DNA of 64,000 nt, taken from NCBI GenBank assembly GCA_029262635.1, contig JAJCZA010000029.1, positions 29,938 through 93,937 of the forward strand, in the 5' to 3' direction. A program made the translations under genes and the position numbers. A model generated the notes under the pieces. That model did no database searches. It was not told the origin of the DNA and was given only the letters and a program-made list of their open reading frames with translations. Source of the DNA: Vampirovibrionales bacterium. GTDB taxonomy: Bacteria > Cyanobacteriota > Vampirovibrionia > Vampirovibrionales > Vampirovibrionaceae. How positions within the stretch are numbered: position 1 is the first letter of the stretch; each line of letters opens with the position of its first letter. Shown piece by piece: positions 1 to 64,000 of the stretch.

Positions 1-454
1 GAGCCATTTCTTTCATCTCCGTATCTTCTTCAGGCGTGTGAGAGTCGTCTTTGATTTCATGCGGGTTTTCCGCATCCATCATGCTATCGACAGAGAGAAT
101 TGTTTCGTAAACGGCTTCTCGAGCTTTCCCTTTCTCACCTTCGAACTCTTCGTCCGTATCTTCTTCTTTTTTGGTTTTGAGTGAATACCATTTGTACCGA
201 TAACGTAATTCGTTTCGAATGGCCCACTTGATGGCGGTAGAGAGATAGGTTACATTATATTCCGTGCCTGGATTTGAGGTCAGTAAAACGTGGATGGCGA
301 TGGCGCCAATATTGACCAACTCGCTATAATCAATCAAGTGATTGGGGAGTCGACTATATTCAACCCGAGCGACTGTCTCAATGAGGTCAACATAATCGTT
401 GACAGTCTTTTGGGGTTTTTTATCGCTTGAACTCGATGTCTTTTTTGTTGACAT
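1..454 (-). CDS. Putative sigma-70-family sigma factor (FliA/sigma-28-like), N-terminal part; gene continues beyond left edge
   Basis: Hand translation of the minus frame from ATG at 452-454 is open to position 1 (MSTKKTSSSSDKKPQKTVNDYVDLIETVARVEYSRLPNHLIDYSELVNIGAIAIHVLLTS...TYLSTAIKWAIRNELRYRY...). The IGxIGL...TYAxxWIRxxI pattern matches sigma region 2.1-2.2. It is absent from the ORF track because there is no in-window stop. An acidic insertion follows region 2.2, which lowers confidence. Confidence 0.4.
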   Translation of the reverse strand, partial: MSTKKTSSSSDKKPQKTVNDYVDLIETVARVEYSRLPNHLIDYSELVNIGAIAIHVLLTSNPGTEYNVTYLSTAIKWAIRNELRYRYKWYSLKTKKEEDTDEEFEGEKGKAREAVYETILSVDSMMDAENPHEIKDDSHTPEEDTEMKEMA

Positions 455-1348
455 AAACTTGTTTCAGGTAAATATTACCACTTTGAAACCTTATAAAACC
501 ATTACGGGATCAATTCTACACTGAATACACAAGTTTGAACCAACTCTCTTTAGAGTATTTTCTTTTTTTTAGATGAAAAGTTCTTCTAAAAAAGGCTGTT
601 GACTTGGGCCAAGAACAAAATTTTTCAGTTTAGATAGGCTTTTTAAGGATTTTTCTTTTCTTCGGAGCGACTGCCGGAGCGACTCCTGAATAAATTCAGA
701 CGATGGCTTTTTCTTATCAAAATCAATGAAGTCCATTAGTCATTCATCCTTGGCTCGTGGGGTTGGGATTGGGTGAATTACTCTACTACTATTTAAATAA
801 AAACCAGTAATGAGAAAAAAGTTTGTTATTTTAAAAGAAATGTTGCAAAATTTTACATCCAAATAATATATTATTTATATATAAAATTAAATCATGATAC
901 AACTTGTTCGAGTGAGTCAGGCTGGCTCCGTTGGCTTAACAAATCTTTTTGTTGAGGAGCTTTTACAAAGTATCGTCAGAGGGATGGCATTACGTTAAAA
1001 TTACCTCTAATCTGATACGGAGAATGAGAAAAGGAAAGCCATTCGAGTGAGTTTACTTCATCCGTCCTGGAATAAACAGGCCTACTCTTTGGAAACAGAA
1101 GACTGGGAAGCCACTCTTGACAAGCTTTCGCGTCAACTTTGTTCTAAAAAGGAGTTAGCGCATCACACAAGGCGGCAAGAGATGTATGTCCGTAATGGGG
1201 TGACCCGTGTTAAACTTTTCCCCATTTGGCGGCGATATCGACGTAAAGCGGAGCGAGTGGTTCGTATTCAGAGCGCTTTCCCTATTCTCCGCCGTTTTCC
1301 CCTCTGCGTATCCAGTTTTATCAGCGATATCCTGGAATAGGCGCTTCT

Positions 1349-2077
1349 CTAGAATAAAGCTATTTGCGCTTCCCGGACAGCTTTATAATGGATCCGGTGA
1401 AGAGGGGTTGGTCCAAGCTCTAAAATAGCTCGTTTATGTGTCGGTGTCGGGTAACCCATGTTGGTTTCCCAGGAATAGCCAGGATAGTCTTTCGCCCAGG
1501 CAATTATTTGTTGATCTCTCAGGTGTTTGGCGATGATTGAGGCCCCTGCAATGACCGCTGAACGGCCATCCCCCTTGATGATGGCTTTTTGTTTGTTAAG
1601 CTCTACACCGGGAAGTAAGGCTTTTCCATCTAATAAGAGAAGGGTTCCATTACCGTCGGGCTGCTTTAGTGTGTTGAGAACGTTTTGGTAAGCTCGGTAA
1701 GAGGCCAATAGAGAGGCATGGTAGACATTATGCTCATCGACCTCTTCTTTCTGGGCAATGCCCACACCATAGACACAATGTGTTTGCAGGGTGCTGCACA
1801 ATTGTTTTCGAGCTGCTGCTGAGACTTGCTTGGAATCGTTGAGTTCTGTTAATAATTCGAGAAAAATGGTCTCTAGTATCTTGGGAAAACAGACCGCCGC
1901 CGCATAGATTGGGCCGACACAACTGCCTCGGCCCACTTCGTCGATTCCGATAAGCCGGGTGTCTGCCGGGAAATCTGTTAGAATGCTCTGGTCAAAAGCA
2001 AGTAATTCGGGCAGTTTACTGGTTTGTTTCCGTGTTTTTCTTTTCTCTTTCACTCTCGACTTTGTTTTCGTTGGCAT
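1349..2077 (-). CDS. rnhB: Ribonuclease HII
   Basis: GIDEVGRGSCVGPIYAAAVCF and LLLDGKALLP...GDGRSAVIAGASIIAKHLRD are RNase HII motifs. It lies downstream of rbgA as in the Bacillus ylqF-rnhB arrangement. A Lys-rich N-terminal extension overlaps rbgA by 62 nt, so the true start may be internal. Confidence 0.88.
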   Translation of the reverse strand: MPTKTKSRVKEKRKTRKQTSKLPELLAFDQSILTDFPADTRLIGIDEVGRGSCVGPIYAAAVCFPKILETIFLELLTELNDSKQVSAAARKQLCSTLQTHCVYGVGIAQKEEVDEHNVYHASLLASYRAYQNVLNTLKQPDGNGTLLLLDGKALLPGVELNKQKAIIKGDGRSAVIAGASIIAKHLRDQQIIAWAKDYPGYSWETNMGYPTPTHKRAILELGPTPLHRIHYKAVREAQIALF

Positions 2078-2915
2078 GTTCCAGTGTTATCCTTCCTAAA
2101 CGTCCTTGACGAAAATCGCTGAGAACGGCACGGGCGGCTCTGGTTTTGTCGCATTCGTTGCCGGCCATTTTGTAGTTTCTGCTTTCGGCAATGGAAAGCA
2201 GAGCTAAGGGTGTCTCTGGTGACAGTTGATAGTGTTGGTGGCAAATACCGGGATAATTTGCCTCTAGGTGATTGAGAAGGAAAAGTGCTACTTCCTCTTC
2301 ATCATAGGCGGCCTCACCGACAGAACTTACACAGGCAAGTAATGCACCGGACTCTTCGGAATCCAACGAGGGTGGAATGACACCGGGCGTGTCGAGTAAT
2401 TCCACTTGTTCATGGATACGAACCCATTGAGTCGCACGAGTAACACCCGCTTTGTGACCGGTTTTTGTTTTTTTACGGGCCACGATGCTGTTAATCACGG
2501 TTGATTTTCCTACATTCGGCATTCCTACAACGAGTACCCGAATCGGGCGGCGCTTGAGTCCTTTAGCCTCTCGTTTTTTCATGGCGATTTCACCTAAATG
2601 AATCAAGGTGTTGATTAAGTTTTTCCGTTTTCCTCCCCTTAGAGACTCATATAGCATTATTCCGTCGGTGCTGCCTTTTAAGCACTCTCGCCAACGCTTA
2701 TTCTGCTCAGGATCCGCCAAATCAGTTTTGTTTAATAGCAACAGGGTTGGTCGATGAGTATACCGTTTACGAAGTCGGGGATTGAGGGTTGAAATGGGCA
2801 GACGGGCATCCACAACTTCAATGACCACGTCCACGAGCTTGAGCGATTCGCCCAACTTGCGTTCCATCTTGGCAATGTGTCCTGGATACCATTGGATTTT
2901 TGGCATAATGTTCAT
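2016..2915 (-). CDS. rbgA: Ribosome biogenesis GTPase A (YlqF/RbgA)
   Basis: N-terminus MPKIQWYPGHIAKMERK. Circularly permuted GTPase motifs (LLLNKTDLAD; GMPNVGKSTVINS; DTPGV). Confidence 0.9.
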   Translation of the reverse strand: MNIMPKIQWYPGHIAKMERKLGESLKLVDVVIEVVDARLPISTLNPRLRKRYTHRPTLLLLNKTDLADPEQNKRWRECLKGSTDGIMLYESLRGGKRKNLINTLIHLGEIAMKKREAKGLKRRPIRVLVVGMPNVGKSTVINSIVARKKTKTGHKAGVTRATQWVRIHEQVELLDTPGVIPPSLDSEESGALLACVSSVGEAAYDEEEVALFLLNHLEANYPGICHQHYQLSPETPLALLSIAESRNYKMAGNECDKTRAARAVLSDFRQGRLGRITLEHANENKVESEREKKNTETNQ

Positions 2916-2963
2916 TTTACCTGAAACAAGGTTACTGCTTTTATTTTTTAGGGGCTCATAAAT

Positions 2964-2992
2964 TTGAATCGCTTTACAAGGGTATGTATAAT
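2964..2992 (+). promoter_or_regulatory. Sigma-70-type promoter (TTGAAT-17 nt-TATAAT with TG extended -10) driving the 3043 ORF
   Basis: TTGAAT at 2964-2969, a 17-nt spacer ending in TG, TATAAT at 2987-2992, then GGAG about 13 nt before the start at 3043. Confidence 0.5.
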
Positions 2993-3042
2993 GAGTTTTA
3001 CTCTCTTTTTAATAGCGATAATATACGAATTGGAGCTTTCTC

Positions 3043-3441
3043 ATGGTGATGAGCTCGTCCCAAATTCAGTTTGAAGGCCTTAACCCACGTCTGATTGGCG
3101 GCATTGTGACGGCGAGTTTACCGGTGGGGTATGTGATTAAAAAACATATGGACTGGGAAGAAACGGAACAGGCAAAAAAACGGATGCTAACCCATCACCT
3201 GATTTTTTGGGGTAGTTTTTCGTTAGGGCTTTGGGTTGCTCATCGTACTTTTTTCGCTAGGGTTTCCAATATTCAAAAAGGGCTTCGATATCTAGCGGGC
3301 GGTTTGGTTGGCGCTCAAGGATTCACAAGCGGGGAATGGCTGGGGAAATACTTTTTTCCCTATCAAGCCAAGCCGGCAACGGGTCCTCAGCGAGACCGGT
3401 ATATCCCAACTTACCTGCGGCAAATGAATTATCAAGGATAA
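3043..3441 (+). CDS. Hypothetical small membrane protein (opposite-strand insertion between rplS and rbgA)
   Basis: 132-aa ORF with a hydrophobic segment (LIFWGSFSLGLWVAH), its own promoter and an RBS. No recognisable family. Confidence 0.5.
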   Translation: MVMSSSQIQFEGLNPRLIGGIVTASLPVGYVIKKHMDWEETEQAKKRMLTHHLIFWGSFSLGLWVAHRTFFARVSNIQKGLRYLAGGLVGAQGFTSGEWLGKYFFPYQAKPATGPQRDRYIPTYLRQMNYQG

Positions 3442-3506
3442 AACCACTAAAAAAGCGTTTGAACACTAAAGGACTCAAACGCTTTTAGATAGTTTAAAAA
3501 CCTGTA

Positions 3507-3995
3507 CTATTCGTTGGTGGCTTCGGCAGGTTGCTCTGATGGTGTTTCTGTTGAAGCTGATGGAACCTTAGGTTCAGCGGGTGCTTCAGGCTTTTGAGCT
3601 TGAGTGCCTTTTTTCTTTTTTGAAGGTTCAGTCGGGAGAGTCGCGCCTACTTTTTCACGAATCCGAGCGGCCTTACCAGAGCGCCCACGCATATAGTAGA
3701 GGCGGGCTTGACGAACATCACCCCGACGAAGCACTTTAATGCTAGCGACCTTAGGTGAGTGAAGCAAGAAAATTCGCTCAACGCCAACGCCTTGGAATAC
3801 CCGTCGAACAGTAACCGTTTTACTGGTGCCGTGGCCGGCGATGCGAATCACAACCCCTTCGTAGTTCTGAACTCGTTCTTTTTTTCCTTCTCGGATGAGA
3901 ACCCCGACTTTCACCGTGTCTCCGGGAGACAGTTCGGGAATATCCGATTTTAGGTACTCTTGTTCAATGTCTTTAATAATATCAGTGACCATGGG
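3507..3995 (-). CDS. rplS: 50S ribosomal protein L19 with about 50-aa Lys/Pro/Glu/Ala-rich C-terminal extension
   Basis: [15 protein letters not shown]...[26 protein letters not shown]...[26 protein letters not shown] aligns to E. coli L19 from its Met. AAGGA sits 9 nt upstream of ATG at 3995. The track ORF start at 4052 adds 19 unlikely residues. Confidence 0.9.
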
Positions 3996-4144
3996 CTTAA
4001 ATCCTTGTTGGTGAGGTGTGCAGTAAAACAGACGAACATTGTAACGAATCAAGTGATAATAGCAAGGGCCTGTTTGGATTTATTCCAATCGCGTTACGCT
4101 CCATTTATTTTTGGGTAACTCCACGACAACGGACAGAGGGCAAG

Positions 4145-4600
4145 CTACCAATACAGCGAGGGGCCAGCTAGTTTAAATGCCCAGGCGATGAGCATTGCGA
4201 GTACTATCAGCAAAAGAATCCTGCTCACTCCGATAAGGTGAAGTCCCCTCAAGACTTTTCGAGGCCAAATCAGGCTAATGGTCATAAAGCTGAGTACACC
4301 CCAAAATAAAGGGATGCTTAGGGGGTGGAATCGGAATGCCTCGCTGAATTCACCGTGAGTAATAAGGACCATGGCACGAGTCATCCCACATCCAGCACAG
4401 GGGTAACTTGTTATGTGTTTAAACAGACAGGTTTCCGGTAGTAAAGGGATTCCCATGTGATTATGAGGAAAAGCCCCCAGTATAACGGGTTGAAAAACCA
4501 GCCAGGAATACCCGACAATACCAAGCATGAGCCCAAGGCATAAAACGTTTAGTGTGATTAATAGAATGCGGCCATCGGGAGATAGGGTGTTTTTCCACAA
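4145..4600 (-). CDS. DUF2752-family membrane protein
   Basis: Polytopic membrane protein with a CAGCGMTRA motif (CxxCGxTR) typical of DUF2752. Confidence 0.6.
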   Translation of the reverse strand: MWKNTLSPDGRILLITLNVLCLGLMLGIVGYSWLVFQPVILGAFPHNHMGIPLLPETCLFKHITSYPCAGCGMTRAMVLITHGEFSEAFRFHPLSIPLFWGVLSFMTISLIWPRKVLRGLHLIGVSRILLLIVLAMLIAWAFKLAGPSLYW

Positions 4601-4655
4601 AATTTAAAAACTCCCACTCAAAATTATTGATAAGCAAGAGTATACCGGGCTTTCG

Positions 4656-6854
4656 CTATGGGGTCAACTCGTTTAAATAGACTCTTGTAGGTTTTTTTAG
4701 TGTTTTAACGCCAATCAGCGCTAGGATGGTGCCAATTTCGTAGGCGTTCGGATCCGGGACGGCGTATTCAGCCTTACTTCCTATTAAGACTCGAATCCCT
4801 TCGTCAGACGCGTTGCTCAATGCTTTTAACATTTCATCGCTGTTGGTTAATGCTTTTCTGAGCTGAGTTTGGGCACTTTCTCGGTTGTTATTTAATATTT
4901 TTGTTAATTGAGTCAATAGGCTGTCGATTGTATAGGATGGGGTCTTGGAGGTTTGGATTGCTTGCAGGAGTTGTTCTCCCAGCTTCGGGTCGAATGCCTC
5001 AAACCCTTTTCGTAGCCGTTCTTCCATGGTCATAACCCCAATGGGTAAATGGCCATCACCATAACCATTCAATAATAAAACCGGTTGCTTTCCTTGAGGA
5101 ATCTTTTTGTTTCGTAGTCTTTGTGTTGCATCGGTCAGCACATCCGGCTCAATACCTGGAAAAATGGTAATAAACTCACCGGTTTCGTAAAACGCTTTAG
5201 GAATATGTAGGGTATTCTGTTGAATAAGTTCCCGATCCATAACCTCGCCGGCGTAATTTTCCCAGAGATCAGTGCGTGTAAATAAATCTCTTCCCTTATC
5301 TCGTGCTAAAAGAGCCGATAGCTTGATGCGCAGTTGTGAGGGTAAAATAAAGTCACACCCCTCAGACGCGTCTTTCATGGGTTTCTTTTGCTCGGTTTCA
5401 ATAATAAAAATCCCTTTTGAGGCGAGCTCTTCGATTTCCTGTTTAAACGCTTTATAATACCGGTGGGCGTATAGATTTCCTTCAATAACTGCGCCAGAAC
5501 CTTTTCCTTTGCTTTCCAGTCGCTTCACCAAATTATTAAATACATTTTTGGGTGTGCTTTTGTCGATGTTGATGTGTTCCACATACGTGGGTTTAAAGCC
5601 ATAAGACGGGAAAAAATCATTGACGTGAATATCCTGGCTTCTTTTTGCCAGAATCTTTTCCCACTCGTCTAAAAAGGCGGTGTCGAAAAAGATTTTTCCT
5701 TGTTCATCAAAATAGCCGACTGGGCGGTCATCTATGCTGGCAAAATAGGAGGCAGGGCCTGGTTTTCGCCAGGGTTTCTTTGAGCTGTAGGGGGTTTCAC
5801 CATCCGGCTTCCAGGGCTTTGTATTTATTTTTTTCACTCGGGTGGCTAAATGGATCTCTCTGCCAATAATCACATAGGTTCCAATGGGGACCGACACGTT
5901 TTTAGCCAGTTCTTCCGCATTTTTCTTGTTGGTAACGGCGTCTGTGCCGGGTTCTTCTTCCGTGGCGTAAGAGCCTGTTATTCCCATGACTTTGGGCAGC
6001 ATCAGGTAAGCGGAAAGGGAAGCGTCTTCGTCCAGGGTATCGGTTCCATGGGAAGCATAGAGCCCTGGACCACTCGGGTGGGGAAAGTCATAGTAGATAG
6101 AGATCTCTTCTGCGGGAATATAGTTTCCGGGTGTACCTAATATGATTCTTTTCTCTTTAATGGCTTTAAGATCTCTGATGACCGCTTTTCCCAGAGTGTC
6201 TAAAAAAGTGGCCTGGGTTTTTGGAGTTTGGTTTGAACTATCCAGTGTTGGAATCTCAGGATAGACAACAATTCGCTTTATTGGGATTGTACCGGTGCGA
6301 AGTGTACGAACAATGCCGGTACCCATGTTGGGGGCTTTGTCTGTTACCCGGGTGCCGGTCTTTGAATCCACGCGCATTACGATGGTGCCGCCCGTCTCTA
6401 ATTCATCGGGCTGACTGTTCTCTTCAAGCCATTGCGTAAAAAGGGTAACCACAGAATCTCGGTTCTTTTTAGGGGTTCTTTCAATAAAATCAAGAAATAG
6501 ACCGAACCTTCCACTAGCGGGGTTAAGGCCAAGCCGCTTAAAAAATTGTTGTATTGCTCGTTTCTCTTCTGAAGATAAAGAGGCGGGTGGGGTTTTCCCC
6601 GAAAAGAAAACATCGCTAGAAGACCTCTGATGGGAGAATAGAGGAACCTTCAGAGAGGCCTTGCGTACAAGTGAATTGTTATATTGAGGGTTATGCCCCT
6701 TTATTCCGGTCATTGTTTTCATGTGAAATAGATGACTTTCGGTTGGTTTTATCCCGTTGATTATGACATGGATAACGGATCCTATTAGAATGAAGCCTCT
6801 AAATTTTATAAAGTGCCTTGGCCGTATCATGACGTTACAAAAATTAATAAACAA
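4656..6854 (-). CDS. Large orphan secreted/membrane-anchored protein (about 730 aa), function unknown
   Basis: Long ORF with consistent coding bias and a signal-peptide-like segment (MIRPRHFIKFRGFILIGSVIHVIING) from an internal Met at about 6830. I recognise no catalytic motifs. Confidence 0.6.
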   Translation of the reverse strand: MFINFCNVMIRPRHFIKFRGFILIGSVIHVIINGIKPTESHLFHMKTMTGIKGHNPQYNNSLVRKASLKVPLFSHQRSSSDVFFSGKTPPASLSSEEKRAIQQFFKRLGLNPASGRFGLFLDFIERTPKKNRDSVVTLFTQWLEENSQPDELETGGTIVMRVDSKTGTRVTDKAPNMGTGIVRTLRTGTIPIKRIVVYPEIPTLDSSNQTPKTQATFLDTLGKAVIRDLKAIKEKRIILGTPGNYIPAEEISIYYDFPHPSGPGLYASHGTDTLDEDASLSAYLMLPKVMGITGSYATEEEPGTDAVTNKKNAEELAKNVSVPIGTYVIIGREIHLATRVKKINTKPWKPDGETPYSSKKPWRKPGPASYFASIDDRPVGYFDEQGKIFFDTAFLDEWEKILAKRSQDIHVNDFFPSYGFKPTYVEHINIDKSTPKNVFNNLVKRLESKGKGSGAVIEGNLYAHRYYKAFKQEIEELASKGIFIIETEQKKPMKDASEGCDFILPSQLRIKLSALLARDKGRDLFTRTDLWENYAGEVMDRELIQQNTLHIPKAFYETGEFITIFPGIEPDVLTDATQRLRNKKIPQGKQPVLLLNGYGDGHLPIGVMTMEERLRKGFEAFDPKLGEQLLQAIQTSKTPSYTIDSLLTQLTKILNNNRESAQTQLRKALTNSDEMLKALSNASDEGIRVLIGSKAEYAVPDPNAYEIGTILALIGVKTLKKPTRVYLNELTP

Positions 6855-7006
6855 GAAAGCAAGGCCTTTGAGATGGGGTTTTATGGACTTTTTGTTTATT
6901 ATGTGTTAAAATTATATTGGTATAATTCCTTGTAATCACCATTCTAGAGAGATCTTGGCAAAATCTTTCGTGCTTTGTATTAACAAACCTGAATGAGAGG
7001 GAACCC

Positions 7007-7507
7007 TTGCGTCAGGTTCTTTTGCTAAATTCATCTTACGAGCCCCTGAATGTCTGTTCGTGGAGGCGTGCCGTTGTCCTGATGGTCAAAGGCAAGGCCG
7101 TGGCCTTGGAAGTGGAGCAACAGCAGAATTTAGGCAGTGGCATTAATCTACCTTTGGTGATTCGCCTGCTTTATTACGTGAAGATTCCCCATAAGGATAT
7201 TCCATTGACCCGGCGCAATGTTATGCATCGGGACCATTATATGTGCCAATATTGCGGAAAAAAATCGGATTTGACCATTGATCATGTGATTCCACGTTCT
7301 AAAGGCGGGCAGGATCGATGGGATAACGTGGTGGTAGCCTGCCTAAAGTGCAATGTGGGTAAAGGAAGCAAGAGTGTGAAAGAGGCGGGACTCACGTTAA
7401 AAAATAAGCCGGTTCGTCCCCAGTATTTTATGCATTTTGAGTTGTCAAAGCATCGTAACCGGGCTTTAAGAACGGATGAACGGTGGCAGAAGTACCTGTT
7501 TTTCTAA
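7007..7507 (+). CDS. HNH endonuclease (stand-alone, McrA-like)
   Basis: HRDHYMCQYCGKKSDLTIDHVIPRSKGGQDRWDNVVVACLKCNVGKG is an HNH motif with paired Cys. TTG start, with GAGGGA 5 nt upstream. Confidence 0.8.
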   Translation: MRQVLLLNSSYEPLNVCSWRRAVVLMVKGKAVALEVEQQQNLGSGINLPLVIRLLYYVKIPHKDIPLTRRNVMHRDHYMCQYCGKKSDLTIDHVIPRSKGGQDRWDNVVVACLKCNVGKGSKSVKEAGLTLKNKPVRPQYFMHFELSKHRNRALRTDERWQKYLFF

Positions 7508-7532
7508 CGATTAATTTTTAGAGCTCAAGAGC

Positions 7533-7811
7533 TTAATTTTTACGTAATCGTTCACGAAGGCTGGTTAAACATTGGGTTTCCTCGCCAGGACGAATCTGCC
7601 CTTCGGCATCGACGTGGGCTTTAATGGCCTTAATCATCTCGATAATGTCATCGTAGTTGAGTGAGCCGTCGTTGTTGAGGTCAAGCCGCTTTTTTTCGTC
7701 CGGTGAAAGCTGATTAAAGAGTGCCTTGTTTTGCACTAAGTTTCGTAAAATAGCCAGATCGTTTTGGTCGACTTTGCCGTCACCATCAAGATCGCCGAAC
7801 CGCTTGTCCAT
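7533..7811 (-). CDS. Stand-alone dockerin-like / EF-hand Ca-binding protein (92 aa)
   Basis: Two about 22-aa Ca-binding repeats: GDLDGDGKVDQNDLAILRNLV and LDLNNDGSLNYDDIIEMIKAI. No signal peptide and no catalytic domain. Confidence 0.6.
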   Translation of the reverse strand: MDKRFGDLDGDGKVDQNDLAILRNLVQNKALFNQLSPDEKKRLDLNNDGSLNYDDIIEMIKAIKAHVDAEGQIRPGEETQCLTSLRERLRKN

Positions 7812-8100
7812 AAGATTGAGTCTCCATTCCTCTTAAAAACTGATAGTCCTGAAAAGTGGGGGCGTGTTTGAAAAAGACTTCTTTGGCTGAATAAGCCGTC
7901 TGAGGTGTTGGAGCGAAGGTGCCATGAACTAACTGAGTCATTCCAATGGGGCGTTCTTCTTCTTCAAAAATCAAATCTTCCAAGGCCTCGCCAATCATTG
8001 AGAAAAGGCTTTGGTGTGGGCGCAATTCCTCTTGAAATGCGATTGTGTCATGATTAGAAAAACTTGGATTGGATGTGATAAATTTCATGTTATTCGCCAT
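7786..8100 (-). CDS. Hypothetical protein (104 aa), upstream of and overlapping the dockerin-like ORF
   Basis: ORF on the same strand as 7533-7811 with a 26-nt overlap. Protein-like composition, no known motifs. Confidence 0.35.
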   Translation of the reverse strand: MANNMKFITSNPSFSNHDTIAFQEELRPHQSLFSMIGEALEDLIFEEEERPIGMTQLVHGTFAPTPQTAYSAKEVFFKHAPTFQDYQFLRGMETQSYGQAVRRS

Positions 8101-8291
8101 ACCATAGATTTCCTCACAGTTTCCGACTTCTTAGCCCCACCGGTGTTTTTTGTTCGTTTTTTCGAACACCCCTCTTATTTTCGGGTCGTGAAAATTCTTT
8201 GGGGTGGGTGACCTTCCAGATAATAATCATTTTAATCCAGATTACAATAAAGTGCCCGAAAAGCCGATAAAAACAGGAAAACTTACGCCAT

Positions 8292-8807
8292 ATGAAGGAA
8301 TCCCACACGCGAAGCTCTTCCTCTGCTCATCATCGTTGGATGGAAATATGTCTGGGGCTAGCCGAAAACGCCCTTCCAGAAGATGTCCCGGTGGGCGCAA
8401 TACTTTTGTATGAGGGTGAAATAATTGCTCAAGCTTGTAATTGGCGGGAAAGGGATCAAAATCCGGTGGGTCATGCGGAGATCTCAGTTCTGCAAGAGGC
8501 GTCGAAAAAACTGGGGCGTTGGCGACTGACAAATACAACGCTGGTTGTTACTCTTGAGCCTTGTCCGATGTGTGCTTCAGCTATTTTACAAGCTCGGGTA
8601 GCTCAGGTGGTGTTTGGTGCTTATGATCCGCTTATGGGAGCTTGCGGGAGCAAGTATCATTTGTTTAATGATGCCCGTGCCAAGACTCGGATCACAGGAG
8701 GGGTGTTGGAAGGCCCGTGTGCTAAACTTTTACGCGATTTTTTTAGGGGAACAGGCGGCCAGCTTTCCTTTGATAAAAGAGAAAAACTGTCATGGGACCT
8801 GTTTTAG
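8292..8807 (+). CDS. tadA: tRNA-specific adenosine deaminase
   Basis: HAEISVLQEA...LVVTLEPCPMCASAIL matches the CDA zinc motifs H(A)E and PCxxC. An alternative start at ATG 8340 gives a canonical 155-aa protein. Confidence 0.88.
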   Translation: MKESHTRSSSSAHHRWMEICLGLAENALPEDVPVGAILLYEGEIIAQACNWRERDQNPVGHAEISVLQEASKKLGRWRLTNTTLVVTLEPCPMCASAILQARVAQVVFGAYDPLMGACGSKYHLFNDARAKTRITGGVLEGPCAKLLRDFFRGTGGQLSFDKREKLSWDLF

Positions 8808-8938
8808 ATGCTAAATCCCTCCTCTACTTAAAGGAACTCCCACACGAAAATGAGATAATTCGATATAATAATAGTTCTAGTGACATGCGGCACAGGAATA
8901 AACGAATAGGACTCAATAAAGTAGAAGGATAGGCCATT

Positions 8939-9076
8939 GTGAGTGAATACGTTTTTAAATTAAAAAAAGGGGATTTGGAGCTTGAGTTAAAAAGTGATGA
9001 CTCGAAGTTCATTGAAACCCAGATGGATAATTGGCGAAACATGCTCATTACTCAGGAAGATGATAAAAAAGATTAG
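8939..9076 (+). CDS. Small protein (45 aa) paralogous to the N-terminal module of the downstream Pro/Gln-rich protein
   Basis: GTG start with GAAGGA 10 nt upstream (hand-found; below the ORF-track size cutoff). YVFKLKKGDLELELKSDDSKFIETQMDNWRNMLI aligns to YEIVINKDELLIELSSDDVYFISKQMDKWFKILL of the 9115 ORF. Confidence 0.45.
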   Translation: MSEYVFKLKKGDLELELKSDDSKFIETQMDNWRNMLITQEDDKKD

Positions 9077-9114
9077 AGTCAGGACCAATGGCTAAAGAGA
9101 CAGGAATTTGACCG

Positions 9115-10287
9115 ATGGATGGGCAAGGACATACCTACGAAATTGTAATTAATAAAGACGAACTTCTGATTGAGCTGTCGTCAGATGATGTTTACTTTAT
9201 TTCCAAGCAGATGGATAAATGGTTCAAAATCCTGTTGGATGATAGCTATGTTCCTGTCAGTATACCCACCCCACCTCAAGCATTGCCAGCTCCTCCTGCT
9301 CAGGAAGAAGAACGTTCTCCTCAACCACCTTCTCTTCCACCAGAGCAACCTCAGCCGACCCAACAGCCGATTATGTCAGCTAACGACATGAGTCAGGTTC
9401 ACTTGCCCCATGAAATGCCTTCACAGCAATATTCTCAACAAGCGTATACTCAACCTGTTCAGTCTCATCCTGGGGTTCAGCCCTCTGTCATGCCTGCTCC
9501 GCCCCCTGTAGAAAACTATCCCCAGCCTGTTCAAAATTATAATCAACCTCAACAGAATCAAGCTGTTCAGCCTATGTTACCCCCTGTAGAGAACTCAACT
9601 CCTACACCGATACCGGCCGCTCATACCGCTCCGCCGAGTTCAATGCAGCCCATGCGGCCTTCTCCAGCTATTTCCCAACGTATGTCACCTTCAACAGCTC
9701 AGGTACAGCAACAAATTAACCCTTCGGCTCAGCCGGCGGCCCCGTTGCCACAGACGGAGTCGGTCCCTCACCCCATGGCTTCAACTCCTCCTGGAAGCGG
9801 GCCGGAATATTATCTGCCAGAACCGGAGGAGGTTTCTTTGCCTCAAGAAGCACCGGGTTTGGAAGCGCCATTACCTGCTGCTCTTGTGGAACAAACAGAA
9901 GAGGGAGAAGGCGATTTTGAGCGGGTTATGGATACGCTCATGGAGGATTTAGGCGAAAGTGATGCGACGCCATTTCAAGAAGAAGCTGACGAAACCATTA
10001 CCTCTTTGAGTGAACTGTGTAAAAAGGGGAATGCCAGTACGTCCGAAGATTTTATGTTGTTTACGGCTTATTATTTGACCTATTTTGAAGCGGTTGAGAA
10101 TTTTTCTCTTAAGCAACTAAACTCCGCAATGGTGAAATCGGGTTTAACCCCGGTAAATCACAGTGTCTTGGAAGTTGCACTTTCTAAAGGCTTTTTATCA
10201 ATGGTCCCTGATTTAACAGGGACTATGAATGTAACTGAGTATGCCTTAAGTCCTGAGGGTCAGCAGTACACAACCAACCTACTTTAG
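9115..10287 (+). CDS. Pro/Gln-rich low-complexity protein with N-terminal about 40-aa module and C-terminal globular domain
   Basis: 390-aa ORF. Residues about 50-250 are PQ-rich (PPQALPAPPAQEEE...QPVQNYNQPQQNQ). The C-terminal 120 aa are non-repetitive. Confidence 0.7.
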   Translation: MDGQGHTYEIVINKDELLIELSSDDVYFISKQMDKWFKILLDDSYVPVSIPTPPQALPAPPAQEEERSPQPPSLPPEQPQPTQQPIMSANDMSQVHLPHEMPSQQYSQQAYTQPVQSHPGVQPSVMPAPPPVENYPQPVQNYNQPQQNQAVQPMLPPVENSTPTPIPAAHTAPPSSMQPMRPSPAISQRMSPSTAQVQQQINPSAQPAAPLPQTESVPHPMASTPPGSGPEYYLPEPEEVSLPQEAPGLEAPLPAALVEQTEEGEGDFERVMDTLMEDLGESDATPFQEEADETITSLSELCKKGNASTSEDFMLFTAYYLTYFEAVENFSLKQLNSAMVKSGLTPVNHSVLEVALSKGFLSMVPDLTGTMNVTEYALSPEGQQYTTNLL

Positions 10288-10329
10288 GGCGGGTTACAGC
10301 GGTGATAAATAGACCCTTTGGTAATATCT

Positions 10330-10360
10330 ATTTACATAAAAAGCCCATTTTTATGTAAAT
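10330..10360. other. Perfect 13-bp AT-rich inverted repeat (ATTTACATAAAAA-gccca-TTTTTATGTAAAT) followed by a T-run; terminator and/or operator
   Basis: Read directly. It lies 43 nt after the 9115 ORF stop and about 90 nt upstream of prs, and is followed by tctgcatcttttttgcttttttg. Confidence 0.5.
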
Positions 10361-10438
10361 TCTGCATCTTTTTTGCTTTTTTGCTATTTTAAACCTGTAG
10401 AATATGACCGATAGCAAGCAGACTGGAGGGTTTTTCCC

Positions 10439-11434
10439 GTGACCGCAATCGAAATGAGGGTACCTGAGTTGGAGCAAGAGCGTAAGCCATCTGATACAAA
10501 TCAGGTTAAGATCTTCACCGGTCGTGCCAACCCCGTTCTTGCTGCGGAAATCGCTAAATACCTTGGGACTGAGTTAAGCGAGATTAATGTTAAAAATTTT
10601 AGTGATGGAGAAACTTACGTCAGGGTTGAGGAAAGTGTCCGAGGCCATGACGTTTTTGTTATTCAGCCGACTTGCAATCCGGTAAATGAAAATCTGATGG
10701 AACTGCTCCTGATGATTGATGCTCTCAAACGTTCTAGTGCCAACACCATTACAGCGGTAATTCCTTATTTTGGTTATGCTCGACAAGATCGAAAAACCGT
10801 GGGGCGAGAAGCGATTTCCGCTAAACTGGTTGCCGATATGATTTCAACGGCAGGTGCGCATCGGGTTGTGGCAATGGAGCTTCATACCGGACAGCTTCAA
10901 GGCTTTTTTAATATTTTAACGGATCATCTGTTCGCTACCCCGGCGTTTATGGCTTACCTGAAAGAGAAAAATCTGGACGATCTGGTGATTGTATCGCCCG
11001 ATGCGGGAGGGGTTGAGCGTGCTCGGGTTTATGCAAAAAAACTGGGCGCCCCCATTGCGATTATTGATAAACGGCGAAGCGAGCATAATAAAGCACAGGT
11101 CTACCACATTATTGGGGAAGTGAAGGACAAAAACGCTATTATTATTGATGACATGATCGACACCGGTGGTACCATTTGCGCCGGAGCTGAACTGGTTTTA
11201 AAAGAAGGTGCTAAAAGCGTATCAGCACTTGCCGCTCATGCGGTTTTTTCTGGCCCGGCAGTTAAGCGTTTGGAAGAATCAGTTTTCACTGAGGTTATTG
11301 TTAGTAACAGCATTCCCCTCTCGCCAGAGGCGGAAGCGTGCGAGAAGATTATACAACTTTCCATCGCTCCACTCTTAGGTGAGGCTATTCGTCGGATTCA
11401 TGACGATGAATCCGTTAGTCAGATGTTTGAGTAA
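10439..11434 (+). CDS. prs: Ribose-phosphate pyrophosphokinase (PRPP synthetase)
   Basis: VKIFTGRANPVLAAEIAKYLG, VAMELHTGQLQGFF and DDMIDTGGT are PRPP synthetase motifs. GTG start gives about 20 extra N-terminal residues. Confidence 0.92.
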   Translation: MTAIEMRVPELEQERKPSDTNQVKIFTGRANPVLAAEIAKYLGTELSEINVKNFSDGETYVRVEESVRGHDVFVIQPTCNPVNENLMELLLMIDALKRSSANTITAVIPYFGYARQDRKTVGREAISAKLVADMISTAGAHRVVAMELHTGQLQGFFNILTDHLFATPAFMAYLKEKNLDDLVIVSPDAGGVERARVYAKKLGAPIAIIDKRRSEHNKAQVYHIIGEVKDKNAIIIDDMIDTGGTICAGAELVLKEGAKSVSALAAHAVFSGPAVKRLEESVFTEVIVSNSIPLSPEAEACEKIIQLSIAPLLGEAIRRIHDDESVSQMFE

Positions 11435-11744
11435 CGTCTAACGGTTTCTTTCCGTGTAGGCCCTTTTCGCTTTTGGCACGACCGGGACTGTTTCAAGAAG
11501 ACTAATCTCACTGTTGCTACAAAAATAATAATTCATCTGTTTAGATGATGGGAATCGTAGCGCCGATAGTATATATTACAAATGTAGGGTTAAGCCGGAC
11601 TTACAACCCAAAACTAACGACCATAGGCTGTCTTCCTCAACTACTCAGCAAATGCTCTTTCCTTCGCTTCCGATTATTCTTTATGATCGGGGCGTTTTTG
11701 TTTCTAATTCTAGTTTAGCGAAATAAATTAGAGAAAAAATTTTC

Positions 11745-12050
11745 TCAGTCAGTGATCCCAAAAGATCGCTTATTCATTCTTTCTGACCACTTCGCTAAAG
11801 GATTTGACTCATTATGAGGTGCTTCGGCAACTAGAACAGTACTTTGAGTATAATTAGCTGTTATTCGTGTAAAAATATCGTTTTGATCGGGTACATCAAT
11901 CCCCACACCGCAATGGCTTGTTGGAGAGGTCTTAAACGCCACTTTGGCACCATTAAGCTGACTTGAAATGGGTCTAAAGTCAGAGGTTCGAATAAAAAAC
12001 AGGCTACCAAAAGCGGGCTGGGAAAAATGGGTATTGGATAATGGTGTCAT
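11745..12050 (-). CDS. Hypothetical protein (101 aa) downstream of dnaE
   Basis: ORF on the same strand as dnaE. No motifs recognised. Confidence 0.3.
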   Translation of the reverse strand: MTPLSNTHFSQPAFGSLFFIRTSDFRPISSQLNGAKVAFKTSPTSHCGVGIDVPDQNDIFTRITANYTQSTVLVAEAPHNESNPLAKWSERMNKRSFGITD

Positions 12051-12155
12051 GAGAGAAAATCCTTTTCAAAGTGTGAAATGGTTATATCAAGGAGTTGTTA
12101 CGATAACAAACGGGTAACAAATTTTAAATTGCCTATTGGGCTAAGAAAATAACAT

Positions 12156-15100
12156 TTAGACAATACAAAGAGAGGGGCCAAAATGGTTTTTGAGCGTTGT
12201 CTCTAATTGTTCTCGTTCGTTGCTCACCCAAAATTGGGCACCAGTCTTGATGCGGCATTCATTTTTGATGTTAAGAATGACCGGGTTTGACCCCCGAGCT
12301 TTGGCCAAGAGGTTCCCAAGTAGGGCGATGTCCTCGTATCGAGGTATCTGTTCGAAAAATAAATTCAAAGGCTTAACCTCATCAATGGGACGAACCTCAT
12401 CGATAATAATGCTGTAATTTTCCTTATCATCGCCTCGAAAGGAGAGTTTGCCTTCCACGATAACCTTTTGTCCGTCCACGATGAACGGCTCCGCTTTTTC
12501 CAGTACGCTACTAAAGGCTACGATTTCTACCGGGGCGGTCAAATCCTCCAGTGTGGCAATCATCATGGGCGTGCCTTTTCGAGTGATGCGTTTTTGCACT
12601 TTGGATAGTAGGCCACCCAGAATGACTTTAGTGCCATCGTCCATAGACTTCAGCTCGTTGGCCTGATGGGTGACCATCATGGGCAGTTGATCAATCAGAC
12701 TGTCCAACGGATGGCTGGAGACGTAAAAGCCCAACAGTTCTTTTTCGGCTTGTTGAATGGTCTCGTTATCGTACTCTGAAGGGTCGCCGCTTAACATTAA
12801 ACCGCTGGTTTCCATGCCCTGATCCGTCATGAGGTCAAACAGGCTAGATTGTCCCGTGGCTTTTTGTTCTTGAATCCGGTTGCCAAACTGAATCAGGGTT
12901 TCCACATTTTCCAGTAAACGCTTGCGGGATTCGCCAAATTCGGAGAACGCACCGCAGCGAATCAGGGATTCCATGGTTTTTCGGTTCAATACTCGGGTAT
13001 CTACCCGGCGAAGAAAGTCTTCGAGTGAGTCGAAGAGCTTTTCGTCCCGAGCTTTGACGATTTCTTCCACCACGCCCATGCCCACGTTTTTTACCGAGGC
13101 TAACCCAAAGCGGATGGCTTCGCCGTCTGGGGTGAATTCGGCTCCAGAGGTCATGACGTCCGGTGCTAGAATTTTGATTCCCATTCGGCGGGCGGTGAGC
13201 ATGTAGTACTGGATTTTGTCTAAATCGTTCCGCACGCTTGAGAGTAGAGCTGAGAGATATTCAACCGGGTAATGGACTTTTAAATAGGCGGTTTGGTAAG
13301 CGACAAAAGCATAGGCCGCCGAGTGAGACCGGTTAAAACAATAGGCTGCAAACTCGCTCATCATGTCAAATAGCTCGTTAGAAAGGCTTTCCGGGACACT
13401 GTTTTCGTTACAGCCTTCCACAAAGCCGTCTCGCTCCTTGGCCATGACGTCGGCCTTTTTCTTGCCCATGGCCCGCCGGAGTAAATCTGCGCGTCCTAAT
13501 GAATAACCCGCCAAAATCTGAGCAATTTGCATGATCTGCTCTTGATAGACGACGGTGCCGTAGGTACTTTCCAAAATAGGCTCTAAGTCCGGGTGGGGGA
13601 AGACAATTTCCGAGCGCCCGTGTTTTCGATCCACAAACTGTTTGGCCATGCCGGAATTAAGTGGGCCGGGGCGAAACAAGGCGACTAGCGCGTTAATATC
13701 TTCAAACGTGGAGGGTTTTAGGTCTTTTTCCAGTTGCTTCATTCCACTGGATTCTAGCTGAAAAACCCCGTCTGTATCACCCAGTGATAGCATGGCGTAG
13801 ACTTTTTCATCATCTAGTGGGATGCTGTCAATTTCTAGGGCCACACCTTTTTTGTCTTTCACCCAACGAACAGTATTATCAATGATAGTCAGGTTTCGAA
13901 GGCCTAGGAAATCCATTTTAAGTAGTCCTAGCCGTTCTAAATCACCCATGGTGTATTGGGAAATCACCTGACCGTCTTTGGATTTCTGAATGGGCACAAT
14001 GTCCATCAGTGGATCCTTAGAAATTACCACACCTGCCGCATGAGTGCCCACGTTGCAAGCCGTTCCTTCTAGCTTCAGGGCCAGATCCACCAACTCTTTG
14101 ACTTCAGTTTTGGCTTCGTATTCGATGGCTAGTTCCATGCCCTTTTCGAGGGCGTCTTTGAGCTTGGTGCCTGGTGTGGCGGGAATCATTTTGGCCAGTC
14201 GATCGCTTTCAGCAAAGGGAATATCCATAACTCGGGCGACGGCTTTTAGTGCGGCACGGGCGGCCAGTGTACCAAATGTGGCAATCTGGCAGACTTTTTC
14301 CTTGCCATATAAATCCCGAACGTGTTGAATCACCTCTTCTCGACGTTCAATGCAGAAGTCGATATCAATATCAGGCATAGAGACCCGTTCCGGGTTTAGA
14401 AACCTTTCAAACAGGAGGTTATGCTCCAGTGGATCTAAATTTGTAATCCCCAGCACATAAGCCACAAGGCTTCCTGCCGCGGAGCCTCGACCAGGGCCAA
14501 CAGGAATGTTCAGTTCCCTCGCCCAATGGATGAACTCCCACGTAATGAGGAAATAAGCCGGAAAACCCATCTGGTTGATGATCCCCAGTTCATATTTCAG
14601 GCGCTTGTCTACGGTGTCATCAGGGTTCACTTCGCCATAGCGCTTTCGGGCATGTTCATAAACCACCCGCTCTAGCTCTTCCGCTTCACTGGTACCTTTG
14701 GGGAGCGGGTATTCCGGTAAAATAGAGACTCCTTGCTGGAGTTCCAGATTGCATTTATCGGCAACCTTGCCGGTGTTGTCGATAGCTCGCTTTACAATGG
14801 CCGAGTCCAGATGGTTGAACTTGAGAGCCAGCTCTTCGCCAGATTTAATATAGTATTCTGGTCCGTAGAACGAACCTCGATTGGATTCATGAACCGTTTT
14901 GCCTTCCTGCATGCAGAGCAAGATGCTATGAACTTCATGTTCACCGGCTCGGGTAAATCGACTGCTGTTGGTGGCAACCAGTTCCACGTTCAGTTCATCG
15001 GCGATTTTAATTGATTCGGTACTTAGACGATACTCGCCTTCTTTATCGTGGTCTTGCAGTTCAATGTAAAAATCATCGCCAAAAATAGCGTGGAGTCGTT

Positions 15101-15632
15101 GGGCATTGGCGTAAGCTTCCTCTGTATTTCCTCGTAAAAAGGGACGCCCAATCACTCCGGCCAGATCACCGCTCAGGGCTATAAGGCCTTCTGAATGTTG
15201 TTCCAGAAGCTTCCAGTTAATCCGGGGTTTATAATAAAATCCTTCAATCTGTGCCAGGCTCACCAGTTTGACAAGATTTTGATAGCCGGTCAGATTTTTG
15301 CAGAGGAGGGGCAGATAGTACCATTGCTGCTTGGTACTGCGATCCTGATGGTCGCCATCCACCAGAAAGACTTCACACCCGACGATAGGCTTAATGCCCG
15401 CATCTTTGGCTTTGTTATAAAACTCCACGGCACCGTACATGACCCCGCTATCGGTAATCCCCATGGCTGAAAATTTTTTCTCTTTGCCGACCTTGATTAA
15501 TTCGGGGATCTTGGTTGTGGCTTCCAGCAGGCTGTAATGGGTATGGATGTTCAATGGGACAAAGCCGGTTTCTGACTTTCCCTCAATGTCTTCAATCTTC
15601 CCAATGCTTTTTGTATCGCCCGTTTCCGTCAT
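12156..15632 (-). CDS. dnaE: DNA polymerase III alpha subunit
   Basis: 1158 aa. PHP domain (FVPLNIHTHYSLLEATTKI...), PDIDIDF catalytic motif, and ILAPDVMTSGAEF. Confidence 0.95.
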   Translation of the reverse strand: MTETGDTKSIGKIEDIEGKSETGFVPLNIHTHYSLLEATTKIPELIKVGKEKKFSAMGITDSGVMYGAVEFYNKAKDAGIKPIVGCEVFLVDGDHQDRSTKQQWYYLPLLCKNLTGYQNLVKLVSLAQIEGFYYKPRINWKLLEQHSEGLIALSGDLAGVIGRPFLRGNTEEAYANAQRLHAIFGDDFYIELQDHDKEGEYRLSTESIKIADELNVELVATNSSRFTRAGEHEVHSILLCMQEGKTVHESNRGSFYGPEYYIKSGEELALKFNHLDSAIVKRAIDNTGKVADKCNLELQQGVSILPEYPLPKGTSEAEELERVVYEHARKRYGEVNPDDTVDKRLKYELGIINQMGFPAYFLITWEFIHWARELNIPVGPGRGSAAGSLVAYVLGITNLDPLEHNLLFERFLNPERVSMPDIDIDFCIERREEVIQHVRDLYGKEKVCQIATFGTLAARAALKAVARVMDIPFAESDRLAKMIPATPGTKLKDALEKGMELAIEYEAKTEVKELVDLALKLEGTACNVGTHAAGVVISKDPLMDIVPIQKSKDGQVISQYTMGDLERLGLLKMDFLGLRNLTIIDNTVRWVKDKKGVALEIDSIPLDDEKVYAMLSLGDTDGVFQLESSGMKQLEKDLKPSTFEDINALVALFRPGPLNSGMAKQFVDRKHGRSEIVFPHPDLEPILESTYGTVVYQEQIMQIAQILAGYSLGRADLLRRAMGKKKADVMAKERDGFVEGCNENSVPESLSNELFDMMSEFAAYCFNRSHSAAYAFVAYQTAYLKVHYPVEYLSALLSSVRNDLDKIQYYMLTARRMGIKILAPDVMTSGAEFTPDGEAIRFGLASVKNVGMGVVEEIVKARDEKLFDSLEDFLRRVDTRVLNRKTMESLIRCGAFSEFGESRKRLLENVETLIQFGNRIQEQKATGQSSLFDLMTDQGMETSGLMLSGDPSEYDNETIQQAEKELLGFYVSSHPLDSLIDQLPMMVTHQANELKSMDDGTKVILGGLLSKVQKRITRKGTPMMIATLEDLTAPVEIVAFSSVLEKAEPFIVDGQKVIVEGKLSFRGDDKENYSIIIDEVRPIDEVKPLNLFFEQIPRYEDIALLGNLLAKARGSNPVILNIKNECRIKTGAQFWVSNEREQLETTLKNHFGPSLCIV

Positions 15633-15780
15633 CGTGGCGCCTTTTATCCTTTCATCATCTCTCTTCTCTCAATCTCTCTTTTCTTAGTTTTCCCTATTGT
15701 CGCATCGAACCCCACCCCCGTAAAGTAACAAAACAGAGAATCCTTCAGCATGAAATTTTATAAAAAACGGTTAAGGGGGT

Positions 15781-17535
15781 CTACTTGATTTGGTTATAGG
15801 CGCTGTTGAGTAAGCCCAGGACATTAATCAGGCTGGCGTTGTAGAGGATTTGCGTCTCGTTAACGGAAAACGCTTTTTCATCATCCACGTAGCTCATAGC
15901 TTGCATACCTTTGGGCGTTTTGCCATCGTTGGGATAGTTGTTGGGACCAGCGACCAGCAAGCCGGGAATCACTTGGCCGCCTCGCTGAACGAATCGATGG
16001 TAGGGGTGTTTGACTGAATTGGGAGAGATGCCCGTGACATAGGTGATATCCACCGGGTTCATGCCAAAGAAATAGTGCACCATATTGGCTGCTGCTTCCC
16101 GGTATTTATTCCCATGGGTCATTCGGTAAGCCGAAAGCAGGATTGAGGCGTGTTCCAGAATTTGATGGTTAGAGCCACGCGTGTATTGCAATACGCTTAC
16201 GTGGTATGAATTGTTGTTCACTCGCTTTACCAGCATATCGGCTGAGTGTACAATTTGACGTCGAAAATAGTTAACGATGGTTTTATCCCGTTTATCACTC
16301 TGGGTGTATAGAACATAGTTCTCCATGCCCAGAATCACCGGATTTTTCCAGGAATAAGGTTCTATCTTGACCGATTTGTAGTTTTTTTCAATATAGTGGG
16401 CGTATTTAGCTTTTCCTGTGGCAAGATACAGCTCGATGGCCGCCCACAGTCGGTAGTTTCTATCACCTGCGGCGTTAATGTACTCTCGTGAACCGGCATC
16501 GTCATCTAAATCGACGTCAAGGAGATTTTCCGGGTGGGTTTCCAGGTATTTCCAGGCCCGTTCAGCGGCAATTAAATTTTTGACGGCATAGCCAAAATCA
16601 GCTTTTTTATAATTCCTAGAAGCAATGGCCATAACGGCCGCTCCAATGGCCGTATCTTGCGATGTGACACCAAACACATAGCGACGTTGCGTATCGTATT
16701 CCGGTGATTTTGTCGTAGGAAAAGATTTACCAGCCACTTTTCTGTAAAACACTCCGTCGTTTCGTTGCATGGCCAACAACCAGTCTAATCCGAATTTAAT
16801 TTCATGCAGGTAGTCCGCTACATCACCCAATCCCGGCTCTGCCATCGGATAATCCAGCTTGAGATAGCGCATGTTTTTAGGATCGACTTCGTTTACGGCT
16901 AGCATTTTAGCAACGGACAGACCTGTGGTGGTTACAAATTTGGCGTAATTATTACTGTTATACCAACCACCGCCGGCGTCTTTAAAAAAAATATCGCCCG
17001 TGTCCCGATCTTCCACGTAACCATCTTCCAGGTGAGTTGCCTCGCGAAGAATCCGGTTATTTTTTCCGACAAGCTCTTGTCCGCTTCGCTGTAGATAAAA
17101 CGAACGAACCGAAGGGATCATAGCATCCCAGTACAAGAATTCGGAAATATGAATCGGCACACTAATATCCGTGCCCTTAATCCGGAGCTGAAAATCACCG
17201 GGCTGTTTAAAATCAGAAAAATCAACAATCCAACGTTCCGCACCGGGGCCTTGCATTTTGTCGTCGACAAAGCGCTTAACGCTTTCTAGCTTGTAAAGTA
17301 CTTTGCCGATTTTAAAGGGAATAGCGTGTTTATAGGTTGGATCAAAAATTTCCAGTTTAACCTCGGTGCCCTTGGGCACATCTTCTAGAATGGCATGTTT
17401 AGTTGCGTTGGGATGATAGCCCACCTGATCGACTTTGAGCGTATAGGCGTCGGCGAAAAAACTGCCCATGAGCAAAAGGCACACGACCCAGAAGAAAATA
17501 GAACGAGATATCCACTTCCACGTTTGATGATTCAT
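15781..17535 (-). CDS. Secreted GH9-family-like protein with N-terminal Ig-like (CelD_N) domain; catalytic DAGD motif replaced by NSNN
   Basis: Signal peptide MNHQTWKWISRSIFFWVVCLLLMGSFFADA. CelD_N start YTLKVDQVGYHP. GH9 block DAGGGWYNSNNYAKF (compare GGWYDAGDxxKF), HPYHRF, and C-terminal NETQILYNAS. Start chosen at ATG 17535; the track ORF extends to 17667. Confidence 0.75.
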   Translation of the reverse strand: MNHQTWKWISRSIFFWVVCLLLMGSFFADAYTLKVDQVGYHPNATKHAILEDVPKGTEVKLEIFDPTYKHAIPFKIGKVLYKLESVKRFVDDKMQGPGAERWIVDFSDFKQPGDFQLRIKGTDISVPIHISEFLYWDAMIPSVRSFYLQRSGQELVGKNNRILREATHLEDGYVEDRDTGDIFFKDAGGGWYNSNNYAKFVTTTGLSVAKMLAVNEVDPKNMRYLKLDYPMAEPGLGDVADYLHEIKFGLDWLLAMQRNDGVFYRKVAGKSFPTTKSPEYDTQRRYVFGVTSQDTAIGAAVMAIASRNYKKADFGYAVKNLIAAERAWKYLETHPENLLDVDLDDDAGSREYINAAGDRNYRLWAAIELYLATGKAKYAHYIEKNYKSVKIEPYSWKNPVILGMENYVLYTQSDKRDKTIVNYFRRQIVHSADMLVKRVNNNSYHVSVLQYTRGSNHQILEHASILLSAYRMTHGNKYREAAANMVHYFFGMNPVDITYVTGISPNSVKHPYHRFVQRGGQVIPGLLVAGPNNYPNDGKTPKGMQAMSYVDDEKAFSVNETQILYNASLINVLGLLNSAYNQIK

Positions 17536-17605
17536 TAGATAAGGTGTCCTCATATACAATTCAAAAGCAACTTTTGTAATATTAAGATACCTCAACCCAG
17601 CGCGT

Positions 17606-19297
17606 ATGTGTACAATGGATAGCATGTTTAGAACAAAACTTTTTGCAAAGCTGAATCTTGACTCCACACAGATGAGCCGAGGACTTTGGATTTTGCTGAT
17701 TTTGCTGATTCTTTTTGGGTCGGCTCTCCGATTGTTTCAGTGGGACGAACGAAGTCTATGGCAGGATGAAGTCTTTACGGTTTCTCTTGCCACGGGAAAT
17801 CCCCTGTTTGAATCAACCTTGTTGCCCGATAATTTTGAACCGGATCCGTCAACCCCTCAAGCGCCTGAATATTATCGAAAAAAAGCCAATGCTCTCCAGT
17901 CATGGGATGATTTTGTGGCTGGGCTTCAGCACAATATCCAGATGCCCTTCTATCCCTTTGTTATTCGTCATTGGGTCACGTTTTTGACTGATTCCCCGAT
18001 TCACCTGCGGATGTTATCGATTCTAGCCGGGGTATTGGCCATTCCCTCGGCGTTTTTTTTAGGACGAGAGCTTATGGATAACCGGCTTGGACTTCTTATG
18101 GCAGGCATCTTTACTTTATCCGGCTTTCAGTTGATTTATAGCCAAACGGCTCGGGTTTACGCCTTGCTCACCCTGATTACCTTACTCTCTTCATGGGTGC
18201 TTATTCGGCTAACTCGGTTGCCTCAAAGGAAAAAAAGCCTCCTCTGCTTGCTTTTTGCGGTGTTAAGCTTATTGGGGGCTTACAGTCACTACTTTTACGG
18301 GTTTATCCTGATTTTTCATGGCGCTTGGGCTGTATTGCAGAGTGTCAAGTCTTCTGAACTTAGAAAACCTTTGCTGATAACAGGTTTAATGATTGGCTTT
18401 TTTAGCCTGCCCGGCTTGTGGCTTCTTTTCAATCAACTCCAGTTTATTAAAACAATCGGGCATGGCAACCTCAATGGATTATGGGAACCGTTAAACCTGA
18501 TGGAACGCTTGTGGAGTAATCTGCTTTCTATGATTAGTCCCAAGGATACTCCGACAAAAATTGTTGTTTTTATGCTTATTATTGGAGGTGTTGTTCAGGG
18601 CCTTCGAAAAAAATTACCAGCGCCTCCACTGCTCTTTGCCGGCCTCTGGTTACTTATCCTGGTTGGTGGGCTGGTTAGTGTGGATCTTATCAGTGAAACC
18701 CATCGGATTATGTCCAAGCGTTACCTGATTTTAGCCTCACCGGCAATAGTTTTACTGCTTGCTTACGGGCTTTACGCTCTTTTTACCAGCTTTCCAAAGC
18801 AAAGAGTCATTGTTGGCCTTCTTTTTTGCGGTTTTGTGGGCTTAATGGCTCAAAACTGCGTTCAGGTGCTAAGCGGAGAGAAATTTTTACGTAAAGAGGA
18901 TTATCGAAGTGCTGGATTAGTGATTCAAGCGGAACACCAACCGGGTGATCTCGTTTTGATTTCTCATTCGGGTGTTCACGCGGCAGGAATGGCCTTTTAT
19001 TTACCAGATGTTATAACGATGGCAGGTATTAGTCGGCGAAATGAGGGTACAGTATGGCTACCCAGTAAACTGGCTCAACATTTAAGTGGGTTGACTCAGA
19101 ATAAGTCCAACGTCTGGCTGGTTGAAACGCATATCCGTCCTCGCTCGCTTCAACAAGCCATTGAAGCCTGGATGAACCAGAGTTATAGCCTGAAGAGTAC
19201 CCGAAAATTCAGCAGTGTCCGCCTACTCCAGTTTAAAAAAACAGGAAATGCAAGAGGCTTTAGAAGGATGAAAACCCGGCGTGCTGATCTAAAATAG
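17606..19297 (+). CDS. GT-C fold membrane glycosyltransferase (ArnT/PMT, GT39/GT83-like) #1
   Basis: Polytopic. First loop is LFQWDERSLWQDEVFT (the DE motif typical of PMT/ArnT). The start may be the internal Met at 17672 (MSRGLWILLILLILFG). Confidence 0.7.
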   Translation: MCTMDSMFRTKLFAKLNLDSTQMSRGLWILLILLILFGSALRLFQWDERSLWQDEVFTVSLATGNPLFESTLLPDNFEPDPSTPQAPEYYRKKANALQSWDDFVAGLQHNIQMPFYPFVIRHWVTFLTDSPIHLRMLSILAGVLAIPSAFFLGRELMDNRLGLLMAGIFTLSGFQLIYSQTARVYALLTLITLLSSWVLIRLTRLPQRKKSLLCLLFAVLSLLGAYSHYFYGFILIFHGAWAVLQSVKSSELRKPLLITGLMIGFFSLPGLWLLFNQLQFIKTIGHGNLNGLWEPLNLMERLWSNLLSMISPKDTPTKIVVFMLIIGGVVQGLRKKLPAPPLLFAGLWLLILVGGLVSVDLISETHRIMSKRYLILASPAIVLLLAYGLYALFTSFPKQRVIVGLLFCGFVGLMAQNCVQVLSGEKFLRKEDYRSAGLVIQAEHQPGDLVLISHSGVHAAGMAFYLPDVITMAGISRRNEGTVWLPSKLAQHLSGLTQNKSNVWLVETHIRPRSLQQAIEAWMNQSYSLKSTRKFSSVRLLQFKKTGNARGFRRMKTRRADLK

Positions 19298-19329
19298 TTT
19301 GTAACGTTTTCTCTAACAGCACCTTATTC

Positions 19330-19358
19330 CCACCAAAGAAAGTAGGTGGTATTTTTTC
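19330..19358 (+). terminator. Possible rho-independent terminator after GT-C #1 (CCACC-10 nt-GGTGG + TATTTTTT)
   Basis: Read directly. Short stem, so weak. Confidence 0.35.
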
Positions 19359-19666
19359 CTGCTCTACTCGAATATTGAATTTCTCACCCGACCCGTCACG
19401 GAATGTAAAATCAAGCAGATGTTTTCCATCCGCCTGTATTTCATCACTACCCAGATAGTGAACAAGTCGCTTGTCGTATACCAGTTCCATAAAAAGCAAG
19501 ACCCTAATCTATAATCCCGATTGCCTACACTTAAATCTATTATCGACGAAAAGGCGAAAAAACTTTAGGCTTTTCTCTTTAAGTGTTTTTAAATGTATAC
19601 AAATTGTTATACTTTTTAGTATACATGAGGATTAAAATGTAAACAATAGGAGGTTCGGGTTTTTAT

Positions 19667-20584
19667 CTAAATCTGAGGTTTTATTTGGCTAAAGATAGTC
19701 ACCCGTTCTTTTTTTGTACATCGGGCGTTATGCAAAGCATGACGAGCATAACGAACCAATGCGTCAGCGTCGGCCACTTCATCGGGATCGGATAGGGGGA
19801 ACCCGGCTATTCCAGAGTGAATGGACAGGGTTTCTATGTCTTTTCCCGAATGAAATTCGACACCCTGAATGGATTGAACAATTCGGTTGGCCAGTATTTT
19901 TGCGCCTTTTTCCGTACTGCGAGGCAGGAGCAGGCCAATTTCGTCATCGCCGATGCGAGCGATAATATCTTCGTTTCGTTTGTGAGTCTGAATTACATCG
20001 GCCATTTTACAGACAATATTGTTTACAAAATCATAGCCGTAGCTATCCAGGTGAAGTTGAAAGAAATCCACACCAATAATAACGCAGGCCAAGGGGGACA
20101 TATGTCGCTTGGACAGTGAAATTTCTTCATTCAGGCGTTGCAGAAAGTAACGCCGGTTGTAGAGTTGAGTGATTTCATCCTGTTGGGCCGAGGCTTCCAC
20201 GTTGGCTAAAAGCTCACTTTGACGCAAGGCGGTTGAAACCCGACTTAAAATATCCAGCGAGGTCATGGGCGAGATTAAAAAATCAGTTTCAAAGGAGTGC
20301 CCTGATATTTTTTCGGCCTCTTGTTCAGCGCATATTTCAATGCATGTGGCTGTCGGCAAGGTCGACTTTACTTGGGCGACTAAAGGTTTACCCGGAGAAA
20401 AGGGCATCAAAACAACAGCGTAACTTTGACCCTTCAGTTCTTCGTTCAAGGCATCGAGTCCTGAAAGGGGCAAGAGTTTGTAATGTGGATTTAAGACGTC
20501 CTGAATCTGTTTTAACTCTGTAATATTGGGTTCGTCCAAAATATAAATCGTACTCATGCTCACCATTATAGCAATGGATAACAA
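19667..20584 (-). CDS. Pseudo-receiver + degenerate GGDEF domain protein (A-site GDDEI, I-site RNED intact); probable c-di-GMP effector
   Basis: The REC-like N-terminus lacks the phospho-acceptor Asp (AVVLMPF versus DxxMP). The GGDEF domain reads RNEDIIARIGDDEIGLL, which aligns to PleD RESDLLARYGGEEF. Confidence 0.8.
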   Translation of the reverse strand: MLSIAIMVSMSTIYILDEPNITELKQIQDVLNPHYKLLPLSGLDALNEELKGQSYAVVLMPFSPGKPLVAQVKSTLPTATCIEICAEQEAEKISGHSFETDFLISPMTSLDILSRVSTALRQSELLANVEASAQQDEITQLYNRRYFLQRLNEEISLSKRHMSPLACVIIGVDFFQLHLDSYGYDFVNNIVCKMADVIQTHKRNEDIIARIGDDEIGLLLPRSTEKGAKILANRIVQSIQGVEFHSGKDIETLSIHSGIAGFPLSDPDEVADADALVRYARHALHNARCTKKERVTIFSQIKPQI

Positions 20585-20634
20585 ACAAGGCAGGGCTATA
20601 TACAGTATTTTTTGAGCCTGATTTTAGTTTGACG

Positions 20635-21072
20635 CTAGGCTTCTCGATCCGTGATGATGCCTGCATAGCGCTGGATTTTTTCAGATACCTGTAGTAACTC
20701 GTCGCCGGTCAGGGTTAGCATTACTTGACCATTTCGTGAGTCAATCAGATCAACTAACTCAGAGCTTTCATTAACCTGAAAGCGGTAGAGAACGCCTTGT
20801 TCAAGGGAAAAATTCATGAGCCCCCGGAGCTTGGCAAAAACCAGAATTTGCTCGCGCTCTTCCTCGTTAAGCCCTTCTTGAGGTTCGTCTTCCGGATCGT
20901 AGTATTGTTCGAGTTCTTTGTTCACTTTTTCTGCGTCGTAGGCTTCCCGGTTTTTCTTAACTCTGGGTTGATGTCGTGCGGCTTCGTTCGCTTGATTAGC
21001 CCCAATGTAGGGGCTTAAAGGGTCAGCGTACGCATGCAATTGCGACGGTTTAGGAATGCCGTCAAAGCTCAT
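20635..21072 (-). CDS. Hypothetical acidic protein, immediately upstream of the degenerate GGDEF gene (likely co-transcribed)
   Basis: 145-aa ORF, 50-nt gap to the next gene on the same strand. Confidence 0.5.
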   Translation of the reverse strand: MSFDGIPKPSQLHAYADPLSPYIGANQANEAARHQPRVKKNREAYDAEKVNKELEQYYDPEDEPQEGLNEEEREQILVFAKLRGLMNFSLEQGVLYRFQVNESSELVDLIDSRNGQVMLTLTGDELLQVSEKIQRYAGIITDREA

Positions 21073-21170
21073 AAAGTCATCTCATTATTTCCAGATTGAG
21101 GATAGAATCAGGTAAAAATAACATTTCCTCTTGTTCAATATCGGCGCTTACGGTAAATTCTTTATGATAT

Positions 21171-21641
21171 TTGGTGGCAATCAACCATTTTATGGAGAAT
21201 CCATTGGACTTTACACTGTATAACCTCCTCACCTCTCAACTGCCAGAACCTCCTGACCTCTCTATTGTTCAAAGCAAACATCCCCTTCCTGAAGTATGGC
21301 CTGTTGTTGTTAAGGAAATCGTTCATTTTCGTAAACAATTGCAATATTTTATCGTGTCAGACGGCCGACAAGAGGTGTTTTGTTTCACCAAAGTGCCAGA
21401 AATTGAGGATAAAGTCGCTGTTTTAGAGTTGGGTAGCATTATTCATCTGATTGGCGCCGAAACCCGGTTTTCCGATAAGGAAAAGCGTTATGTTGTTGAT
21501 TTTGAAGAAATCTGTACCTTGAAAGAATATGACAATCGGGTAAAACAGCAGGCGGAGGATGAGAACAACCGTCGTATCTGGCTAAAAGAACAAGGCTATC
21601 TTGACGAAAGCGATTACAGCATGACCGGTTTAGAGGATTAG
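21171..21641 (+). CDS. Hypothetical protein upstream of nadD
   Basis: 156-aa ORF, same strand, 75 nt before nadD. Confidence 0.5.
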   Translation: MVAINHFMENPLDFTLYNLLTSQLPEPPDLSIVQSKHPLPEVWPVVVKEIVHFRKQLQYFIVSDGRQEVFCFTKVPEIEDKVAVLELGSIIHLIGAETRFSDKEKRYVVDFEEICTLKEYDNRVKQQAEDENNRRIWLKEQGYLDESDYSMTGLED

Positions 21642-21716
21642 AAACGGTAACCTATCCATCCCCTTATTTTTGTAATAGGTTGAGAGATGGTGATCGGCAC
21701 AGCAAAGGAGTGGGAT

Positions 21717-22355
21717 ATGTCCAATCGGCTTCAAACGAAAATCGGCTTTTATTTTGGAACCTTTAACCCGATTCATTGGGGGCATTTGGCCATTGCCCGA
21801 CAGGCTCAAAGTCAGTTTAAACTGGACAGATTGGTATTTATTCCGGCAGGGCATCCGCCTTTTAAGGATGAGGATCCAGAGCTGGCGAATGCTGAGATTC
21901 GTCTGGCAATGGTAAAGTTGGCGATTATGAACGAACCCACCTGGGCTGTGGATCAAATGGAAATCAATAGAGAAGGCATTTCTTATACTATTGATACCCT
22001 GAAGGCGCTTCGTAAAAACTATGACTTAGGAAAGAGTAAAATTCCCTTTATTATTGGCTCAGATGCGCTAAGTGATTTGCACCTTTGGCACCGTCCCATT
22101 GAAATTATTAATGAGGTCACCTTCTTACAGGCTCCTCGACAAGGCTTTCCGCCGGTAAAAATTTTAGAACTGAATCAAATGTTGATTCCATTGGATACTC
22201 GTATTATCAATATGCCGGAAGATCAAAGGTCGTCGACGGCTATTCGGGAAGCATTCTTTCAAGGAAAAGACATCAAAGATTTCGTGCCTGAAGGTGTGGC
22301 AACCTATCTGAAAGAACATCTGGTCTGGCAGGCCCCAGGGCTATCCGGCCGTTAG
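21717..22355 (+). CDS. nadD: Nicotinate-nucleotide adenylyltransferase
   Basis: KIGFYFGTFNPIHWGHLAIARQA matches the (T/H)xGH nucleotidyltransferase motif. AAGGAG sits 7 nt upstream of ATG 21717; the track start at 21687 is probably too early. Confidence 0.88.
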   Translation: MSNRLQTKIGFYFGTFNPIHWGHLAIARQAQSQFKLDRLVFIPAGHPPFKDEDPELANAEIRLAMVKLAIMNEPTWAVDQMEINREGISYTIDTLKALRKNYDLGKSKIPFIIGSDALSDLHLWHRPIEIINEVTFLQAPRQGFPPVKILELNQMLIPLDTRIINMPEDQRSSTAIREAFFQGKDIKDFVPEGVATYLKEHLVWQAPGLSGR

Positions 22356-22409
22356 GCGGGCTTTTAATTAGAGTTTAAAAATGTTGTGGTCGGGACGAAG
22401 CAGGCTCGG

Positions 22410-22829
22410 TTATTTCTTGAGTAAGTCACGAATTTCGGTTAAGAGTGTCTCTTCGGCAGATGGTTTAGGGGGTTTTGCTTCCGTGGCCTCCTTTTCTTTC
22501 CGTTTCAATTGATTGATCCCTTTAATTAAAAGAAAAACACACAATGCGACGATAATAAAATCAAGGGTTACTTGCAAAAACAGGCCATATTGGATGGCAA
22601 TTTCATCTGCCACGATAGCGCCTTGGCTATCCAGTGTGGCATGAGCCAGTACATATCTCAGCTCTGAAAAACTGACCCCACCCATGAGCAAACCAACCGG
22701 CGGCATAATGATGTTGGCGACCAATGAAGCGATTATTTTGCCAAAAGCTCCACCAATAATGACGCCAACAGCCATATCCACGACATTACCTTTCATGGCG
22801 AACTCTTTAAATTCTTGCAGAAAACTCAT
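22410..22829 (-). CDS. mscL: Large-conductance mechanosensitive channel
   Basis: [46 protein letters not shown] is a canonical MscL N-terminus. AAGGA sits 9 nt upstream of ATG 22829. Confidence 0.92.
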
Positions 22830-22918
22830 TACGAAAGTCCTTAAACTATTTAAATCAGCAAAATAAGACCACAAATAAGCATGAAAACCAAACCGACTGA
22901 CGCCCCGTAAGTATTACT

Positions 22919-24640
22919 TTACTTCATTTGCCAGAGGGCGGCATCATTTTGAACCGGGTGCCTGAAAACGTCTGAAAAAGAGCGATGATAGACCTGTAAA
23001 ACAGGTTTTAAATACCGGTCAGACTCTCCAAATGCCGTGTCTTCAAGGATATAAACTGATCCATAACGCTGTTGCTTTTCTTGAAGGTAACTGTAAAATG
23101 CTTCTGTATCAGCGGTGAATGGGAAGGCAAGCGATTTTCTGTCACTATAATAATACGCCACTGGAGGCTTTCGGGTTATAATCAGGCTATTAGTAGGCGT
23201 ATTCTCTTTGATCCAGAGTAAGGTTTCATAATAGGCCCGATTATCAGGGCGACGTGAGGGGCCAACCTGAGCTATTTTAAGTTTATACCCGGCATTAACC
23301 CACCGCAGGGTATCTGGCAGGTGTCCACCCAGAAGTGCTACGCCGACAAACAGAGATAAGAAGTTTATGGAAACCTTTCTAAAGAAAGGTAATGGGAAGT
23401 GAGGTTGCAATAACTCAAGGCTACTCAGGATTCCTTGGTAGAGAATAATCAAAATAAAGGGAAAAACAGGCAGAATAAATCGAGGTGAGATGTAAGGATA
23501 AATCGCAAACACCCCTAAATAAATAATTAAATACAAGGACATAAGGGGGTAAGCCCTAAAAATAGAGGAAACTCCCACCAGGAAAAGAAGTGCCAAAAAC
23601 GGGGTGGCGTAATAAATAATATTGATTTTACTTCCATCTTCCGTTTTTACTCGAATAGGGGGCAAGAGCTGATCGGTTACGATTTTGCTATAGCCTGTGA
23701 CCCGTGCGCCAATAATTTCGGCATAATCTTCCAGTCCCTTGGCCATATGAGCGTTGTCTTGTGCTACAGGACTTTGCACCAGAAAATGTTTGATAAACTC
23801 CAGTTTAATGGGTGATTTATCGAGGAGGCTGCTTACTCCGGCTTGGTTCAGGGTCTCCCCCGTGACGGTGTGTGTACTTCGGTAGTAATGTTCATAGCCG
23901 GGCCAAAGTCCAGCGGCTAAAAGCAAAATAACGGCGGAAACTGTTAGAGTTTTCCATTCTTTTTTGAGCAGGAGGTAGGCTAAAAACCCGAGTAAAAGTG
24001 AGACACCCACTTGCCGCATCCAAAAAGACAGGGCGATGAAGATAATCCCCCAAGCTAAATGGGAGGAGAACCCTTTTGAGGAAGCGATTTCCTGGTTTTT
24101 TTCGAGGATTTTACTTTTCTGCCAGTGAGATAAAAAGAATAATGCTGCCATGGACAAAGCCCAGTAAGGCACATCAGACAAGACATCACTGCTGTATTTA
24201 AATATTAATGGATTGATCGCCAGAAAGAGGGTCAGTATACGGGTGTGCCAAAGGGAGAAATGGTCCCGAAGCCAATAATAAAACAGGGGAATGGATGCTA
24301 GAAAGAGGAGGTGAATTCCGCCTTTTAATACCCATTGGGCGGACTCCAGATCAGGCGTTCCTGATAACTTAAGCCAACCAGCAATTAATAGGGGGAGCAA
24401 TGGGGGAAATGTAAAATAGGGCTGAGCTTCTGGCCCATATTCTAGTAAATAGCCTTTTCCTGAGGCCAATGCCTGCCCAATCAGGCAGAAAATCGCGCTA
24501 TCGTGATTGACTACGGTTAAATAAGGGTTGAGCATTAATCCGAAAAGAACAGTAGAGAGAGCAAGCACCATGAGTAGAAATGGGCGATCTTTTTCAGTGA
24601 ACCACTGAATAAACGGGTTGTTATTGCAATTTTGTTGCAT
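22919..24640 (-). CDS. GT-C fold membrane glycosyltransferase (ArnT/PMT-like) #2
   Basis: 573 aa with about 12 TM segments. The N-terminal region has a DSAIF...G motif after TM1. Divergent from the GT2 operon. Confidence 0.6.
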   Translation of the reverse strand: MQQNCNNNPFIQWFTEKDRPFLLMVLALSTVLFGLMLNPYLTVVNHDSAIFCLIGQALASGKGYLLEYGPEAQPYFTFPPLLPLLIAGWLKLSGTPDLESAQWVLKGGIHLLFLASIPLFYYWLRDHFSLWHTRILTLFLAINPLIFKYSSDVLSDVPYWALSMAALFFLSHWQKSKILEKNQEIASSKGFSSHLAWGIIFIALSFWMRQVGVSLLLGFLAYLLLKKEWKTLTVSAVILLLAAGLWPGYEHYYRSTHTVTGETLNQAGVSSLLDKSPIKLEFIKHFLVQSPVAQDNAHMAKGLEDYAEIIGARVTGYSKIVTDQLLPPIRVKTEDGSKINIIYYATPFLALLFLVGVSSIFRAYPLMSLYLIIYLGVFAIYPYISPRFILPVFPFILIILYQGILSSLELLQPHFPLPFFRKVSINFLSLFVGVALLGGHLPDTLRWVNAGYKLKIAQVGPSRRPDNRAYYETLLWIKENTPTNSLIITRKPPVAYYYSDRKSLAFPFTADTEAFYSYLQEKQQRYGSVYILEDTAFGESDRYLKPVLQVYHRSFSDVFRHPVQNDAALWQMK

Positions 24641-24763
24641 TAATATAGCCTAACGCAATCTTGTTCCTTCAGGTGTCTTTAAATCATACAGCCATCATAC
24701 TCAAAAAAGCGGCTTATTTTTTCTATCTGAAAAATTAAAAGTAATAATGATAATGATCACTTC

Positions 24764-26386
24764 ATGTTGAACCAGCTCCTTCCTCAATTCAATCATTTTT
24801 TCGCCCGGTTGGATGCCGGGGAAATCGTTCCCCATGCCCGCCCTTTGGCCCGTGTTATTGCGCCAAGTATTGCGGCAGCGCTGGCAAGTACTCAGTTGGC
24901 GATTGACTTAAAAAACGCGCCGGATCGGAAAACCCAAAAAAAAGTATTGATTCGGGACCTGCTGGCAATGGGGGGGATTATTGTTGGGCTGATAGCGGCG
25001 AGCAGAGCTTTAAGATGGCACTACGGTGTTTCCAACCATCTGCATTTGCCAGGAATTGCTCATGAACACGCCGAAAAAGCGGCAAACACGGCGAAAAAAA
25101 TCTTGAAAACTTCGCATGAGCGAATTACAGCCCTGTTTAAATCACCGAAATGCGATCACGCTGGTGAAGGTGTGGTTCGACTTCAGTCGATGGCTTTTGG
25201 CGGTATTTTAGGGGGCGGATTAGGCGGATTATTAGCGGATCGCATCAATGGAGAAGACCTGAGGCGAATGGCTGGCTTTAAATTAAAAGAAGGCTTATTT
25301 CAATACATTGGGAACATCACCTTTTGCACCGTGTCTATTTTGGCCATTGGTAAGTTGGGCAGGTATTGGGCGGAAAAGTACGCGGAATCTATCCTAAAAA
25401 AGGGGATGAAAACCCTTGAAGTATTTAAAGAAAAAACGGAAAAACATTTGAAAAACCTTATGGAAAAAGAAGTGGGCGATTTGAATACCTTGCCAGGCTC
25501 GGCGAGTGAATCCTTTGAAACTTATTGGTTGATGGCGACCAAAGATCAGAGGACTCTTCGACACGAATTTCATCATTTGGCCGATCATGCGAAACATCAA
25601 GGCCACGAGAATCCGAAAGCCTTAACTCGCTTGCTGGATCAGATGAAAACAACCCCTATAAAATATTCGCCAGATACTCGATTATTTCAGGAAGGGCTCT
25701 TACGCTACCTTAATGATGAGTTTGGTGAGCGGCTCGCTGGAAGACAAGGGAACGTTCTTTTAAACGAAATAAGCACTGAGCTGCTTCCGACTTTGGGCAA
25801 GTTATTTGAATCGGGTAATAAAAAAGAAGCCACACGGGTGTTTCGTGAATTTTATACCCGTCAGATTCAGGCCGATTTAAAAACAGTGACCCAAGAAAAG
25901 CGACACCTCTTTGATATTGCCAAGGAACGGTTTGCTATTTTTGGTGAGCGTATCGGGATTGTTGCCGGCCTATTTACCGGGATTATTGGTGGAGCCTTTG
26001 CCTCTAATGCCATTAATAAAGGACTCACTGATGTTTTGAACTTACCTGAAGGCCATGAGGTGAATGGCCTGTTCAGTGGACACGATCAAGGCAAGGGCTG
26101 GATGGAAGGGACCGTCGGAGAAAGGGGGATCCATTGGTGGGATGCTATTCTCCATCTCGATGATTGGCCTACAGCCCTTTATATTGCTGGGGTTCATTCT
26201 GTAGAGTCATTTATCAATGTTCTTTATGGGATTTCGGGGATGCTAACGGGTATGGCAGGAACGGACTACAAAACACCTCGATTTCAACCTTCTCAAGGGA
26301 AAAATAGAGGCTTCTACCCCAATAGTTCAGGCTACTCCCCCCTGAGTCGAAATCACCGAACCTACTCACGATTCTTGAATGGTTAG
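24764..26386 (+). CDS. Hypothetical membrane-associated protein (540 aa) within the glycosylation locus
   Basis: ORF with Gly-rich hydrophobic segments (GGILGGGLGGLLADR; GIVAGLFTGIIGGAFASNAI). No family recognised. Confidence 0.55.
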   Translation: MLNQLLPQFNHFFARLDAGEIVPHARPLARVIAPSIAAALASTQLAIDLKNAPDRKTQKKVLIRDLLAMGGIIVGLIAASRALRWHYGVSNHLHLPGIAHEHAEKAANTAKKILKTSHERITALFKSPKCDHAGEGVVRLQSMAFGGILGGGLGGLLADRINGEDLRRMAGFKLKEGLFQYIGNITFCTVSILAIGKLGRYWAEKYAESILKKGMKTLEVFKEKTEKHLKNLMEKEVGDLNTLPGSASESFETYWLMATKDQRTLRHEFHHLADHAKHQGHENPKALTRLLDQMKTTPIKYSPDTRLFQEGLLRYLNDEFGERLAGRQGNVLLNEISTELLPTLGKLFESGNKKEATRVFREFYTRQIQADLKTVTQEKRHLFDIAKERFAIFGERIGIVAGLFTGIIGGAFASNAINKGLTDVLNLPEGHEVNGLFSGHDQGKGWMEGTVGERGIHWWDAILHLDDWPTALYIAGVHSVESFINVLYGISGMLTGMAGTDYKTPRFQPSQGKNRGFYPNSSGYSPLSRNHRTYSRFLNG

Positions 26387-26486
26387 CCGCTGACCGGAGG
26401 CCCCTTAATGTTACTCAAGAAAGGGCAATTTCTCCCGTGTTTTGTGTTAATTTGATAAAGGTCGATTATAATGCAGGAAAAGGGTT

Positions 26487-27575
26487 TTGACAATATCTTC
26501 ACGCTCTGGTAGCCCCACCAATTTACCGCTTATTTCAGTCGTTATTCCTATTTATAACGAATTTGAAACCTTGCCGGAACTGGTTAGCCGGCTGGATGAG
26601 TTGATTCAAGAGTACTCGGCTTATGGGTGGGAAGTCATTTTTATTAACGATGGCAGTTCAGACGGCTCAACTCAACTGCTTTCGGATTTAAGTGCTCGTT
26701 ACCTTTGGGCAAGCGTTCTGCACCTGTCTAGAAATTTTGGTCACCAGACAGCCATTAGTGCTGGGCTTGATTTTGCCCGAGGTGAGGCGGTTATCGTGAT
26801 GGATGGTGATCTTCAGGATCCGCCGGAACTGTTACCGCAGATGATTGAGCGTTGGCAATCGGGCTATGATGTGGTTTATGCCACAAGAAAGCATCGAGAA
26901 GGCGAGACACCGTTCAAACTGTTTACGGCCAAGCTCTTTTACCGCCTTCTTAAAGGCCTATCAGATGTGGATATTCCGTTGGATACGGGTGATTTTCGCC
27001 TTATGAGTCGTCCTGTGGTTAACGCTTTTTCCATGATGCGGGAGAGAAACCGCTTTATCCGAGGCATGGTTAGTTGGGTTGGGTTTTCTCAAACAGCCCT
27101 TTACTATGAGCGAGATAAACGAACCCATGGCGAAACTAAGTATACTCTGCTCAAAATGATTCGTTTTGCTGTGGATGGTTTGTTATCCTTTTCCACCGTC
27201 CCTTTGCAGTGGATTACGACGTTGGGCTTTATCATTTCCGCCATTAGCTTCCTTGCCATTGTTGGCGTTTTCTACGTATCACTTGTTATGCAAATTGCTC
27301 TGCCCGGCTGGAGTTCTCTCATGGTCGGTATTCTGATGATAGGTGGCATCCAATTGGTGTGCATGGGCATGATCGGCGAATACGTCGGTCGAATTTTTGA
27401 TGAAGTGCGCAACCGCCCCCTGTATCTAATTAGCAAAATAGATTCCCAAACTTTGTCCCAAACGACAAAAACGTACCCACCCCAACTCCGTGAGATGATG
27501 ATTCATGACCACTCAAACTCCAGAGAAATCCCACACGCCTTTACCGGACAATCCAACCCCGTCCTTAGCCACTGA
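26487..27575 (+). CDS. GT2 polyprenyl-phosphate sugar synthase (DPM1/ArnC/GtrB-like)
   Basis: ISVVIPIYNEFETLPELV, MDGDLQDPPELLPQMIE and DVVYATR, then two C-terminal TM helices (GtrB architecture). TTG start with an AAAGGG RBS. The about 45-aa C-terminal tail overlaps the next gene by 71 nt. Confidence 0.85.
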   Translation: MTISSRSGSPTNLPLISVVIPIYNEFETLPELVSRLDELIQEYSAYGWEVIFINDGSSDGSTQLLSDLSARYLWASVLHLSRNFGHQTAISAGLDFARGEAVIVMDGDLQDPPELLPQMIERWQSGYDVVYATRKHREGETPFKLFTAKLFYRLLKGLSDVDIPLDTGDFRLMSRPVVNAFSMMRERNRFIRGMVSWVGFSQTALYYERDKRTHGETKYTLLKMIRFAVDGLLSFSTVPLQWITTLGFIISAISFLAIVGVFYVSLVMQIALPGWSSLMVGILMIGGIQLVCMGMIGEYVGRIFDEVRNRPLYLISKIDSQTLSQTTKTYPPQLREMMIHDHSNSREIPHAFTGQSNPVLSH

Positions 27576-28386
27576 GAATACCCTGACGGAGCGTCAGATT
27601 ACTGAAGCTCGTTTTCATGACGAATGGGCCAAATCCATCAATTTTACGGAAATTGATCCGGAAATCACTTTTGAGGCGCCAACGGCCATTGAGTGTCAGT
27701 ATGTCTTGTCGCAAATAGATGAACTAGCTGGTAAGCGTATTTTGGATCTGGGCTGTGGCAGTGGTGAATCGGGCGTGTACTTTGCCAAGCAGGGTGCTGA
27801 GGTTTCGGCCTGTGATATTTCCCCTCAGTTTATTGAAGTGGCAAAACAGTTGGCGAACCATCACAGTGTGTCGCTGGACACGGTTGTCTGTCCGGCGGAA
27901 ACTCTTCCCTATCCGGATGACTCGTTTGATATTGTGTTTGCCAACGGCGTTTTACACCACGTGGACATCCCGCTAGCCATGGAAGAGATTCGTCGGGTAC
28001 TTAAGCCAAGGGGGAAAGGATTTTTCGTCGAGCCTTTGCCCTATAATCCGGTGATTAATATCTATCGTTGGATTGCTAAAGAGGTTCGCACGCCGGACGA
28101 GAAACCTCTGACCTTTACCGATATCGGTACTATCCGTAAACGCTTTCCCAAAACCCATGTAGAATACTTTTGGTTTTTTACGTTGGGGGTTTTTCTGTAT
28201 TTTTTCCTGATTGAACGGGCCAGTACGTCGGAACGGTATTGGAAAAAAATTCTTTATGAAGCGGATAAGTACAAAGCTATGTTCAGCTTTCTAAAAAAAC
28301 TGGATGACGTTATTTTACCTGCCCTGCCCTTACTCAAGCCTCTGTGCTGGAACATGGTTATTCAGATTCAAAAAAACGAGAAATAA
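27505..28386 (+). CDS. Class I SAM-dependent methyltransferase (Methyltransf_11-like) with C-terminal hydrophobic segment
   Basis: ILDLGCGSGESGVYFAKQGAEVSACDISPQFIEVA is motif I. A C-terminal segment FWFFTLGVFLYFFLI follows. Confidence 0.8.
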   Translation: MTTQTPEKSHTPLPDNPTPSLATENTLTERQITEARFHDEWAKSINFTEIDPEITFEAPTAIECQYVLSQIDELAGKRILDLGCGSGESGVYFAKQGAEVSACDISPQFIEVAKQLANHHSVSLDTVVCPAETLPYPDDSFDIVFANGVLHHVDIPLAMEEIRRVLKPRGKGFFVEPLPYNPVINIYRWIAKEVRTPDEKPLTFTDIGTIRKRFPKTHVEYFWFFTLGVFLYFFLIERASTSERYWKKILYEADKYKAMFSFLKKLDDVILPALPLLKPLCWNMVIQIQKNEK

Positions 28387-28423
28387 GTAAGCCCTGACAA
28401 CTCTCGGAGACTTTACCTCTTTT

Positions 28424-29254
28424 ATGGCGCAACTAACCCATTTATTGGATAACACCACCCTCTCTGGCGGGCTGTCTTACTTTGATTACGAATATCAGGT
28501 CGCCGAAGCCATTGTGATCCCTTGGCTAAAAAAACATATTTACCTTAATAATCTATCTGTTGGGGATTTTGGTTGTCATCAGGGAGGTATTCTTCAAGCT
28601 TTTCGAGAACATGGCACGATTAGTTCCGGGACAGGCTATGACTTGAACGAAGACAGCATTCGTACTAGCCCCTTTGTCCGTGACGCTAACTTTCAGCTGG
28701 AAGTTGGCGACGTGCTAACGCTGGATCCGACGGTGAACTCGTTTGATCTTATTCTCATTCGAGATGTGTTGGAACACATTCCAGATTACGAAAACGTGCT
28801 TAGAAAGGCGCAAGCCTGTTTAAAACCGGGTGGGTATTTGTTTATCTCTTTCCCGCCATATTACTCCCCATTTGGTGGGCATCAACAACTGGCCGCTAAT
28901 TGGGCCAAGCTGGTGCCTTATTTGCATTATCTTCCGGAATCTCTGCTGTTTCAGCTCGTATCGCTAGTCGATAACAGCTACATGTCGGCTGAGGACTCTA
29001 AAGGTGACATGACTTCCGTTCGTCGCACTCGCTTAACATTAGGTAAAACCGAAAAAGCTTTTCAAGCAATAGGCCTTCTCCCTGTGGCGCAGGATTACTT
29101 TCTCTTACGGCCCGAGTTTAAAATTCGATACGGGATTCCAGCCCTTCCTTGCGCTATTATGGGACGTATTCCTTTCTTGAGAGAAGTCGTTACCATGGGC
29201 GTTTACTATCTGGTTCAAAAGCCGAATAGCCCCTGTTTAAAGGGACATCATTAA
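28424..29254 (+). CDS. Class I SAM-dependent methyltransferase #2
   Basis: DFGCHQGGILQAF... and DLILIRDVLEHIPDYENVLRKAQACLKPGGYLFISFP. Confidence 0.75.
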   Translation: MAQLTHLLDNTTLSGGLSYFDYEYQVAEAIVIPWLKKHIYLNNLSVGDFGCHQGGILQAFREHGTISSGTGYDLNEDSIRTSPFVRDANFQLEVGDVLTLDPTVNSFDLILIRDVLEHIPDYENVLRKAQACLKPGGYLFISFPPYYSPFGGHQQLAANWAKLVPYLHYLPESLLFQLVSLVDNSYMSAEDSKGDMTSVRRTRLTLGKTEKAFQAIGLLPVAQDYFLLRPEFKIRYGIPALPCAIMGRIPFLREVVTMGVYYLVQKPNSPCLKGHH

Positions 29255-29256
29255 TT

Positions 29257-30204
29257 GTGAGCACGGCCACCCACAACGAAAACACAACCCCACCTCAGCA
29301 TTCGTCAGCTGAGGGTGTTAGCCATTCGCTGGCGGTGATTGAACCGTTGAGTTATCAATGCCCCTTTTGTCGGGGCAAACTGTCTAACGATATGGGTGAA
29401 AGCTATACCTGTTTTGATTGTCGAGCTAATTACTCTTCCCGGTTTCCTCGTGGCAAACGTCAGCCGGATTTTCGGATTGATGGCGGGGTCTATTCTAAAC
29501 GGCTGGATAAAACCGAAAGCTTTCAGAACCGTATTAAAATGATCCTGCGAAAATTTCCGGGTCTGTACCGCTTCTTGGTCTATGTCATCGGCCCGGCGCT
29601 TCTCCTTGGTCCAACCTCTCAAACCTTTGTTAACCAATTGAGTCCACATGACCGGGTGTTGAACATTGGTTCGGGTGTGATGCGCCTGAAAGGTAACGTC
29701 ACCCATCTGGATTATGAACCTTACCCTCATTTAGAAGTTGTTGGTGACGCACATCATCTGCCTTTTTCTGACAACTCCTTTGATGCTGTGGTTTGTGAGA
29801 CCTTGTTGGAACATGTGCCCGAACCTGCCCGGGTTATTAACGAAATGCGGCGGGTATTGCGGCCTGGTGGTAAAATCTACGTGATGATGCCGTTTATTTT
29901 TAATTTTCACGCTGCTCCCAATGATTTTCATCGGTTTACCCACCGGGGATTAGAACATCGGATGCGAGGATTTAAAAAAGATCAGCTTAAGGTTATTGCA
30001 GGGCCCACGTCTGCACTGACCTGCGTGTTGATCGAATGGTTGGCCATGGTCTTTTCATTTGGTAGTAGCACCCTGTATCGCTTTCTCAGTCTGTTTTTTA
30101 TGGTCTTATTATCGCCATTAAAGCTGTTGGACTTTGTTCTTTCTGCCCATCCAGAAGCCATACGCATCGCCTCGGTTCTCCTGTTTATTGGAACCAAGCG
30201 ATAG
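29257..30204 (+). CDS. Class I SAM-dependent methyltransferase #3 with N-terminal Cys4 zinc ribbon
   Basis: CPFCRGKLSN...CFDCRANY is a zinc ribbon. VLNIGSGVMRLKG... and DAVVCETLLEHVPEPARVINEMRRVLRPGGKIYVMMPF form the MTase core. There is a 2-nt gap from the previous gene. Confidence 0.8.
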   Translation: MSTATHNENTTPPQHSSAEGVSHSLAVIEPLSYQCPFCRGKLSNDMGESYTCFDCRANYSSRFPRGKRQPDFRIDGGVYSKRLDKTESFQNRIKMILRKFPGLYRFLVYVIGPALLLGPTSQTFVNQLSPHDRVLNIGSGVMRLKGNVTHLDYEPYPHLEVVGDAHHLPFSDNSFDAVVCETLLEHVPEPARVINEMRRVLRPGGKIYVMMPFIFNFHAAPNDFHRFTHRGLEHRMRGFKKDQLKVIAGPTSALTCVLIEWLAMVFSFGSSTLYRFLSLFFMVLLSPLKLLDFVLSAHPEAIRIASVLLFIGTKR

Positions 30205-30213
30205 GAGCACTCT

Positions 30214-31680
30214 TTGTTCATGCCTGATCTGTTTGAATCTATTTTTATGACCCGCTGGCTAATGTTAGGGTCCATGATGGTTTTGGGTGGGTTTACAGTA
30301 CTCTTAATCCGATCCCTCTGGCGGGATGGAAACACTCTGAAACAGGGGAAGCCAGAATTCCATCCGTTCCGTTGGCCAGTGATCTTGTTGGGTGTTGGGT
30401 TGCTTTTACGGTTGGGCTGGATTATAGCCACCCAACCGGAACCCATTAGTGATTTTCTTATTTATTGGCAATACGCCAGCGCTTTTGCTCAAGGAGGTTA
30501 TACTTACGCGGAGTTGAGCCGGCATCCGGGGATTATTGTCTTATATTCATGGTTTTTTAATCTGTTTGGCACGTCGCTGGCTACAGGTTGGGCCATGAAC
30601 ATGCTTTTTTCGGCGCTCATGATGGTGTTGATGTATGCGTTAGGTACTGATATTTTTGGCCGAAGAGCCGGGTTGCTGGCTTTGGGGTTGACGGCGTTTT
30701 TACCCCAGTTAATAACCTATACAGCACTGTTTGCTTCGGAAACCCCTGCCATTGCCTGCTTTTTGATGGTGCTTTGGGCGGTACTGTACAGCCGGAACCA
30801 TCCCGTCGGGCAGACCCTCGGTTACTGGATTGCTTTGGGGGTTCTGCTTTATGCCACTATTCTTCTTCGCTCCAGTGCCATGATCTTTTTGGGATTGATT
30901 CCTGTGCTGTTTTTTCTGTTTCGCCGAGACTATTGGCAAACGGTTCTCAAGCAATTTGCAGTCTTGGCCGTGACCACGGCCTTGCTGCTTTCTACATGGA
31001 TTGCCCACCAAAACGTTATTGGTGGCAGCCCAAAAATGTTTTGGGGCGCGGAACTCTGGTTGGGGTGTGCGATTCAGTACGAACGTGGTGGACGCTATAC
31101 GGATCCCAAAGACATGGGGTTTTACGAAAAAATTAAACCCTATTACGAAGCGGGTAATTTAATTAAAGCTTATGAAATCATTGGAGAGGAGTCCATGAAA
31201 GTAGTCCTCGCTGATCCGTTTAAATACTTGGCCAATGGTGTTACCCGAATGCGGTATATTGTTTGGACCTCTCAGACTGGCATTCGTTGGAGCCACCGGG
31301 GGAGTCAAGTGGGTTCTGGGTTGATGGATCGCTGGCCTCAAAAATACATCAACAAGCTGGCCAATGTCTCTACGATTCTTTGGCAGATTATTCTGTGCAC
31401 CTCTTTGTTAGGGCTATTTACTTATCGTCCTCGCTTTTATCAAAAACGGTCAGACACCGTACAAGAGACTCATCAAGAAGGGTGGGTTTTTATCCTGGGC
31501 TTTCTTCTTATTTGGGGTGTATTTCATTACCTGTTTGCTGTGGCGAGTGAGCGCTATTCTTTCCAGATCATTCCGTTTATCTTATTGTTCTTCTCCGGTG
31601 GTGTGTTATGGATGATTCGAACCCTAAGCGAGCTTTTCCAAAAATCATCGGTTACAATGGAATCAGAGTCACTTCACTAA
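30214..31680 (+). CDS. GT-C fold membrane glycosyltransferase (ArnT/PMT_2-like) #3, terminal gene of the GT2-MT-MT-MT-GT-C operon
   Basis: 488-aa polytopic protein. Loop WRDGNTLKQGKPEFHPFRWPVILLGVGLLLRLGWIIATQPEPISDFLIYWQYASAFAQGGYTY resembles the ArnT/PMT N-terminal region. It lies 9 nt after MTase #3. Confidence 0.65.
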   Translation: MFMPDLFESIFMTRWLMLGSMMVLGGFTVLLIRSLWRDGNTLKQGKPEFHPFRWPVILLGVGLLLRLGWIIATQPEPISDFLIYWQYASAFAQGGYTYAELSRHPGIIVLYSWFFNLFGTSLATGWAMNMLFSALMMVLMYALGTDIFGRRAGLLALGLTAFLPQLITYTALFASETPAIACFLMVLWAVLYSRNHPVGQTLGYWIALGVLLYATILLRSSAMIFLGLIPVLFFLFRRDYWQTVLKQFAVLAVTTALLLSTWIAHQNVIGGSPKMFWGAELWLGCAIQYERGGRYTDPKDMGFYEKIKPYYEAGNLIKAYEIIGEESMKVVLADPFKYLANGVTRMRYIVWTSQTGIRWSHRGSQVGSGLMDRWPQKYINKLANVSTILWQIILCTSLLGLFTYRPRFYQKRSDTVQETHQEGWVFILGFLLIWGVFHYLFAVASERYSFQIIPFILLFFSGGVLWMIRTLSELFQKSSVTMESESLH

Positions 31681-31692
31681 ATCCTATAATAG

Positions 31693-32184
31693 TTGAAAAC
31701 GCCATTGATGAAATATTTTAAGTACTATAGCATTCTGTTTTTAATGAATTTGGTCTGCTTTTCTATCGTGTTTTGTTCGGGTTTTGCAAACGAGCGCCTT
31801 ATTTTATTGGATGAAACGTTTGGTGGCCCAACCACGTACTTGGACTTAGCCAGTTTGCGGCCGGATTCAGCCAATACAGTCGAATTCAATCTGTTAATCG
31901 ATTATAATCGACCGGCCCCTCCGTACATTGCTCCCAAACCCAAATTTCCCGGCATTCTAAAGCAGGTTCCAGTGGTGGACCGTGCTGTACCCATCCGGAA
32001 AATTCAGTTAAACCTGTTGGCGCACTGCCCACAAAAACAGTATGCCATTACCCGAACGGTTCATTATGATGGGTATCAAAAAGAAATTTACCGACTCCAG
32101 ACCTCAACGCCTCACTGGAAACCTTTCCGACTAAACGACGATCCCGTCGATCGCCTTTTGTACCAACGAGTTTGTCCTTCGTAG
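31693..32184 (+). CDS. Hypothetical secreted protein (163 aa), possibly last gene of the glycosylation operon
   Basis: Signal peptide MKYFKYYSILFLMNLVCFSIVFCSGFA. It lies 12 nt after GT-C #3. Confidence 0.5.
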   Translation: MKTPLMKYFKYYSILFLMNLVCFSIVFCSGFANERLILLDETFGGPTTYLDLASLRPDSANTVEFNLLIDYNRPAPPYIAPKPKFPGILKQVPVVDRAVPIRKIQLNLLAHCPQKQYAITRTVHYDGYQKEIYRLQTSTPHWKPFRLNDDPVDRLLYQRVCPS

Positions 32185-32217
32185 GAATGAAAATAAGAGC
32201 GAACGGCTCCAAGACCT

Positions 32218-32697
32218 TTAGTTTTCTTTGGGTTGAAGTATTTTAAAAAGGTGTGGAAATAGTGCTTTGAAGCGGTTCATCACATGGTGAAATTCTTTAC
32301 AGCTGGTATTTCCATTGCAAATACCCGAGAGCGTAATGTTGGGATAGCTTTTAGAAAGTGTTTCTAGATAACTCTGACTCTCTTCTTGGCCTATCTTTTT
32401 AAGATTTTCCAGATTATGCTGCTGAGCAAAGTTTTCTCGTTCAAGTATCTTCTTTAGAAGAGGATAGATAGAATTTTTATTATGAAGAACTTGCGTGTTT
32501 TCTGGTTTAATGGGTCCTATATTATTGACTCTTATGGTTTCATCATCAAGATTGAGGGCTAATTGAAAAGAGTCATTTCCAAAAGAAGAGAGGGGTGCAA
32601 GTTGCCTATCTTTTCCAGTCAGGTGAGCAGTCAGCAAGGCTTCATTTGTTGACATGTTTGCTGATAAAATCTGAATACTCCCAAATGTGATTGCCAT
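32218..32697 (-). CDS. Hypothetical protein, paralog A of tandem pair
   Basis: 159 aa. Shares LTxxDxxLAP...F.DD.F.L...KILE.R...YL..L.K.YPN.TL...FHHVM..F with 32750-33229. Confidence 0.5.
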   Translation of the reverse strand: MAITFGSIQILSANMSTNEALLTAHLTGKDRQLAPLSSFGNDSFQLALNLDDETIRVNNIGPIKPENTQVLHNKNSIYPLLKKILERENFAQQHNLENLKKIGQEESQSYLETLSKSYPNITLSGICNGNTSCKEFHHVMNRFKALFPHLFKILQPKEN

Positions 32698-32749
32698 GAT
32701 AACCGAACGTTCCTTATTTTATTGCTTTATCCTCAGTCGTGATCGTATT

Positions 32750-33229
32750 TTACGAAGCGGGTGGATCTTTTTCTATAAACTGTTCAAAAATCTGCATAAC
32801 ATGGTGAAAATCTTGATAATAATGGGCTCCATTCACGTTTTCAAGGGTCACATTCGGATAGGTTTTCGTCAGCGCATTTAAGTACACTTTATTTTCGATT
32901 CCCTTTTCTTTTTTAAGTGTCGCTAACAGGGCTTGAGCGTTTAGTGTTCGATTTTCCAATATTTTATTGAGCAAGAGGAGAGCATGTTTTGTTTGGATGG
33001 GTACAGTGATTCTCTGTAAGCTGTTTCCAAGCAAAGGCAATTCTCCTTGGACGAGCAATCCCTGTTCGGCATGATTGGCCCGTAACTCAAAAAAATCATC
33101 CTTAAAGGCTGGCACTGGTGCCAAGGCCTGATCCTCTTTCGTTAACCGGACACTCATGGAGGTTTGGTTACGCCCATCTTGATCATAGTGCTTAGCCGAA
33201 CTGACTGAAATACCCTTAAACTTAATCAT
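32750..33229 (-). CDS. Hypothetical protein, paralog B of tandem pair
   Basis: 159 aa, the same length as paralog A and collinear with it. Confidence 0.5.
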   Translation of the reverse strand: MIKFKGISVSSAKHYDQDGRNQTSMSVRLTKEDQALAPVPAFKDDFFELRANHAEQGLLVQGELPLLGNSLQRITVPIQTKHALLLLNKILENRTLNAQALLATLKKEKGIENKVYLNALTKTYPNVTLENVNGAHYYQDFHHVMQIFEQFIEKDPPAS

Positions 33230-33261
33230 ACCCTTGATATATTCCCTCTTATTGCTGTTAG

Positions 33262-33531
33262 CTAGCCCAAGAGATTCAATCGTGTTCCAATTTTCCCAGT
33301 CAGAGCGACTAAATCTTGCTGGGTGTTATTCAGTGCGCTAGTCCCTTTAACGCCAAATAAGTCCAGTCCGTCTAACTTTGGCAAAGTGGTTCCCGAAAAA
33401 GCGGTTTGAGCTTGCTTTGTGCTTGAAACACTAGCAGTCGGTTTAACCGGATTCATACCGGAACCTTGAAATCGGAGGGCTTCTAATGACATAAGATAGA
33501 AATCCAGATTGGTTAATAACGGTGTAATCAT
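33262..33531 (-). CDS. Small hypothetical protein (89 aa), paralogous to 33666-33872
   Basis: Shares the FQG(S/N) ... (A/V)xFSGT(T/Q) ... G Ser/Thr/Gly-rich pattern with the next small ORF. Confidence 0.4.
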   Translation of the reverse strand: MITPLLTNLDFYLMSLEALRFQGSGMNPVKPTASVSSTKQAQTAFSGTTLPKLDGLDLFGVKGTSALNNTQQDLVALTGKIGTRLNLLG

Positions 33532-33665
33532 AGCAGGAGCATGATTTTAAGGCAAAATTTATTTTATTATAAACCAGTAGAGTTGAGCTATTTTCTAATA
33601 CCAAAAAACCGGGATGACAGTCCCGGTTATCAATAACGAATATAAGAATATGAGTAAGTAAGTAC

Positions 33666-33872
33666 TTAAGCTATGACATTCAAGTTTTTTCCAGCCAATG
33701 ACATTCCACCGGAGAAGCGAGGCATCAAAACGCCTGTATTATCACCAAACTGAGTACCTGAAAAAGTGACGGGTGCCTTTTTTGTATGTTTCATAAGGCC
33801 TTCCGTAAGATGACTTTTGACATGATTCAAAAATGCTGGCTGATTCCCCTGAAAAGATCCAACTTTCTGCAT
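33666..33872 (-). CDS. Small hypothetical protein (68 aa)
   Basis: See 33262-33531. It lies directly downstream of nrdJ on the same strand. Confidence 0.4.
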   Translation of the reverse strand: MQKVGSFQGNQPAFLNHVKSHLTEGLMKHTKKAPVTFSGTQFGDNTGVLMPRFSGGMSLAGKNLNVIA

Positions 33873-33953
33873 AGATTCCCTCCTAAATGCTGTGTTCAGA
33901 AACCATTGTACCAGAAACTCTCTGATCGGGCAAATGTCCGCTTAACAATTATG

Positions 33954-35885
33954 TCAATCGCACTCCAGGCAAGTCGAAGAACCGAACGTGTCTGGGTGTC
34001 CTTCCAGAGACATGGGTTGATTTTGGCGACTGTTATCACGGTACACCGTTAGCCCTTTGATTGTTCTGGAACGAAAACCTTGCCAATAGGCTTCAGCAAT
34101 GTCTTTCTGCTTTGCGTCTTCAGGAAAGTTAATGGTTTTGGACACGGCGTTGTCTGTAAACTCTTGAAAAGCTTCTTGCATAAGGATATGCCAGTGGGGG
34201 GAAATATCATGTGCGGTGACAAAAAGGCGTTTCATGGATTCAGGAACTTCTTCTAAATGAGCCAATGTTCCGGCTTGTGTAATTTTTAGCAGGGTTTTCT
34301 GTTTGTCTATCGGCGTGGTTGCCAACCATTTGAGAAAAAGGGGGTGGGCCTCTGTCAGCTCTTCACCATCTAGTACATGGCGATTAAAAGCAACGGAAAA
34401 CAGGGGTTCAATACCCCCAGAAGCCCCTGCGATGATGCTGATAGTTCCAGTGGGGGCTATACAGGTGGTTGTCGCGTTTCGAAGCCCTTCCTGATGAATA
34501 GCTCTGTCCAGTGCCTCCCAATGACTTTGCTGAAGGAGTTGGGTTGGGTGACGGCCATGTTTTTCTGTAAGCCAATGCCTTATGGCATACGGGCTTTTTG
34601 GAAAGTTTGGAAACGAGCCTCGTTCTTTCGCGAGAGCCACGGATGCCTGTTTGCTATGGTAGTCTATCCAGCTGGCCACTTCTCGGGCTAATGTTGTGGC
34701 TTCTTCAGTATCATAGGGAATTCCGAGAGCCAGTAATAAATCGGCCCAGCCCATGACGCCCAGTCCAATTTTTCGGTTCCCTAATACTTGTTCCTCAATC
34801 TTGGGTAGTGGGTACTGGTTCTGGGTAATCACGTTATCCAAAAACCTTACGGCCAGCGTGACAGTTTCTGCCAGTGATTCCCAGTTGATAACTGTCTGAC
34901 TGTCTGTTTCTTTTAGAAAACGTCCCAGATGAATAGAACCCAGATTGCAGGCTTCGTAGGGTAGCAGAGGTACTTCGCCGCAGGGATTGGTGGATTCAAT
35001 GAGTCCGATGGCAGGTGTCGGGTTATCCTGGTTAATGCGATCAATAAAGACCAGTCCGGGTTCGCCCGAAAGCCAGGCGTTTTTAACAATTTGATCGAAC
35101 AATTTTCGGGCCGGTATGTTTTTTACCGTTAGCCTGCTCCCTGGATGAATCAATGGGAAATCCGAATCCGTTTCTACAGCGTGCATAAAGGCATCTGTAA
35201 TGGCGATAGAAATATTGAAATTGGTAATTTGGTCTAAATCCCGCTTGCAGTGGATAAAGGCTTCAATGTCTGGATGGTCTATCCGTAAAATACCCATATT
35301 GGCACCTCGACGAGTACCTCCTTGCTTGACGGCTTCGGTGGCGGCATTATAAACCTTCATAAAGGATACGGGACCGGAGGACACCCCCATGGTCGAGTTA
35401 ACTCGATCCCCCTGAGGACGAAGATTTGAAAAAGAAAATCCGGTACCGCCGCCGCTTTGATGGATTAGTGCCGCATGCTTCAGGGTATCAAAAATGGATT
35501 CCAGTGAATCCTGAATGGGGAGAACAAAGCAGGCGGATAATTGCCCAAGGGGTTGTCCGGCATTCATAAGGGTGGGGCTGTTAGGCATAAAGCGCAGGCT
35601 GGTCAAAAGTTCGTAAAACGTACGGGCCCATTGTTCAACCTCAACTTTGGTCTTTCCGCAGGCCGCCTCTCCTCGCGCAATGTGGCAGGCTACGCGCCAG
35701 AATAGCTCATTGGGCGTTTCCGATACCTGACCTTTGTCGTCCCGTAACAAATAACGGTGTGCCAGAACTGTCAGACTGTTTTCTGTCAGGCTATTTTCCG
35801 GATGGAAGTCTTTGGGGAGAGGCATTGGTTTAAATGAACTCATTTTGTTTTTATGACTCCTGTAAAAAGGCTCTTTCTCTATCAT
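33954..35885 (-). CDS. nrdJ: Class II (adenosylcobalamin-dependent) ribonucleotide reductase
   Basis: 643 aa with no ATP cone and no adjacent nrdB. Active-site TNPCGEVPLLPYEACNLGSI. N-terminus HPENSLTENSLTVLAHRYLLRDDKGQVSETPNELFWRVACHIA is typical of NrdJ. Confidence 0.85.
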   Translation of the reverse strand: MIEKEPFYRSHKNKMSSFKPMPLPKDFHPENSLTENSLTVLAHRYLLRDDKGQVSETPNELFWRVACHIARGEAACGKTKVEVEQWARTFYELLTSLRFMPNSPTLMNAGQPLGQLSACFVLPIQDSLESIFDTLKHAALIHQSGGGTGFSFSNLRPQGDRVNSTMGVSSGPVSFMKVYNAATEAVKQGGTRRGANMGILRIDHPDIEAFIHCKRDLDQITNFNISIAITDAFMHAVETDSDFPLIHPGSRLTVKNIPARKLFDQIVKNAWLSGEPGLVFIDRINQDNPTPAIGLIESTNPCGEVPLLPYEACNLGSIHLGRFLKETDSQTVINWESLAETVTLAVRFLDNVITQNQYPLPKIEEQVLGNRKIGLGVMGWADLLLALGIPYDTEEATTLAREVASWIDYHSKQASVALAKERGSFPNFPKSPYAIRHWLTEKHGRHPTQLLQQSHWEALDRAIHQEGLRNATTTCIAPTGTISIIAGASGGIEPLFSVAFNRHVLDGEELTEAHPLFLKWLATTPIDKQKTLLKITQAGTLAHLEEVPESMKRLFVTAHDISPHWHILMQEAFQEFTDNAVSKTINFPEDAKQKDIAEAYWQGFRSRTIKGLTVYRDNSRQNQPMSLEGHPDTFGSSTCLECD

Positions 35886-35991
35886 AGATGAAAAAGCGGC
35901 TTGAGCCTACTGCTTATAAATGGTTGGCGTGCTAGCGAATGCCAAAGCTTTAAAAATCAGGTAAAATAAGAAACAGGAGTAAGAACCTGTC

Positions 35992-36780
35992 ATGACCCAA
36001 ACCTATCTGGATCAATGCTTAAAAGATGATCTGACCGTGCGTTGGCCGGACAGCGCTATGCCCATTAAGGTTTATGTGGCGCCCTTTAAGTGGTATGAAA
36101 AATCCAAACAGCAGGAATCGTACGCTTACAATAAAATGGTGCTGGAAGCCTTAAATCTCTGGTCTAATATTTCCAATGGGAGCATTAAATTTCAGTTGGT
36201 TCAGGCTGTGAGTCAGTCTCAGATTGATATTAGCTGGCGGCGGGTCGATCGAAAATCGCTGGGTCATTGCGAATATCTGATTAGCCCAGACTCGGCCATG
36301 TATTCTTGCGAAATTAAAATCGGAATTTCCGATGGACTGATTCATGCGCAATATAACGATTTTAGCGAGGTCGAGCATACGATTCTTCACGAGTTAGGTC
36401 ATGCGTTGGGCCTCATCGGTCATAGTAAGGGCTCGACGGATATTATGTATGTCCCCCATCAATATGGGGTTACGGGTCTTTCCAAACGAGACGTGGAAAC
36501 CCTCCGGTGGCTTTATAAACTTCCGGTGGGCTTCAATTATCAAATGGCCGGACAAAAGTATAATTTACCTCCCGGTTTTACGATTCACGATGTGATTGAC
36601 GCCATGTTAGGGGGCACGTCCAAAGCAAAACCTCAAAGTAGCTCTTCCAAGGAGGAAAAGAAATACCGGGAAAAGCCGGAAATTCTTCTTGAGCATCATG
36701 ATATTTTAGAGCAAATGGGCAAATTCCACATGTCTACCCAAAATATTCTCAAGCCCCCGTCCGATAAAAATAACGCCTGA
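35992..36780 (+). CDS. Matrixin-like zinc metalloprotease (metzincin, M10)
   Basis: HELGHALGLIGHS (HExxHxxGxxH) plus the Met-turn STDIMYVP. No signal peptide is apparent. Confidence 0.8.
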   Translation: MTQTYLDQCLKDDLTVRWPDSAMPIKVYVAPFKWYEKSKQQESYAYNKMVLEALNLWSNISNGSIKFQLVQAVSQSQIDISWRRVDRKSLGHCEYLISPDSAMYSCEIKIGISDGLIHAQYNDFSEVEHTILHELGHALGLIGHSKGSTDIMYVPHQYGVTGLSKRDVETLRWLYKLPVGFNYQMAGQKYNLPPGFTIHDVIDAMLGGTSKAKPQSSSSKEEKKYREKPEILLEHHDILEQMGKFHMSTQNILKPPSDKNNA

Positions 36781-36857
36781 TTTTTTTATAAAAAGCAATT
36801 AAATGGGAGGAGCGCTTTTTATCTTATTATCCTAATTAATATCCGGGGATATGTTCA

Positions 36858-37673
36858 ATGGTTAATTCGCTTTCATTCCATAGAGCCGTTCTCTCTTCGA
36901 CCCCTTCTTTAGGGGGCTTAACGTCTCAAGTAGGAAATTTCCAATCGGAGAAAATAACGTTTCTAAAAGCGAGCCCTGTGAAAAGGCTTGCTTTTCCGGC
37001 CATGGGAACCGTGATGTTTCTGGGTCAAAACCATTCAAAGCTTGAATCTCAGACTGTTTTGTCCAGATTAGCCGAACGGAATGGTACGAGCGTTCAACAT
37101 TTATCGCCAATGATAGCCCTACTCCCAGAAGTGCTTTCAGAAAAAAATTCTAAAGAACTCATAGAGCTTGCTCGTCAGCTCATTGAATCTGATCGAATAC
37201 CTTCAGGGCTTTTACAAACCTCTGAAGGACGAGTGATTAAGAGTCGAAGCAGTCAATTGGCTCGCGCTCGAATGAGTGGAGCTAAAATCGACTCTATATT
37301 AAATGGACTGGGTAATACCTTGGGCATTTCTGCTCGGAATATGGAACCCATGGTACAGGTTTTGTGTTATCAAGAAAGCGATGAAATGGCGTACCATTCG
37401 GATGAGCTAAAACCGTCTAAAAAACAGGGCGGAAAAGCGATAAAAAATCAACGTGTTCTTTCGTTGGTTGCTTCTCTTGATTCAAAATTAAAGAAAGGAG
37501 GTTCTACGGAGTTTAAAGATGATCAGATCAATCAGGGCAAGTCATTAAATATTCAATTGCCTCCACGTCATGCTCTTTTGTTTGAGTCTTATTTAAATCA
37601 TCGTGGAGCCTCCGTTGTTGAAGGTGAAAAGTGGGTTCTTGTGGTTTGGATCCGCCAAAAAGCACTGTCCTAA
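36858..37673 (+). CDS. Prolyl-4-hydroxylase-like 2OG-Fe(II) oxygenase (C-terminal domain)
   Basis: Facial triad HxD...H (YHSDEL ... NHRG) and C-terminal VVEGEKWVLVVWIR (compare P4H GNKWVANKWIH). Confidence 0.6.
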   Translation: MVNSLSFHRAVLSSTPSLGGLTSQVGNFQSEKITFLKASPVKRLAFPAMGTVMFLGQNHSKLESQTVLSRLAERNGTSVQHLSPMIALLPEVLSEKNSKELIELARQLIESDRIPSGLLQTSEGRVIKSRSSQLARARMSGAKIDSILNGLGNTLGISARNMEPMVQVLCYQESDEMAYHSDELKPSKKQGGKAIKNQRVLSLVASLDSKLKKGGSTEFKDDQINQGKSLNIQLPPRHALLFESYLNHRGASVVEGEKWVLVVWIRQKALS

Positions 37674-37685
37674 AAAATTCCAGGT

Positions 37686-37714
37686 AAAAAAAAAGAGACG
37701 GGGTAAGCGTCTCT
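37686..37714 (-). terminator. Rho-independent terminator on minus strand (AGAGACG-gggtaag-CGTCTCT followed by U9)
   Basis: Perfect 7-bp stem and an A9 run on the plus strand (U-run in the minus RNA). It lies 485 nt downstream of the acyl-CoA dehydrogenase stop. Confidence 0.6.
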
Positions 37715-38198
37715 GAACAAGTTTCAACGGTATACAGGGTTATGGGTATTTGTCAGGGTAAGTTTAAACAAGATGGAACCTTGTTACAGGTGCCAAATTG
37801 AGATCATTTTATGGTGATGGGCGGCAGGTGGTTAGCCCATAAAGATACTGACCTCTTGATCTTTTATTCGATCTCTCTTCAAAAAACCATGATTTTGGTG
37901 TGATGCTCTATTTTTCTTTTGCTCTCTTTTTGTCCCCTTTGAGGTGCGTAATATTCCCTCACATCAGCATAAAAACAGAGTATTGAATTTTTGTGATAGC
38001 AAAGTAAATAAAACCTTAAGAGATGCGAGTGAAATTCCGAGAGAACCCATTGGCTTAAGGGGGTTTTAAGAAAATAAAAATGAAGCCATAATGCTATGTA
38101 ACAAATCAATGGATTTTAAAATAGTTTACTTTAAGCTTCAGAATCAGCGGGTTTTTATAATGACGCACAAAGCCCTAAGGTCGGCCTGCTTCGCGGGT

Positions 38199-39365
38199 TT
38201 ATTTTAAAATATGGCGAGAGATAACCACTCGCTGAATTTCAGAGGTACCTTCGCCGATTTCGCAGAGTTTGGCATCTCGGAGATAGCGCTCCACGGGGAA
38301 GTCTTTGGTGTAGCCGTAGCCCCCATGGATTTGAACCGCTTTATTCGTGGCTCGCATGGCCGCTTCGGAGGCGTAAAGTTTAGCCATGGCCGCTTCTTTA
38401 CCAAAAGACTGCCCGGCCATTTTTAAGCGGGCGGCATTGTACACCAAATGGCGAGCGGCCTCGATTTCTGTTCCCATATCCGCTAGCATAAACTGAATGG
38501 CCTGAAATTCGGAGATGGATCGGCCAAATTGCTTTCGCTCCTTGGCATATTGAATGGCTTTATCCAGAGCGCCCTGAGCGATTCCCAATGCCATGGCACC
38601 AATGGAAATTCGTCCGCTGTCCAGAGTTTGCATAAAATATTTAAAGCCCTGACCGCGTTCGCCCAGCATATTTTCCGGCGATACTTTCATGTTATCAAAT
38701 TGCAGGGTGCCCCAATCTGACCCTCGGGTGCCCATCTTTTCGTCTTTGGAACCCAGAGAGAAGCCAGGGGTTTCTTTATCAAAGATAAATGCGCTAATGC
38801 CTGCTGTGCCCTTATCTTTTTCTGTTACGGCTGTTGCGATAAATGTTTTGGCATAGTTGGCATTGGTGATAAAAATCTTGGTGCCGTTTAATACCCAGTC
38901 TTTGCCATCCAGAATTGCGTTGGTTTCTGTTCCGCCAGCGTCACTGCCCGCATTCGGTTCGGTTAGTCCGTAAGCGCCCAAAACTTTTCCGGAAGCCAGA
39001 TCCGGTAGGTATTTCATTTTTTGTTCTTCGCTCCCGAACATATAAAGCGGGATACAAATCAGCGAGGTGTGAGCGGCGTAGCTTAATGCCGTAGAGCCAC
39101 AGACTCGAGCTAACTCTTCGACAGCAATGGCGTAACTTAGGTAATCCGCGCCGCCGCCGCCGTACTGCTCTGGTATGGGTAATCCCATGATACCCATTTC
39201 AGCCATTTCCTTAAATGTTTCCTCTGGAAAGCGACTGTTGCGGTCTACTTCGGCGGATCGGGGCTCTACATTGCGAACGGCAAAATCCTGAACCATGTCC
39301 CGAATCATCCGTTGTTGTTCATTTAAACCCCATTTATCCTGAGAAACATCTATGGTTAAAGTCAT
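38199..39365 (-). CDS. Acyl-CoA dehydrogenase (short/branched-chain type)
   Basis: 388 aa with ACAD N/M/C domains (GLTEPNAGSDAGGTET...; YASEAAMRATNKAVQIHGGYGYTKDFPVERYLRDAKLCEIGEGTSEIQR). Confidence 0.9.
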   Translation of the reverse strand: MTLTIDVSQDKWGLNEQQRMIRDMVQDFAVRNVEPRSAEVDRNSRFPEETFKEMAEMGIMGLPIPEQYGGGGADYLSYAIAVEELARVCGSTALSYAAHTSLICIPLYMFGSEEQKMKYLPDLASGKVLGAYGLTEPNAGSDAGGTETNAILDGKDWVLNGTKIFITNANYAKTFIATAVTEKDKGTAGISAFIFDKETPGFSLGSKDEKMGTRGSDWGTLQFDNMKVSPENMLGERGQGFKYFMQTLDSGRISIGAMALGIAQGALDKAIQYAKERKQFGRSISEFQAIQFMLADMGTEIEAARHLVYNAARLKMAGQSFGKEAAMAKLYASEAAMRATNKAVQIHGGYGYTKDFPVERYLRDAKLCEIGEGTSEIQRVVISRHILK

Positions 39366-39528
39366 CGTATCTCGTTACCCCAATTGCTATCATGATACAA
39401 ATTTAAGTAAAAATTCTGTCCTGACAAATCGTCACTACTTAAGTTAGTAGGGTTTATTTTACCTGATGTATCTGGCTTTTGTCAAAATGTTTACGACAAA
39501 AACCAGATAGAATACAAGAATAGCGTGG

Positions 39529-40821
39529 TTAAACGAGTACCTCGCTGGCGGCCTGTATTGTGGCTTCAATGTCTTTACCGCTATGAGCAATGGAAACAAA
39601 GCCGGCTTCAAATTGGGAAGGCGCTAAGTAAATACCTCGATCCATCATGCCCCAGAAGTAGCGATTAAAGCGATTCGTATCGCAATGTGTCGCAGACGAG
39701 TAATCGATAACTGGCTTATCGGTAAAGAATAACGATAACATCGAACCCACTTGCGTACCAAAAGCTGGAATATTGGCTTGACGACAAAGGGTTAGGAGTC
39801 CTTCGGCCAGGTGTTGGGTTTGCTCTTCCAGCGACTCATAAAAGCCATCTTCATTGAGGCGTCTCAAGGTTTCCAGTCCGGCGGCCATGGCTAAGGGGTT
39901 TCCAGATAAGGTGCCCGCTTGATACATGGGGCCTTCCGGTGCCACGTAAGCCATGATTTCTTTTTTCCCGCCATAGGCACCGACCGGCAGTCCGCCGCCA
40001 ATAATTTTGCCTAAGGTTGTCAGATCCGGCAGTACACCATAGCGCTCTTGTGCCCCGCCCCGGGCGACTCGGAAGCCGGTCATAACCTCGTCAAAAATTA
40101 GTACAGTGCCATGAATATCAGCTAGTTTTCGAAGTCCCTGTAGAAAACCTTCATTAGGAGGGATACAGCCCATATTACCCGCAACCGGTTCAACAAAAAT
40201 GGCTGCAATTTGGCCATCATGACCTTCTAATAAGCGTTGAACCGAATCCAAATCATTGAAATTGGCTGTAAGGGTTTGGCTGGCTGTGCTTTCGGGAACT
40301 CCCGGACTGTCAGGAACGCCGAGTGTCATGGCACCCGAACCGGCTTTAACCAGAAAATAGTCGGCGTGGCCATGGTAGCAACCGGCAAACTTAATAATTT
40401 TCTCTCGTCCGGTGTAAGCACGCGCCAATCGAGCTGCGCTCATGCAGGCTTCGGTTCCCGAATTAACAAAGCGAACTTTCTCAATAGATGGCACCCAATC
40501 GATAACCAACTGAGCCAATTCGTTCTCAATCTGTGTAGGAGCGCCAAAGCTAGTGCCGAGTTCGGCCATTTCTTGCATTCGGTGAATGACGTCTGGTTGG
40601 GCGTGTCCCAGAATAGCTGGTCCCCATGAGCCGACATAATCGATATAACGATTCCCATCCACATCCCATAAATAGGCTCCTGATGCTTTTTGAATAAAAA
40701 CCGGATTTCCGCCAACGGATTTAAACGCGCGCACCGGACTGTTCACGCCACCGGGCATTCGCTCACAGGCTTCTTCAAATGCTTTTTCAGATAAAGGACG
40801 GCTTAGGGTCAAGGCTTCCAT
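39529..40821 (-). CDS. hemL: Glutamate-1-semialdehyde 2,1-aminomutase
   Basis: Class III aminotransferase. [25 protein letters not shown], and the PLP Lys region [19 protein letters not shown] sits 10 nt upstream of ATG 40821; the track start at 40884 is too early. Confidence 0.9.
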
Positions 40822-41004
40822 TGGGTGGGTTCTCCATGATGTTATGACACCCCTCATTATGCCGGAAACATAAACCAGAAGCATTTAAAAAGCCGCCAGA
40901 ATTCGAGAGGGTTGAAGGAATGAAAATCTGTTTCTTTTGTAGTATATTTCTTCAAGTTTCAATGCCATCAATTAAGGTTATCTTTACTTAAAGGAATATA
41001 TGTT

Positions 41005-41775
41005 TTGATCACACCGGCTAGCATTCAGACCCCTTATTATCCTGGGCAAAGCAATTCAGGGGTTGGGTTACTCAAACCGAAACTCTTTCACGAAGCCCCT
41101 GCCCGTTTTGGTCAGGACTTTTTGCCTCCTACGAGAAAAGGAAAGGAGAGAAACTCTAGCTCTCTATTTGATTTATCCAGTTTTATGTTAACTTTGTTTG
41201 CCTCAATGGCTGGAACCATTGGAATTGTGTCACTAAATCAGAGTATTCCTGAATCCGGATCGGCTTTAGATTCAGTGAACGGTTTCACATACGAAGCCGA
41301 AAAGCTACAGTCTGATTCTGACCGAGCCCCTCATGTTAAGGCCTATCTAGCCCAATTATGGGCGGCTTATGAAAAGGAACTGCAGACATATACTTCCCCT
41401 GAAGAAGCCTTTAAAAGCATGGCGAAAGAAGTTGAAGCCGCCCTTCCCAAGGATTCATGGGAAAAAGTTGAGAAATACCTAAAACTGACTCAATTGGCCC
41501 AAAATATGAAAGAGCCAGAAATTTTTAAAAACCTTGTGGATGGAATGATTCAAGAGCTTTTGATCCCTGCTGCAGATAGCCCCGAAGCTAAGGAGAATGT
41601 TGAACTTATCAGAAGGGCTTCTCATGAATTATTTCTTGACCTCACTTTTGATAAGCTATTACAAAACAGTAAGTATGAAGGGGTGTATGGTAGTTTACTG
41701 ATAATACTTATCTGTATGACGATGATTGGAATATTCCCTCGAGTTGAAGAAAAGTCAGAAAAAGCTAAAAAATAG
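41005..41775 (+). CDS. Hypothetical membrane protein (256 aa)
   Basis: ORF with two hydrophobic segments. No family recognised. Confidence 0.5.
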   Translation: MITPASIQTPYYPGQSNSGVGLLKPKLFHEAPARFGQDFLPPTRKGKERNSSSLFDLSSFMLTLFASMAGTIGIVSLNQSIPESGSALDSVNGFTYEAEKLQSDSDRAPHVKAYLAQLWAAYEKELQTYTSPEEAFKSMAKEVEAALPKDSWEKVEKYLKLTQLAQNMKEPEIFKNLVDGMIQELLIPAADSPEAKENVELIRRASHELFLDLTFDKLLQNSKYEGVYGSLLIILICMTMIGIFPRVEEKSEKAKK

Positions 41776-41800
41776 GAAGAAAAATTCTTTCAATTATCAT

Positions 41801-41839
41801 GTTTACGAAACGGGCCCTAAATAAAGCCAGCTATGCTGG
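41801..41839 (-). repeat. About 40-bp repeated terminator-like element, copy 1 (GTTTACGAA-N4-GCCCTAAATAAAGCCAGCyrTGCTGG)
   Basis: Near-identical copy at 43722-43761. On the minus strand it reads CCAGC-ata-GCTGG then CTTTATTTAGGGC. It overlaps the TAG stop of the S8 gene. Confidence 0.6.
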
Positions 41840-43600
41840 TCGGCGTCTCAGGGTTTCGGCGATGGCTTGGTTGTGGTTGACTAACCCCGCCCCAACCCGG
41901 CGGCGGATGTGTTGTTGAATGATGTCATCGGTCAATTCCTGATCCGGGTAGCGGGCTTGAAGCCGTTTTAGATCTTCTGGGCTCAAGTGACAGGGAGTGG
42001 CGGTTTTACTTAAAATAGCCAACGCTTTTTCCAAAGGCTTGCCGGGTTCAAAAATGTCTGGATCGACCTGCTTCATCATCGCCAGGGTTGCCGCAATATC
42101 CGGTGCAGCAATTGAGGTACCCCCATTGAGCTTCGAAGTGGCCTTTCCGAGCGCTAAAGCTCCGGGAAAAATGGAAGCCAGCCCTTTTTTAGCTCCCAAG
42201 CTTTGGTAAAGCTCTTTGAAGGGCGTGGAAGGTAAGAGTACTTCGCCGTTTCCATACCCGGCAATTCCGGGCGGGTTCTGATCTGTACCTTCCGAGGTGA
42301 ATGTGCCCACCTGACCGTTGCTTTTGGCTGAAGCGACGGGCAGTAAGGCTGGGTGATTAAAAAAGGTGAAAAAATTATACCCATACCCTTCTGGACAATT
42401 GGGGGGCGTCATCCCTTTATTTGCCGTACTGATGACCACGGGGACGCCTTGTTGGGCGGCTTGATCTAATGCCTCTTTCAGTGGGGTTAATCGGGGCTTG
42501 AGAATTTGTTCAAGATCTTTTAAGTTCATTTGTGGAGCCAATGTTTGCTCCCATTGGCGAGCAAGGGTATTGTACTGGTCTGGTTTGTCCCCATGGCTTA
42601 CGTTAAGGGCGCTGCCAAGTTTATGGATAAGATGGCTCAGAGTCGCAGCGAGAGAGATGCTAATAACATCCGGGTTTTGCTTTAAAGCCATCTGAATTTC
42701 TTCAGCCTTCTTTGTTAAATCAGTTCCTTGATCAATCAAAGCTTCTAATGTTAAGGTTTCTGGGTGGTCGATAAACGATTGAAAGTTCTCATAGGCATCT
42801 TGTGCGGCTTTTTTGGGGTTGGTAGAGCATACTCCTACTGAAAAAAACATATTAAACTGAGCTTGAGGTAAGCTTCTGCCTGCCACGCTAGCCACTTGAG
42901 TGCCATGGCCAACAGGATCTTTAGGTTGAGTGGCCCTAGCGCTTATTGAAGGAGCCCAATTTTTGTCTACAACACCTTTTTTTTGAAGAGTATAAGCAGG
43001 GTTTTGGTTTTCTATTGTGAACACTTGGAATCTTTCAGATTTGAGATGCTTGGTGGGTCGTAAACCTGAATCAATAAACGTAATAGTCATGCCATTCCCC
43101 TGAACCCCATGTTGGTGTAGTTCTCTCCAGAAATCTTCCGGCTTTATTTTTGACAGGAAAAGCCTAATGGGAATAAAACTTAAAAGAGCCCCGTTAATCC
43201 CAAGCCAGATAGTTAATAGTTTTTGAATAACTGCTTGGCTAAGAGGCTTTGACTTTTCAGGCGCTGGCTCGCTTTCCCCCTTAACTCTGATAACATCTTC
43301 ACTTTGGGACTCTTCTGTTTTTGGAGGTTCTGCCAAAACAGGTTTAAATTCAGCTGGTACAGTTTGTTCTAGAGATTTGCCCAGCTTAGTAATCTCTCCT
43401 ATGAAGGGGGCGGCAAGACTCAAAAATAAACAGATAAGCCCAACACCGATTAAAGCACCGTTGCCATCAGGTTTTGGATCTCTTTTAGGAAGGGATTCGG
43501 GGTCAATATCAGGCAAAACAGGCTTTGGATTCGAGCCAGAAAAAGTCAAGCGCGAATGGGAAAGGGGTTGAATGATTGGACGGGTTAATAGGACAGACAT
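41831..43600 (-). CDS. Subtilisin-like serine protease (peptidase S8) with N-terminal TM anchor
   Basis: Catalytic triad contexts TFIDSGL (Asp), HGTQVASVAG (His) and GGTSIAAPDIAATLAMM (Ser). Confidence 0.8.
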   Translation of the reverse strand: MSVLLTRPIIQPLSHSRLTFSGSNPKPVLPDIDPESLPKRDPKPDGNGALIGVGLICLFLSLAAPFIGEITKLGKSLEQTVPAEFKPVLAEPPKTEESQSEDVIRVKGESEPAPEKSKPLSQAVIQKLLTIWLGINGALLSFIPIRLFLSKIKPEDFWRELHQHGVQGNGMTITFIDSGLRPTKHLKSERFQVFTIENQNPAYTLQKKGVVDKNWAPSISARATQPKDPVGHGTQVASVAGRSLPQAQFNMFFSVGVCSTNPKKAAQDAYENFQSFIDHPETLTLEALIDQGTDLTKKAEEIQMALKQNPDVISISLAATLSHLIHKLGSALNVSHGDKPDQYNTLARQWEQTLAPQMNLKDLEQILKPRLTPLKEALDQAAQQGVPVVISTANKGMTPPNCPEGYGYNFFTFFNHPALLPVASAKSNGQVGTFTSEGTDQNPPGIAGYGNGEVLLPSTPFKELYQSLGAKKGLASIFPGALALGKATSKLNGGTSIAAPDIAATLAMMKQVDPDIFEPGKPLEKALAILSKTATPCHLSPEDLKRLQARYPDQELTDDIIQQHIRRRVGAGLVNHNQAIAETLRRRPA

Positions 43601-43721
43601 AGAGGAGAGTTTGCCTTATTTCTATCTTTATCAAGAGAGGGTGTGTGACAAGGCAATAAAGGTAAAACCCACCCCTTGATTGTTGAATCAGGATAGATTA
43701 CTTAAAGAAACTTCATTCGGT

Positions 43722-43761
43722 GTTTACGAATCCAGCCCTAAATAAAGCCAGCCGTGCTGGC
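43722..43761 (-). repeat. About 40-bp repeated terminator-like element, copy 2
   Basis: GCCAGC-acg-GCTGGC + TTTATTTAGGGC immediately after the TGA stop of the 43762-44280 ORF. Matches copy 1 at 34 of 39 positions. Confidence 0.6.
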
Positions 43762-44280
43762 TCAGACCGATGCTTTATACCGTTCCCGAAGGGTTGTAAC
43801 ATAGACTTCTGCTTCATTTCCATCATTAAATAGCGCCAGTTCGATAATTTTTACGGCTTCGGCCGGATCTTCAAAACGACGATTGGTTTTGCAATCCTGG
43901 ATATACTGGTTTAAGTGTTCAATGGCGCGAAGCATTCCATCGGATAGAAACGGTCGACCCACTTGCTCTAAAATAAATAAATCCTGATAAACCTTATGCA
44001 GAATCTTATCCCGATCATACCAGCGGCGGCGGCTTTGGGATTTCATTAGGCCAACCACCTTATCGGCTCCCAATTCTCTTAAGCCTTTTGTTTTTTCGCT
44101 TTTTTGAATTTCATTTTTTCTTTTTTGTTTGACGCTTTCAGCGATTTTGAGCATGATTTGGCCGATAAGCTGTTGGTATTGAGGCTTTACTTTTTCTAGC
44201 TCAATAAAAGCCCGTGTGACGCCTGAAATTTTGGGCGCACTTGGGCTGTTTGGGTTAAATTCATTGTTAGAAGGGTTCAT
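43762..44280 (-). CDS. Hypothetical protein (172 aa)
   Basis: ORF ending at the repeated terminator element. Confidence 0.5.
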   Translation of the reverse strand: MNPSNNEFNPNSPSAPKISGVTRAFIELEKVKPQYQQLIGQIMLKIAESVKQKRKNEIQKSEKTKGLRELGADKVVGLMKSQSRRRWYDRDKILHKVYQDLFILEQVGRPFLSDGMLRAIEHLNQYIQDCKTNRRFEDPAEAVKIIELALFNDGNEAEVYVTTLRERYKASV

Positions 44281-44438
44281 GCCTAAAACTCAATATCGCT
44301 TTAAATCTGGAACATAGCAATGATTATTTATTCATATGCTACGTACGGTCTTTTCATCCTGTCTTTAATTTCTCTTTAACTCTTATCGCCCGATAAGCTG
44401 AAAACTTTAGTGTGCTTTTACTTTGCGGAAAAAATGGA

Positions 44439-45128
44439 TTAAGCGTTTGTCATACCGTCTGAGAGATATTTGGCCTGGCGCGCCGGACGAAAAATTTCAT
44501 TGGTAATGGCTTTAATGAACTTAAGGGCCTCAATCTCTCGATGAATGGCATTGCGGAGCCCTTCAATTTGCTTTTCATTCATCTGATAGACCTCAGAGCC
44601 GACAACGCCATTGCGTTCTCCCATAAAAAGCCGAAATTCTTCCTGCTCCAACTCATTATAACCGGGTAAACCCGCCAGAAAGGCAAGCCAGTGATGTAGC
44701 TGATGGGCAATAAACCCGACGGTGTATAACGGTTTAGGCAGAATAAAAACGCCCTTTTTAAAGGAGAATGTTTGTTTTGTTCCAAACAGAAAAACAATGC
44801 TTTTGCATAGGTTAATATAGCGTTTAAGTGCCTGAGGATTGCTTTTAGGTGATGGTGGCGCAATGAATCCAGAATCGTAGCTCAGCCCCATCATAACGAG
44901 ACGCAAGAGTAACCCTTTCCATCCAGTGACAAGATAAACCGGGGTTCCTTGCTCTTCAATGAATGTAACCAGCTCTTCCGGTGAGTGATAATGCGTTTTT
45001 ACGGCTTCTCGGGCTTGTTTCGTGACCTGTTCAATCTGCTGTTGTGTTTCAGCCACCAGCTTGAAAGTATCCAGGATTGGATTACTCTGAGCGTCGTTTA
45101 CGCTGGAATGATTGTACTGTGGTGTCAT
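44439..45128 (-). CDS. Hypothetical protein (229 aa)
   Basis: ORF with no recognised family. Confidence 0.5.
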   Translation of the reverse strand: MTPQYNHSSVNDAQSNPILDTFKLVAETQQQIEQVTKQAREAVKTHYHSPEELVTFIEEQGTPVYLVTGWKGLLLRLVMMGLSYDSGFIAPPSPKSNPQALKRYINLCKSIVFLFGTKQTFSFKKGVFILPKPLYTVGFIAHQLHHWLAFLAGLPGYNELEQEEFRLFMGERNGVVGSEVYQMNEKQIEGLRNAIHREIEALKFIKAITNEIFRPARQAKYLSDGMTNA

Positions 45129-45226
45129 GAAAGTCTCCCCAAGAAAGGTCTGGATTAGACCTGAATTTTACCCCTTTCTAGTATAAAAACATTTAACTGG
45201 ATTTTGATGCTAGTTTGAATCAAAAA

Positions 45227-46474
45227 TTAAGCGGCAGCGCTAGCTGTCGTAGTTTGATTTTTATCAGAAGGGTTTTCGTTAGAAGAAGAGGTGTTATTGG
45301 GAGATTTTGTTTTTAATTCAGCTTCAAATCGATCCGCTTGATCTTTAAAGAAGTAGTTGTAGATGACCAGAACGCCGCCAAGGAGAGCTCCCCAAACCCC
45401 GCCTCTGGCCGCACCTTTGATCAGTCGTTGGCGTCCTGCGGTGAGGAATGCGAGCTTGAGTATCATGCCAACAGTTGTTACTAAAATCTCGGCTTTACCT
45501 AACATGCCATCGGCATTTTTTAATTTGTGGGGTACATCCTTGAACAGGCTGGAGAAATGCATATCCCCTTCCCAGGCTTCCAAAATTTTGGAAATATGGG
45601 TTTCGTAGATTCCCATGATTTTTTTTGACCAGTTGGCTTTCGTTTCAGTTTCTATCCAAGGGACTTTTTTCATAGTTTTTTCGACGAAGCCTGCCATTTT
45701 TTCATCTAAAATTTCTCGAACTTTCTTGACATCCGACAAATTGGTGACGTCATCGTGATTCTTACTTACGTAATCATCCAGATAATCTTTGGCAATAATA
45801 AAAGGGATTGAGGCGATCAGTGCTTTAACCAGCGCAAATACCCCAGCGGTTGCGGCAATCGGAAATATCACAATGGGTAAAGCAACCAACCCAATTCCTA
45901 ATCCGGTGACAACCAGGCTTTTAACCGCGCTCCAAAAGCTTGTTTTTTTCTTGGGTTTGTCGGTTTTTTTGGATTCTTTTGTTTCTTCTGTCGGCTCTGT
46001 TTGGTTCGTTTCGTTAGGGTTTTCTGTTTGCTTTGCCTCAGCCGGTTTTTCCGCTGAAGAGGGCTCAGTTTCAGCTTTTGGTGTGGCTGAAGCGCTTTCT
46101 GGTGCGTTGCTCGAAGCCTTGGCTTGATCTGAAGCCTCAGTCGCAGGGCTTAAAGAATCTCCAGAATCTCCAAAATTTCCTGTGCCGGCGGCTTTATCTG
46201 TCGGATTCTGATTAACGTCCGGTTTGGGCTCTGGCTTTATGTCTTCTCCCTTTAAGGGGACCGGCTTCTTTCTCTGTCTTCTTTTTTTGGCTGTAGAGGC
46301 CGACTTTTTATTGCTGTTTCCAAAGTAAACGTCCACCGGATCTTCTAACTTAGCCAGGGGAATGGAGATTGCCTGTTTCCCTGTCAAGCTGGGCGCCCGC
46401 TCACTGGATCCGAAGAGGGGTGAACGGGAAGGGGCGGTTAGATTACCGGCTATATTATCGAAAGAGTAAGACAA
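45227..46474 (-). CDS. Hypothetical membrane protein with about 180-aa disordered Lys/Glu/Ser/Pro-rich N-terminus
   Basis: Low-complexity N-terminus, then TM helices (LVVTGLGIGLVALPIVIFPIAATAGVFALV). Confidence 0.5.
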   Translation of the reverse strand: MSYSFDNIAGNLTAPSRSPLFGSSERAPSLTGKQAISIPLAKLEDPVDVYFGNSNKKSASTAKKRRQRKKPVPLKGEDIKPEPKPDVNQNPTDKAAGTGNFGDSGDSLSPATEASDQAKASSNAPESASATPKAETEPSSAEKPAEAKQTENPNETNQTEPTEETKESKKTDKPKKKTSFWSAVKSLVVTGLGIGLVALPIVIFPIAATAGVFALVKALIASIPFIIAKDYLDDYVSKNHDDVTNLSDVKKVREILDEKMAGFVEKTMKKVPWIETETKANWSKKIMGIYETHISKILEAWEGDMHFSSLFKDVPHKLKNADGMLGKAEILVTTVGMILKLAFLTAGRQRLIKGAARGGVWGALLGGVLVIYNYFFKDQADRFEAELKTKSPNNTSSSNENPSDKNQTTTASAAA

Positions 46475-46576
46475 TGAATGAGAACTCTTAAATTAAATAA
46501 GAATACGCTTTTATAACGTCGCTCAAAACTACTTTGTGCGGAAAAAGAGCCAAAGTCTTTTAAAAATAAAGAAATA

Positions 46577-47557
46577 TTACAATTTTCCTTCTTGCTGATA
46601 CCACTCAATGGTCTCCGCCAAGCCTTTATTAAACCCGATTTGTGGAACATAACCTGTGTATTGCTTTAGTTTTTCGGCTGAACAATGAAAATAATTGGTA
46701 TAGAGGATTCGAACCAGTGGATCAGTTGGACGCATGGCAAACTGGTATCGCATGAATCGGGCCATCACTTTTTCCGATACTTTTTGAGGGGAATAAGGAG
46801 CCTCAAGACACTGGGCGAGTTTTTGAAAAAAATTAGAAATACTTTGCGGCTTGGGATTAGCCACAAAAAAGTCCTGATTCAGTGCTTTTTCGTGATGAGC
46901 CACATGCCATAAGGCTTCTGCCAGATCCTCAACAAAAATCTCGCTGGCAACACCCGGAAAGGGAAAACGAGTATATGGGATCCTATCCCGGACATGATAA
47001 ACGATTTTGTCCATACTGGAATTGCTTCGTGGATGAGGCCCGTAAATATAAGCCGGACGTAATATACTGTAGGGAAAGCCGCTTTCGATGATGAGCTCTT
47101 CTGCTTGTCGCTTGGACTTGCCGTAATCGGTAGTGGGGCAAATAGGCGACTCCTCATCCAGAGGTGAATCAAAAAATCGGGTCCAGTCATGATCCCAGGA
47201 ACGGTCGACGGCGGCGATACTACTGAGAAAAACCAGCCGCTTCAAGGTTTGGGATGACTTAAGCGCATGAAGCAGGCAGGCGGTTCCATCCCGGTTTGCG
47301 GTATAAAATTCAGGCCCGTTTTTCAGCCCGACCAAAGCGGCCACGTGAAACACCCATTCCGCTTCTCCTAAGGCTTTTTCATAGGTGCTTGGATCGAGTA
47401 AATCGCCGTGAATGATCTGGATTCCTTTGTCTTGCATAGAGGAAGCCTTCTCCAAATTTCGAACCAGACACGTCAGTTCGACTTGCTCCTGTTTGAGAAG
47501 GAACTCAACGAGGTTTCGTCCTACAAAACCAGTACTACCCGTGACAAAGACTTTCAT
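46577..47557 (-). CDS. NAD-dependent epimerase/dehydratase (extended SDR)
   Basis: MKVFVTGSTGFVGRNLVEFL matches the GxxGxxG Rossmann motif. YxxxK is present (YGKSK). Confidence 0.8.
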   Translation of the reverse strand: MKVFVTGSTGFVGRNLVEFLLKQEQVELTCLVRNLEKASSMQDKGIQIIHGDLLDPSTYEKALGEAEWVFHVAALVGLKNGPEFYTANRDGTACLLHALKSSQTLKRLVFLSSIAAVDRSWDHDWTRFFDSPLDEESPICPTTDYGKSKRQAEELIIESGFPYSILRPAYIYGPHPRSNSSMDKIVYHVRDRIPYTRFPFPGVASEIFVEDLAEALWHVAHHEKALNQDFFVANPKPQSISNFFQKLAQCLEAPYSPQKVSEKVMARFMRYQFAMRPTDPLVRILYTNYFHCSAEKLKQYTGYVPQIGFNKGLAETIEWYQQEGKL

Positions 47558-48225
47558 GGTGTTATTAAAACCTCCTTTAGAAAGGCTTTAAACAATTCAG
47601 GGCGTAGTTGTCCTTCGCCACTATAGGAAATAGCGATTAATGGCTTATGGGTTTTATGGAAAGTACCGAGAAACAGCTCTAATAGCTTGGGTGTTTTTCG
47701 CTTTTGGGTATGCATCGCCAGTTTAATTCGGCGAAAAGGGATGGATTGTCCTTCGATGTGCAATTCTCCTGATTCCTGAAATTCAAAGGTATCCAGATAA
47801 AAATGGTCGGGATTTTTCGGGTTTTTAATGAGCAGTAGGCTGTTTGCAATGGGTTCAACCAGGCCAGCCATTGTCTTTTCCGTATTTTCTGCATTTTTAT
47901 TGAAAACCGAGGCAATCATGGCTTGGCTGGTCCCTTCCAACAGAAAAAATCCCTGATTCTCTTGTGTGTGCTCCAGTTGAATCACCTTGTATCCCAATAC
48001 GTCAAATGAGTTATGGAGTCGGTAAGGGGCGTCGGCTCTTGTTGGGATCAACGAGGTTGATATCTCTGTGGCTTTAGTCGGTTCAAATTGAGAGGGTTGG
48101 TCTTGCCGCTTTAAAATCTTATTTAGGTAGCCTCCTTGTTCCAACATAAAGAAGAGCAAGCTTGTTATCAGCAAAAAAGTGAGGAACAGAGAAACACGTT
48201 TGGCCATCTTTGCGAAATCCTTCAT
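47554..48225 (-). CDS. Hypothetical signal-anchored protein, co-transcribed with the epimerase (4-nt overlap)
   Basis: N-terminal hydrophobic segment LFLTFLLITSLLFFML. ATGA overlap with the downstream gene. Confidence 0.5.
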   Translation of the reverse strand: MKDFAKMAKRVSLFLTFLLITSLLFFMLEQGGYLNKILKRQDQPSQFEPTKATEISTSLIPTRADAPYRLHNSFDVLGYKVIQLEHTQENQGFFLLEGTSQAMIASVFNKNAENTEKTMAGLVEPIANSLLLIKNPKNPDHFYLDTFEFQESGELHIEGQSIPFRRIKLAMHTQKRKTPKLLELFLGTFHKTHKPLIAISYSGEGQLRPELFKAFLKEVLITP

Positions 48226-48714
48226 TATTTTTCTTTAAAAGAGCTTACAACAATAATTTCTCTCTTGACATTTTACGAACACAGGCTAGCCCCAAGCAAG
48301 GGTCTTTTCAGAAAAGGTCTATGAAGCTTATAATCAGGATTTTAAGAAAAAATGGGGTCTGGCGACTGGGGTTACAGTTTGTCTGACAGTCGATAAAAAA
48401 AGTATTTTTGTAATATTACGACATTTTGTAACGTTTTATAATAGCTGAGGCGAAAACTCTACATCTGTAATGGGAAGGAATTTTGAGGTTTTCAAATGAG
48501 GTGGGATTTTGTCAAAAATAGAGGACACCTTTTTTTTCTGTTCGTCAAAAGCTATAATATGAATAAGCAGTGGAATAGTTAATATATAATATAAAGTATT
48601 ATCTGTTTAAGGTGACATCAACCCTCCCCTCTTTTGCGTAAATAGTGCTTGAAAAGGGCAAAGCTTCGGTTGATTCCTCCTTGATTTAAAAAGACAAAGG
48701 AATTTTGACCCCTT

Positions 48715-48951
48715 ATGTATCGTGACGGAGCCATCCATATTGAAGAAGATGACCAGTGTTTTTCCTGTAAACACTATCTTAAAGGGGTGTCCTGCCCTTT
48801 ACTGGAAGCTCTGGCTATGGAAGTGGTCGAACTTCAGAGTGATATTACGGTTCGAAACTGTGGGTTTTACGAGAAGTTTGAACGAAAGTTACGCCTGCTG
48901 GATCCCCTTGAGATGAGTCAACAGGAACCGGATCAAACAGAACTGGCCTAG
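48715..48951 (+). CDS. Possible small Cys-rich protein (78 aa)
   Basis: CFSC...C...C pattern. It overlaps the 3' end of the HD-GYP gene convergently by 4 nt. Confidence 0.3.
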   Translation: MYRDGAIHIEEDDQCFSCKHYLKGVSCPLLEALAMEVVELQSDITVRNCGFYEKFERKLRLLDPLEMSQQEPDQTELA

Positions 48952-51653
48952 GAGAGATCGTCGAGTTCGCCGCGGTGGTAGATTTCCCTGAACTGGCGCA
49001 TCAGATCCACTTCACCTTTGGTTAACTTACTTTTTAAGGTTATGCCATAGTACTCTTCAATGGTAATTGAGGGATCAAATTGTTCAATAATGGTTATCCC
49101 TGCCGAAGATAAAATAACTCGCTTTTCCACCATGAGGATTTTACCAACCTCAATCAGCGGCGTATCAAAAAATGCCCCTACACAGTCTGGATCAAAATGG
49201 GTGCCCGAATCCTTGCGTAGAATCTTTAGCACCCGATCAAAGGGCATTCGGTCCCGATAGTGTCGTCGAGAGGTAATGGCGTCAAAAACATCGCTGAGAG
49301 CAATAACTCGACCCAACAGAGGGATTTCTGGACCTTTTAGTTGTTTGGGGTAACCGGTACCATTCATTTTTTCATGGTGTGAGGCCGCAATTTCGGGCAC
49401 ACGTCTTAAATGTTTTTCAAAACGGATGTTAGATAGGATATCGTAGGTGTTTTGAGCGTGTTCTTGAATCTTTCGGTATTCCAGATCTGTTAATCGTCCG
49501 TCTTTTGTCAGAATATTTTCGGGAACCCCAATTTTTCCAATATCATGAAGCAGGGCAGAATAATTTAGGGTTTCTAATTCCTCTTCCTGCAGGTGCATTT
49601 GTTTGCCAACTACTTTAGAGTATTGGGCCACTCGTTCCGAATGCCCTGCTGTGATCGGATCCCGAGAGTCGATCGTACTTGAAAGGGCTTTAACAAAACT
49701 TGAAAAGGCCACCCGTTGCTCTTCAACCAGTTGAGCGTTTTCAATCGCAACGCCGGCTTGTGAGGCAATGGCCATTAGCAAATCTTCGTCGACCCGCTCG
49801 AAATGGCCCTTTGTCTTGTTTAATACCTGAAAAACCCCGATAATTTCGTTGTGCCGGTTTCTCATGGGCATACATAAAAGGTTATCTGTCTTGTAGCCTG
49901 TTTTTTTATCGACGTCTTTATTAAATCTCGGATCGTCATAAGCGTCTGTAATATTTAGAATTTCGCCTGTTTTACAGACATACCCTGCCAGACCCAAGTG
50001 GGCTGGAAAACGAATTTCATGGCTTTCTTCTAGTCCGGTTCCAACCTTGGACCAAAGCTCGTTCTGCTCCCGATCATAAAGGAATACCGTACAGCGATCA
50101 CAAGTTAAGGCCAGGCGCGTTTCATCCATGATAAGTTTCAATAGTTTTTCGATGTCTCGCTCGGCAAACATAGCCTGGCCGACTCGGAGTAGAGAAACGA
50201 CGGATTTTGCTTGTGAGCTGATGTTTTTCGGAGGTTCTTCCGTCTTAAGGGTTATTTCGTTCGGGTCAGTAGTGGAGGTTTCCGGGCTGTCTGAACTGAC
50301 TTCACTTAGAGCATTTAAAGCTTCTAGTAGACCGCGTTCGTTCTGGAAAATTTTTTCATGATTGGCACGTTTGTCCACAATCGATTGCCACTGTTCGGTA
50401 TCGGTTCGATAGAGTTCATCTTCAATATAACTGGCCAAAAAGCGAAGCCCGTTCTGTTCCGCTACTTTTAAGGCTTCCATCAGGCTTTCTAATGCCAACT
50501 TTTTGTCGTTCATTTCCATAAAGACTTTGCCAAATTCAAAGTAGGTTTTGGCCTGTTCATCCACTAGATTGAGCTGTTTAAAAATAGCCAAGGCTTCGCC
50601 CATGGTTTCCAGTGCTTTTTGAGTGTCGCCGAACTCCGCTTGCAAACGGGCTAATAATCGATAGGACTTACCGAGCCCCTTTTTTGCCTGCTTTTTCTTA
50701 AAAATAGGAATGACCTGTTCGGTAAGAAGAGCATGAGACTCATTAAATTCTCGGTCAATAAAATGGATGAATGCTTTAAAAAGCAGGGTCACTCCAAATT
50801 CTTTGCTTATTTTTTTCTGGTCGTGATGCTCTTCGGCAAGTCCTTGAATCAGTCGTTTGGCTTCGGTTAACTCACCTTGATGAATGGCTAGCTTGATCAG
50901 TTCATTTTTCAGGCTAGTCACTCGCTTAGAGTCTCCCAACGATTCAGATAGGGTGAGAGAACGGTTTAAGCAACCGTAGGCATGAATGTAATCCTCTTTA
51001 ATGAGATGAAGCCGTCCTAAAATCTGAGCCGTAACCGCTTCTTCCCAAGGAAGATCCAGTTGTTCTTTGATTCGGACGGAGGATTCTAGGCATTTGACGG
51101 CCAGATGAAAATCACCGGTTCGTTCGTAATGGATGCCCAAGGAGTCGTTTATTTTTGCCGCTTCCAGCCCATCCTGCCAGCAAAAAGTTTTTGCCTGACG
51201 AAAGAAGCGAACCCCTTCTCCGTATTGGCCACTTCGATACTTAACCAGTCCTTTGTAGTGTAATAATCTTGCCCGAACCTCATTGATTCCTTTTGCACCC
51301 ATGTGGATGTCTACCATTTCTTGTGCTTCGGCAAAGGTCCGGCTGGCTCGGGAGGTTCCTTCATCAGAATTTTCATTGTATTTTAGCCACGCCAATTCAA
51401 TTAAGCAACGAATACTCCCCAGAAAGTTCCGTTGGTTCTGGTAAACGGTCTGTGCTTTCTCCAGACAGGTAATGGCGCCATCGTAGTCTTTTTTAAAATT
51501 TAAAAGCAGGCCCTTGTCGTACAGTGCGTCAGGGTCTTGGGTTAGATCCGTCTGATCTTCAACGTCTTTCCTTGGAACGACTCCGCCAATGGAGTCATAA
51601 CGTTTCTCGTCGTCGTAGGGATCAACATGTAGTTCGTTTGACATTTTAGCCAT
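48948..51653 (-). CDS. TPR-GAF-HD-GYP multidomain protein (c-di-GMP phosphodiesterase family)
   Basis: N-terminal TPR repeats, a central GAF domain, and C-terminal HD-GYP (HDIGKIGVPENIL ... HHEKMNGTGYPKQL). Confidence 0.85.
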   Translation of the reverse strand: MAKMSNELHVDPYDDEKRYDSIGGVVPRKDVEDQTDLTQDPDALYDKGLLLNFKKDYDGAITCLEKAQTVYQNQRNFLGSIRCLIELAWLKYNENSDEGTSRASRTFAEAQEMVDIHMGAKGINEVRARLLHYKGLVKYRSGQYGEGVRFFRQAKTFCWQDGLEAAKINDSLGIHYERTGDFHLAVKCLESSVRIKEQLDLPWEEAVTAQILGRLHLIKEDYIHAYGCLNRSLTLSESLGDSKRVTSLKNELIKLAIHQGELTEAKRLIQGLAEEHHDQKKISKEFGVTLLFKAFIHFIDREFNESHALLTEQVIPIFKKKQAKKGLGKSYRLLARLQAEFGDTQKALETMGEALAIFKQLNLVDEQAKTYFEFGKVFMEMNDKKLALESLMEALKVAEQNGLRFLASYIEDELYRTDTEQWQSIVDKRANHEKIFQNERGLLEALNALSEVSSDSPETSTTDPNEITLKTEEPPKNISSQAKSVVSLLRVGQAMFAERDIEKLLKLIMDETRLALTCDRCTVFLYDREQNELWSKVGTGLEESHEIRFPAHLGLAGYVCKTGEILNITDAYDDPRFNKDVDKKTGYKTDNLLCMPMRNRHNEIIGVFQVLNKTKGHFERVDEDLLMAIASQAGVAIENAQLVEEQRVAFSSFVKALSSTIDSRDPITAGHSERVAQYSKVVGKQMHLQEEELETLNYSALLHDIGKIGVPENILTKDGRLTDLEYRKIQEHAQNTYDILSNIRFEKHLRRVPEIAASHHEKMNGTGYPKQLKGPEIPLLGRVIALSDVFDAITSRRHYRDRMPFDRVLKILRKDSGTHFDPDCVGAFFDTPLIEVGKILMVEKRVILSSAGITIIEQFDPSITIEEYYGITLKSKLTKGEVDLMRQFREIYHRGELDDLS

Positions 51654-52047
51654 TAAATTTTTAATTTACCACGACTGTTTAAATAAAAAATACTTACTCA
51701 ATACTATAACGGTGATGACTCTCTATGCACGTCCCTTATTTGTAGGAACCGGGCAGGGTATTGATGCTATCGAGGTTATCGGACAGTTTTTTAAAAAATT
51801 GAATCAATATTTGTGGATGCGTGTGTCTGCCATCAGCTAGTAAGATGGGAATTATCAAGGCTGAGCGGTTTTTAAACTCCTCTAGACAGAGTAGGGTGTA
51901 AAATAATACTGATTCATCAATATAATCCCGCTTTATTTCATTTGAGTGAACCAGCCAATGTTTTGCCTTCTTATGATATTGCGTATAAAATAAGTTTTAA
52001 TCCTCTATATTTCTTGTCTATCAATACGAAATGAGCAAACAGGCTGT

Positions 52048-53175
52048 ATGGGCACCATCACCAAAGCACCTCCTGACATTTATTACACCGAAGACGTAAA
52101 AGAAGCACTTCATCAGGCCCGCTATTTGTCCAAGAAACGGAAGGATTTTAAGCCAGATGAAATGATTTTAGATCGAGAGTGTCTGGCAGGCTTACTTCAA
52201 TCCAACCGAGTGTTTTCCCGTTTGGACTGTCTTCTCAACGCTATGGACGTTAAGCCCAAGGCACTGCAGAAAAAGCTGGAAGAATGCCTAACTGCTTCAG
52301 AATACTCGATTGATAAGGGGTTCCCAGAGCGCTCTCTTATCAAGCGAGCTGAACAGCTTGTTTTAGAAGAGAATGCAGAGAGTACGGCGGCCAGCCAACG
52401 ACTTAATGTGGAGCATCTGCTTTACGCACTCTGTCAGTCAGAGGATTCGGTGGTTCAAACCGTTTTCGATAATTTTAGTCTGACGGCTAATACCATCACC
52501 CAGGCACGAGAAAGCTTACTCAAAAAGGCAGATCACCTGCCCTTTTCAAGGTTGACTCTGCTCAGCGGGCTTTACCTCTTGCGAGAGACTGTTGAAATTG
52601 TGTTTACTGTCATTGTTTTTCTTATTATTATTAAAGAAGGCTTTGGCGAGCTTCGGCTAATTCCATCTGAGTCCATGCTTCCCGGCTTACAGATTGGTGA
52701 TCGATTGGTAGTTGAGAAGGTTACCCGTTGGTGGCGACCTTATCAGCGAGAGGATATTCTTGTTTTTTATCCGCCTCCTCCCCGATCGGTGCTTCATAAG
52801 GACCCCTTTAGCCTTTTTATGCGGGCGACAGGATTTTCTAGCCTTCTGCATAACACTTCCGATGATCCGGTTGATAAAGCCTATATCAAGCGAGTGATCG
52901 GCTTGCCGGGTGAAACCGTTGAAGTGGTTCCCGGTGTGGGCGTGTATGTTAATGGCCTGCTTCTTGATGAAGATGACTATACATTGGAAACAGGTTATAA
53001 ATGCGGCATGTTTTGCCAACCGACTAAAATTCCAGAGGGCTACTACCTGATGATGGGAGATAACCGAAACAACAGTGAAGATGGCCGGTTCTTCGGGTTT
53101 GAACCCAAAGAACGCGTTGTAGGGCGGGCGTTTCTACGAATTTTGCCCGTTCAGCGCATCGGTCTTCTGGATTAA
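52048..53175 (+). CDS. lepB: Signal peptidase I with about 170-aa N-terminal double Clp_N-like domain
   Basis: SPase boxes PSESMLPGL, YIKRVIGLPGETVEV and GDNRNNSEDGRFFG. The N-terminal region has two Clp_N-like repeats (...LNVEHLLYALCQSEDSVVQTVFDNFSLTANTI...) before the single TM. Confidence 0.85.
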   Translation: MGTITKAPPDIYYTEDVKEALHQARYLSKKRKDFKPDEMILDRECLAGLLQSNRVFSRLDCLLNAMDVKPKALQKKLEECLTASEYSIDKGFPERSLIKRAEQLVLEENAESTAASQRLNVEHLLYALCQSEDSVVQTVFDNFSLTANTITQARESLLKKADHLPFSRLTLLSGLYLLRETVEIVFTVIVFLIIIKEGFGELRLIPSESMLPGLQIGDRLVVEKVTRWWRPYQREDILVFYPPPPRSVLHKDPFSLFMRATGFSSLLHNTSDDPVDKAYIKRVIGLPGETVEVVPGVGVYVNGLLLDEDDYTLETGYKCGMFCQPTKIPEGYYLMMGDNRNNSEDGRFFGFEPKERVVGRAFLRILPVQRIGLLD

Positions 53176-53342
53176 AGAAATTTACCTTTTCATCCCGAAA
53201 AAAACAGTTTCCTCTGCCAAGTGGAAATACCCGCTAACCCCCTTTTTAATAAAGGTGATAATGGCGTATAATATCAGGGAGTGAATTTGTATTTAGTTTT
53301 CTCCAATGGAATTAACTGATTGAAAAAGGAAGTAGCCAAAGA

Positions 53343-53858
53343 TTGTCGCCGCTGATTGAGCTCTACGTGATGGGGATTGCACTGGATTCCAGAACGGGTA
53401 CACCCATTGTTGTTCTAAATGACAAGGAAAACCGTCGTGCCCTGCCGATTTGGATTGGCACGGCTGAGGCGAGCGCTATTATTCGGCAGTTAGAGCAAAT
53501 TAAAACCGCTCGCCCCATGACTCATGACTTAATTGACAGTATTCTAAATCATACGGGCTACGGGTTAACCCGGATTGAAATTAACGATCTGACATCGGAC
53601 ACGTATTATGCCAGCTTATACCTTAAGGATAAAGACGGTCAGGAGCATGTGATAGATGCCCGTCCTTCGGATGCCATTGCTTTAGCCTTGCGTAATAATG
53701 CGCAGATTTTCGCCACGGCCAATGTGGTTTCGGAAGGGACGATTTCGACGGATCAGGTGCGAGACGAAGAAGAGACCCAAGCCTTTAAAGAGTTTATCAA
53801 AGAGCTAAAACCTTCGGATTTCCATAAATTTCGCATTGACGACGAATCCGAGCAATAA
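53343..53858 (+). CDS. Bifunctional nuclease family protein (DUF151/BFN)
   Basis: LIELYVMGIALDSRTGTPIVVLNDKENRRALPIWIGTAEASAI is a typical DUF151 N-terminus. TTG start with an AAAAAGGAAG RBS. Confidence 0.7.
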   Translation: MSPLIELYVMGIALDSRTGTPIVVLNDKENRRALPIWIGTAEASAIIRQLEQIKTARPMTHDLIDSILNHTGYGLTRIEINDLTSDTYYASLYLKDKDGQEHVIDARPSDAIALALRNNAQIFATANVVSEGTISTDQVRDEEETQAFKEFIKELKPSDFHKFRIDDESEQ

Positions 53859-53927
53859 TTGATCTTTAGAAGGTTTGTTGAGTTATTGAATAACCCTATA
53901 CATGAGGGTTGAAATAACAGAGTCCCG

Positions 53928-55031
53928 ATGATGAATCTTTCCTTGCACAATGGCTTTTTACCCATTTTAAATCCATCGCATAAACGTGATGAGATTTATT
54001 TTGGTCAAAAAAAAAACCGAAGAACTTCGAATAAAAAGAACCAAACGAAAAACCTTGTTCCGAGTCCGCCCCTTGTCTCCCCTCTTCAACAACAGCCCAT
54101 TAAACACTTTTTGATGAAAGATAAAATAAAAAAGGGAAAATTGCGTTTGTTTTTAGATGATAAAGGAGGAGTGCTTTTAGTTTTAGCAGGAGAAGCGGCT
54201 TTAATACAATGGTTGACTGCCAGTAACGGGTTACTTCTCTCTTTGCTGTCTTCTAATGTTATGCTCTTCGCTTCACTTTTATTAGTCCCTTGGATCTTAA
54301 CGTTGGGACTCATATTTGGTCCAGAGGTTGCTGCCGTAAAATTTAATCCGGGTTTAATTCAATCCAAAAACCCATGGCCTAAAAACACAAAAGTACTCGC
54401 CTCCTCCAGTCAATTTGTTCTTAGTTATGGGAACCGCTATAGTCAAGCTTTAATGAGCGCTATAAAAAGCTCAAATTCACTCGATGAGGCTCAAAATCAA
54501 CTGGTGAATCAAGGGTACTCCTCTAAGCTCAATTTAAAACAAAAAGCGATTTCCCGGCCCGAATCTTTAGGTGGCTGGAAGAAAAATGATTCAACCCCAA
54601 TTAATCGTTTGTTACTAGGAATGTATGACCAAAGTGAGCTGGGGTTTAAGCAAACTATAGACATCATGAAAGAAACATTGACCCGCGAATTTAAGGTGGA
54701 TAAAACGGTTTCTACTGGTGAGGATTATAAGACCATTCAGGCGGAGCTTGAAGAATTTGAACGGCAAATCAAAAGAAATCGGGCTGAGGGAAAAAAGTCG
54801 GAAGTGATTTTGTATTATTCGGGCCATGGAGGTGCAGAATCATTGATAGGCTACGATACTAAGGTGAGCGACGATACTAAATTAGATTTATTTAAAGCGG
54901 AAGGTGATGCCGAGTTTTGGTTTTCAAACATGTCTGAAACCGCTTTTAGGGCATTGGTTCGCCGACATTTGGGCGAAGCCGATGCTGTTTATATTATCCT
55001 GGACGCCTGCGCCTCGGGTGCCGCTGTTTAG
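53928..55031 (+). CDS. Membrane protein with C-terminal caspase-like His/Cys dyad (YYSGHGG ... IILDACASG), p20-only
   Basis: Lys-rich N-terminus and two TM segments. In the C-terminal about 110 aa, His (SGHG) and Cys (DACxSG) are spaced about 55 aa apart, as in the caspase/metacaspase fold. The ORF stops 6 aa after the Cys. Confidence 0.45.
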   Translation: MMNLSLHNGFLPILNPSHKRDEIYFGQKKNRRTSNKKNQTKNLVPSPPLVSPLQQQPIKHFLMKDKIKKGKLRLFLDDKGGVLLVLAGEAALIQWLTASNGLLLSLLSSNVMLFASLLLVPWILTLGLIFGPEVAAVKFNPGLIQSKNPWPKNTKVLASSSQFVLSYGNRYSQALMSAIKSSNSLDEAQNQLVNQGYSSKLNLKQKAISRPESLGGWKKNDSTPINRLLLGMYDQSELGFKQTIDIMKETLTREFKVDKTVSTGEDYKTIQAELEEFERQIKRNRAEGKKSEVILYYSGHGGAESLIGYDTKVSDDTKLDLFKAEGDAEFWFSNMSETAFRALVRRHLGEADAVYIILDACASGAAV

Positions 55032-55081
55032 CCGCTAGTACATTTAGGGTTGGATTCGTAAATACTATCATTTTTCGGGGC

Positions 55082-55101
55082 ATTCCCGCGAAGGCGGGAA
55101 T
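55082..55101. other. GC-rich perfect hairpin ATTCCCGC-gaag-GCGGGAAT
   Basis: Read directly. It lies 50 nt after the 53928 ORF stop. No adjacent U-run in either orientation. Confidence 0.4.
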
Positions 55102-55198
55102 CCAGACCAGCACATCTGACTTTTATTCGGGGTCAGGGTTATGGGATAATAAGCCCGCTTTGATAAAGAAATAATGCGAGAGAGAGTAAACCGGATTC

Positions 55199-56605
55199 AT
55201 GGCGGAACAGAAAAGTTTATTTGAACAATTTACAGCCCGAGCCCGGGAAAAACATGCGGCAAGTCTGAACGAGCTGAGTGGTGGAGAGAGCGGTTTGTCC
55301 GAAATAGATCCCTCAGATGAATCAGAACAGGAAACATTAGAATCCACGGAAACAAAAGCTTTGGAGAGAGAGTATTACTCCGTGGGCGAAGTGACCCAGC
55401 ACTTGAAAGACGTGCTGGCCGACGATCCGGTTTTAGGCGGCACCGTTGTTATCCGGGGAGAGCTTTCCAACGTCAGCCGGTCGGCTCGGGGTCATGTGTA
55501 TTTTAGCCTGAAAGACGATGAAGCCAGCATGAAAGGCGTTATTTGGGCGGGTGTAGCGAACAAGTTGAGCTTTGATATGGAAGACGGGCTAGAGGTTTTT
55601 GTGACAGGCTCTATCGATGTTTATGCACCCTACGGTACGTATTCCATTGTGACGAAATCCATTGAGCCGGTTGGGATTGGCGCTATCCAGCTTGCGTATT
55701 TGCAAATCAAGGAAAAATTAGAGAAAGAAGGTCTCTTCAATCTGGAACATAAGCAAGATATTCCGGAATTTCCTCGTCGTATTGGGATTGTCACCTCGGC
55801 CACCGGTGCCGTGATTCACGACATGCTTCGGGTCCTTCGGCGGAAAAACCCCATGGTGGATGTGCTCCTCAGTCCGGTTATTGTTCAGGGCGAAGGAGCG
55901 GCTCAGAGTATTGCCAAGGCCATTGAGGAGCTAAACCACCCGGAGTACAATCTGGATCTACTCATTGTGGGCCGAGGCGGCGGCTCGCTGGAAGATTTAT
56001 TTTGCTTTAGCGAGGAAGTGTCTGTCCGGGCGGTGTTTGATTCCCGGCTACCTGTTGTTACGGGTATTGGCCATGAACCGGATTTTGCCCTATGCGATGC
56101 GGCAGCGGATCACTCGGCTTCAACCCCGACCGCCGCCGCCGAGTACGCTGTTCCTGACTATGAAAAGCTTATTGACGAATTTTACCGACAGCGGGAAGAT
56201 TTACTGGAGGGCATGCAAGATTGGCTGTTGTTCTTCGAACAAACGCTCGATCAACAGGCGACCCAACTGGTGGATCGGTTCCAACGTACTCTGGAACAGG
56301 CTGAAAGCCAGCTTAGCGAACGCCGGGAGCGTCTGTTGTCCGGTATCGAAAAACATCTCCACACCCACGAGCAAAATACGGTTAGGCAAGCAGGAGAACT
56401 GAACGCCTTTAGTCCACTGGAAACTCTGGCGCGAGGGTATGCTGTTGCTTCGGATACGACCGGCAAAATCATTTGTTCCATCAAGGGTGCTACGCTTGGT
56501 GAGGTGTTACGTGTCCAAGTAACGGATGGTGTGATTGAGACCCGTATCGAACAGATTACGAAAAAACAAAAGAAGGAGCCTGATGATGGCGAATACAGAA
56601 GCTGA
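55199..56605 (+). CDS. xseA: Exodeoxyribonuclease VII large subunit (with about 55-aa acidic N-terminal extension)
   Basis: OB fold (GGTVVIRGELSNVSRSARGHVYFSLKD) and the ExoVII_L core (GIVTSATGAVIHDMLRVLRRKNP...). Confidence 0.9.
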   Translation: MAEQKSLFEQFTARAREKHAASLNELSGGESGLSEIDPSDESEQETLESTETKALEREYYSVGEVTQHLKDVLADDPVLGGTVVIRGELSNVSRSARGHVYFSLKDDEASMKGVIWAGVANKLSFDMEDGLEVFVTGSIDVYAPYGTYSIVTKSIEPVGIGAIQLAYLQIKEKLEKEGLFNLEHKQDIPEFPRRIGIVTSATGAVIHDMLRVLRRKNPMVDVLLSPVIVQGEGAAQSIAKAIEELNHPEYNLDLLIVGRGGGSLEDLFCFSEEVSVRAVFDSRLPVVTGIGHEPDFALCDAAADHSASTPTAAAEYAVPDYEKLIDEFYRQREDLLEGMQDWLLFFEQTLDQQATQLVDRFQRTLEQAESQLSERRERLLSGIEKHLHTHEQNTVRQAGELNAFSPLETLARGYAVASDTTGKIICSIKGATLGEVLRVQVTDGVIETRIEQITKKQKKEPDDGEYRS

Positions 56606-56828
56606 AACCCCCAAATTTTCCGAAGCCTCTAAAGCGTTGGATGAAATTCTAGAGAAATTTAAATCTGGGAATCTTTCATTGGAAGAATCGATTCAACTGT
56701 TCGAAACTGGTGTCAGTCAATTAAAAATCTGCCAAACTGGCCTGACCCAATCTCGGGGTAAGGTGGAGGTGCTAATCAAATCCCTCCAGAAAGACGGCGA
56801 AATTGTTACCGAACCGTTTGAGGCATAA
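56583..56828 (+). CDS. xseB: Exodeoxyribonuclease VII small subunit
   Basis: FSEASKALDEILEKFKSGNLSLEESIQLFETGVSQLKICQ. AAGGAG precedes the ATG ATG at 56583. Gives an 81-aa product. Confidence 0.85.
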   Translation: MMANTEAETPKFSEASKALDEILEKFKSGNLSLEESIQLFETGVSQLKICQTGLTQSRGKVEVLIKSLQKDGEIVTEPFEA

Positions 56829-56852
56829 GCGAAATCGAGGATAATTAGACTC

Positions 56853-58334
56853 ATGCGTTATATTTTGGTTTTTGATCACGGTACAACGGGCATTAAAGCT
56901 GTTTTATTGGATAAACAAGGGCAAATAAAGGCCCGAGGCTATACCCAATTCGAACAGATTTATCCCCAGCCCGGTTGGGTTGAGCATGATGCCAATACGT
57001 TGTGGGAAAAATCGCTTCCGGTTGCCGAAGAGGCGCTTAAAGAAGCCGGTGCCAGTTGGCAGGATGTTCAGGCCATTGGCATTACCAATCAACGGGAAAC
57101 TACTATCCTGTGGGACGCTCAATCGGGTCGGCCGGTGCATAATGCTATTGTCTGGCAATGTCGTAGGACCAGTGACTTCACGGACCGCCTTCGGACCGAA
57201 GGGAAAGAGGCTCTTATCCGGGGAAAAACGGGACTGGTCACGGATCCCTATTTTTCCGGTAGCAAAGTCCGCTGGCTGTTAAAAAACGTCCCGGAAGCCC
57301 AGCCTCTGTTGGAGGCAGGTCGGTTGAAATTTGGTACTGTGGATAGCTGGATCATCTGGAATCTAAGCGGGCGAGCCCTTCACGTTACCGACACCTCTAA
57401 TGCCTCTCGAACTCTGCTCTATAATATCCATACTCGTCAATGGGATGAGGAACTGTTGTCCTTATTCGATGTATCCCAATCTATCCTGCCCGAAGTTAAG
57501 CCGTCTAACGTAATTTACGGAATGACGGATCCTGTGCTTACGGGTGGGTGCTCTATTCCCATTGCCGGGGTTATTGGCGATCAGCAGGCCGCCCTGTACG
57601 GGCAAAAATGCTGGGAGGCGGGCACGGCCAAAAGCACTTACGGGACCGGGGCTTTTATTGTGATGAATCTGGGTGAAACGCCAACTACTTCTGCTAAAGG
57701 GCTTTTAACCACGCTTGCTTGTGACACTTCCGGTGAGCCCTCCTATGCGATGGAAGGAGCTATTTTTATGGCTGGAGCCACCATCGAGTGGTTGATTAAA
57801 AGTCTTGGATTAATAGACTCTCCCCAACAGGCCAATGAACTGGCTTTAAGTATTTCCAGTAGTGAGGGTGTCTATTTGGTTCCGGCTTTTGTTGGGCTGG
57901 CGGCTCCTTATTGGCAAGCCGATGCACGAGGAATGATTTTTGGGTTAACTCAAGGCAGTAGTAAAGCCCACATTGCCCGAGCCGCTTATGAGGCAATGGC
58001 TTACCAGACAAGAGAAGTGATTGATATCATGCAGAAAGACGCCAATCTTCAGCTCAGTTCGCTTCGGGTGGATGGTGGGGTGACTCGAAGTGATTGTCTG
58101 ATGCAGTGTTTGGCGGATCAACTGGGGATTCCGGTTCTGCGCACGGATGATGCCGATATTACGGCTAAAGGGACGGGTTATTTGGCAGGATTGGCGACAG
58201 GGTTTTGGGCATCGCCGGAGGAGATCCTTTCTTTGCCTGACAAAACCGAAAAGTTTCATCCCCGACTCTCTGAGAGGGAAAGAGAGCAAAATTATCAAGA
58301 CTGGCTTAATGCGGTCAAACGGGTTTTGATTTAA
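56853..58334 (+). CDS. glpK: Glycerol kinase
   Basis: MRYILVFDHGTTGIKAVLLD, GITNQRETTILWD and the FGGY C-terminal domain. Confidence 0.92.
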   Translation: MRYILVFDHGTTGIKAVLLDKQGQIKARGYTQFEQIYPQPGWVEHDANTLWEKSLPVAEEALKEAGASWQDVQAIGITNQRETTILWDAQSGRPVHNAIVWQCRRTSDFTDRLRTEGKEALIRGKTGLVTDPYFSGSKVRWLLKNVPEAQPLLEAGRLKFGTVDSWIIWNLSGRALHVTDTSNASRTLLYNIHTRQWDEELLSLFDVSQSILPEVKPSNVIYGMTDPVLTGGCSIPIAGVIGDQQAALYGQKCWEAGTAKSTYGTGAFIVMNLGETPTTSAKGLLTTLACDTSGEPSYAMEGAIFMAGATIEWLIKSLGLIDSPQQANELALSISSSEGVYLVPAFVGLAAPYWQADARGMIFGLTQGSSKAHIARAAYEAMAYQTREVIDIMQKDANLQLSSLRVDGGVTRSDCLMQCLADQLGIPVLRTDDADITAKGTGYLAGLATGFWASPEEILSLPDKTEKFHPRLSEREREQNYQDWLNAVKRVLI

Positions 58335-58346
58335 AAAGTGGCTGGA

Positions 58347-58450
58347 TGGTGAAACGCTCCTCTTTGGGAGGAAGAGTTATATCTTATAAAAAGGTTTTAA
58401 TATGGGAAAGATTGGTGAAACGCTCCTTTTTAGGAGGAAGAGTGATATCT
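58347..58450. repeat. Two 38-bp direct repeats (35/38 identical, 66-bp period), each with a short internal hairpin
   Basis: TGGTGAAACGCTCCTCTTTGGGAGGAAGAGTTATATCT at 58347-58384 and TGGTGAAACGCTCCTTTTTAGGAGGAAGAGTGATATCT at 58413-58450. They lie between convergent glpK and the 58384 ORF. Confidence 0.6.
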
Positions 58451-58932
58451 GGATATAATTTTTCTATCATTCCTTCCCCAATGGGTCTTAACCAATATGA
58501 TTTTTCTTTGTCATCGCTGCCGAGATAGCAAGGATTACTAGCGTTGTTATGAAGCTGCTCAAAGCCTTTGCTTAACGCCTCAATATTCATTCCCGGAAAA
58601 TCCTTGGCCAACGTTGCCGCAGTGCCATATCCCGGATAATTTTCATCAGGCCGTTTTCGACACAGAAAGGCAACCATCTCTCCCACGGTCAAGGTATCAT
58701 TCCCCTGTTGCCAAACCACCGGGTTACAAATTTCTTTAAACGCATCATCTTTTCGCTTTTGCTCAGCTACCTCTGCTTTAGCCGCCTCAGCCGCCTCAGC
58801 TTTTTGCTTTAATCTATGGTGGATCTCAAAGGCATCGCCTGAAAAACGAGGACTCTGCATATCCTGAGAAACAGGATGATGATTGATTACAGAAGCTTTG
58901 TGAAACAAAACCGAGGGCGTTACTGTAGTCAT
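58384..58932 (-). CDS. Hypothetical protein (182 aa)
   Basis: ORF with no recognised family. Its 3' end abuts the repeat. Confidence 0.5.
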   Translation of the reverse strand: MTTVTPSVLFHKASVINHHPVSQDMQSPRFSGDAFEIHHRLKQKAEAAEAAKAEVAEQKRKDDAFKEICNPVVWQQGNDTLTVGEMVAFLCRKRPDENYPGYGTAATLAKDFPGMNIEALSKGFEQLHNNASNPCYLGSDDKEKSYWLRPIGEGMIEKLYPDITLPPKKERFTNLSHIKTFL

Positions 58933-59307
58933 CTGGTACTCCTTTTTTATGAGAGGTTGAATACATCTAAAATGCTAGAGAGTCATAGAAATACTACAAT
59001 GCTAAAATTTCGATAGGAAGGGATCATAACAAAAATTTATAAAAACCCGGCTGAACACTAAAAGATATTCGACCGGTTTAGCTTCTCGATGACATTCTGC
59101 CGGTAAGCGGAGTTGTTCTTGTATTGCAGGATCTTTCAGGGCTGTAAGGATCCGTCTCGTCTCCTATTCTTAATTTTAGATTAACAGAACCCAGGCAAAT
59201 TGCTTTTAGTACTTATAATATAAGTGCCCGGTTCTATAAAATATAAAATTAATCCCAAAGTCGCTTTTAAGGTCTGTTTTAAGCGATAACCCTTTCATGT
59301 GCGTAAT

Positions 59308-59340
59308 ACCTGTTGCTCTTGCAACAGGTACTTTTTTTAA
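59308..59340 (+). terminator. Rho-independent terminator on plus strand (ACCTGTTGC-tctt-GCAACAGGT + ACTTTTTTT) with no upstream plus-strand CDS
   Basis: Perfect 9-bp stem and a T7 run. It lies in a 560-nt intergenic region, 155 nt upstream of the TPR gene. Confidence 0.6.
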
Positions 59341-59494
59341 GGAACAGAGAAGGTAACAAAGAGGTTGAATGATTACGAGGGAGTGAGTGTTATGATGATG
59401 AATGACAAGAAAATTTGTGAAAGTGGTCATGTTTTTCTTGAAAGGCTAAAATAAACCCAATCATCTTATTTTATTTGCTGGAGTATTTTATATT

Positions 59495-61381
59495 ATGAAT
59501 CCTTGCCACACGAAGAATCGCCGTCAACAATGGCTGGCCACATCGATTTGCCTTGTCCTGCTTAGTAGCGCCATTCCTAATGTGTTGGAACAGCCGGCTT
59601 CCGCTCAGGTCCGCCTACGAGGCAACGTGACCCGAACCATGAATCGAGCGAATCGACAATATCAGCTTGGAAAGTGGGAAGAAGCTGAAAAGATTTACAC
59701 GCAATCGGTCAAGCGCTATCCAAATAATAGCTTGAACTGGGCCAATCTCGGTATTGTTCAGGCTGAACTCTTTAAACTGGGTGCTTCGGAGAAAAGCGCT
59801 CAGCGCGCGTTGAAAATCAACCCTAAAAACCCATACGCCCATATTGCCCAAGGTATTGCTTACCGAAATCGGACAGCCTCATCCGATATGACATGGCGTA
59901 ATCAGCGTGGTGAATTGCTTCAAAAAGCAATTAATGAATTCAAGACCGCTTTAAAATATGATCCCAATAACCCGGACGCCTACAATCGGCTTGGCGAAAT
60001 TTACCGTATGCAGGGCCGTATTCAGGAGGCTGACGAGGCATTTACTAAAGCCATTGAACTAGACCCCAAGTTCTCCGAAGCCATTTCTAACAAAGGAACG
60101 ATCGTTAAAGCGACGGGCACGGTGGATGAAGCTATCGCCCTCTATAAAGAGGCTATCAAGCATAATTCCAAAAACTATAAGGCCCATTACCTCCTTGGCG
60201 AAGCTCTTGCCGACAAAGGTCAGTATCACGAGGCTTATAATGCTTTAAACACAGCGCTATACCAGAACAGAAACAGTGAAATCGTCTATACAAAGATGGG
60301 CGATGTTCTGGAGCGGCAAGGGAACGAATCTGCCGCTATTTCCAAGTACCGAGAAGCGATTCGTGTTAAACCAGAGTATGTTCCTGCCTATCAGCATCTG
60401 GCACATCTGTTTGATAATCGGGGTGATGGGGAATTCGCAATGGCGGAACTTAAAAGTGCCCTTAATGCGAACCCGCACCTGACTGATCTTAAGCTGGATT
60501 TAGGTCGTCTGGCTCTTGCTTCGGAGAAACATGATCAGGCTCTACGCTATTATCAGGAAGTTCTCAGCCAGAATCCATCCCACCCGGTTGCTTTGAAAGG
60601 CTTAGCCACCACTTATATGTCTACTGCAGAACAATCGGCGGGTCAAGGCGTTCTCGGCGGGTCGGATAAATATGTGGATGCGGAAATCGCTATTCAGCGA
60701 GCCCTGCAAGCCAATCCTAACGACATCTCCCTTCATCTGGCCATGCTTCAAATCAACCAACTCTCTGGCAAGCCAACCATGGCACAAAAACATCTAGAAT
60801 ATATTACTCAGCATCCGCCTCGCAATGAAGCGGAGCACTTGGCGCAGGCCGAAGCCTTTTTCATGCTGGGGCGTTATCAGGAATCCGATGAGTCTTACCG
60901 GAAATTATTGTCCTATACCGAAAAAGATCTGAACAAACAGCTTATACTGGCTGATACGATGAAGATCAATGGAGATCTGGACATGGCAACAGAAACCTAC
61001 CAGAATATTCTTAGCCGTCAACCTGAGAACTTAAAGGCTCAGCGGGGTGTTCAGCGGGTTCACCGGTTAAAGGAAGAGGCAGGGAAGCAAATTAACCTGG
61101 CTAACGCCTTAAATAGCCGACTCTCAAAGAAGAAACAAAAAACCGCCAAGGATTTCTACTTGGAGTCGGTTAGTATCTACCCTCGCCAGCCGGAAGCCCG
61201 ACTGGAGCTAGCCAAAATCTATAATCGGGAAGACAACTATGGTAAAGCTATTTTCGAATACGAGTCTTACCTCAACTTACTTCCAGAGCTAGAGCCGAAG
61301 AAACGAGACCGGATTGAATCTAAAATATCGAGACTTCGGAAAAAAATGGCTGAACAAACTCAGCCGTTAACGACCCAATAA
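59495..61381 (+). CDS. Secreted TPR-repeat protein (628 aa)
   Basis: Signal peptide ending ASAQ. Many 34-aa TPR units (...YNRLGEIYRMQGRIQEADEAFTKAIELDP...). Confidence 0.8.
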   Translation: MNPCHTKNRRQQWLATSICLVLLSSAIPNVLEQPASAQVRLRGNVTRTMNRANRQYQLGKWEEAEKIYTQSVKRYPNNSLNWANLGIVQAELFKLGASEKSAQRALKINPKNPYAHIAQGIAYRNRTASSDMTWRNQRGELLQKAINEFKTALKYDPNNPDAYNRLGEIYRMQGRIQEADEAFTKAIELDPKFSEAISNKGTIVKATGTVDEAIALYKEAIKHNSKNYKAHYLLGEALADKGQYHEAYNALNTALYQNRNSEIVYTKMGDVLERQGNESAAISKYREAIRVKPEYVPAYQHLAHLFDNRGDGEFAMAELKSALNANPHLTDLKLDLGRLALASEKHDQALRYYQEVLSQNPSHPVALKGLATTYMSTAEQSAGQGVLGGSDKYVDAEIAIQRALQANPNDISLHLAMLQINQLSGKPTMAQKHLEYITQHPPRNEAEHLAQAEAFFMLGRYQESDESYRKLLSYTEKDLNKQLILADTMKINGDLDMATETYQNILSRQPENLKAQRGVQRVHRLKEEAGKQINLANALNSRLSKKKQKTAKDFYLESVSIYPRQPEARLELAKIYNREDNYGKAIFEYESYLNLLPELEPKKRDRIESKISRLRKKMAEQTQPLTTQ

Positions 61382-61488
61382 TCGATAATGATAACTTGTA
61401 CAGCTGATTTTATTTAATCTAAAAGCTAAAATGGATTGTCAGAAATGACAATCCATTTTAATAACGACTCTTGTTTTCGGGACAAGAA

Positions 61489-62988
61489 CTAAAGTTGCGT
61501 GGTAACGGCTTTGACTTCAAGGTAATTATTCAGCACCTCTTTGCCCATCTCTCGTCCCCAACCGGACTGTTTATAACCACCAAACGGCAATGAGGCATCA
61601 AAGACGTTATAGCAGTTTACCCAAACGCTGCCAGCACGAATGCGTCGAGCCAACTTATGTGCCATGCTAATATTTTGAGTCCAGATACCAGCGGCTAAGC
61701 CGTAAATACTGTCGTTAGCGGTGGCCGCAATTTCATCGACATCCGTAAACGGCATAGCCACAACGACAGGTCCAAAGATTTCTTCCTGAACGACTTTCAT
61801 ATTTGCTTTCGTATCCACCAACACTGTGGGTTCAACGAAATATCCGCTATCACCGATGCGCTTACCGCCGGCTTTAGCCACAGCACCTTCTTTCGCTCCT
61901 TCTTCAAGGAAGTTACAGACACGTGCTAGTTGATCATGAGAAACCAACGGACCCATTTGCGCTTGTGGATCTAGTCCGTGGCCAACTCGAATCTTTTTCG
62001 CCCGGGCGGAGACGCCCTCAATGACTTCATCAAAAATGTCCTGATGCACATAGAGGCGAGAACCGGCGCAACAGCATTGACCTTGATTAAAGAAAATTCC
62101 GCTGGCCGCACCTGCAATGGCGGCTTTTAGATTTGCGTCCGGGAAAATAATATTCGGTGATTTGCCACCCAGTTCCAGCGTCAGTTTTTTCAGGTTGCTG
62201 GTGCCTGCGGCTTGAACAATCAATCGACCCACTTCCGTAGAGCCCGTAAAGGCAATTTTATCCACGTCCATATGGGCGGCCAATGGGGCGCCGGTTTCTT
62301 CGCCAAAACCGGTGATAATATTCACGACGCCTTCCGGGAAGCCTGCTTCTTGAACCAGCTCGGCTAAACGGAGTGCTGTAACAGGTGTTTCTTCCGCTGG
62401 CTTAAGTATCACAGTACAGCCGGCGGCCAGAGCGGGTGCTAGTTTCCAGGCCGCCATCAATAGAGGAAAGTTCCAGGGAATAATCTGCCCTACAACCCCA
62501 ACAGGCTCCCGGTGAGTGTAGGAAAGAAACTCGCCACCCGGTGCGGTGGGGACTGAAACCGGAATGGTACTGCCTTCAATTTTGGTGGTCCAGCCAGCCA
62601 TATAGCGGAACATGTCCACGGCCAGCGGCACATCAGCAAATTTGGCCACAGCTAAGGGCTTTCCGTTGTCCATGGTTTCCAGTTCGGCGAACTCGGTCAG
62701 GTGTTGTTCTAAGAGATCCCCGAGCTTCCAGATGAGCTTACCTCGTTCAGAGGAGGTCATCTTGGACCAAGGGCCTTCAAAAGCTTTACGAGCGGCTTTG
62801 ACGGCCAGATCTACATCACCACTGCCACCACGAGCGACCTTGCTAATTACCTGCCCTGTAGCTGGGTTTACCACATCAAAGGTCTGGCCCGATTGAGCCT
62901 CTACCCATTGGCCACCAATAAAAAGTTTATGTGTCCGATTCAGGAACTGATTCGCCTGATCGCTGATGTTATGTTTTTCTGCAGTCAT
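61489..62988 (-). CDS. NAD(P)+-dependent aldehyde dehydrogenase
   Basis: ALDH glutamate site (ELGGKSPNII) and cysteine site (FFNQGQCCCAGSRLYV). AGGA sits 8 nt upstream of ATG 62988; the track TTG at 63012 is probably too early. Confidence 0.9.
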   Translation of the reverse strand: MTAEKHNISDQANQFLNRTHKLFIGGQWVEAQSGQTFDVVNPATGQVISKVARGGSGDVDLAVKAARKAFEGPWSKMTSSERGKLIWKLGDLLEQHLTEFAELETMDNGKPLAVAKFADVPLAVDMFRYMAGWTTKIEGSTIPVSVPTAPGGEFLSYTHREPVGVVGQIIPWNFPLLMAAWKLAPALAAGCTVILKPAEETPVTALRLAELVQEAGFPEGVVNIITGFGEETGAPLAAHMDVDKIAFTGSTEVGRLIVQAAGTSNLKKLTLELGGKSPNIIFPDANLKAAIAGAASGIFFNQGQCCCAGSRLYVHQDIFDEVIEGVSARAKKIRVGHGLDPQAQMGPLVSHDQLARVCNFLEEGAKEGAVAKAGGKRIGDSGYFVEPTVLVDTKANMKVVQEEIFGPVVVAMPFTDVDEIAATANDSIYGLAAGIWTQNISMAHKLARRIRAGSVWVNCYNVFDASLPFGGYKQSGWGREMGKEVLNNYLEVKAVTTQL

Positions 62989-63098
62989 AGTCATTATCCT
63001 AACAACCCCCAAAGTTACTAATAACGAGCATTATCATATGGATAACTTCCTATAATCAGCCTGTAATGTCAAGAATCTCCAGCATCCCAATCCGGTAG

Positions 63099-64000
63099 TT
63101 AATCGCTTAAAATCCGCTGAGCTATGGCTTCAGCAATCACCTGATTTCCCTGAGGCCCTACATGACACCAGTCAATATAAATTGGTTTGTTTACGTTATC
63201 GAGCGTATGGCCTAAAAAATACACGTGCTCATCCTCTCGTCCGCTGAATCGTTGCTTGGCCGAATGAAATAATTGTTTCTGTGATTTTATCCAGACTGGC
63301 GACGCTTCATTGATAATCGCCTGCTCATGGGGGAAATTGTCAATCGATCGTGTGCCCGAAAACAGGATTGGCTGCCAGAAGAAATAGGTATCAAACCCAT
63401 AAACTGGTTCAAGTGCGTGAACTTGCCTAATTAACTCATCGTAATAATCCAGTGTTAGAACAATATTCGTTTCAATTTTGGGTTCAATTTTCTGATCCCA
63501 TATTTTGGTCTCTGGCGGGTTTAAAAAGCGCTTCAACACTTTTTGGTAATTGGACTTTTTAAACGCATCCAGCAAACTCTCGGTCATTGAAGGTGATTTA
63601 ACCCGAATGTCCAATAATTCCTCAATATGATGAATTCCTCTAGGTTCGCCGGGTGAATAAACCGATGTGTACCCATCATTAGCGCCATCGTAAAAAATAA
63701 CGATATCGGGCCGCTCTCCCAGGGTTAGTCGTTCCAGCAGATAGTTATACTCTTGAGTACTCATGTAGCCGATTTCGCCGAGATTATAGACATCGTACTC
63801 ATCACCCAAAATCGCCTGAAGTTGGGAAGGGATCGTATCCACGTCTGGACTTCCTTCTCCCCACATGGTGGAGCCGCCTAACATGTAGATTTTTTTAGGC
63901 GGCTGTCCAGATTTACTTTTTATTGGCTTAACGGTTCGACGAAGTCCATTCTCGTCAACATTGACGAACTTCCCTGAAACCGGTAGAGAACGCCACAGGT
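63099..64000 (-). CDS. SGNH/GDSL-fold hydrolase-like protein (GGS variant of block I), runs off right edge
   Basis: The frame stays open upstream of the track's Met to the window end (...KKIYMLGGSTMWGEG...). SGNH blocks: GGS (I), YDGANDGY (III), DWCHVG (V). Confidence 0.5.
   Translation of the reverse strand, partial: LWRSLPVSGKFVNVDENGLRRTVKPIKSKSGQPPKKIYMLGGSTMWGEGSPDVDTIPSQLQAILGDEYDVYNLGEIGYMSTQEYNYLLERLTLGERPDIVIFYDGANDGYTSVYSPGEPRGIHHIEELLDIRVKSPSMTESLLDAFKKSNYQKVLKRFLNPPETKIWDQKIEPKIETNIVLTLDYYDELIRQVHALEPVYGFDTYFFWQPILFSGTRSIDNFPHEQAIINEASPVWIKSQKQLFHSAKQRFSGREDEHVYFLGHTLDNVNKPIYIDWCHVGPQGNQVIAEAIAQRILSD

Follow-up and report, generated by a model that had tools for sequence, protein, structure and literature searches.

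A predicted exported GH9-fold protein of the Vampirovibrionales with asparagine at both aspartate positions of the DAGD motif

Vampirovibrionales are non-photosynthetic, predatory relatives of cyanobacteria. The stretch analyzed here, herein referred to as the window, comprises 64,000 nucleotides of a Vampirovibrionales genome (assembly GCA_029262635.1, contig JAJCZA010000029.1, positions 29,938 to 93,937). A gene for a GH9-like protein of 584 aa was found on the minus strand at 15781–17535 (stop codon included), as supported by the open reading frame (ORF), Pfam, an AF2 model, and Foldseek. Its ATG lies at 17535 and is preceded by GAGGA 11 nt upstream; the same start is used in public gene calls, and the identical public protein P0001 is likewise called at 584 aa. 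Downstream lies the gene for DnaE, the alpha subunit of DNA polymerase III (12156–15632, minus strand, Pfam), given here for context only. On the other side, a gene for a PMT_2/GT-C-like membrane protein (17606–19297, plus strand; Pfam PMT_2, E 3e-6) is transcribed divergently, followed by a gene for a GGDEF-domain protein with a degenerate GDDEI motif (19667–20584, minus strand; Pfam GGDEF, 4e-29, and synteny). A search against NCBIfam returned only a far sub-threshold CelK match for the protein and no match for the uncharacterized neighboring genes, and a promoter and terminator scan of 15500–17800 gave counts no higher than chance.

The protein begins with a signal-peptide-like segment, MNHQTWKWISRSIFFWVVCLLLMGSFFADA (aa 1–29; 17449–17535, minus strand), read from the sequence as a basic n-region, a hydrophobic core, and A-D-A ahead of Tyr30. 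The AF2 model places a helix at aa 2–24 in this putative signal peptide, and equivalent N-terminal segments were found in the GH9 orthologues, in agreement with the secretion proposed in the original prediction. The segment is followed by a CelD_N Ig-like domain (aa 33–122; 17170–17439, minus strand; PF02927, E 1.1e-9), modeled as beta strands, and by a GH9 (alpha/alpha)6 domain (aa 135–573; 15817–17133, minus strand; Pfam and Foldseek). The match to PF00759 (Glyco_hydro_9) covers the whole profile (positions 1–444 of 444; E 8e-69; 233.5 bits against a cutoff of 27.7). The model has a pLDDT of 91.6 and was matched by Foldseek to the GH9 crystal structures 3x17, 5u0h, 6dht, and 1clc with TM scores of 0.82–0.90, the best figures being those for 3x17 (E 5e-41, TM 0.85/0.90). 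With a full-length profile match and an (alpha/alpha)6 barrel preceded by an Ig-like domain, the protein belongs to the CelD subfamily of GH9 in sequence and fold. The GH9 fold and the CelD_N, GGWY, PYHRF, and NE...NA blocks named in the original prediction were thus recovered by Pfam, HMMER alignments, AF2, and Foldseek.

Architecture and fold are those of LC-CelG (3x17) and J30 (5u0h), endoglucanases of the CelD/Cel9A subfamily that combine an Ig-like domain with GH9 (TM 0.83–0.90). In phmmer searches, LC-CelG and J30 were matched at E 5.6e-86 and 2.3e-68, respectively, with about 32% identity. Clostridium thermocellum CelD (1clc), the founding structure of the Ig-like plus GH9 type, shares the fold (TM 0.82/0.88) and the CelD_N domain. 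CelD, however, carries a dockerin and Zn and Ca sites. The window protein has no dockerin match in Pfam, and three of the four positions of the CelD Zn ligands are altered in it (S151, T167, and Y192), H168 being retained. The stand-alone dockerin-like ORF reported earlier for this window is present on the minus strand (7533–7811, 92 aa; Dockerin_1, E 3.7e-9, also EF-hand), and the reported lack of a cohesin or scaffoldin holds for window ORFs of at least 150 aa. The link hinted at between this ORF and the GH9-like protein was rejected: the two proteins are separate, their genes are separated by 8 kb of DNA with unrelated genes, and neither a dockerin on the GH9-like protein nor a cohesin in window ORFs of that length marks it as a cellulosomal enzyme.

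GH9 enzymes use one Asp of the DAGD motif to deprotonate the water that attacks the substrate; the other Asp assists, as does a Tyr close by, and protonation of the leaving group falls to the Glu of the C-terminal NE block. In J30, these roles belong to D147 (base), D144 and Y151 (helpers), and E523 (acid); W226 and Y519, together with H467 and R469, form the +1 subsite, Y306, W352, and W408 line the −1/−2 subsites, and G304 lies at −1 (PMC6038386). The base of Thermobifida fusca Cel9A is Asp58 according to azide rescue, as cited in PMC4071793. J30 D147, D144, and E523 correspond to Cel9A D58, D55, and E424, respectively. Residues of the window protein were mapped by HMMER alignment to the GH9 chains 3x17 and 5u0h, with 145 canonical relatives, a set of 129 non-redundant canonical relatives, and 28 non-redundant clade members as the background for conservation.

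The degenerate base motif GGWYNSNNYAKF (aa 189–200; 16936–16971, minus strand) aligned column for column with GGWHDAGDYGKY and GGWYDAGDYGKY of 3x17 and 5u0h. N193 (codon AAC) occupies the position of the helper Asp, N196 (AAT) that of the catalytic base, and F200 that of the helper Tyr, so that base, helper Asp, and helper Tyr of an active inverting GH9 enzyme are all absent. Asp is found in 145/145 canonical relatives at both Asn columns, as is Glu at position 560. The replacement of both Asp residues by Asn, as originally proposed, was therefore confirmed. Since Asn also occupies both positions in the 76%- and 57%-identical orthologues from independent assemblies, a sequencing error was ruled out. 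A true DAGD motif elsewhere, which would have contradicted the proposal, was also sought in the alignment: the sole other nearby DxxD is DTGD at 178–181, located in a variable loop where the closest relatives have ETGE or DG-E instead.

Substitutions extend to the substrate-binding subsites. In TRGSN (aa 452–456; 16168–16182, minus strand), the counterpart of the WGSN block, Arg453 stands in the column of the −1/−2 stacking Trp (J30 W408), which is Trp in 144/145 canonical relatives. In R350-E351-Y352 (16480–16488, minus strand), Arg350 takes the place of a Gly that binds the −1 sugar through its main-chain N (J30 G304; Gly in 140/145 canonical relatives), and Tyr352 (J30 Y306; Tyr in 145/145) is retained, as is Trp396. 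PYHRF (aa 511–515; 15991–16005, minus strand), aligned by HMMER with PHHRL of the GH9 structures, has Tyr512 for the +1 His (J30 His467) and keeps His513 and Arg514. The aromatic sandwich of the +1 subsite is present as Phe272/Phe556, the latter being the +1 stacking aromatic just upstream of NETQILYNA (aa 559–567; 15835–15861, minus strand). In this last block, which aligned as SVNETQILYNA with ETNEPAIDYNA, Glu560 occupies the catalytic-acid position, so that the acid of the window protein is present. Features common to the window protein, LC-CelG, and J30 thus include GGW, Y197, E245, W252, MQ, Y352, W396, SN, H513-R514, GPN, Y549-D551, and NE...YNA; the differences are Asn/Asn for the DAGD Asp residues, Phe for Tyr, Arg for W408, Arg for Gly304, and Tyr for His467. 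In total, 6 of the 13 functional J30 positions are altered, and the net charge over five positions of the center changes from −3 to +1. An apparent loss of the canonical Glu in the "PE" block (E231 to M) is an artifact of loop register and was not counted: the alignment with J30 puts E186 of that enzyme opposite the clade-conserved E233. The two Asp-to-Asn changes, together with Tyr to Phe, Trp to Arg, and Gly to Arg, show at the level of sequence that the usual activation of water is lost and that the −1/−2 subsites are rebuilt.

The gene is the syntenic orthologue of a GH9 gene present across the Vampirovibrionales (GGDEF–GH9–DnaE). The longer order CTP_transf–orf156–GGDEF–GH9–DnaE was found in at least 12 Vampirovibrionales genomes, down to 34% identity. 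In the orthologue P0002 (76% identity), Glu560 and most +1/−1 contacts are retained, as in the window protein. In the nearest outgroup, the closest sister pair P0003 and P0004, the acid position is Lys and Arg, respectively, and position 350 is Pro in both. The subclade of the window protein has an NS(G/N)(N/D) motif with E/E/K/R at the acid position, and the combinations of motif and acid in the clade include NGGD/E, NSGD/R, NSGN/K, TDGG/E, ESGS/H, and DDGG/Q. An orthologue with DAGD occurs in Vampirovibrio sp. MAG.114 (L014). The "glycoside hydrolase family 9 protein" of Vampirovibrio chlorellavorus (P0008) and other Vampirovibrionales orthologues, syntenic (GGDEF–GH9) and 42–45% identical, share with the window protein the architecture, the signal peptide, and the loss of the stacking Trp. 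Unlike the window subclade, they have Asn-Gly-Ser/Gly-Asp with Glu, that is, an intact second Asp and acid, and keep the Zn-site Cys; the window subclade, in turn, has acquired the divergent GT-C neighbor.

Entropy at D193, D196, and E560 is 0 among the 129 non-redundant canonical relatives and 2.3–2.9 bits among the 28 non-redundant clade members, which places these columns at the 56th–78th percentile of variability. The strongest relaxations in the whole protein affect W453, E560, G350, D193, F272, Y556, G198, and D196. About 60 positions of the fold core are still invariant, and H41, D65, W136, D137, E233, K319, and N577 are clade-specific invariant residues. Judged by these alignments, the catalytic positions of the Vampirovibrionales orthologue are no longer constrained.

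The GH9 proteins of the clade are nevertheless under strong purifying selection. Between the window gene and P0002, pN is 0.166 and pS 0.83; since pS is saturated, only these values are given for this pair, and dN/dS was taken from the less diverged pair P0003–P0004, whose GH9 genes, in which Lys or Arg replaces the acid, have a dN/dS of 0.07. Comparison genes of the same pair gave 0.07 (GGDEF), 0.044 (DnaE), and 0.11 (PMT2-like). A decaying ex-cellulase gene on its way to loss and now devoid of function, as the missing catalytic and substrate-binding residues might suggest, is contradicted by these values. With an intact ORF and ribosome-binding site, intact orthologues at every Vampirovibrionales locus examined, an invariant fold core, and the new clade-specific invariants W136, D137, H41, N577, and K319, such decay is extremely improbable. 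The protein thus combines the loss of essential catalytic residues with purifying selection and conserved orthologues, the combination expected of a pseudoenzyme.

The reading we prefer, with a probability of roughly 0.65, is that of an exported GH9-fold protein that lacks the canonical machinery of an inverting hydrolase and that selection maintains for a role other than hydrolysis. The two-domain protein, consisting of the CelD_N Ig-like domain and the (alpha/alpha)6 barrel, would be exported through Sec and have a binding or structural function in the periplasm or at the cell surface. Because the F272/F556 sandwich, Arg514, Tyr352, Trp396, and Glu560 are kept, the cleft would persist and probably bind, but not cleave, a ligand, which may be a different or anionic glycan. 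Sequence comparison points to a remodeled, more basic cleft with a non-hydrolytic role that is probably one of binding. Binding of canonical beta-1,4-glucan is doubtful, because the −1/−2 subsites have no Trp platform and Arg takes the place of the −1 Gly. The original prediction, an inactivated cellulase-like protein repurposed as a glycan-binding or lectin module, is well supported as regards inactivation, on the evidence of Asn/Asn, Phe, Arg453, Lys/Arg at the acid position of the sisters, and purifying selection; its lectin part is conjectural. GH18 chitinase-like lectins such as YKL-40 and Ym1 are glycosidase folds under selection in which the catalytic carboxylates are replaced and the cleft is reused for binding. 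These lectins are eukaryotic TIM barrels with demonstrated ligand binding, whereas the window protein is an (alpha/alpha)6 GH9 protein with putative binding, and the likeness is one of principle only.

Some observations favor a protein that is still an enzyme. Inverting glycosidases without a base can keep trace activity, which counts against a non-hydrolytic role. Glu560 and most of the +1/−1 contacts kept in the window protein and P0002 would be superfluous for a purely structural role and could serve a modified function in catalysis or binding. In an enzymatic reading, Glu560 would serve as acid while the nucleophile is activated otherwise, or the protein would be a transglycosylase or lyase acting on an acidic glycan. 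Candidates for nucleophile activation are Asp186, Asp181, Glu233, a carboxylate of the substrate, or phosphate held by Arg350, Arg453, Asn193, and Asn196. Retention of Glu560, Arg514, Tyr352, Trp396, His513, and the +1 aromatic pair in both proteins fits such an enzyme, as do the two Arg residues newly placed in the catalytic center and an acid-rich hairpin that directly precedes the motif in clade members. Moreover, N-x-x-D and Glu are conserved in most Vampirovibrio orthologues and could still work in catalysis as an unusual pair, so that inactivity may not extend to the whole clade. Against this, the sisters with Lys/Arg at the acid position and Pro350 are under equally strong selection, so the conserved function of the subclade needs neither Glu560 nor Arg350. 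The catalytic columns are also among the most variable of the clade, and no candidate base is both clade-specific and demonstrably near the site, Asp186 being common in canonical enzymes too.

The phosphate version of this reading would parallel the inverting glycoside phosphorylases, which use phosphate instead of base-activated water. Those of GH65 and GH94 have an (alpha/alpha)6 barrel and a general acid but no carboxylate base. They belong to unrelated families, are cytoplasmic, and have defined phosphate-binding residues, whereas sister proteins of the window protein lack the acid; the comparison is relevant to the phosphate reading only. The known glycoside phosphorylases are cytoplasmic, in contrast to the predicted signal peptide found here. 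On balance, an enzyme with an altered mechanism, the second option of the original prediction, is a tentative and rather unlikely alternative to the pseudo-glycosidase.

The neighborhood suggests another role, as an accessory of polysaccharide synthesis or secretion like BcsZ, XcsC, and KORRIGAN but non-hydrolytic, coupled to c-di-GMP through the GGDEF neighbor and to the GT-C protein. Endoglucanases are known partners of the cellulose synthases of bacteria, cyanobacteria, and plants (reviewed in PMC12430437). The GGDEF gene is the upstream neighbor of GH9 conserved throughout the order; in most Vampirovibrionales, it lies immediately next to GH9 and shares its strand. The PMT_2/GT-C-like gene is divergently paired with GH9 in 4/4 members of the window subclade, the same arrangement being found at L001, L002/L006, and L087; it was not found at the other Vampirovibrionales GH9 loci. 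However, the GGDEF protein lacks membrane and periplasmic parts, and its motif is degenerate, GDDEI being kept at 17 orthologous loci. DnaE is an equally conserved neighbor, downstream in at least 12 genomes, and the synteny may therefore stem from conservation of gene order and not from a functional link. Canonical cyanobacterial GH9 relatives examined lie in different clusters (DUF3131-GDSL-GH2-GH9). A link to a cellulose synthase of the Xcs or Bcs type was rejected, as a search of window ORFs of at least 150 aa and of the neighborhoods of the orthologues revealed neither a BcsA/XcsA-like synthase nor a PilZ or HlyD-like gene; the sole GT2 gene in the window (26487–27575, 362 aa) lacks PilZ. 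An accessory role of this kind is very unlikely. Unlikely as well, if slightly less so, is an order-wide conversion of a core GH9 enzyme into an exported protein whose cleft would accommodate a negatively charged ligand, for instance an acidic or sulfated glycan of the algal wall or envelope, or would use a phosphate nucleophile, acting jointly with the degenerate-GGDEF neighbor and, in this subclade, also with the GT-C protein. If true, its phosphate-nucleophile version would be the first GH9-derived phosphorylase.

A literature search on GH9 pseudoenzymes and on GH9 in Melainabacteria/Vampirovibrio found no earlier description. The window protein and its Vampirovibrionales orthologues are labeled "endoglucanase" or "GH9 cellulase" in genome and metagenome surveys, and the glycoside hydrolases of V. 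chlorellavorus were collectively taken as prey-degrading in the published genome analysis (PMC4451040). If the lineage is non-hydrolytic, the inference of cellulolytic or prey-wall-degrading capacity would be wrong for the GH9 gene. The orthologues provide, at one syntenic locus, a natural series for following the passage from glycosidase to pseudoenzyme (DAGD/E to NGxD/E to NSGD/R, NSGN/K, and NSNN/E), and the main value of the GH9-like protein is that of a well-defined target for biochemistry. A second, independent clade of degenerate GH9 proteins was observed in Pleurocapsa/Waterburya-type cyanobacteria, which suggests that GH9 has degenerated repeatedly within the Cyanobacteriota.

The GH9-like protein is encoded by a minus-strand ORF ending at position 15781, for which two starts are possible: GTG at 17667 (628 aa) and ATG at 17535 (584 aa). 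The ATG is the better choice because GAGGA is located 11 nt upstream, a signal-peptide-like segment then follows (MNHQTWKWISR, a hydrophobic core, and ADA/YT), the N-termini of the orthologues agree, and P0001, an identical protein, begins there in public gene calls. The product of 15781-17535 contains a CelD_N Ig-like domain (aa 33-122, Pfam E 1.1e-9) and a full-length Glyco_hydro_9 domain (aa 135-573, E 8e-69, profile positions 1-444 of 444). Its best solved relatives in a PDB sequence search are Ig-like plus GH9 endoglucanases: LC-CelG (3x17, E 5.6e-86), J30 (5u0h, E 2.3e-68), BoGH9A (6dht, E 3e-46), and CelD (1clc, E 2.1e-44). The same four structures were found by Foldseek (E 5e-41 to 1e-31, TM 0.82-0.90) with a confident AlphaFold2 model based on 59 homologues (pLDDT 91.6, pTM 0.91). 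By sequence and fold, this protein is a member of the CelD/LC-CelG subfamily of GH9.

The catalytic centre of GH9 enzymes is formed by the aspartates of DAGD and the glutamate of NE, and the second Asp of DAGD was identified as the base by azide rescue on T. fusca Cel9A (PMC4071793). A paper on a Vibrio cholerae GH9 is in essential agreement on this centre (PMC6096475). In the HMMER alignments, GGWYNSNNYAKF of the analyzed protein is matched to GGWHDAGDYGKY of 3x17 and GGWYDAGDYGKY of J30, the flanking residues being identical. PYHRF pairs with PHHRL, and SVNETQILYNA with ETNEPAIDYNA. The motif Asn codons are AAC and AAT. Two orthologues in other assemblies, 76% and 57% identical, likewise have Asn at both positions, so an assembly error was ruled out. 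No alternative DAGD is present in the protein; the nearby DTGD (aa 178-181) belongs to a variable loop without conservation and was rejected as the true motif. The original prediction of a GH9-fold protein with both DAGD aspartates replaced by Asn is borne out in every detail.

Roles of 13 active-site residues were taken from the J30 structure paper (PMC6038386) and transferred through the HMMER alignment, with 145 canonical relatives for comparison. The catalytic base (J30 D147; Asp in 145/145) corresponds to N196, and the helpers D144 (Asp 145/145) and Y151 (Tyr 131/145) correspond to N193 and F200. Also replaced are W408, stacking on the -1/-2 sugars (Trp 144/145; R453), G304, a main-chain contact at -1 (Gly 140/145; R350), and H467, hydrogen-bonding at +1 (His 110/145; Y512). 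The catalytic acid E523 (Glu 145/145) is kept as E560. At the +1 sandwich, W226 (Phe 79, Trp 61 of 145) and Y519 (Tyr 120, Phe 12, Trp 11 of 145) are represented by the aromatic residues F272 and F556. R469, hydrogen-bonding at +1 (Arg 95/145), is kept as R514, and the -1/-2 hydrogen-bonding Y306 (Tyr 145/145) and W352 (Trp 142/145) as Y352 and W396; Y528, stabilising W408 (Tyr 71, Trp 56 of 145), is kept as Y565. This alignment shows that the protein lacks the carboxylates of both the base and the helper, as well as the helper Tyr and the Trp for stacking. The charge over five centre positions (193, 196, 350, 453, and 560) changes from -3 in canonical proteins to +1. The CelD-type structural Zn site (C, C, H, H) is also lost, reading S151, T167, H168, and Y192 (aa 151-200, window 16936-17085). 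Its loss is common to the subclade of this protein, and the site is kept in most Vampirovibrio orthologues.

Relatives were collected from 5.8 billion proteins and with HMMER run exhaustively against 1.84 billion cluster representatives. The motif reads NSGN in the relatives with 76% and 57% identity and NSGD at 52%. At 42-45%, a group of about 20 proteins, that of Vampirovibrio chlorellavorus among them, has NG(G/S)D. TDGG, ESGS, DDGG, DGSN, and others were found in other relatives, DAGD being the norm only below ~35% identity. The catalytic-acid column contains E in the analyzed protein and its 76%-identical orthologue P0002, and K and R in the nearest outgroup pair (P0003 and P0004, respectively); other proteins have A, Q, H, G, or S there. 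The entropy of D193, D196, and E560 is 0 in 129 non-redundant canonical relatives, versus 2.46, 2.28, and 2.85 bits in 28 non-redundant members of the Vampirovibrionales clade (56th-78th variability percentile). The largest relaxations across the whole protein affect W453, E560, G350, D193, F272, Y556, G198, D196, G195, and W396; the most relaxed positions are the active-site positions defined in the literature. The clade has gained invariant W136, D137, H41, N577, K319, D65, E233, and P399. The Vampirovibrio core group, in which Asn-x-x-Asp plus Glu is conserved, might keep some activity, so inactivity may not extend to the whole clade. DAGD and NE persist in one orthologue at this GGDEF-GH9 locus (L014 1000-2886, Vampirovibrio sp. 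MAG.114), which has Ala for the stacking Trp and is a natural 'ancestral-like' comparator.

Loci were surveyed in one genome per GTDB species. The closest belong to Vampirovibrionales, Vampirovibrio, and Melainabacteria MAGs (33-57% identity), followed at 30-36% by Moorena, Pleurocapsa, Chamaesiphon, Waterburya, and Leptolyngbya, which are photosynthetic cyanobacteria, plus a few loci from Desulfoluna and elsewhere. The gene order CTP_transf-like(-), orf156(-), GGDEF(+), GH9(+), DnaE(+) is kept in at least 12 Vampirovibrionales genomes, with GH9 identity down to 34%; the clade genes are therefore orthologues of one core gene at a fixed locus. All Vampirovibrionales GH9 proteins form a single clade in a crude NJ tree. 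Between the analyzed gene and its 76% orthologue, pN is 0.166, similar to the values for its neighbours, GGDEF (0.18) and the GT-C-like gene (0.24), against a pS of 0.83 with saturated synonymous sites. In the less diverged P0003/P0004 pair, both lacking the catalytic acid, dN/dS is 0.07 for the GH9-like gene, 0.07 for GGDEF, 0.044 for DnaE, and 0.11 for the GT-C-like gene. A decaying pseudogene is excluded by these pN, pS, and dN/dS values. Constraint on the catalytic triad has been lost order-wide, while the whole protein is under strong purifying selection.

These data suggest, with a probability of about two in three, a pseudoenzyme with a binding role. After export, it would serve a non-hydrolytic purpose, with no beta-1,4-glucan hydrolysis by the GH9 mechanism. 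The kept +1 site, Glu560, Arg514, Tyr352, and Trp396, with the two new arginines, suggest that the cleft is remodelled and more basic and might accommodate another glycan, perhaps an anionic one. Of the predicted reuse of an inactivated cellulase-like protein for glycan binding, the loss of catalytic residues is upheld by the residue mapping and clade drift, and the kept +1 site and new arginines hint that binding may occur. The main alternative, rather unlikely, is that the protein is still active through unconventional nucleophile activation or another reaction; against it, sister proteins without Glu560 and Arg350 are equally constrained. Since it fails the defining catalytic features of the enzyme, classing it as an endoglucanase would be wrong. 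Glycosidase-fold proteins without activity are already known, e.g., GH18 chitinase-like lectins, and the pseudoenzyme reading would be no great surprise for a CAZyme specialist; the finding is solid and somewhat broader than first proposed. The literature search turned up no earlier account of a lineage of GH9 pseudoenzymes, nor of such a feature in Vampirovibrionales or Melainabacteria. The glycoside hydrolases of V. chlorellavorus were taken collectively as prey-degrading enzymes in its genome paper (PMC4451040), and another study reported Vampirovibrio without endoglucanases.

GGDEF lies directly upstream of GH9 in other Vampirovibrionales. In the window, a PMT_2/GT-C-like polytopic membrane protein gene (17606-19297, plus strand, Pfam E 3e-6) is inserted divergently between them, an insertion limited to the NS.. 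motif subclade (the window and its three closest relatives, L001, L002/L006, and L087). That the protein is an accessory, acting without catalysis, in a polysaccharide system tied to the GGDEF and GT-C neighbours is improbable: no synthase, PilZ, or HlyD-like gene was found among the ORFs of at least 150 aa in the window or in orthologous loci, the neighbouring GGDEF motif is degenerate, and DnaE is just as faithful a neighbour. The GGDEF-domain protein (19667-20584, minus strand) has GDDEI in place of the signature, no membrane segment, and an N-terminal ~130 aa weakly similar to a response regulator; diguanylate cyclase activity is unlikely. Of the 17 orthologous loci found in Vampirovibrionales (L001, L002, L004-L016, L018, and L020), nearly all conserve GD[DE]E[IL].

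The separate 92-aa dockerin-like ORF noted earlier (7533-7811, minus strand) has Dockerin_1 (E 3.7e-9) and EF-hand matches, and no cohesin was found in any ORF of at least 150 aa within the 64-kb window. Its implied connection with the GH9-like protein found no support: Pfam detects no dockerin on the latter, and the genes are separated by 8 kb containing deaminase, ribose-phosphate pyrophosphokinase, and DnaE genes, among others. Nothing ties the two together. The dockerin-like ORF adjoins an HNH endonuclease gene (7007-7507, plus strand).

Also found in the window were a glycan-modification cluster (26487-31680, plus strand) with genes for a GT2 glycosyltransferase, three SAM-methyltransferases, and another PMT_2/GT-C-like protein, the second in the window; a TPR-GAF-HD_5 (HD-GYP-type) protein of 901 aa (48948-51653, minus strand), likely a c-di-GMP phosphodiesterase or signalling protein; and a 732-aa protein (4656-6854, minus strand) recognised only over aa 268-346, as a segment of an asparaginase N-terminal domain.

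Outside the clade, a second, independent degenerate GH9 group was found in Pleurocapsa/Waterburya-type photosynthetic cyanobacteria (L029, L033, L041, L054, L063, L066, L067, L070, L075, L076, L078, and L082). Its motif and acid-column residues are DTGA/E, DGGS/G, DGGA/G, NGAA/Q, and NGGG/Q. Nearly all members retain the stacking Trp, and some of these MAGs also hold a canonical copy. The Moorena GH9 reads NSGD/E. A GH2-family gene is located directly upstream of canonical GH9 in Tumidithrix helvetica (L060 3134-9659), where DUF3131 and GDSL-lipase genes precede GH2, and in Desulfoluna butyratoxydans (L077 5626-11443), where a GT2 gene follows GH9, a glycan-processing context different from that of the analyzed gene.

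Follow-up and report, generated by a model that had tools for sequence, protein, structure and literature searches.

A degenerate receiver-GGDEF protein conserved in the Vampirovibrionales as a probable c-di-GMP receptor

Introduction

PopA of Caulobacter crescentus and PelD of Pseudomonas aeruginosa are effectors with degenerate GGDEF domains in which the RxxD I-site is retained and binds c-di-GMP. The two proteins are built differently: PopA has two receiver domains and serves as an adaptor in proteolysis and localisation, PelD is a membrane protein with a GAF and a GGDEF domain. Among active enzymes, DgcR of Leptospira biflexa (PDB 6zxb, 6zxc and 6zxm) is the prototypic Rec-GGDEF diguanylate cyclase; it is activated by phosphorylation and inhibited by its product, and the roles of the residues that contact c-di-GMP have been assigned from its crystal structure with the nucleotide (PMC8041772).

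Two further proteins are precedents for I-site receptors with a degenerate or variant GGDEF domain. CdgA (Bd3125) of the predator Bdellovibrio bacteriovorus combines a degenerate GVNEF motif with an RxxD five residues before it; the protein lacks cyclase activity and serves as a receptor that binds c-di-GMP with a Kd of ~2 uM (PMC3271064). CbrR of the polar flagellate Campylobacter jejuni is a receiver-GGDEF protein in which both the A-site and the I-site are variant; it uses the I-site to bind c-di-GMP and controls flagellar motility (PMC8779298). The length of polar filaments is in turn capped by FlaG, which competes with FliS-flagellin for FlhA and thereby shortens them (PMC11536152). Our literature search found no paper that pairs c-di-GMP with Vampirovibrio. 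Here we describe a gene pair in a stretch of 64,000 nucleotides of a Vampirovibrionales genome (the window), in which a degenerate GGDEF protein lies downstream of a probable FlaG homologue.

Results

A single protein family in the Vampirovibrionales

The original prediction had described two reading frames on the same strand, one for the GGDEF protein and one for an upstream protein of 145 amino acids, and the ORF list contains both of them on the minus strand at these positions:

19667..20557, minus strand: coding sequence of the degenerate GGDEF protein, 296 aa from the family-conserved ATG at 20557 (ORF list)
ATG 20566 and TTG 20584, minus strand: in-frame alternative starts of the same gene; TTG 20584 gives 305 aa
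20635..21072, minus strand: probable FlaG/YvyC-family protein of 145 aa; the FlaG-homologous part covers about residues 46-145

When the candidate starts were compared, the N-terminal family consensus MTxIYxL identified ATG 20557 as the conserved start. The predicted gap of 50 nt between the two genes therefore applies to TTG 20584 only and becomes 77 nt with the conserved ATG.

About 59 proteins of ~300 aa score above 149 bits in the family, followed by a drop to 97 bits. The named sources and the GTDB loci of these orthologues are all Vampirovibrionales, including V. chlorellavorus; judged by sequence, this is a single orthologous family limited to this order. All residue counts given below refer to 53 aligned members, down to 31% identity.

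The N-terminal domain is a pseudo-receiver

20264..20557, minus strand: pseudo-receiver domain with a (beta/alpha)5 receiver-like fold (AlphaFold pLDDT 94; strands and helices E5-9 through E93-98)
20405..20407, minus strand: Met codon at the position of the phospho-acceptor Asp (M60 of the 305-aa ORF; AVVLM against LILLD in five REC-GGDEF proteins that bear Pfam Response_reg)
20186..20260, minus strand: long alpha5/stalk helix leading from the pseudo-receiver to the GGDEF domain (AlphaFold helix 102-126)

The receiver-like N-terminus that had been proposed is confirmed by the AlphaFold model and by Foldseek, in which the model matches full-length DgcR with TM scores of 0.74/0.75 and also PleD and WspR. 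The phospho-acceptor position is occupied by Met rather than by the Val that had been reported; two Val residues sit two to three residues earlier in beta3. Across the family, this column reads F28 L10 A4 plus other residues, and none of them is acidic. Where receivers have their Thr and Lys, the window protein has Ala and Ser, and neither position shows a conserved Thr or Lys in the family. Lacking Asp, Thr and Lys at the three key positions, the domain cannot be phosphorylated, and since Pfam Response_reg (PF00072) has no match in this N-terminus either, we regard the domain as a pseudo-receiver. The stalk helix is predicted to form a dimerisation coiled coil by analogy to DgcR (PMC8041772).

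The GGDEF domain lacks the catalytic residues

19706..20188, minus strand: GGDEF domain (PF00990) with degenerate catalytic positions (residues 133-293 of the 305-aa ORF; Pfam E 4.4e-29)
19937..19951, minus strand: degenerate A-site, G-D-D-E-I in place of GG(D/E)EF (alignments to DgcR and outgroups)

The match to PF00990 is full-length (profile positions 1-160 of 161; 101.8 bits vs a cut-off of 23.8). RIGDDEI pairs with RFGGEEF of Leptospira DgcR (6zxm/6zxb) in the HMMER alignment, and GDDEI pairs with RxGG[DE]EF of five bona fide REC-GGDEF outgroup proteins; both alignments support the proposal that GDDEI is a degenerate A-site. In the family the five positions read G37/S15, D50/N3, D42, E53/53 and I45, so that the second Gly is D50/N3 and GG[DE]EF occurs in 0/53 orthologues. 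The surrounding residues are lost as well: the position of the Mg-binding Asp is G35/S13/R5 and that of the guanine-binding Asn is L/V/M, with the canonical residue absent in 53/53 members in both cases, and the base-binding Asp is replaced by N or another residue (D in 0/53). The window protein has G, L and N at these three positions, which we take to be D327, N335 and D344 in PleD numbering. Their DgcR counterparts D174/N182/D191 were mapped on the DgcR alignment via a numbering offset of +5 (R206/D209), with roles by analogy to PleD; the DgcR paper itself is drawn on for R147, R163, K179, R206, D209, E218 and R237 (PMC8041772).

The degenerate state is derived, because the five outgroup REC-GGDEF proteins retain the phospho-acceptor D, the T, the K and GG[DE]EF. 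The scores against the NCBIfam equivalogs are below the cut-offs (DgcR 113 vs 500, PleD 88 vs 474, CbrR 44 vs 600). Having lost the Asp that binds Mg, the two residues that bind guanine and the second Gly, the protein should be unable to make c-di-GMP, and we consider it very probable that it has no cyclase activity. The public annotation of the relatives as 'diguanylate cyclase (GGDEF)-like protein' is thus probably wrong: by sequence, they are almost certainly unable to make c-di-GMP. The former A-site is still under selection (D206 in 50/53, E208 in 53/53), and the family has its own invariant motifs DSYGY and RYARHALH. This conservation is unexplained by a model based on the I-site and could mark a second site for a ligand or a partner.

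The I-site is invariant

19967..19978, minus strand: primary I-site R-N-E-D (RxxD), aligned to R206xxD209 of DgcR
20105..20107, minus strand: Arg equivalent to DgcR R163 of the secondary I-site in helix alpha0 (SKRHMS vs CKRHDS of DgcR; PMC8041772)
19883..19885, minus strand: Arg equivalent to PleD R390 / DgcR R237, the third residue of the primary I-site (alignment; PMC8041772)

RNED precedes GDDEI by exactly five residues, the canonical spacing between RxxD and the A-site, and it pairs with the I-site RKSD of DgcR and likewise with the I-sites in the alignment to the five REC-GGDEF proteins. The claim of a well-placed I-site is thus borne out. R196 and D199 of RxxD, R153 (the DgcR R163 equivalent) and R227 (the PleD R390 equivalent) correspond to the four residues by which DgcR/PleD clamp a c-di-GMP dimer. 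Each is invariant in 53/53 members, whereas 19 of 298 positions of the window protein (~6%) are invariant in the same alignment. Active outgroup cyclases often have RxxD and the additional Arg residues too, and the I-site residues could have been inherited and kept for structural reasons. On the strength of this pattern, we consider binding of c-di-GMP at the I-site likely. The combination of a dead GGDEF domain, an intact I-site and a pseudo-receiver suggests a probable c-di-GMP receptor, in agreement with all sequence and structure tests that were run.

The upstream gene probably encodes a FlaG/YvyC homologue

The upstream protein is indeed acidic (pI 4.6, 27 D+E vs 16 K+R), but it is not the orphan that it had been taken for. 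The window copy itself is below the threshold of Pfam FlaG (PF03646; E 0.018, 15.6 bits vs a cut-off of 23.8), whereas 13 of 15 orthologues match this family, with a best E of 9e-9. Many relatives have a precomputed PF03646 assignment and are named FlaG or FlaG/YvyC by NCBI and JGI, and the profile of the family reaches canonical FlaG proteins: nine of ten tail matches are PF03646 proteins, at 28-82 bits. Residues 1-45 form a conserved extension that is specific to the lineage, and an acidic linker is also present. The structural model has a pLDDT of 65, rising to 76-87 in the C-terminal part with a helix, three strands and a helix. A Foldseek search with this model gave no significant match (6jsx, FlaG of H. 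pylori, at rank 11 with E 0.54; 2hc5, YvyC of B. subtilis, at rank 22), and a PDB profile search with the alignment returned nothing meaningful, the best hit (E 0.18) being to a low-complexity acidic stretch.

The FlaG-like gene lies directly upstream of the GGDEF gene on the same strand in 16 of ~20 distinct loci; the GGDEF gene occurs without it in loci L007, L013 and L024. None of the loci inspected has fliD/fliS or another flagellar gene next to the FlaG-like gene. The genome of V. chlorellavorus codes for SigD/FliA, FliS and FlhA, and the cell bears a single polar flagellum. As compared to FlaG of Campylobacter, Vibrio and Pseudomonas and YvyC of Bacillus, the upstream gene matches Pfam FlaG at the level of its orthologues, is similar in size and has a sigma-28-type promoter (see below), but it is located outside any flaG-fliD-fliS cluster and encodes the 45-residue extension and the linker.

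Each of the two genes has its own conserved putative promoter element

21138..21164, minus strand: sigma-28 (FliA)-type promoter of the FlaG-like gene (TAAAG, 14-nt spacer, GCCGATAT; predicted start near A21130)
20565..20570, minus strand: TATAAT -10-like hexamer, preceded by TGC, 7 nt upstream of the ATG of the GGDEF gene

The pattern TAAA-N14-16-GCCGATA has its sole match in the 64 kb here, with 0.14 expected, and in 12 loci the element stands out as a conserved block inside an otherwise variable spacer. Its consensus and spacing agree with those of the P. aeruginosa fliC promoter (PMC12784957). An exact TATAAT is found 6-13 nt (mostly 7) before the orthologous ATG of the GGDEF gene in 16/19 loci, among them L013, L022 and L024, all of which lack an adjacent FlaG gene. 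This points to the hexamer as a candidate promoter of the GGDEF gene itself, giving a leaderless or near-leaderless mRNA. Transcription is predicted to begin at the A of a conserved ACAAG (A21130) for the FlaG-like gene and, for the GGDEF gene, at its ATG or 1 nt ahead of it. The idea that TATAAT-N7-ATG is a general habit of the genome was rejected, as the window has two matches vs 1.8 expected. Co-transcription with the acidic protein, as originally proposed, is not required given this element; read-through from the FlaG-like gene into the GGDEF gene is possible. A generic scan of 19200-21700 for sigma-70 promoters and terminators gave chance-level matches and no terminator between the two genes, and the spacer RNA does not fold into a stable hairpin (z +1.3). 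Rfam has neither a riboswitch nor another RNA family in 19000-22000, and the idea of an upstream c-di-GMP riboswitch was rejected.

Neighbourhood

The conserved block around the GGDEF gene also carries a GH9 glycosidase, dnaE and nadD, which indicates that this lineage preserves gene order irrespective of function. In most loci, including L024 and L025, the GH9 gene (CelD_N + Glyco_hydro_9) directly follows the GGDEF gene on the same strand; a small ORF and a PMT_2 gene on the opposite strand lie between the two in L002, L016 and the window. Encoded 28 kb away is a TPR-GAF-HD-GYP protein whose HD and GYP motifs are both intact, which argues that the organism turns over c-di-GMP. A Pfam search of most window ORFs of at least 120 aa found this one HD-GYP protein only; it detected neither flagellar genes nor a PilZ protein, and no GGDEF/EAL protein that would be active. 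The lack of an active cyclase and of flagellar structural genes in the window counts against the reading proposed below.

Discussion

We propose that the protein is a dead descendant of a receiver-GGDEF cyclase of the DgcR/WspR type that serves as a c-di-GMP receptor rather than as an enzyme, with an output that we guess to be flagellar. For this reading as a whole, we estimate a probability of roughly 0.6 from the sequence comparisons and structural models. DgcR is the best solved relative (sequence E 2e-26 with residues 37-290 aligned, fold TM 0.74): the two proteins share length, the receiver/stalk/GGDEF architecture, RxxD, the R163-type Arg of the secondary I-site and the R237 position, but the active DgcR differs from the window protein, which is devoid of the phospho-acceptor Asp and of the catalytic and GTP-binding residues. 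The comparison with PopA and PelD made in the original prediction is valid for the logic of a dead cyclase with a retained I-site but not for the domain architecture: PopA has two receivers where the window protein has a single receiver-like domain, and the latter has neither the GAF domain nor the transmembrane segment that accompany the degenerate GGDEF domain of PelD. CdgA resembles the window protein in its degenerate motif and the position of its RxxD; this likeness concerns the shared GGDEF domain. CdgA is located at the non-flagellar, prey-invasion pole, and no linkage to FlaG has been described for it (PMC3271064). CbrR, a weak NCBIfam match (E 1e-11), differs from the window protein in its two receivers, in each of which a phospho-acceptor Asp is predicted (D53, D174), in its KGRD I-site nine residues from SAEKI and in its reported GTP binding (PMC8779298).

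How might such a receptor work? The conserved -10 element before the GGDEF gene would give rise to a near-leaderless mRNA, and the product of this gene may form a dimer mediated by the stalk; a partner protein would then sense the change of conformation that c-di-GMP brings about. The probable FlaG homologue upstream would be driven by a late-flagellar promoter of the sigma-28 type. This homologue, its promoter and the role of FlaG make flagellar assembly or motility the best guess for the output, which would then be exerted during the swim/attach cycle of polar-flagellated predators. Nevertheless, an output that is flagellar or acts through FlaG must be regarded as tentative and rather doubtful, the link to FlaG resting on adjacency in a block of conserved gene order; that the GGDEF gene has a promoter-like element of its own and persists without FlaG in L007, L013 and L024 also speaks against it. 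A more specific version is rather unlikely: the two proteins might form a two-part switch that places the flagellar export gate under c-di-GMP control. In such a switch, the c-di-GMP-bound receptor would bind or release FlaG, perhaps via the 45-residue N-terminal extension or the acidic linker, and would so tune how FlaG and FliS-flagellin compete at FlhA; the assembly or the length of the filament could thereby track the transition from swimming to attachment in predatory Vampirovibrionales. If this were true, c-di-GMP effectors would gain a new class of output, directed at the docking of flagellar type III secretion substrates.

A c-di-GMP receptor could also have a non-flagellar output in the cell envelope, in polysaccharide metabolism or in the hydrolysis of prey walls, for instance by regulating the membrane-anchored GH9 glycosidase. 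There is precedent for this, since PelD-type receptors control exopolysaccharide machines, and the position of the GH9 gene directly behind the GGDEF gene in most loci, even in the FlaG-less L024, as well as the glycosyltransferase-rich neighbourhood in the window speak in its favour; yet the two genes are parted in three loci, dnaE follows GH9 in the block so that the adjacency may be inherited gene order, and no cellulose-synthase-type partner was seen, which leaves this output unlikely, if worth keeping in mind. Either the remodelled A-site or the I-site might sense another nucleotide such as GTP or (p)ppGpp, for which the GTP-sensing degenerate GGDEF domains are a precedent. Such sensing would fit the retention of E208, the residues at the phosphate-binding Lys position of active cyclases (R36/K16) and the presence of (p)ppGpp-bound PleD structures among the fold matches, but the absence of the guanine-specific Asn and Asp and of the Mg-binding Asp from every member argues against GTP at the A-site, and we consider this possibility very unlikely.

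The GGDEF fold and the pseudo-receiver might instead provide interaction surfaces of a scaffold or adaptor that is independent of any nucleotide, with the I-site kept for structural reasons. The degenerate A-site, DSYGY, RYARHALH and an LFSEIKP tail are as conserved as the I-site, suggesting other functional surfaces; what makes a pure scaffold quite unlikely is that precisely the four c-di-GMP-contacting residues, with canonical RxxD spacing, are among the few invariant positions, and that the tested proteins of similar pattern, CdgA (PMC3271064) and CbrR (PMC8779298), do bind c-di-GMP. Finally, the relatives are publicly named as cyclases, and a few non-canonical signatures reportedly keep some activity, as discussed for CbrR (PMC8779298). 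That the protein is an active diguanylate cyclase whose signature motif is simply unusual is nevertheless extremely improbable, and we have rejected a mere variant of the motif: all other catalytic residues are lost too, since 53/53 members have replaced the Asp that binds Mg, the catalytic Lys and the two residues that bind guanine, and the cyclase equivalog scores are far below their cut-offs.

The family thus provides a concrete and conserved candidate for a c-di-GMP receptor in non-photosynthetic, predatory relatives of the cyanobacteria. If the core reading of a catalytically dead receptor alone holds, it adds one further lineage-specific example to a well-known class of effectors. The standing pairing of the candidate receptor gene with a FlaG-like gene under apparent sigma-28 control goes beyond this: it offers a testable hypothesis that ties c-di-GMP to the control of the filament, for which the mechanism of FlaG has been understood only recently.

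A degenerate GGDEF protein with a complete I-site

The degenerate GGDEF protein studied here (GGDEF*, a name that we also use for its orthologue family) is encoded next to a FlaG-like gene:

19667-20584, minus strand: GGDEF* open reading frame, 305 aa counted from a TTG start
20635-21072, minus strand: FlaG-like open reading frame, 145 aa

Pfam GGDEF spans the domain over its full length (E 4.4e-29), and a Pfam scan of the protein gave no receiver match. An AlphaFold model built from 53 orthologues (pLDDT 94) begins with a (beta/alpha)5 receiver-like domain, which a long stalk helix connects to the GGDEF domain. With this model, Foldseek retrieved full-length DgcR first (TM 0.74/0.75), then PleD and WspR. 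DgcR, a small Rec-GGDEF cyclase of Leptospira, is the best solved relative (aligned residues 37-290); the NCBIfam equivalog scores are all far below the cut-offs (DgcR 113/500, PleD 88/474, CbrR 44/600). The alignment sets RIGDDEI opposite RFGGEEF of DgcR and RNED opposite RKSD, the DgcR I-site. GDDEI is thus the A-site and RNED the RxxD I-site, as had been predicted, and the two are separated by the canonical five residues.

The 53 sequences were scored against the residue roles given in the DgcR paper, according to which R206xxD209 is the primary and R163 the secondary I-site, R237 is the equivalent of PleD R390, and E218 is signature residue no. 4 (PMC8041772).

Residues at functional positions in the 53 GGDEF* sequences
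Mg-binding Asp: G35, S13, R5
Catalytic Lys: mostly Q
Guanine-binding Asn: L, V or M
Base-binding Asp: D in 0/53
Second signature Gly: D50, N3
GG[DE]EF motif: 0/53
I-site R196, D199, R153 and R227: 53/53 each

Since 19 of the 298 residues of the window protein are invariant, it is very unlikely that all four I-site residues are among them by chance. Equivalent positions such as R390 follow the PleD numbering. At the positions of the phospho-acceptor Asp, Thr, Lys and GG[DE]EF, all of which are retained in five outgroup proteins with both Pfam Response_reg and GGDEF, the window protein carries Met, Ala, Ser and GDDEI; the degenerate condition is hence a derived one. The pseudo-receiver of the original prediction stands insofar as the phospho-acceptor Asp is lost, but its replacement is Met (codon 20407-20405) and not Val, two Val residues being located 2-3 residues earlier. 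Judged from these alignments, GGDEF* has lost its phosphorylation and catalytic residues and kept the complete I-site.

A database search returned about 59 relatives of about 300 aa each with scores above 149 bits, the next scores being 97 bits. Every named source belongs to the Vampirovibrionales/Melainabacteria, as do the 18 loci taken from representative genomes of GTDB and the window contig itself (Logan/NCBI), and both Vampirovibrio chlorellavorus assemblies carry family members. The proposal of a probable c-di-GMP receptor is supported in silico, and GGDEF* would be a new, lineage-specific addition to the degenerate-GGDEF I-site receptors, a class already known.

The remodelled GDDEI is itself strongly conserved, and two further motifs are nearly invariant (298-aa numbering):

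Residues 173-177: DSYGY
Residues 271-281: RYARHALH(Q)A(R/K)

The same holds for the family-specific C-terminal LFSEIKP tail. Active cyclases have no counterpart of these two motifs or of the tail. The conservation of GDDEI, DSYGY and RYARHALH hints at a second functional surface; together with LFSEIKP, the two motifs may form a second surface, for a ligand or a partner, where the active site used to be.

The upstream gene and its promoter

The upstream protein had been described as an acidic orphan. It is acidic (pI 4.6), but by sequence comparison it is most probably a member of the FlaG family. The window protein matches FlaG weakly (Pfam E 0.018, NCBIfam E 0.007), while 13 of 15 orthologues match Pfam FlaG (best E 9e-9), about half of the database relatives carry a precomputed PF03646 assignment, and some are named FlaG or FlaG/YvyC by NCBI and JGI. 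A family profile searched against 1.8 billion proteins reached canonical FlaG at E 1e-4 to 1e-3, and 9 of 10 tail matches fit PF03646 with 28-82 bits. Canonical FlaG can be aligned to residues ~46-145; the first 45 residues (MxFDGxPxP...) and the acidic linker are peculiar to this lineage. The structural model is of moderate confidence, and its Foldseek search gave no clear FlaG match.

21164-21138, minus strand: sigma-28-type promoter of the FlaG-like gene (TAAAG, 14-nt spacer, GCCGATAT)

The pattern TAAA-N14-16-GCCGATA occurs once in the 64 kb, against 0.14 expected, and is the sole conserved block across 12 aligned orthologous spacers. In elements and spacing the promoter equals the sigma-28 promoter of Pseudomonas aeruginosa fliC (TCTAAAG, 14 nt, GCCGATAA; PMC12784957). 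V. chlorellavorus has genes for SigD/FliA, FliS and FlhA and a single polar flagellum with which it swims; flaG is missing from its flagellar/type IV pili gene table (Table S3). In three orthologous loci of other Vampirovibrionales genomes (L numbers), the motif is also present downstream of nadD:

L005 4043-4068, L017 3226-3251 and L018 2245-2270, minus strand: sigma-28-type motif

In L005 it lies just 5' of a TadE-like (PF07811) pseudopilin gene, which suggests that a pilus-related gene may belong to the FliA regulon.

Is GGDEF* co-transcribed with the FlaG-like gene, as had been proposed? A terminator scan and RNA folding revealed neither a terminator nor a stable hairpin in the spacer, and read-through from the sigma-28 promoter is therefore possible. 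On the other hand, an exact TATAAT precedes the family-conserved GGDEF* ATG by 6-13 nt (modal value 7) in 16 of 19 loci, and it is kept in L013, L022 and L024 even though the FlaG gene is not adjacent there. Motif counts in the window did not bear out this spacing as a genome-wide habit. The TATAAT points to a putative promoter of GGDEF* itself, with a (near-)leaderless mRNA starting at ATG 20557 and a 296-aa product. Co-transcription is thus possible but not required. The longer FlaG-GGDEF* spacers of L005 (~5820-5850) and L011 (~4850-4880) contain a near-identical GC-rich hairpin, GTCATTCCCGCG(C/A)A(G/A)GCGGGAATCC, possibly a small repeat or an insertion that resembles a terminator.

Conserved gene order

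In 16 of about 20 distinct loci the FlaG-like gene immediately precedes GGDEF* and has the same orientation, and ten further candidate pairs were found among database relatives. The conserved block comprises nadD and a hypothetical gene (divergent), FlaG, GGDEF*, GH9 and dnaE, in this order. Members of the block, and genes inserted into it in some loci, include:

21171-21641, plus strand: protein of 140-156 aa without Pfam or NCBIfam match
15781-17667, minus strand: GH9 glycosidase (CelD_N + Glyco_hydro_9), hydrophobic segment at the N-terminus
19260-19499, minus strand: small ORF, 79 aa
17606-19297, plus strand: PMT_2 membrane glycosyltransferase
L022 4232-4849, plus strand: pilin-like gene, 205 aa, prokaryotic N-terminal methylation (type IV pilin-like) motif

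Of the 15 distinct loci that show nadD, 13 encode the 140-156-aa protein immediately upstream of it, in divergent orientation to the FlaG-like gene; none was detected in L004/L010 or L020. GH9 follows GGDEF* on the same strand, with dnaE next, in most Vampirovibrionales loci (L004, L005, L008 and others), and in L024 despite the missing FlaG; its position may mean a functional association or just reflect inherited gene order. The GGDEF*-GH9 junction is broken by the small ORF and the PMT_2 gene (17606-19499), a module seen only in the window and L002/L016. The FlaG-GGDEF* junction is interrupted by the pilin-like gene in L022 (V. chlorellavorus NCIMB 11383), and this insertion is absent from L021, the other assembly. 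Since the block is wider than the pair and both junctions can be broken, adjacency is weak evidence of function here.

Probable c-di-GMP turnover and possible output

48948-51653, minus strand: TPR-GAF-HD-GYP protein, 901 aa (HD-GYP PF13487, E 1e-40)

This protein, encoded 28 kb from GGDEF*, is a candidate c-di-GMP phosphodiesterase. Both the HD motif (LLHDIGK) and the GYP motif (HHEKMNGTGYP) are preserved, which speaks for turnover of c-di-GMP in the cell. FlaG counteracts the docking of FliS-flagellin on FlhA (PMC11536152). On the basis of this role and of the precedents CdgA (PMC3271064) and CbrR (PMC8779298), a flagellar output of GGDEF* can be put forward as a hypothesis, with rather low confidence. 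The significance of GGDEF* is moderate and lies chiefly in its testable connection to FlaG. Elsewhere in the window, a plus-strand gene run looks like a glycan modification cluster:

24764-31680, plus strand: GT2 glycosyltransferase, three SAM methyltransferases and a second PMT_2 membrane glycosyltransferase

Follow-up and report, generated by a model that had tools for sequence, protein, structure and literature searches.

A five-gene operon of a Vampirovibrionales bacterium would, in the reading proposed here, constitute a self-contained version of the three-component systems for periplasmic glycosylation, one with methyltransferases built into it. Conserved gene neighborhood and natural gene fusions show the functional coupling of its GT2 glycosyltransferase, its third methyltransferase (MT3), and its GT-C transferase. 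We consider the chances about even that the methyltransferases O-methylate a polyprenyl-phosphate-linked sugar before it is flipped and transferred by the GT-C enzyme to a periplasmic acceptor.

Gene organization of the operon

The operon is located on contig JAJCZA010000029.1 of assembly GCA_029262635.1, within the stretch of 64,000 nt that was analyzed (positions 29,938 to 93,937 of the forward strand), referred to here as the window. The source bacterium is described as Melainabacteria-like. Five co-directional ORFs on the plus strand (26487-31680) encode, in order, GT2 (26487..27575, 362 aa), the methyltransferases MT1 (27505..28386, 293 aa), MT2 (28424..29254, 276 aa), and MT3 (29257..30204, 315 aa), and the GT-C enzyme (30214..31680, 488 aa). 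The intergenic spacings are -71, 37, 2, and 9 nt, and coordinates, strand, and spacings all match the five tightly packed genes of the preliminary description. The 71-nt overlap of GT2 and MT1 is genuine, since no in-frame start other than the ATG at 27505 occurs within the first ~66 codons of MT1.

An additional small ORF on the plus strand (31693..32184) starts 12 nt after the GT-C gene and is probably co-transcribed with the operon. It had been described as a small secreted protein; the ORF and a single N-terminal hydrophobic segment (residues 9-27) were recovered, while no match was found in Pfam or NCBIfam and no homologue in 88 related loci, and the ORF is outside the conserved system. 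On the minus strand, the product of 22919..24640 is a polytopic membrane protein with 7-13 hydrophobic segments. Its earlier designation as a divergent GT-C is unsupported by Pfam (no match) or by hhalign against the GT-C profile (probability 1.3%), and no homologue was present among the related loci. Neither this gene, the orphan at 24764-26386, nor the small ORF is conserved alongside the operon. A GtrA-type flippase gene was not found in the 64-kb window. As the preliminary description had stated, ArnA, ArnB, and ArnD are absent in or beside the operon.

The glycosyltransferases

GT2 was identified as a GtrB-type polyprenyl-phosphate hexosyltransferase. It matched Pfam Glycos_transf_2 (E 9e-33) and aligned over its full length (residues 16-318, 314 bits) with the Synechocystis GtrB sll0501 (PDB 5EKP). 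Both TM helices and the motifs 'DGDLQDPP' and 'TGDFRLM' are part of this alignment, which bears out its initial assignment as a GtrB/ArnC/DPM1-like polyprenyl-phosphate sugar synthase. Sequence comparison with ArnC gave 166 bits, and the NCBIfam matches to PgfS (276 bits) and ArnC (182 bits) were each under their own equivalog cut-off. Its GT-A domain is cytoplasmic; the protein also has two C-terminal TM helices and an extra tail of 44 aa.

The last operon gene encodes a member of the PMT_2/ArnT-like superfamily (38.9 bits against a Pfam cut-off of 26.1) with about 12 TM helices and no more than a small periplasmic portion. TM1 is followed by an invariant 'PEPxSDF' motif (D80), and a 'RHPG' motif contains H104 and P105. 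In the AF2 model (pLDDT 82, pTM 0.87), all 16 of the 16 PDB matches retrieved by Foldseek at E<1e-3 were GT-C enzymes (STT3/AglB/PglB, ArnT, Pmt4), with TM scores of about 0.45. The predicted GT-C fold is thus confirmed by Pfam and AF2/Foldseek, in agreement with the earlier ArnT/PMT-like call. Only 13 sequence homologues were found, and those with visible context adjoin MT3/methyltransferase and GT2 genes; the enzyme's subfamily is small and lineage-restricted, and no close relative has been solved structurally.

A second PMT_2-type GT-C, missed in the preliminary description, is encoded 7 kb upstream on the plus strand (17606..19297; 27.9 bits against 26.1; nine TM-like segments). It was not alignable with the operon GT-C family by hhalign. 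This protein may also draw on the lipid-linked donor, as a further but tentative member of the system.

The three methyltransferases

All three methyltransferases are class-I SAM enzymes by Pfam, and Pfam and NCBIfam agree with the assignments of all five operon genes, with Foldseek concurring for GT-C. MT1 matched Methyltransf_11 (E 2e-26), and its motif I, 'ILDLGCG', is at residue 79; every NCBIfam match was far under cut-off. Its nearest neighborhood homologue (125 bits) occurs in L012, where the gene order is GT2-MT1-MT3-GT-C, and MT1 is a variable member of the cassette. MT2, predicted to be soluble, matched Methyltransf_23 (E 3e-18) and belongs to a widespread family in which 45-60% identity is retained between lineages. 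Mutual identity among MT1-3 is just 27-43% across 50-110 residues, with SAM motifs retained in each. As judged from these sequences they are three distinct families, in line with the preliminary description, which fits the expectation of different regiospecificities.

MT3 combines an N-terminal Cys4 zinc ribbon (C35, C38, C52, C55), a feature previously assigned to one of the methyltransferases, with a class-I SAM core (Methyltransf_11, E 5e-17) in which motif I reads 'VLNIGSG' at 134. In a confident AF2 model (pLDDT 84, pTM 0.81), a hydrophobic helix at about 99-117 precedes the Rossmann fold, and further hydrophobic helices (250-304), including a conserved 'PLKLLD' motif, are inserted between its last two strands. 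These helices suggest that MT3 is membrane-associated. A C-terminal membrane segment had been noted in one methyltransferase; a segment is present in MT1 (217-235) but weak, and the strongest C-terminal region in a hydrophobic-segment scan is at residues 244-308 of MT3. With clustering at 50% identity, no fewer than 1,494 representatives of the MT3 family match at E<=1e-30.

The structural neighbors of the MT3 model are not diagnostic: RlmA(I) has the same ribbon-plus-methyltransferase layout, and the sugar O-methyltransferases RebM and AtmM rank high but with TM scores of only 0.33-0.41. The best PDB sequence matches include phospholipid and phosphoethanolamine N-methyltransferases. Together with the hydrophobic character of MT3, these would suit methyltransferases acting on a non-sugar membrane substrate (polyprenyl phosphate, the head group of a phospholipid, or an acceptor protein awaiting export), with the sugar delivered unmethylated. 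We regard this as quite improbable: the matches span the generic SAM-binding region only (25-68 bits), the consistent partners are GT2 and GT-C rather than lipid-synthesis genes, and the need for up to three methyltransferase families, and for fusions of other methyltransferases with MT3, on a lipid head group would be unexplained.

Conserved linkage and gene fusions

Gene neighborhoods were compared between 51 reference-genome loci that contain a gene of the MT3 family and 22 control loci with generic methyltransferases. A GtrB-like GT2 was encoded within 6 kb at 29/51 MT3-family loci and 2/22 control loci, and an adjacent polytopic membrane protein (>=7 TM segments) at 30/51 and 2/22, respectively. 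Within Vampirovibrionales relatives, GT2, methyltransferase(s), MT3, and GT-C stay together despite permuted order, e.g. MT3-GT-C-GT2-MT2 in L003, GT2-MT1-MT3-GT-C in L012, and GT2-MT2-MT3 in L001. The proposed arrangement is therefore conserved as linkage, while the exact gene order is permuted and MT1 is variable. CPR cassettes encode GtrA, GT2, an AsnB-like protein, methyltransferases, and MT3, followed by a protein with 9-10 TM segments (hhalign probability against GT-C 28%, no GT-C identity established). GtrA is also present in the related cassette of L007, and a DegT sugar aminotransferase adjoins GT2, methyltransferases, and GT-C in L093, a distant relative by GT-C family.

The neighbors of MT2 homologues are GT2, MT3, and GT-C at L001, L003, and L004, and GT2 with DUF2079 at L089, L090, and L091 (hhalign of DUF2079 with GT-C: probability 0.1%, no GT-C identity established). 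The linkage of MT2 to GT2 and polytopic membrane protein genes is retained in Leptolyngbya and Gaiellaceae, so that the gene-neighborhood search extends the association from Vampirovibrionales to CPR phyla and, for MT2, to these lineages. L013 has MT3 without MT1 or MT2, and a nearby GT2 or GT-C is missing for some of the MT3-like genes found in Holophagae, Dactylosporangium, and L008. On these comparisons MT3 appears as the constant partner of the cassette, with MT2 less strictly conserved and both MT1 and MT2 coming and going.

Natural fusions join PMT_2 GT-C with MT3 (P0286), GT2 with MT3 (P0370), a GT-C cut at its N terminus (55% identity with P0286) with MT3 and GT2 (P0277), and other methyltransferases with MT3 (P0263, P0266, P0269). 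From the control counts and the fusions, the linkage of GT2, methyltransferase, and GT-C genes is beyond chance. The fusions of MT3 with GT2 or GT-C, and a layout reminiscent of Trm112-type adaptor modules, could also be accommodated if MT3 were a non-catalytic scaffold (pseudo-methyltransferase) organizing GT2 and GT-C at the membrane, with MT1 and MT2 as unrelated passengers. This is very improbable in our assessment, as the SAM-binding residues are invariant in the family alignment (G138 and G140 of motif I, D152, the acidic D164, and 'LEHV') and MT2 is separately linked to GT2 and polytopic proteins.

It is scarcely credible that housekeeping methyltransferases for quinones, tRNA, or rRNA are merely located between GT2 and GT-C by chance or hitch-hiking. 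Although UbiE/MenG and UbiG are among the best-ranked NCBIfam names, and some MT2 homologues carry the JGI label benzoquinol methylase, MT1-3 reached no quinone, tRNA, or rRNA equivalog cut-off (best 35-61 bits against 103-420); the close homology to such enzymes named beforehand as evidence against a dedicated pathway was thus not observed. Cross-phylum linkage in permuted order, enrichment over the control, and gene fusions likewise contradict co-location by chance.

Comparison with known systems and proposed pathway

Three-component systems (GtrB, GtrA, and GT-C) include those of Shigella/Salmonella O-antigen glucosylation, CsbB/YfhO, and GacI/GacL, and were reportedly reviewed by Mann and Whitfield in 2016. 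As in these systems, the operon pairs a polyprenyl-phosphate-sugar-making GtrB-type GT2, with its two C-terminal TM helices, with a GT-C-fold transferase, and GtrA occurs in the L007 and CPR cassettes. Unlike them, the cassette has 1-3 integral SAM methyltransferases, conserved and sometimes fused to its enzymes, the window has no GtrA gene, and the GT-C is from a lineage-restricted subfamily. Consistent with the earlier remark that known GtrB/GT-C modules lack methyltransferases, descriptions of three-component systems in the literature searched contained no such component.

The Arn pathway, in which ArnC and ArnT act with ArnA/B/D and ArnE/F in aminoarabinose modification of lipid A, similarly includes a GT2 polyprenyl-phosphate-sugar synthase, a PMT_2-type GT-C, and editing of the lipid-linked sugar prior to flipping, by ArnD deformylation. 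However, GT2 is far from the ArnC equivalog cut-off (182 bits against 529), and in place of ArnA, ArnB, and ArnD the proposed editing enzymes here are methyltransferases; the distant relative L093 does have the DegT aminotransferase. An extended account of three-component systems covers polyprenyl-phosphate-pentofuranoses, i.e. the mycobacterial DPA pathway and Citrobacter ORF12-15, in which a carrier-loaded monosaccharide is epimerized or dephosphorylated and then used by GT-C (PMC11127046). There the donor synthase is a PRPP-dependent phosphoribosyltransferase, unlike GtrB-type GT2, and the sugar is epimerized where the operon is proposed to methylate.

A SAM methyltransferase, AglP, is part of the dolichol-phosphate-linked Agl pathway of Haloferax volcanii (AglJ GT2, AglP, AglB), which ends with a GT-C-fold enzyme (PMC3871713). 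This pathway differs in being archaeal and in building an oligosaccharide N-linked to protein by STT3/AglB; GT2 scored only 36 bits against AglJ (NCBIfam), and no specific kinship between AglP and MT1-3 is detectable. Sugar O-methyltransferases generally act once glycosyl transfer is done, and several regiospecific enzymes can act on one sugar. RebM, AtmM, and the mycobacterial GPL Rmt enzymes, also class-I SAM methyltransferases, methylate the sugar after attachment to an aglycone; unlike MT3, they are soluble, have no Cys4 ribbon or hydrophobic insert, and do not occur in linkage with GtrB or GT-C.

In the proposed pathway, GT2 would load polyprenyl (undecaprenyl) phosphate with a hexose taken from a UDP-sugar, on the cytoplasmic side of the membrane, a family-level assignment with strong homology. 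Membrane-seated MT3, with MT2 and MT1, would then O-methylate the lipid-linked sugar at different positions, with cytoplasmic SAM as methyl donor. Methylation must come before flipping because SAM is cytoplasmic, and we infer that it takes place on the lipid-linked sugar at the cytoplasmic face. Editing of a sugar on its lipid carrier, ahead of flipping or transfer, has precedents in the pentofuranose systems, in AglP of Haloferax, and in ArnD deformylation. The methylated polyprenyl-phosphate sugar would be flipped by a flippase encoded outside the window, and GT-C, by analogy with its family, would hand the sugar to a periplasmic glycan, lipid, or protein.

It is possible, though somewhat unlikely, that methylation in the same pathway takes place elsewhere, either on the nucleotide sugar before loading by GT2 or on a cytoplasmic lipid-pyrophosphate-linked acceptor glycan later decorated by GT-C. 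An example of the former would be N- or C-methylation of an amino or deoxy sugar, for which the well-known TylM1 and TylC3 types provide precedent. The DegT gene of L093 and the AsnB-like amidotransferase of CPR cassettes are in keeping with this and suggest that the sugar may exceed a plain hexose. For the latter, O-antigen linked to undecaprenyl-PP is a substrate of WbdD-type enzymes, which methylate it on the cytoplasmic side of the membrane (PMC11127046). Against either site, no aminotransferase, dehydratase, or other glycan-assembly genes are near the operon in the window and no Wzx/Wzy or ABC-transporter glycan cluster adjoins it, while the hydrophobic helices of MT3, and its occurrence fused to GT-C and GT2, point to a membrane-bound product of GT2 as substrate more readily than to a soluble nucleotide sugar.

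No description of such a methyltransferase-coupled system was found in the literature searched, which, together with the conserved linkage and the fusions, supports the earlier suggestion of an undescribed methylated-sugar pathway. The recurrent linkage of GT2, GT-C, and methyltransferase genes over several phyla points to an undescribed delivery of methylated sugars to the cell surface.

Operon organization and genomic surroundings

The operon consists of five plus strand open reading frames (window positions 26487-31680) encoding a glycosyltransferase, GT2 (26487-27575), three methyltransferases, MT1 (27505-28386), MT2 (28424-29254), and MT3 (29257-30204), and a polytopic glycosyltransferase, GT-C (30214-31680), in agreement with the preliminary description in both coordinates and intergenic spacings (-71, 37, 2, and 9 nt). 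The 71-nt overlap of GT2 and MT1 is genuine, since the ATG at 27505 is the sole in-frame start within the first ~66 codons of MT1. The exact MT1 protein was absent from a collection of 15 billion proteins in which MT2, MT3, and GT-C of the same contig were present; the overlap probably led gene callers to another start or to skip the gene. GC content was even across the operon region (0.44-0.47), giving no sign of a recently acquired island, and tRNA and Rfam scans detected no tRNA genes or Rfam matches in the window. Promoter and terminator scans between 26.2 and 32.8 kb yielded nothing above shuffled background and did not define the operon ends. A sigma-70-like promoter match (11/12) on the minus strand (26465-26493) overlaps the first GT2 codons. 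With a plus strand TATAAT placed 15 nt before the GT2 TTG start, a very short leader is possible, as is a mis-set start codon.

Downstream, a small plus strand ORF (31693-32184) encodes a hydrophobic segment at its N-terminus; it matched no family and lacked homologues in related loci. Immediately ahead of the operon, an orphan 540-aa ORF (24764-26386) with a few hydrophobic segments and a Gly-rich stretch had no Pfam or NCBIfam match. The 573-aa membrane protein at 22919-24640, previously described as a divergent GT-C, was not confirmed as such by Pfam or by hhalign against the window GT-C profile (probability 1.3%). With homologues in 0 of 88 related loci, these three ORFs were rejected as conserved members of the system. 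Further upstream lies a third GT-C gene (PMT_2, 563 aa, 17606-19297, plus strand), which may share the operon's lipid-linked donor; its hhalign probability against the window GT-C profile was 3%, which does not show homology. It is arranged head-to-head with a minus strand GH9 endoglucanase gene with a CelD_N domain (15781-17667), the 5' ends of the called ORFs overlapping by 62 nt. Two tandem minus strand ORFs (32218-32697 and 32750-33229), both 159 aa long, are paralogous to each other (33% identity over 150 aa, E 8e-20), without convincing family assignment.

GT2, GT-C and comparison with known systems

GT2 matched Pfam Glycos_transf_2 (E 9e-33) and aligned over its full length (residues 16-318, 314 bits) with Synechocystis GtrB (sll0501, PDB 5EKP), including the DxD-type 'DGDLQDPP', 'TGDFRLM', and both C-terminal TM helices, while ArnC structures scored 166 bits. 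GT2 is predicted from its sequence to be a GtrB-type polyprenyl-phosphate glycosyltransferase, with a GT-A domain and a C-terminal TM hairpin. It reached the NCBIfam equivalog cut-off of neither PgfS (276 bits vs 500) nor ArnC (182 bits vs 529), and the operon was rejected as streptococcal Pgf protein glycosylation on the PgfS score. As had been noted earlier, arnA/B/D-like genes are lacking: no formyltransferase/decarboxylase, aminotransferase, or deformylase occurred among the ORFs between 12 and 37 kb, and together with the ArnC score this led to rejection of the operon as an Arn pathway.

The operon GT-C had only 13 homologues among 5.8 billion proteins. It matched Pfam PMT_2 (38.9 bits), and since a PDB sequence search returned no match, fold comparison was used instead. 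The AF2 model (pLDDT 82, pTM 0.87) had only GT-C enzymes as PDB fold neighbours at E<1e-3 (STT3/AglB/PglB, ArnT, and Pmt4). Immediately behind the first TM helix, at the position of the catalytic Asp in GT-C enzymes, the family alignment contains an invariant 'PEPxSDF' (D80). Only ~110 residues of the model are extramembrane. The fold similarity to Pmt4 is distant (E 9e-4); an identity as protein O-mannosyltransferase (PMT, GT39) was rejected, as neither Pfam PMT (PF02366) nor luminal MIR domains were found.

The closest known kind of system is three-component GtrB/GtrA/GT-C periplasmic glycosylation, of which the operon contains two of the three defining components (GT2 and GT-C). No ORF resembling GtrA, a small flippase family, was found within the 64-kb window, where the small multi-TM ORFs were DUF2752 and an MscL-like protein, but GtrA is encoded in related cassettes of other genomes (L007 and L065). 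A methyltransferase component is unmentioned in the published descriptions of three-component systems that were searched, and the arrangement was undescribed in the literature searched (DUF2079, sll0501 function, CPR glycosylation, lipid-linked O-methylation, and MTase-containing Gtr-type systems). The operon is real and conserved, and apparently undescribed.

The three methyltransferases

Pfam assigned MT1 and MT3 to Methyltransf_11 and MT2 to Methyltransf_23, all three falling within the Methyltransf_11/23/25 families, and motif I was found in MT1 and MT3. All three are predicted class-I SAM methyltransferases. Their mutual likeness was confined to the SAM-binding core (27-43% identity over 50-110 residues), and they represent three distinct families rather than recent duplicates; MT2 forms a separate, well-conserved family (45-60% identity). 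PDB sequence matches of all three were likewise confined to the generic core. The preliminary description had named close homology to quinone, tRNA, or rRNA methyltransferases as evidence against its proposal, and such homology was not found: best NCBIfam scores were 35-61 bits, covering the SAM core only, vs cut-offs of 103-420 (UbiE/MenG, UbiG, BioC, CmoB, and PrmA). A quinone or tRNA methyltransferase identity was rejected on these cut-offs and on gene neighbourhood.

MT3 carries a Cys4 ribbon (CxxC-13-CxxC; C35, C38, C52, and C55). Its AlphaFold model (pLDDT 84, pTM 0.81) has a seven-stranded fold, with the ribbon and two helices ahead of the Rossmann fold and hydrophobic helices (residues 250-304) between the last two beta-strands; hydropathy flagged residues 99-117 and 244-308. 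H218, D223, and R226 are invariant, and a conserved 'PLK289xxD292' motif lies in the hydrophobic insert. Foldseek against the PDB returned generic class-I methyltransferases only (TM <0.5), which is not diagnostic of substrate. The nearest were RlmA(I), which at TM 0.41 has only the ribbon-plus-MTase layout in common with MT3, followed by the glucose O-methyltransferases AtmM and RebM (range TM 0.33-0.41). Action of the methyltransferases on a non-sugar membrane substrate is considered improbable. G138, G140, and D152 are invariant across the MT3 family, and this invariance of SAM-binding residues speaks against MT3 serving as a scaffold only, a very improbable reading.

Conservation of the gene neighbourhood

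In close relatives the GT2, methyltransferase, and GT-C genes stay together with permuted gene order, in support of the preliminary description. The related locus L003 (51% MT3 identity) has the order MT3, GT-C, GT2, MT2, and L012 the order GT2, MT1, MT3, GT-C. L001 and L011 carry GT1, GT2, MT2, MT3, while in L004 MT2, MT3, and GT-C precede the same ribonucleotide reductase that the window carries, and L013 retains GT2 and MT3 only. MT3 is thus the constant methyltransferase, with MT1 and MT2 modular.

A scan for the MT3 family using one genome per species recovered it in Vampirovibrionales, Ardenticatenaceae, Poribacteria, Planctomycetota, Holophagae, and many CPR/Patescibacteria (Peribacteria, Saccharibacteria, and Parcubacteria). 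A GtrB-like GT2 gene was located within 6 kb of the MT3-family gene in at least 29 of 51 loci with a true member (>=140 bits), compared to 2 of 22 control loci from the same scan with generic MTase matches only. Similarly, a protein with >=7 TM segments was immediately adjacent in at least 30 of 51 loci and in 2 of 22 controls; the two MT3-family counts are lower bounds because of contig ends. A glycosylation context was missing around some MT3-like genes (in Holophagae, Dactylosporangium, and L008), so the family is not used exclusively in glycosylation cassettes. In Dactylosporangium (L006, 4620-7855), for example, the last 4 nt of a 794-aa gene without Pfam match overlap the MT3-like gene, and no GT2 or GT-C is nearby, which makes this a different context for the family.

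A recurrent CPR cassette comprises GtrA, GT2, an AsnB-like amidotransferase, one or two further methyltransferases, MT3, a ~580-aa protein with 9-10 TM segments, and GT9. It was observed at L065 (3626-11115) and likewise at L035, L046, L052, and L056. The ~580-aa protein has a 'DDEDxY' motif after TM1 and no Pfam or NCBIfam match; hhalign with the window GT-C profile aligned only the loop-1 acidic motif (probability 28%), and homology was not shown. In Leptolyngbya and Gaiellaceae, MT2-family genes have a GT2 gene on one side and the gene of a DUF2079 polytopic membrane protein on the other. The flanks at three such loci (L089, 4928-8237; L090, 458-3923; L091, 1968-9023) are a divergently transcribed ArnC-like GT2 and DUF2079, and at L091 the MT2-family gene also occurs with an AsnB-like gene and a Trm112-ribbon methyltransferase. 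DUF2079 could represent a lipid-linked-sugar transferase not yet recognised as such; its hhalign probability against the window GT-C profile was 0.1%, showing no homology, and a literature search on DUF2079 found nothing. A 44%-identical GT-C relative at L093 (5202-10863) is accompanied by two methyltransferases, GT2, and a DegT-family sugar aminotransferase, and this locus is an Arn-like amino-sugar version of the operon's cassette.

The AsnB-like amidotransferase of the CPR cassette hints at an amidated (uronamide-type) sugar, and the DegT and AsnB-like genes of relatives indicate that the sugar chemistry varies. These enzymes lend some weight to methylation of a nucleotide sugar, or of a lipid-PP-linked acceptor, in place of the lipid-linked sugar donor, an alternative that is unlikely yet deserves consideration.

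Natural fusions

Searching 1.84 billion cluster representatives with a profile returned at least 1,494 MT3-family members at E<=1e-30, and 7 of the top 148 are fusions, read from metagenomic gene calls and belonging to several independent clusters. In the metagenomic protein P0286 an entire PMT_2 GT-C precedes an entire MT3 module, and P0370 comprises GT2 then MT3. In P0277 the C-terminal portion of a GT-C (55% identity with P0286 across 537 residues) precedes MT3, with GT2 last. In the remaining four (P0263, P0266, P0269, and P0278) another methyltransferase is fused to MT3. The GT2 part of P0277 and P0370 is a short DPM1-like domain without TM helices of its own, so the membrane anchor may come from the MT3 hydrophobic insert or from the GT-C.

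Taken together, the synteny in relatives, the linkage across phyla, and the fusions, which are mutually independent, render chance co-location or a housekeeping role untenable. Housekeeping methyltransferases placed here by accident are also contradicted by the NCBIfam scores and by the neighbourhood enrichment relative to controls, leaving that explanation a scarcely credible one. The methyltransferases very probably belong functionally to the GT2/GT-C pathway, as judged from gene content and order.

Proposed pathway

According to the proposed pathway, GT2 would load a hexose onto polyprenyl phosphate at the cytoplasmic membrane face, as expected of GtrB-type enzymes. MT3, together with the more loosely linked MT2 and MT1, would methylate the lipid-linked sugar itself, after which the methylated product would be flipped across the membrane and GT-C, as is typical of its family, would draw on this lipid-linked donor at the outer face. 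With SAM confined to the cytoplasm, methylation must come before flipping. The lipid-linked sugar is favoured as substrate because sugar O-methyltransferases normally act once the sugar sits on its carrier or aglycone, because the conserved hydrophobic helices of MT3 can hold it on the membrane, because MT3 is covalently joined to membrane enzymes in some organisms, and because up to three unrelated methyltransferases fit position-specific methylation of one sugar. ArnD is one precedent for editing a lipid-linked sugar before use. Others are the epimerisation and dephosphorylation of polyprenyl-P-pentofuranoses (PMC11127046) and the AglP methyltransferase of the Haloferax dolichol-phosphate pathway (PMC3871713). 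The full mechanism, with methylation of the polyprenyl-P-linked sugar preceding flipping and GT-C transfer, is given an even chance of being correct.

More generally, and tentatively, methylation of lipid-linked monosaccharides could be an unrecognised fourth function of three-component systems. In this reading, zinc-ribbon methyltransferases of a dedicated, membrane-associated family (~1,500 or more clusters at 50% identity) would form complexes with GtrB-type synthases and GT-C. They would deliver sugars en bloc to the cell exterior already methylated (possibly with several O-methyl groups), in Vampirovibrionia as well as in many CPR/Patescibacteria and further phyla.

Implications

Since SAM does not occur outside the cytoplasm, cells need a means of placing methylated sugars on extracytoplasmic glycans. 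Methylation on the lipid carrier, if true, would be a simple and general solution, undescribed as far as the literature search shows. The natural fusions suggest a physical complex of GT-C, MT3, and GT2, which could serve structural studies and the glycoengineering of methylated glycans. Furthermore, functional annotation would become available for the MT3 family and for the MT2/DUF2079 pairing, the current labels being generic and sometimes misleading (e.g. 'benzoquinol methylase'). Melainabacteria/Vampirovibrionia, to which the best protein matches assign the source of the window, are the non-photosynthetic sister group of cyanobacteria, and to our knowledge their cell envelopes, like those of the CPR phyla, are almost unknown. 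As the cassette is widespread in these lineages, it offers a concrete, testable entry to their surface chemistry.
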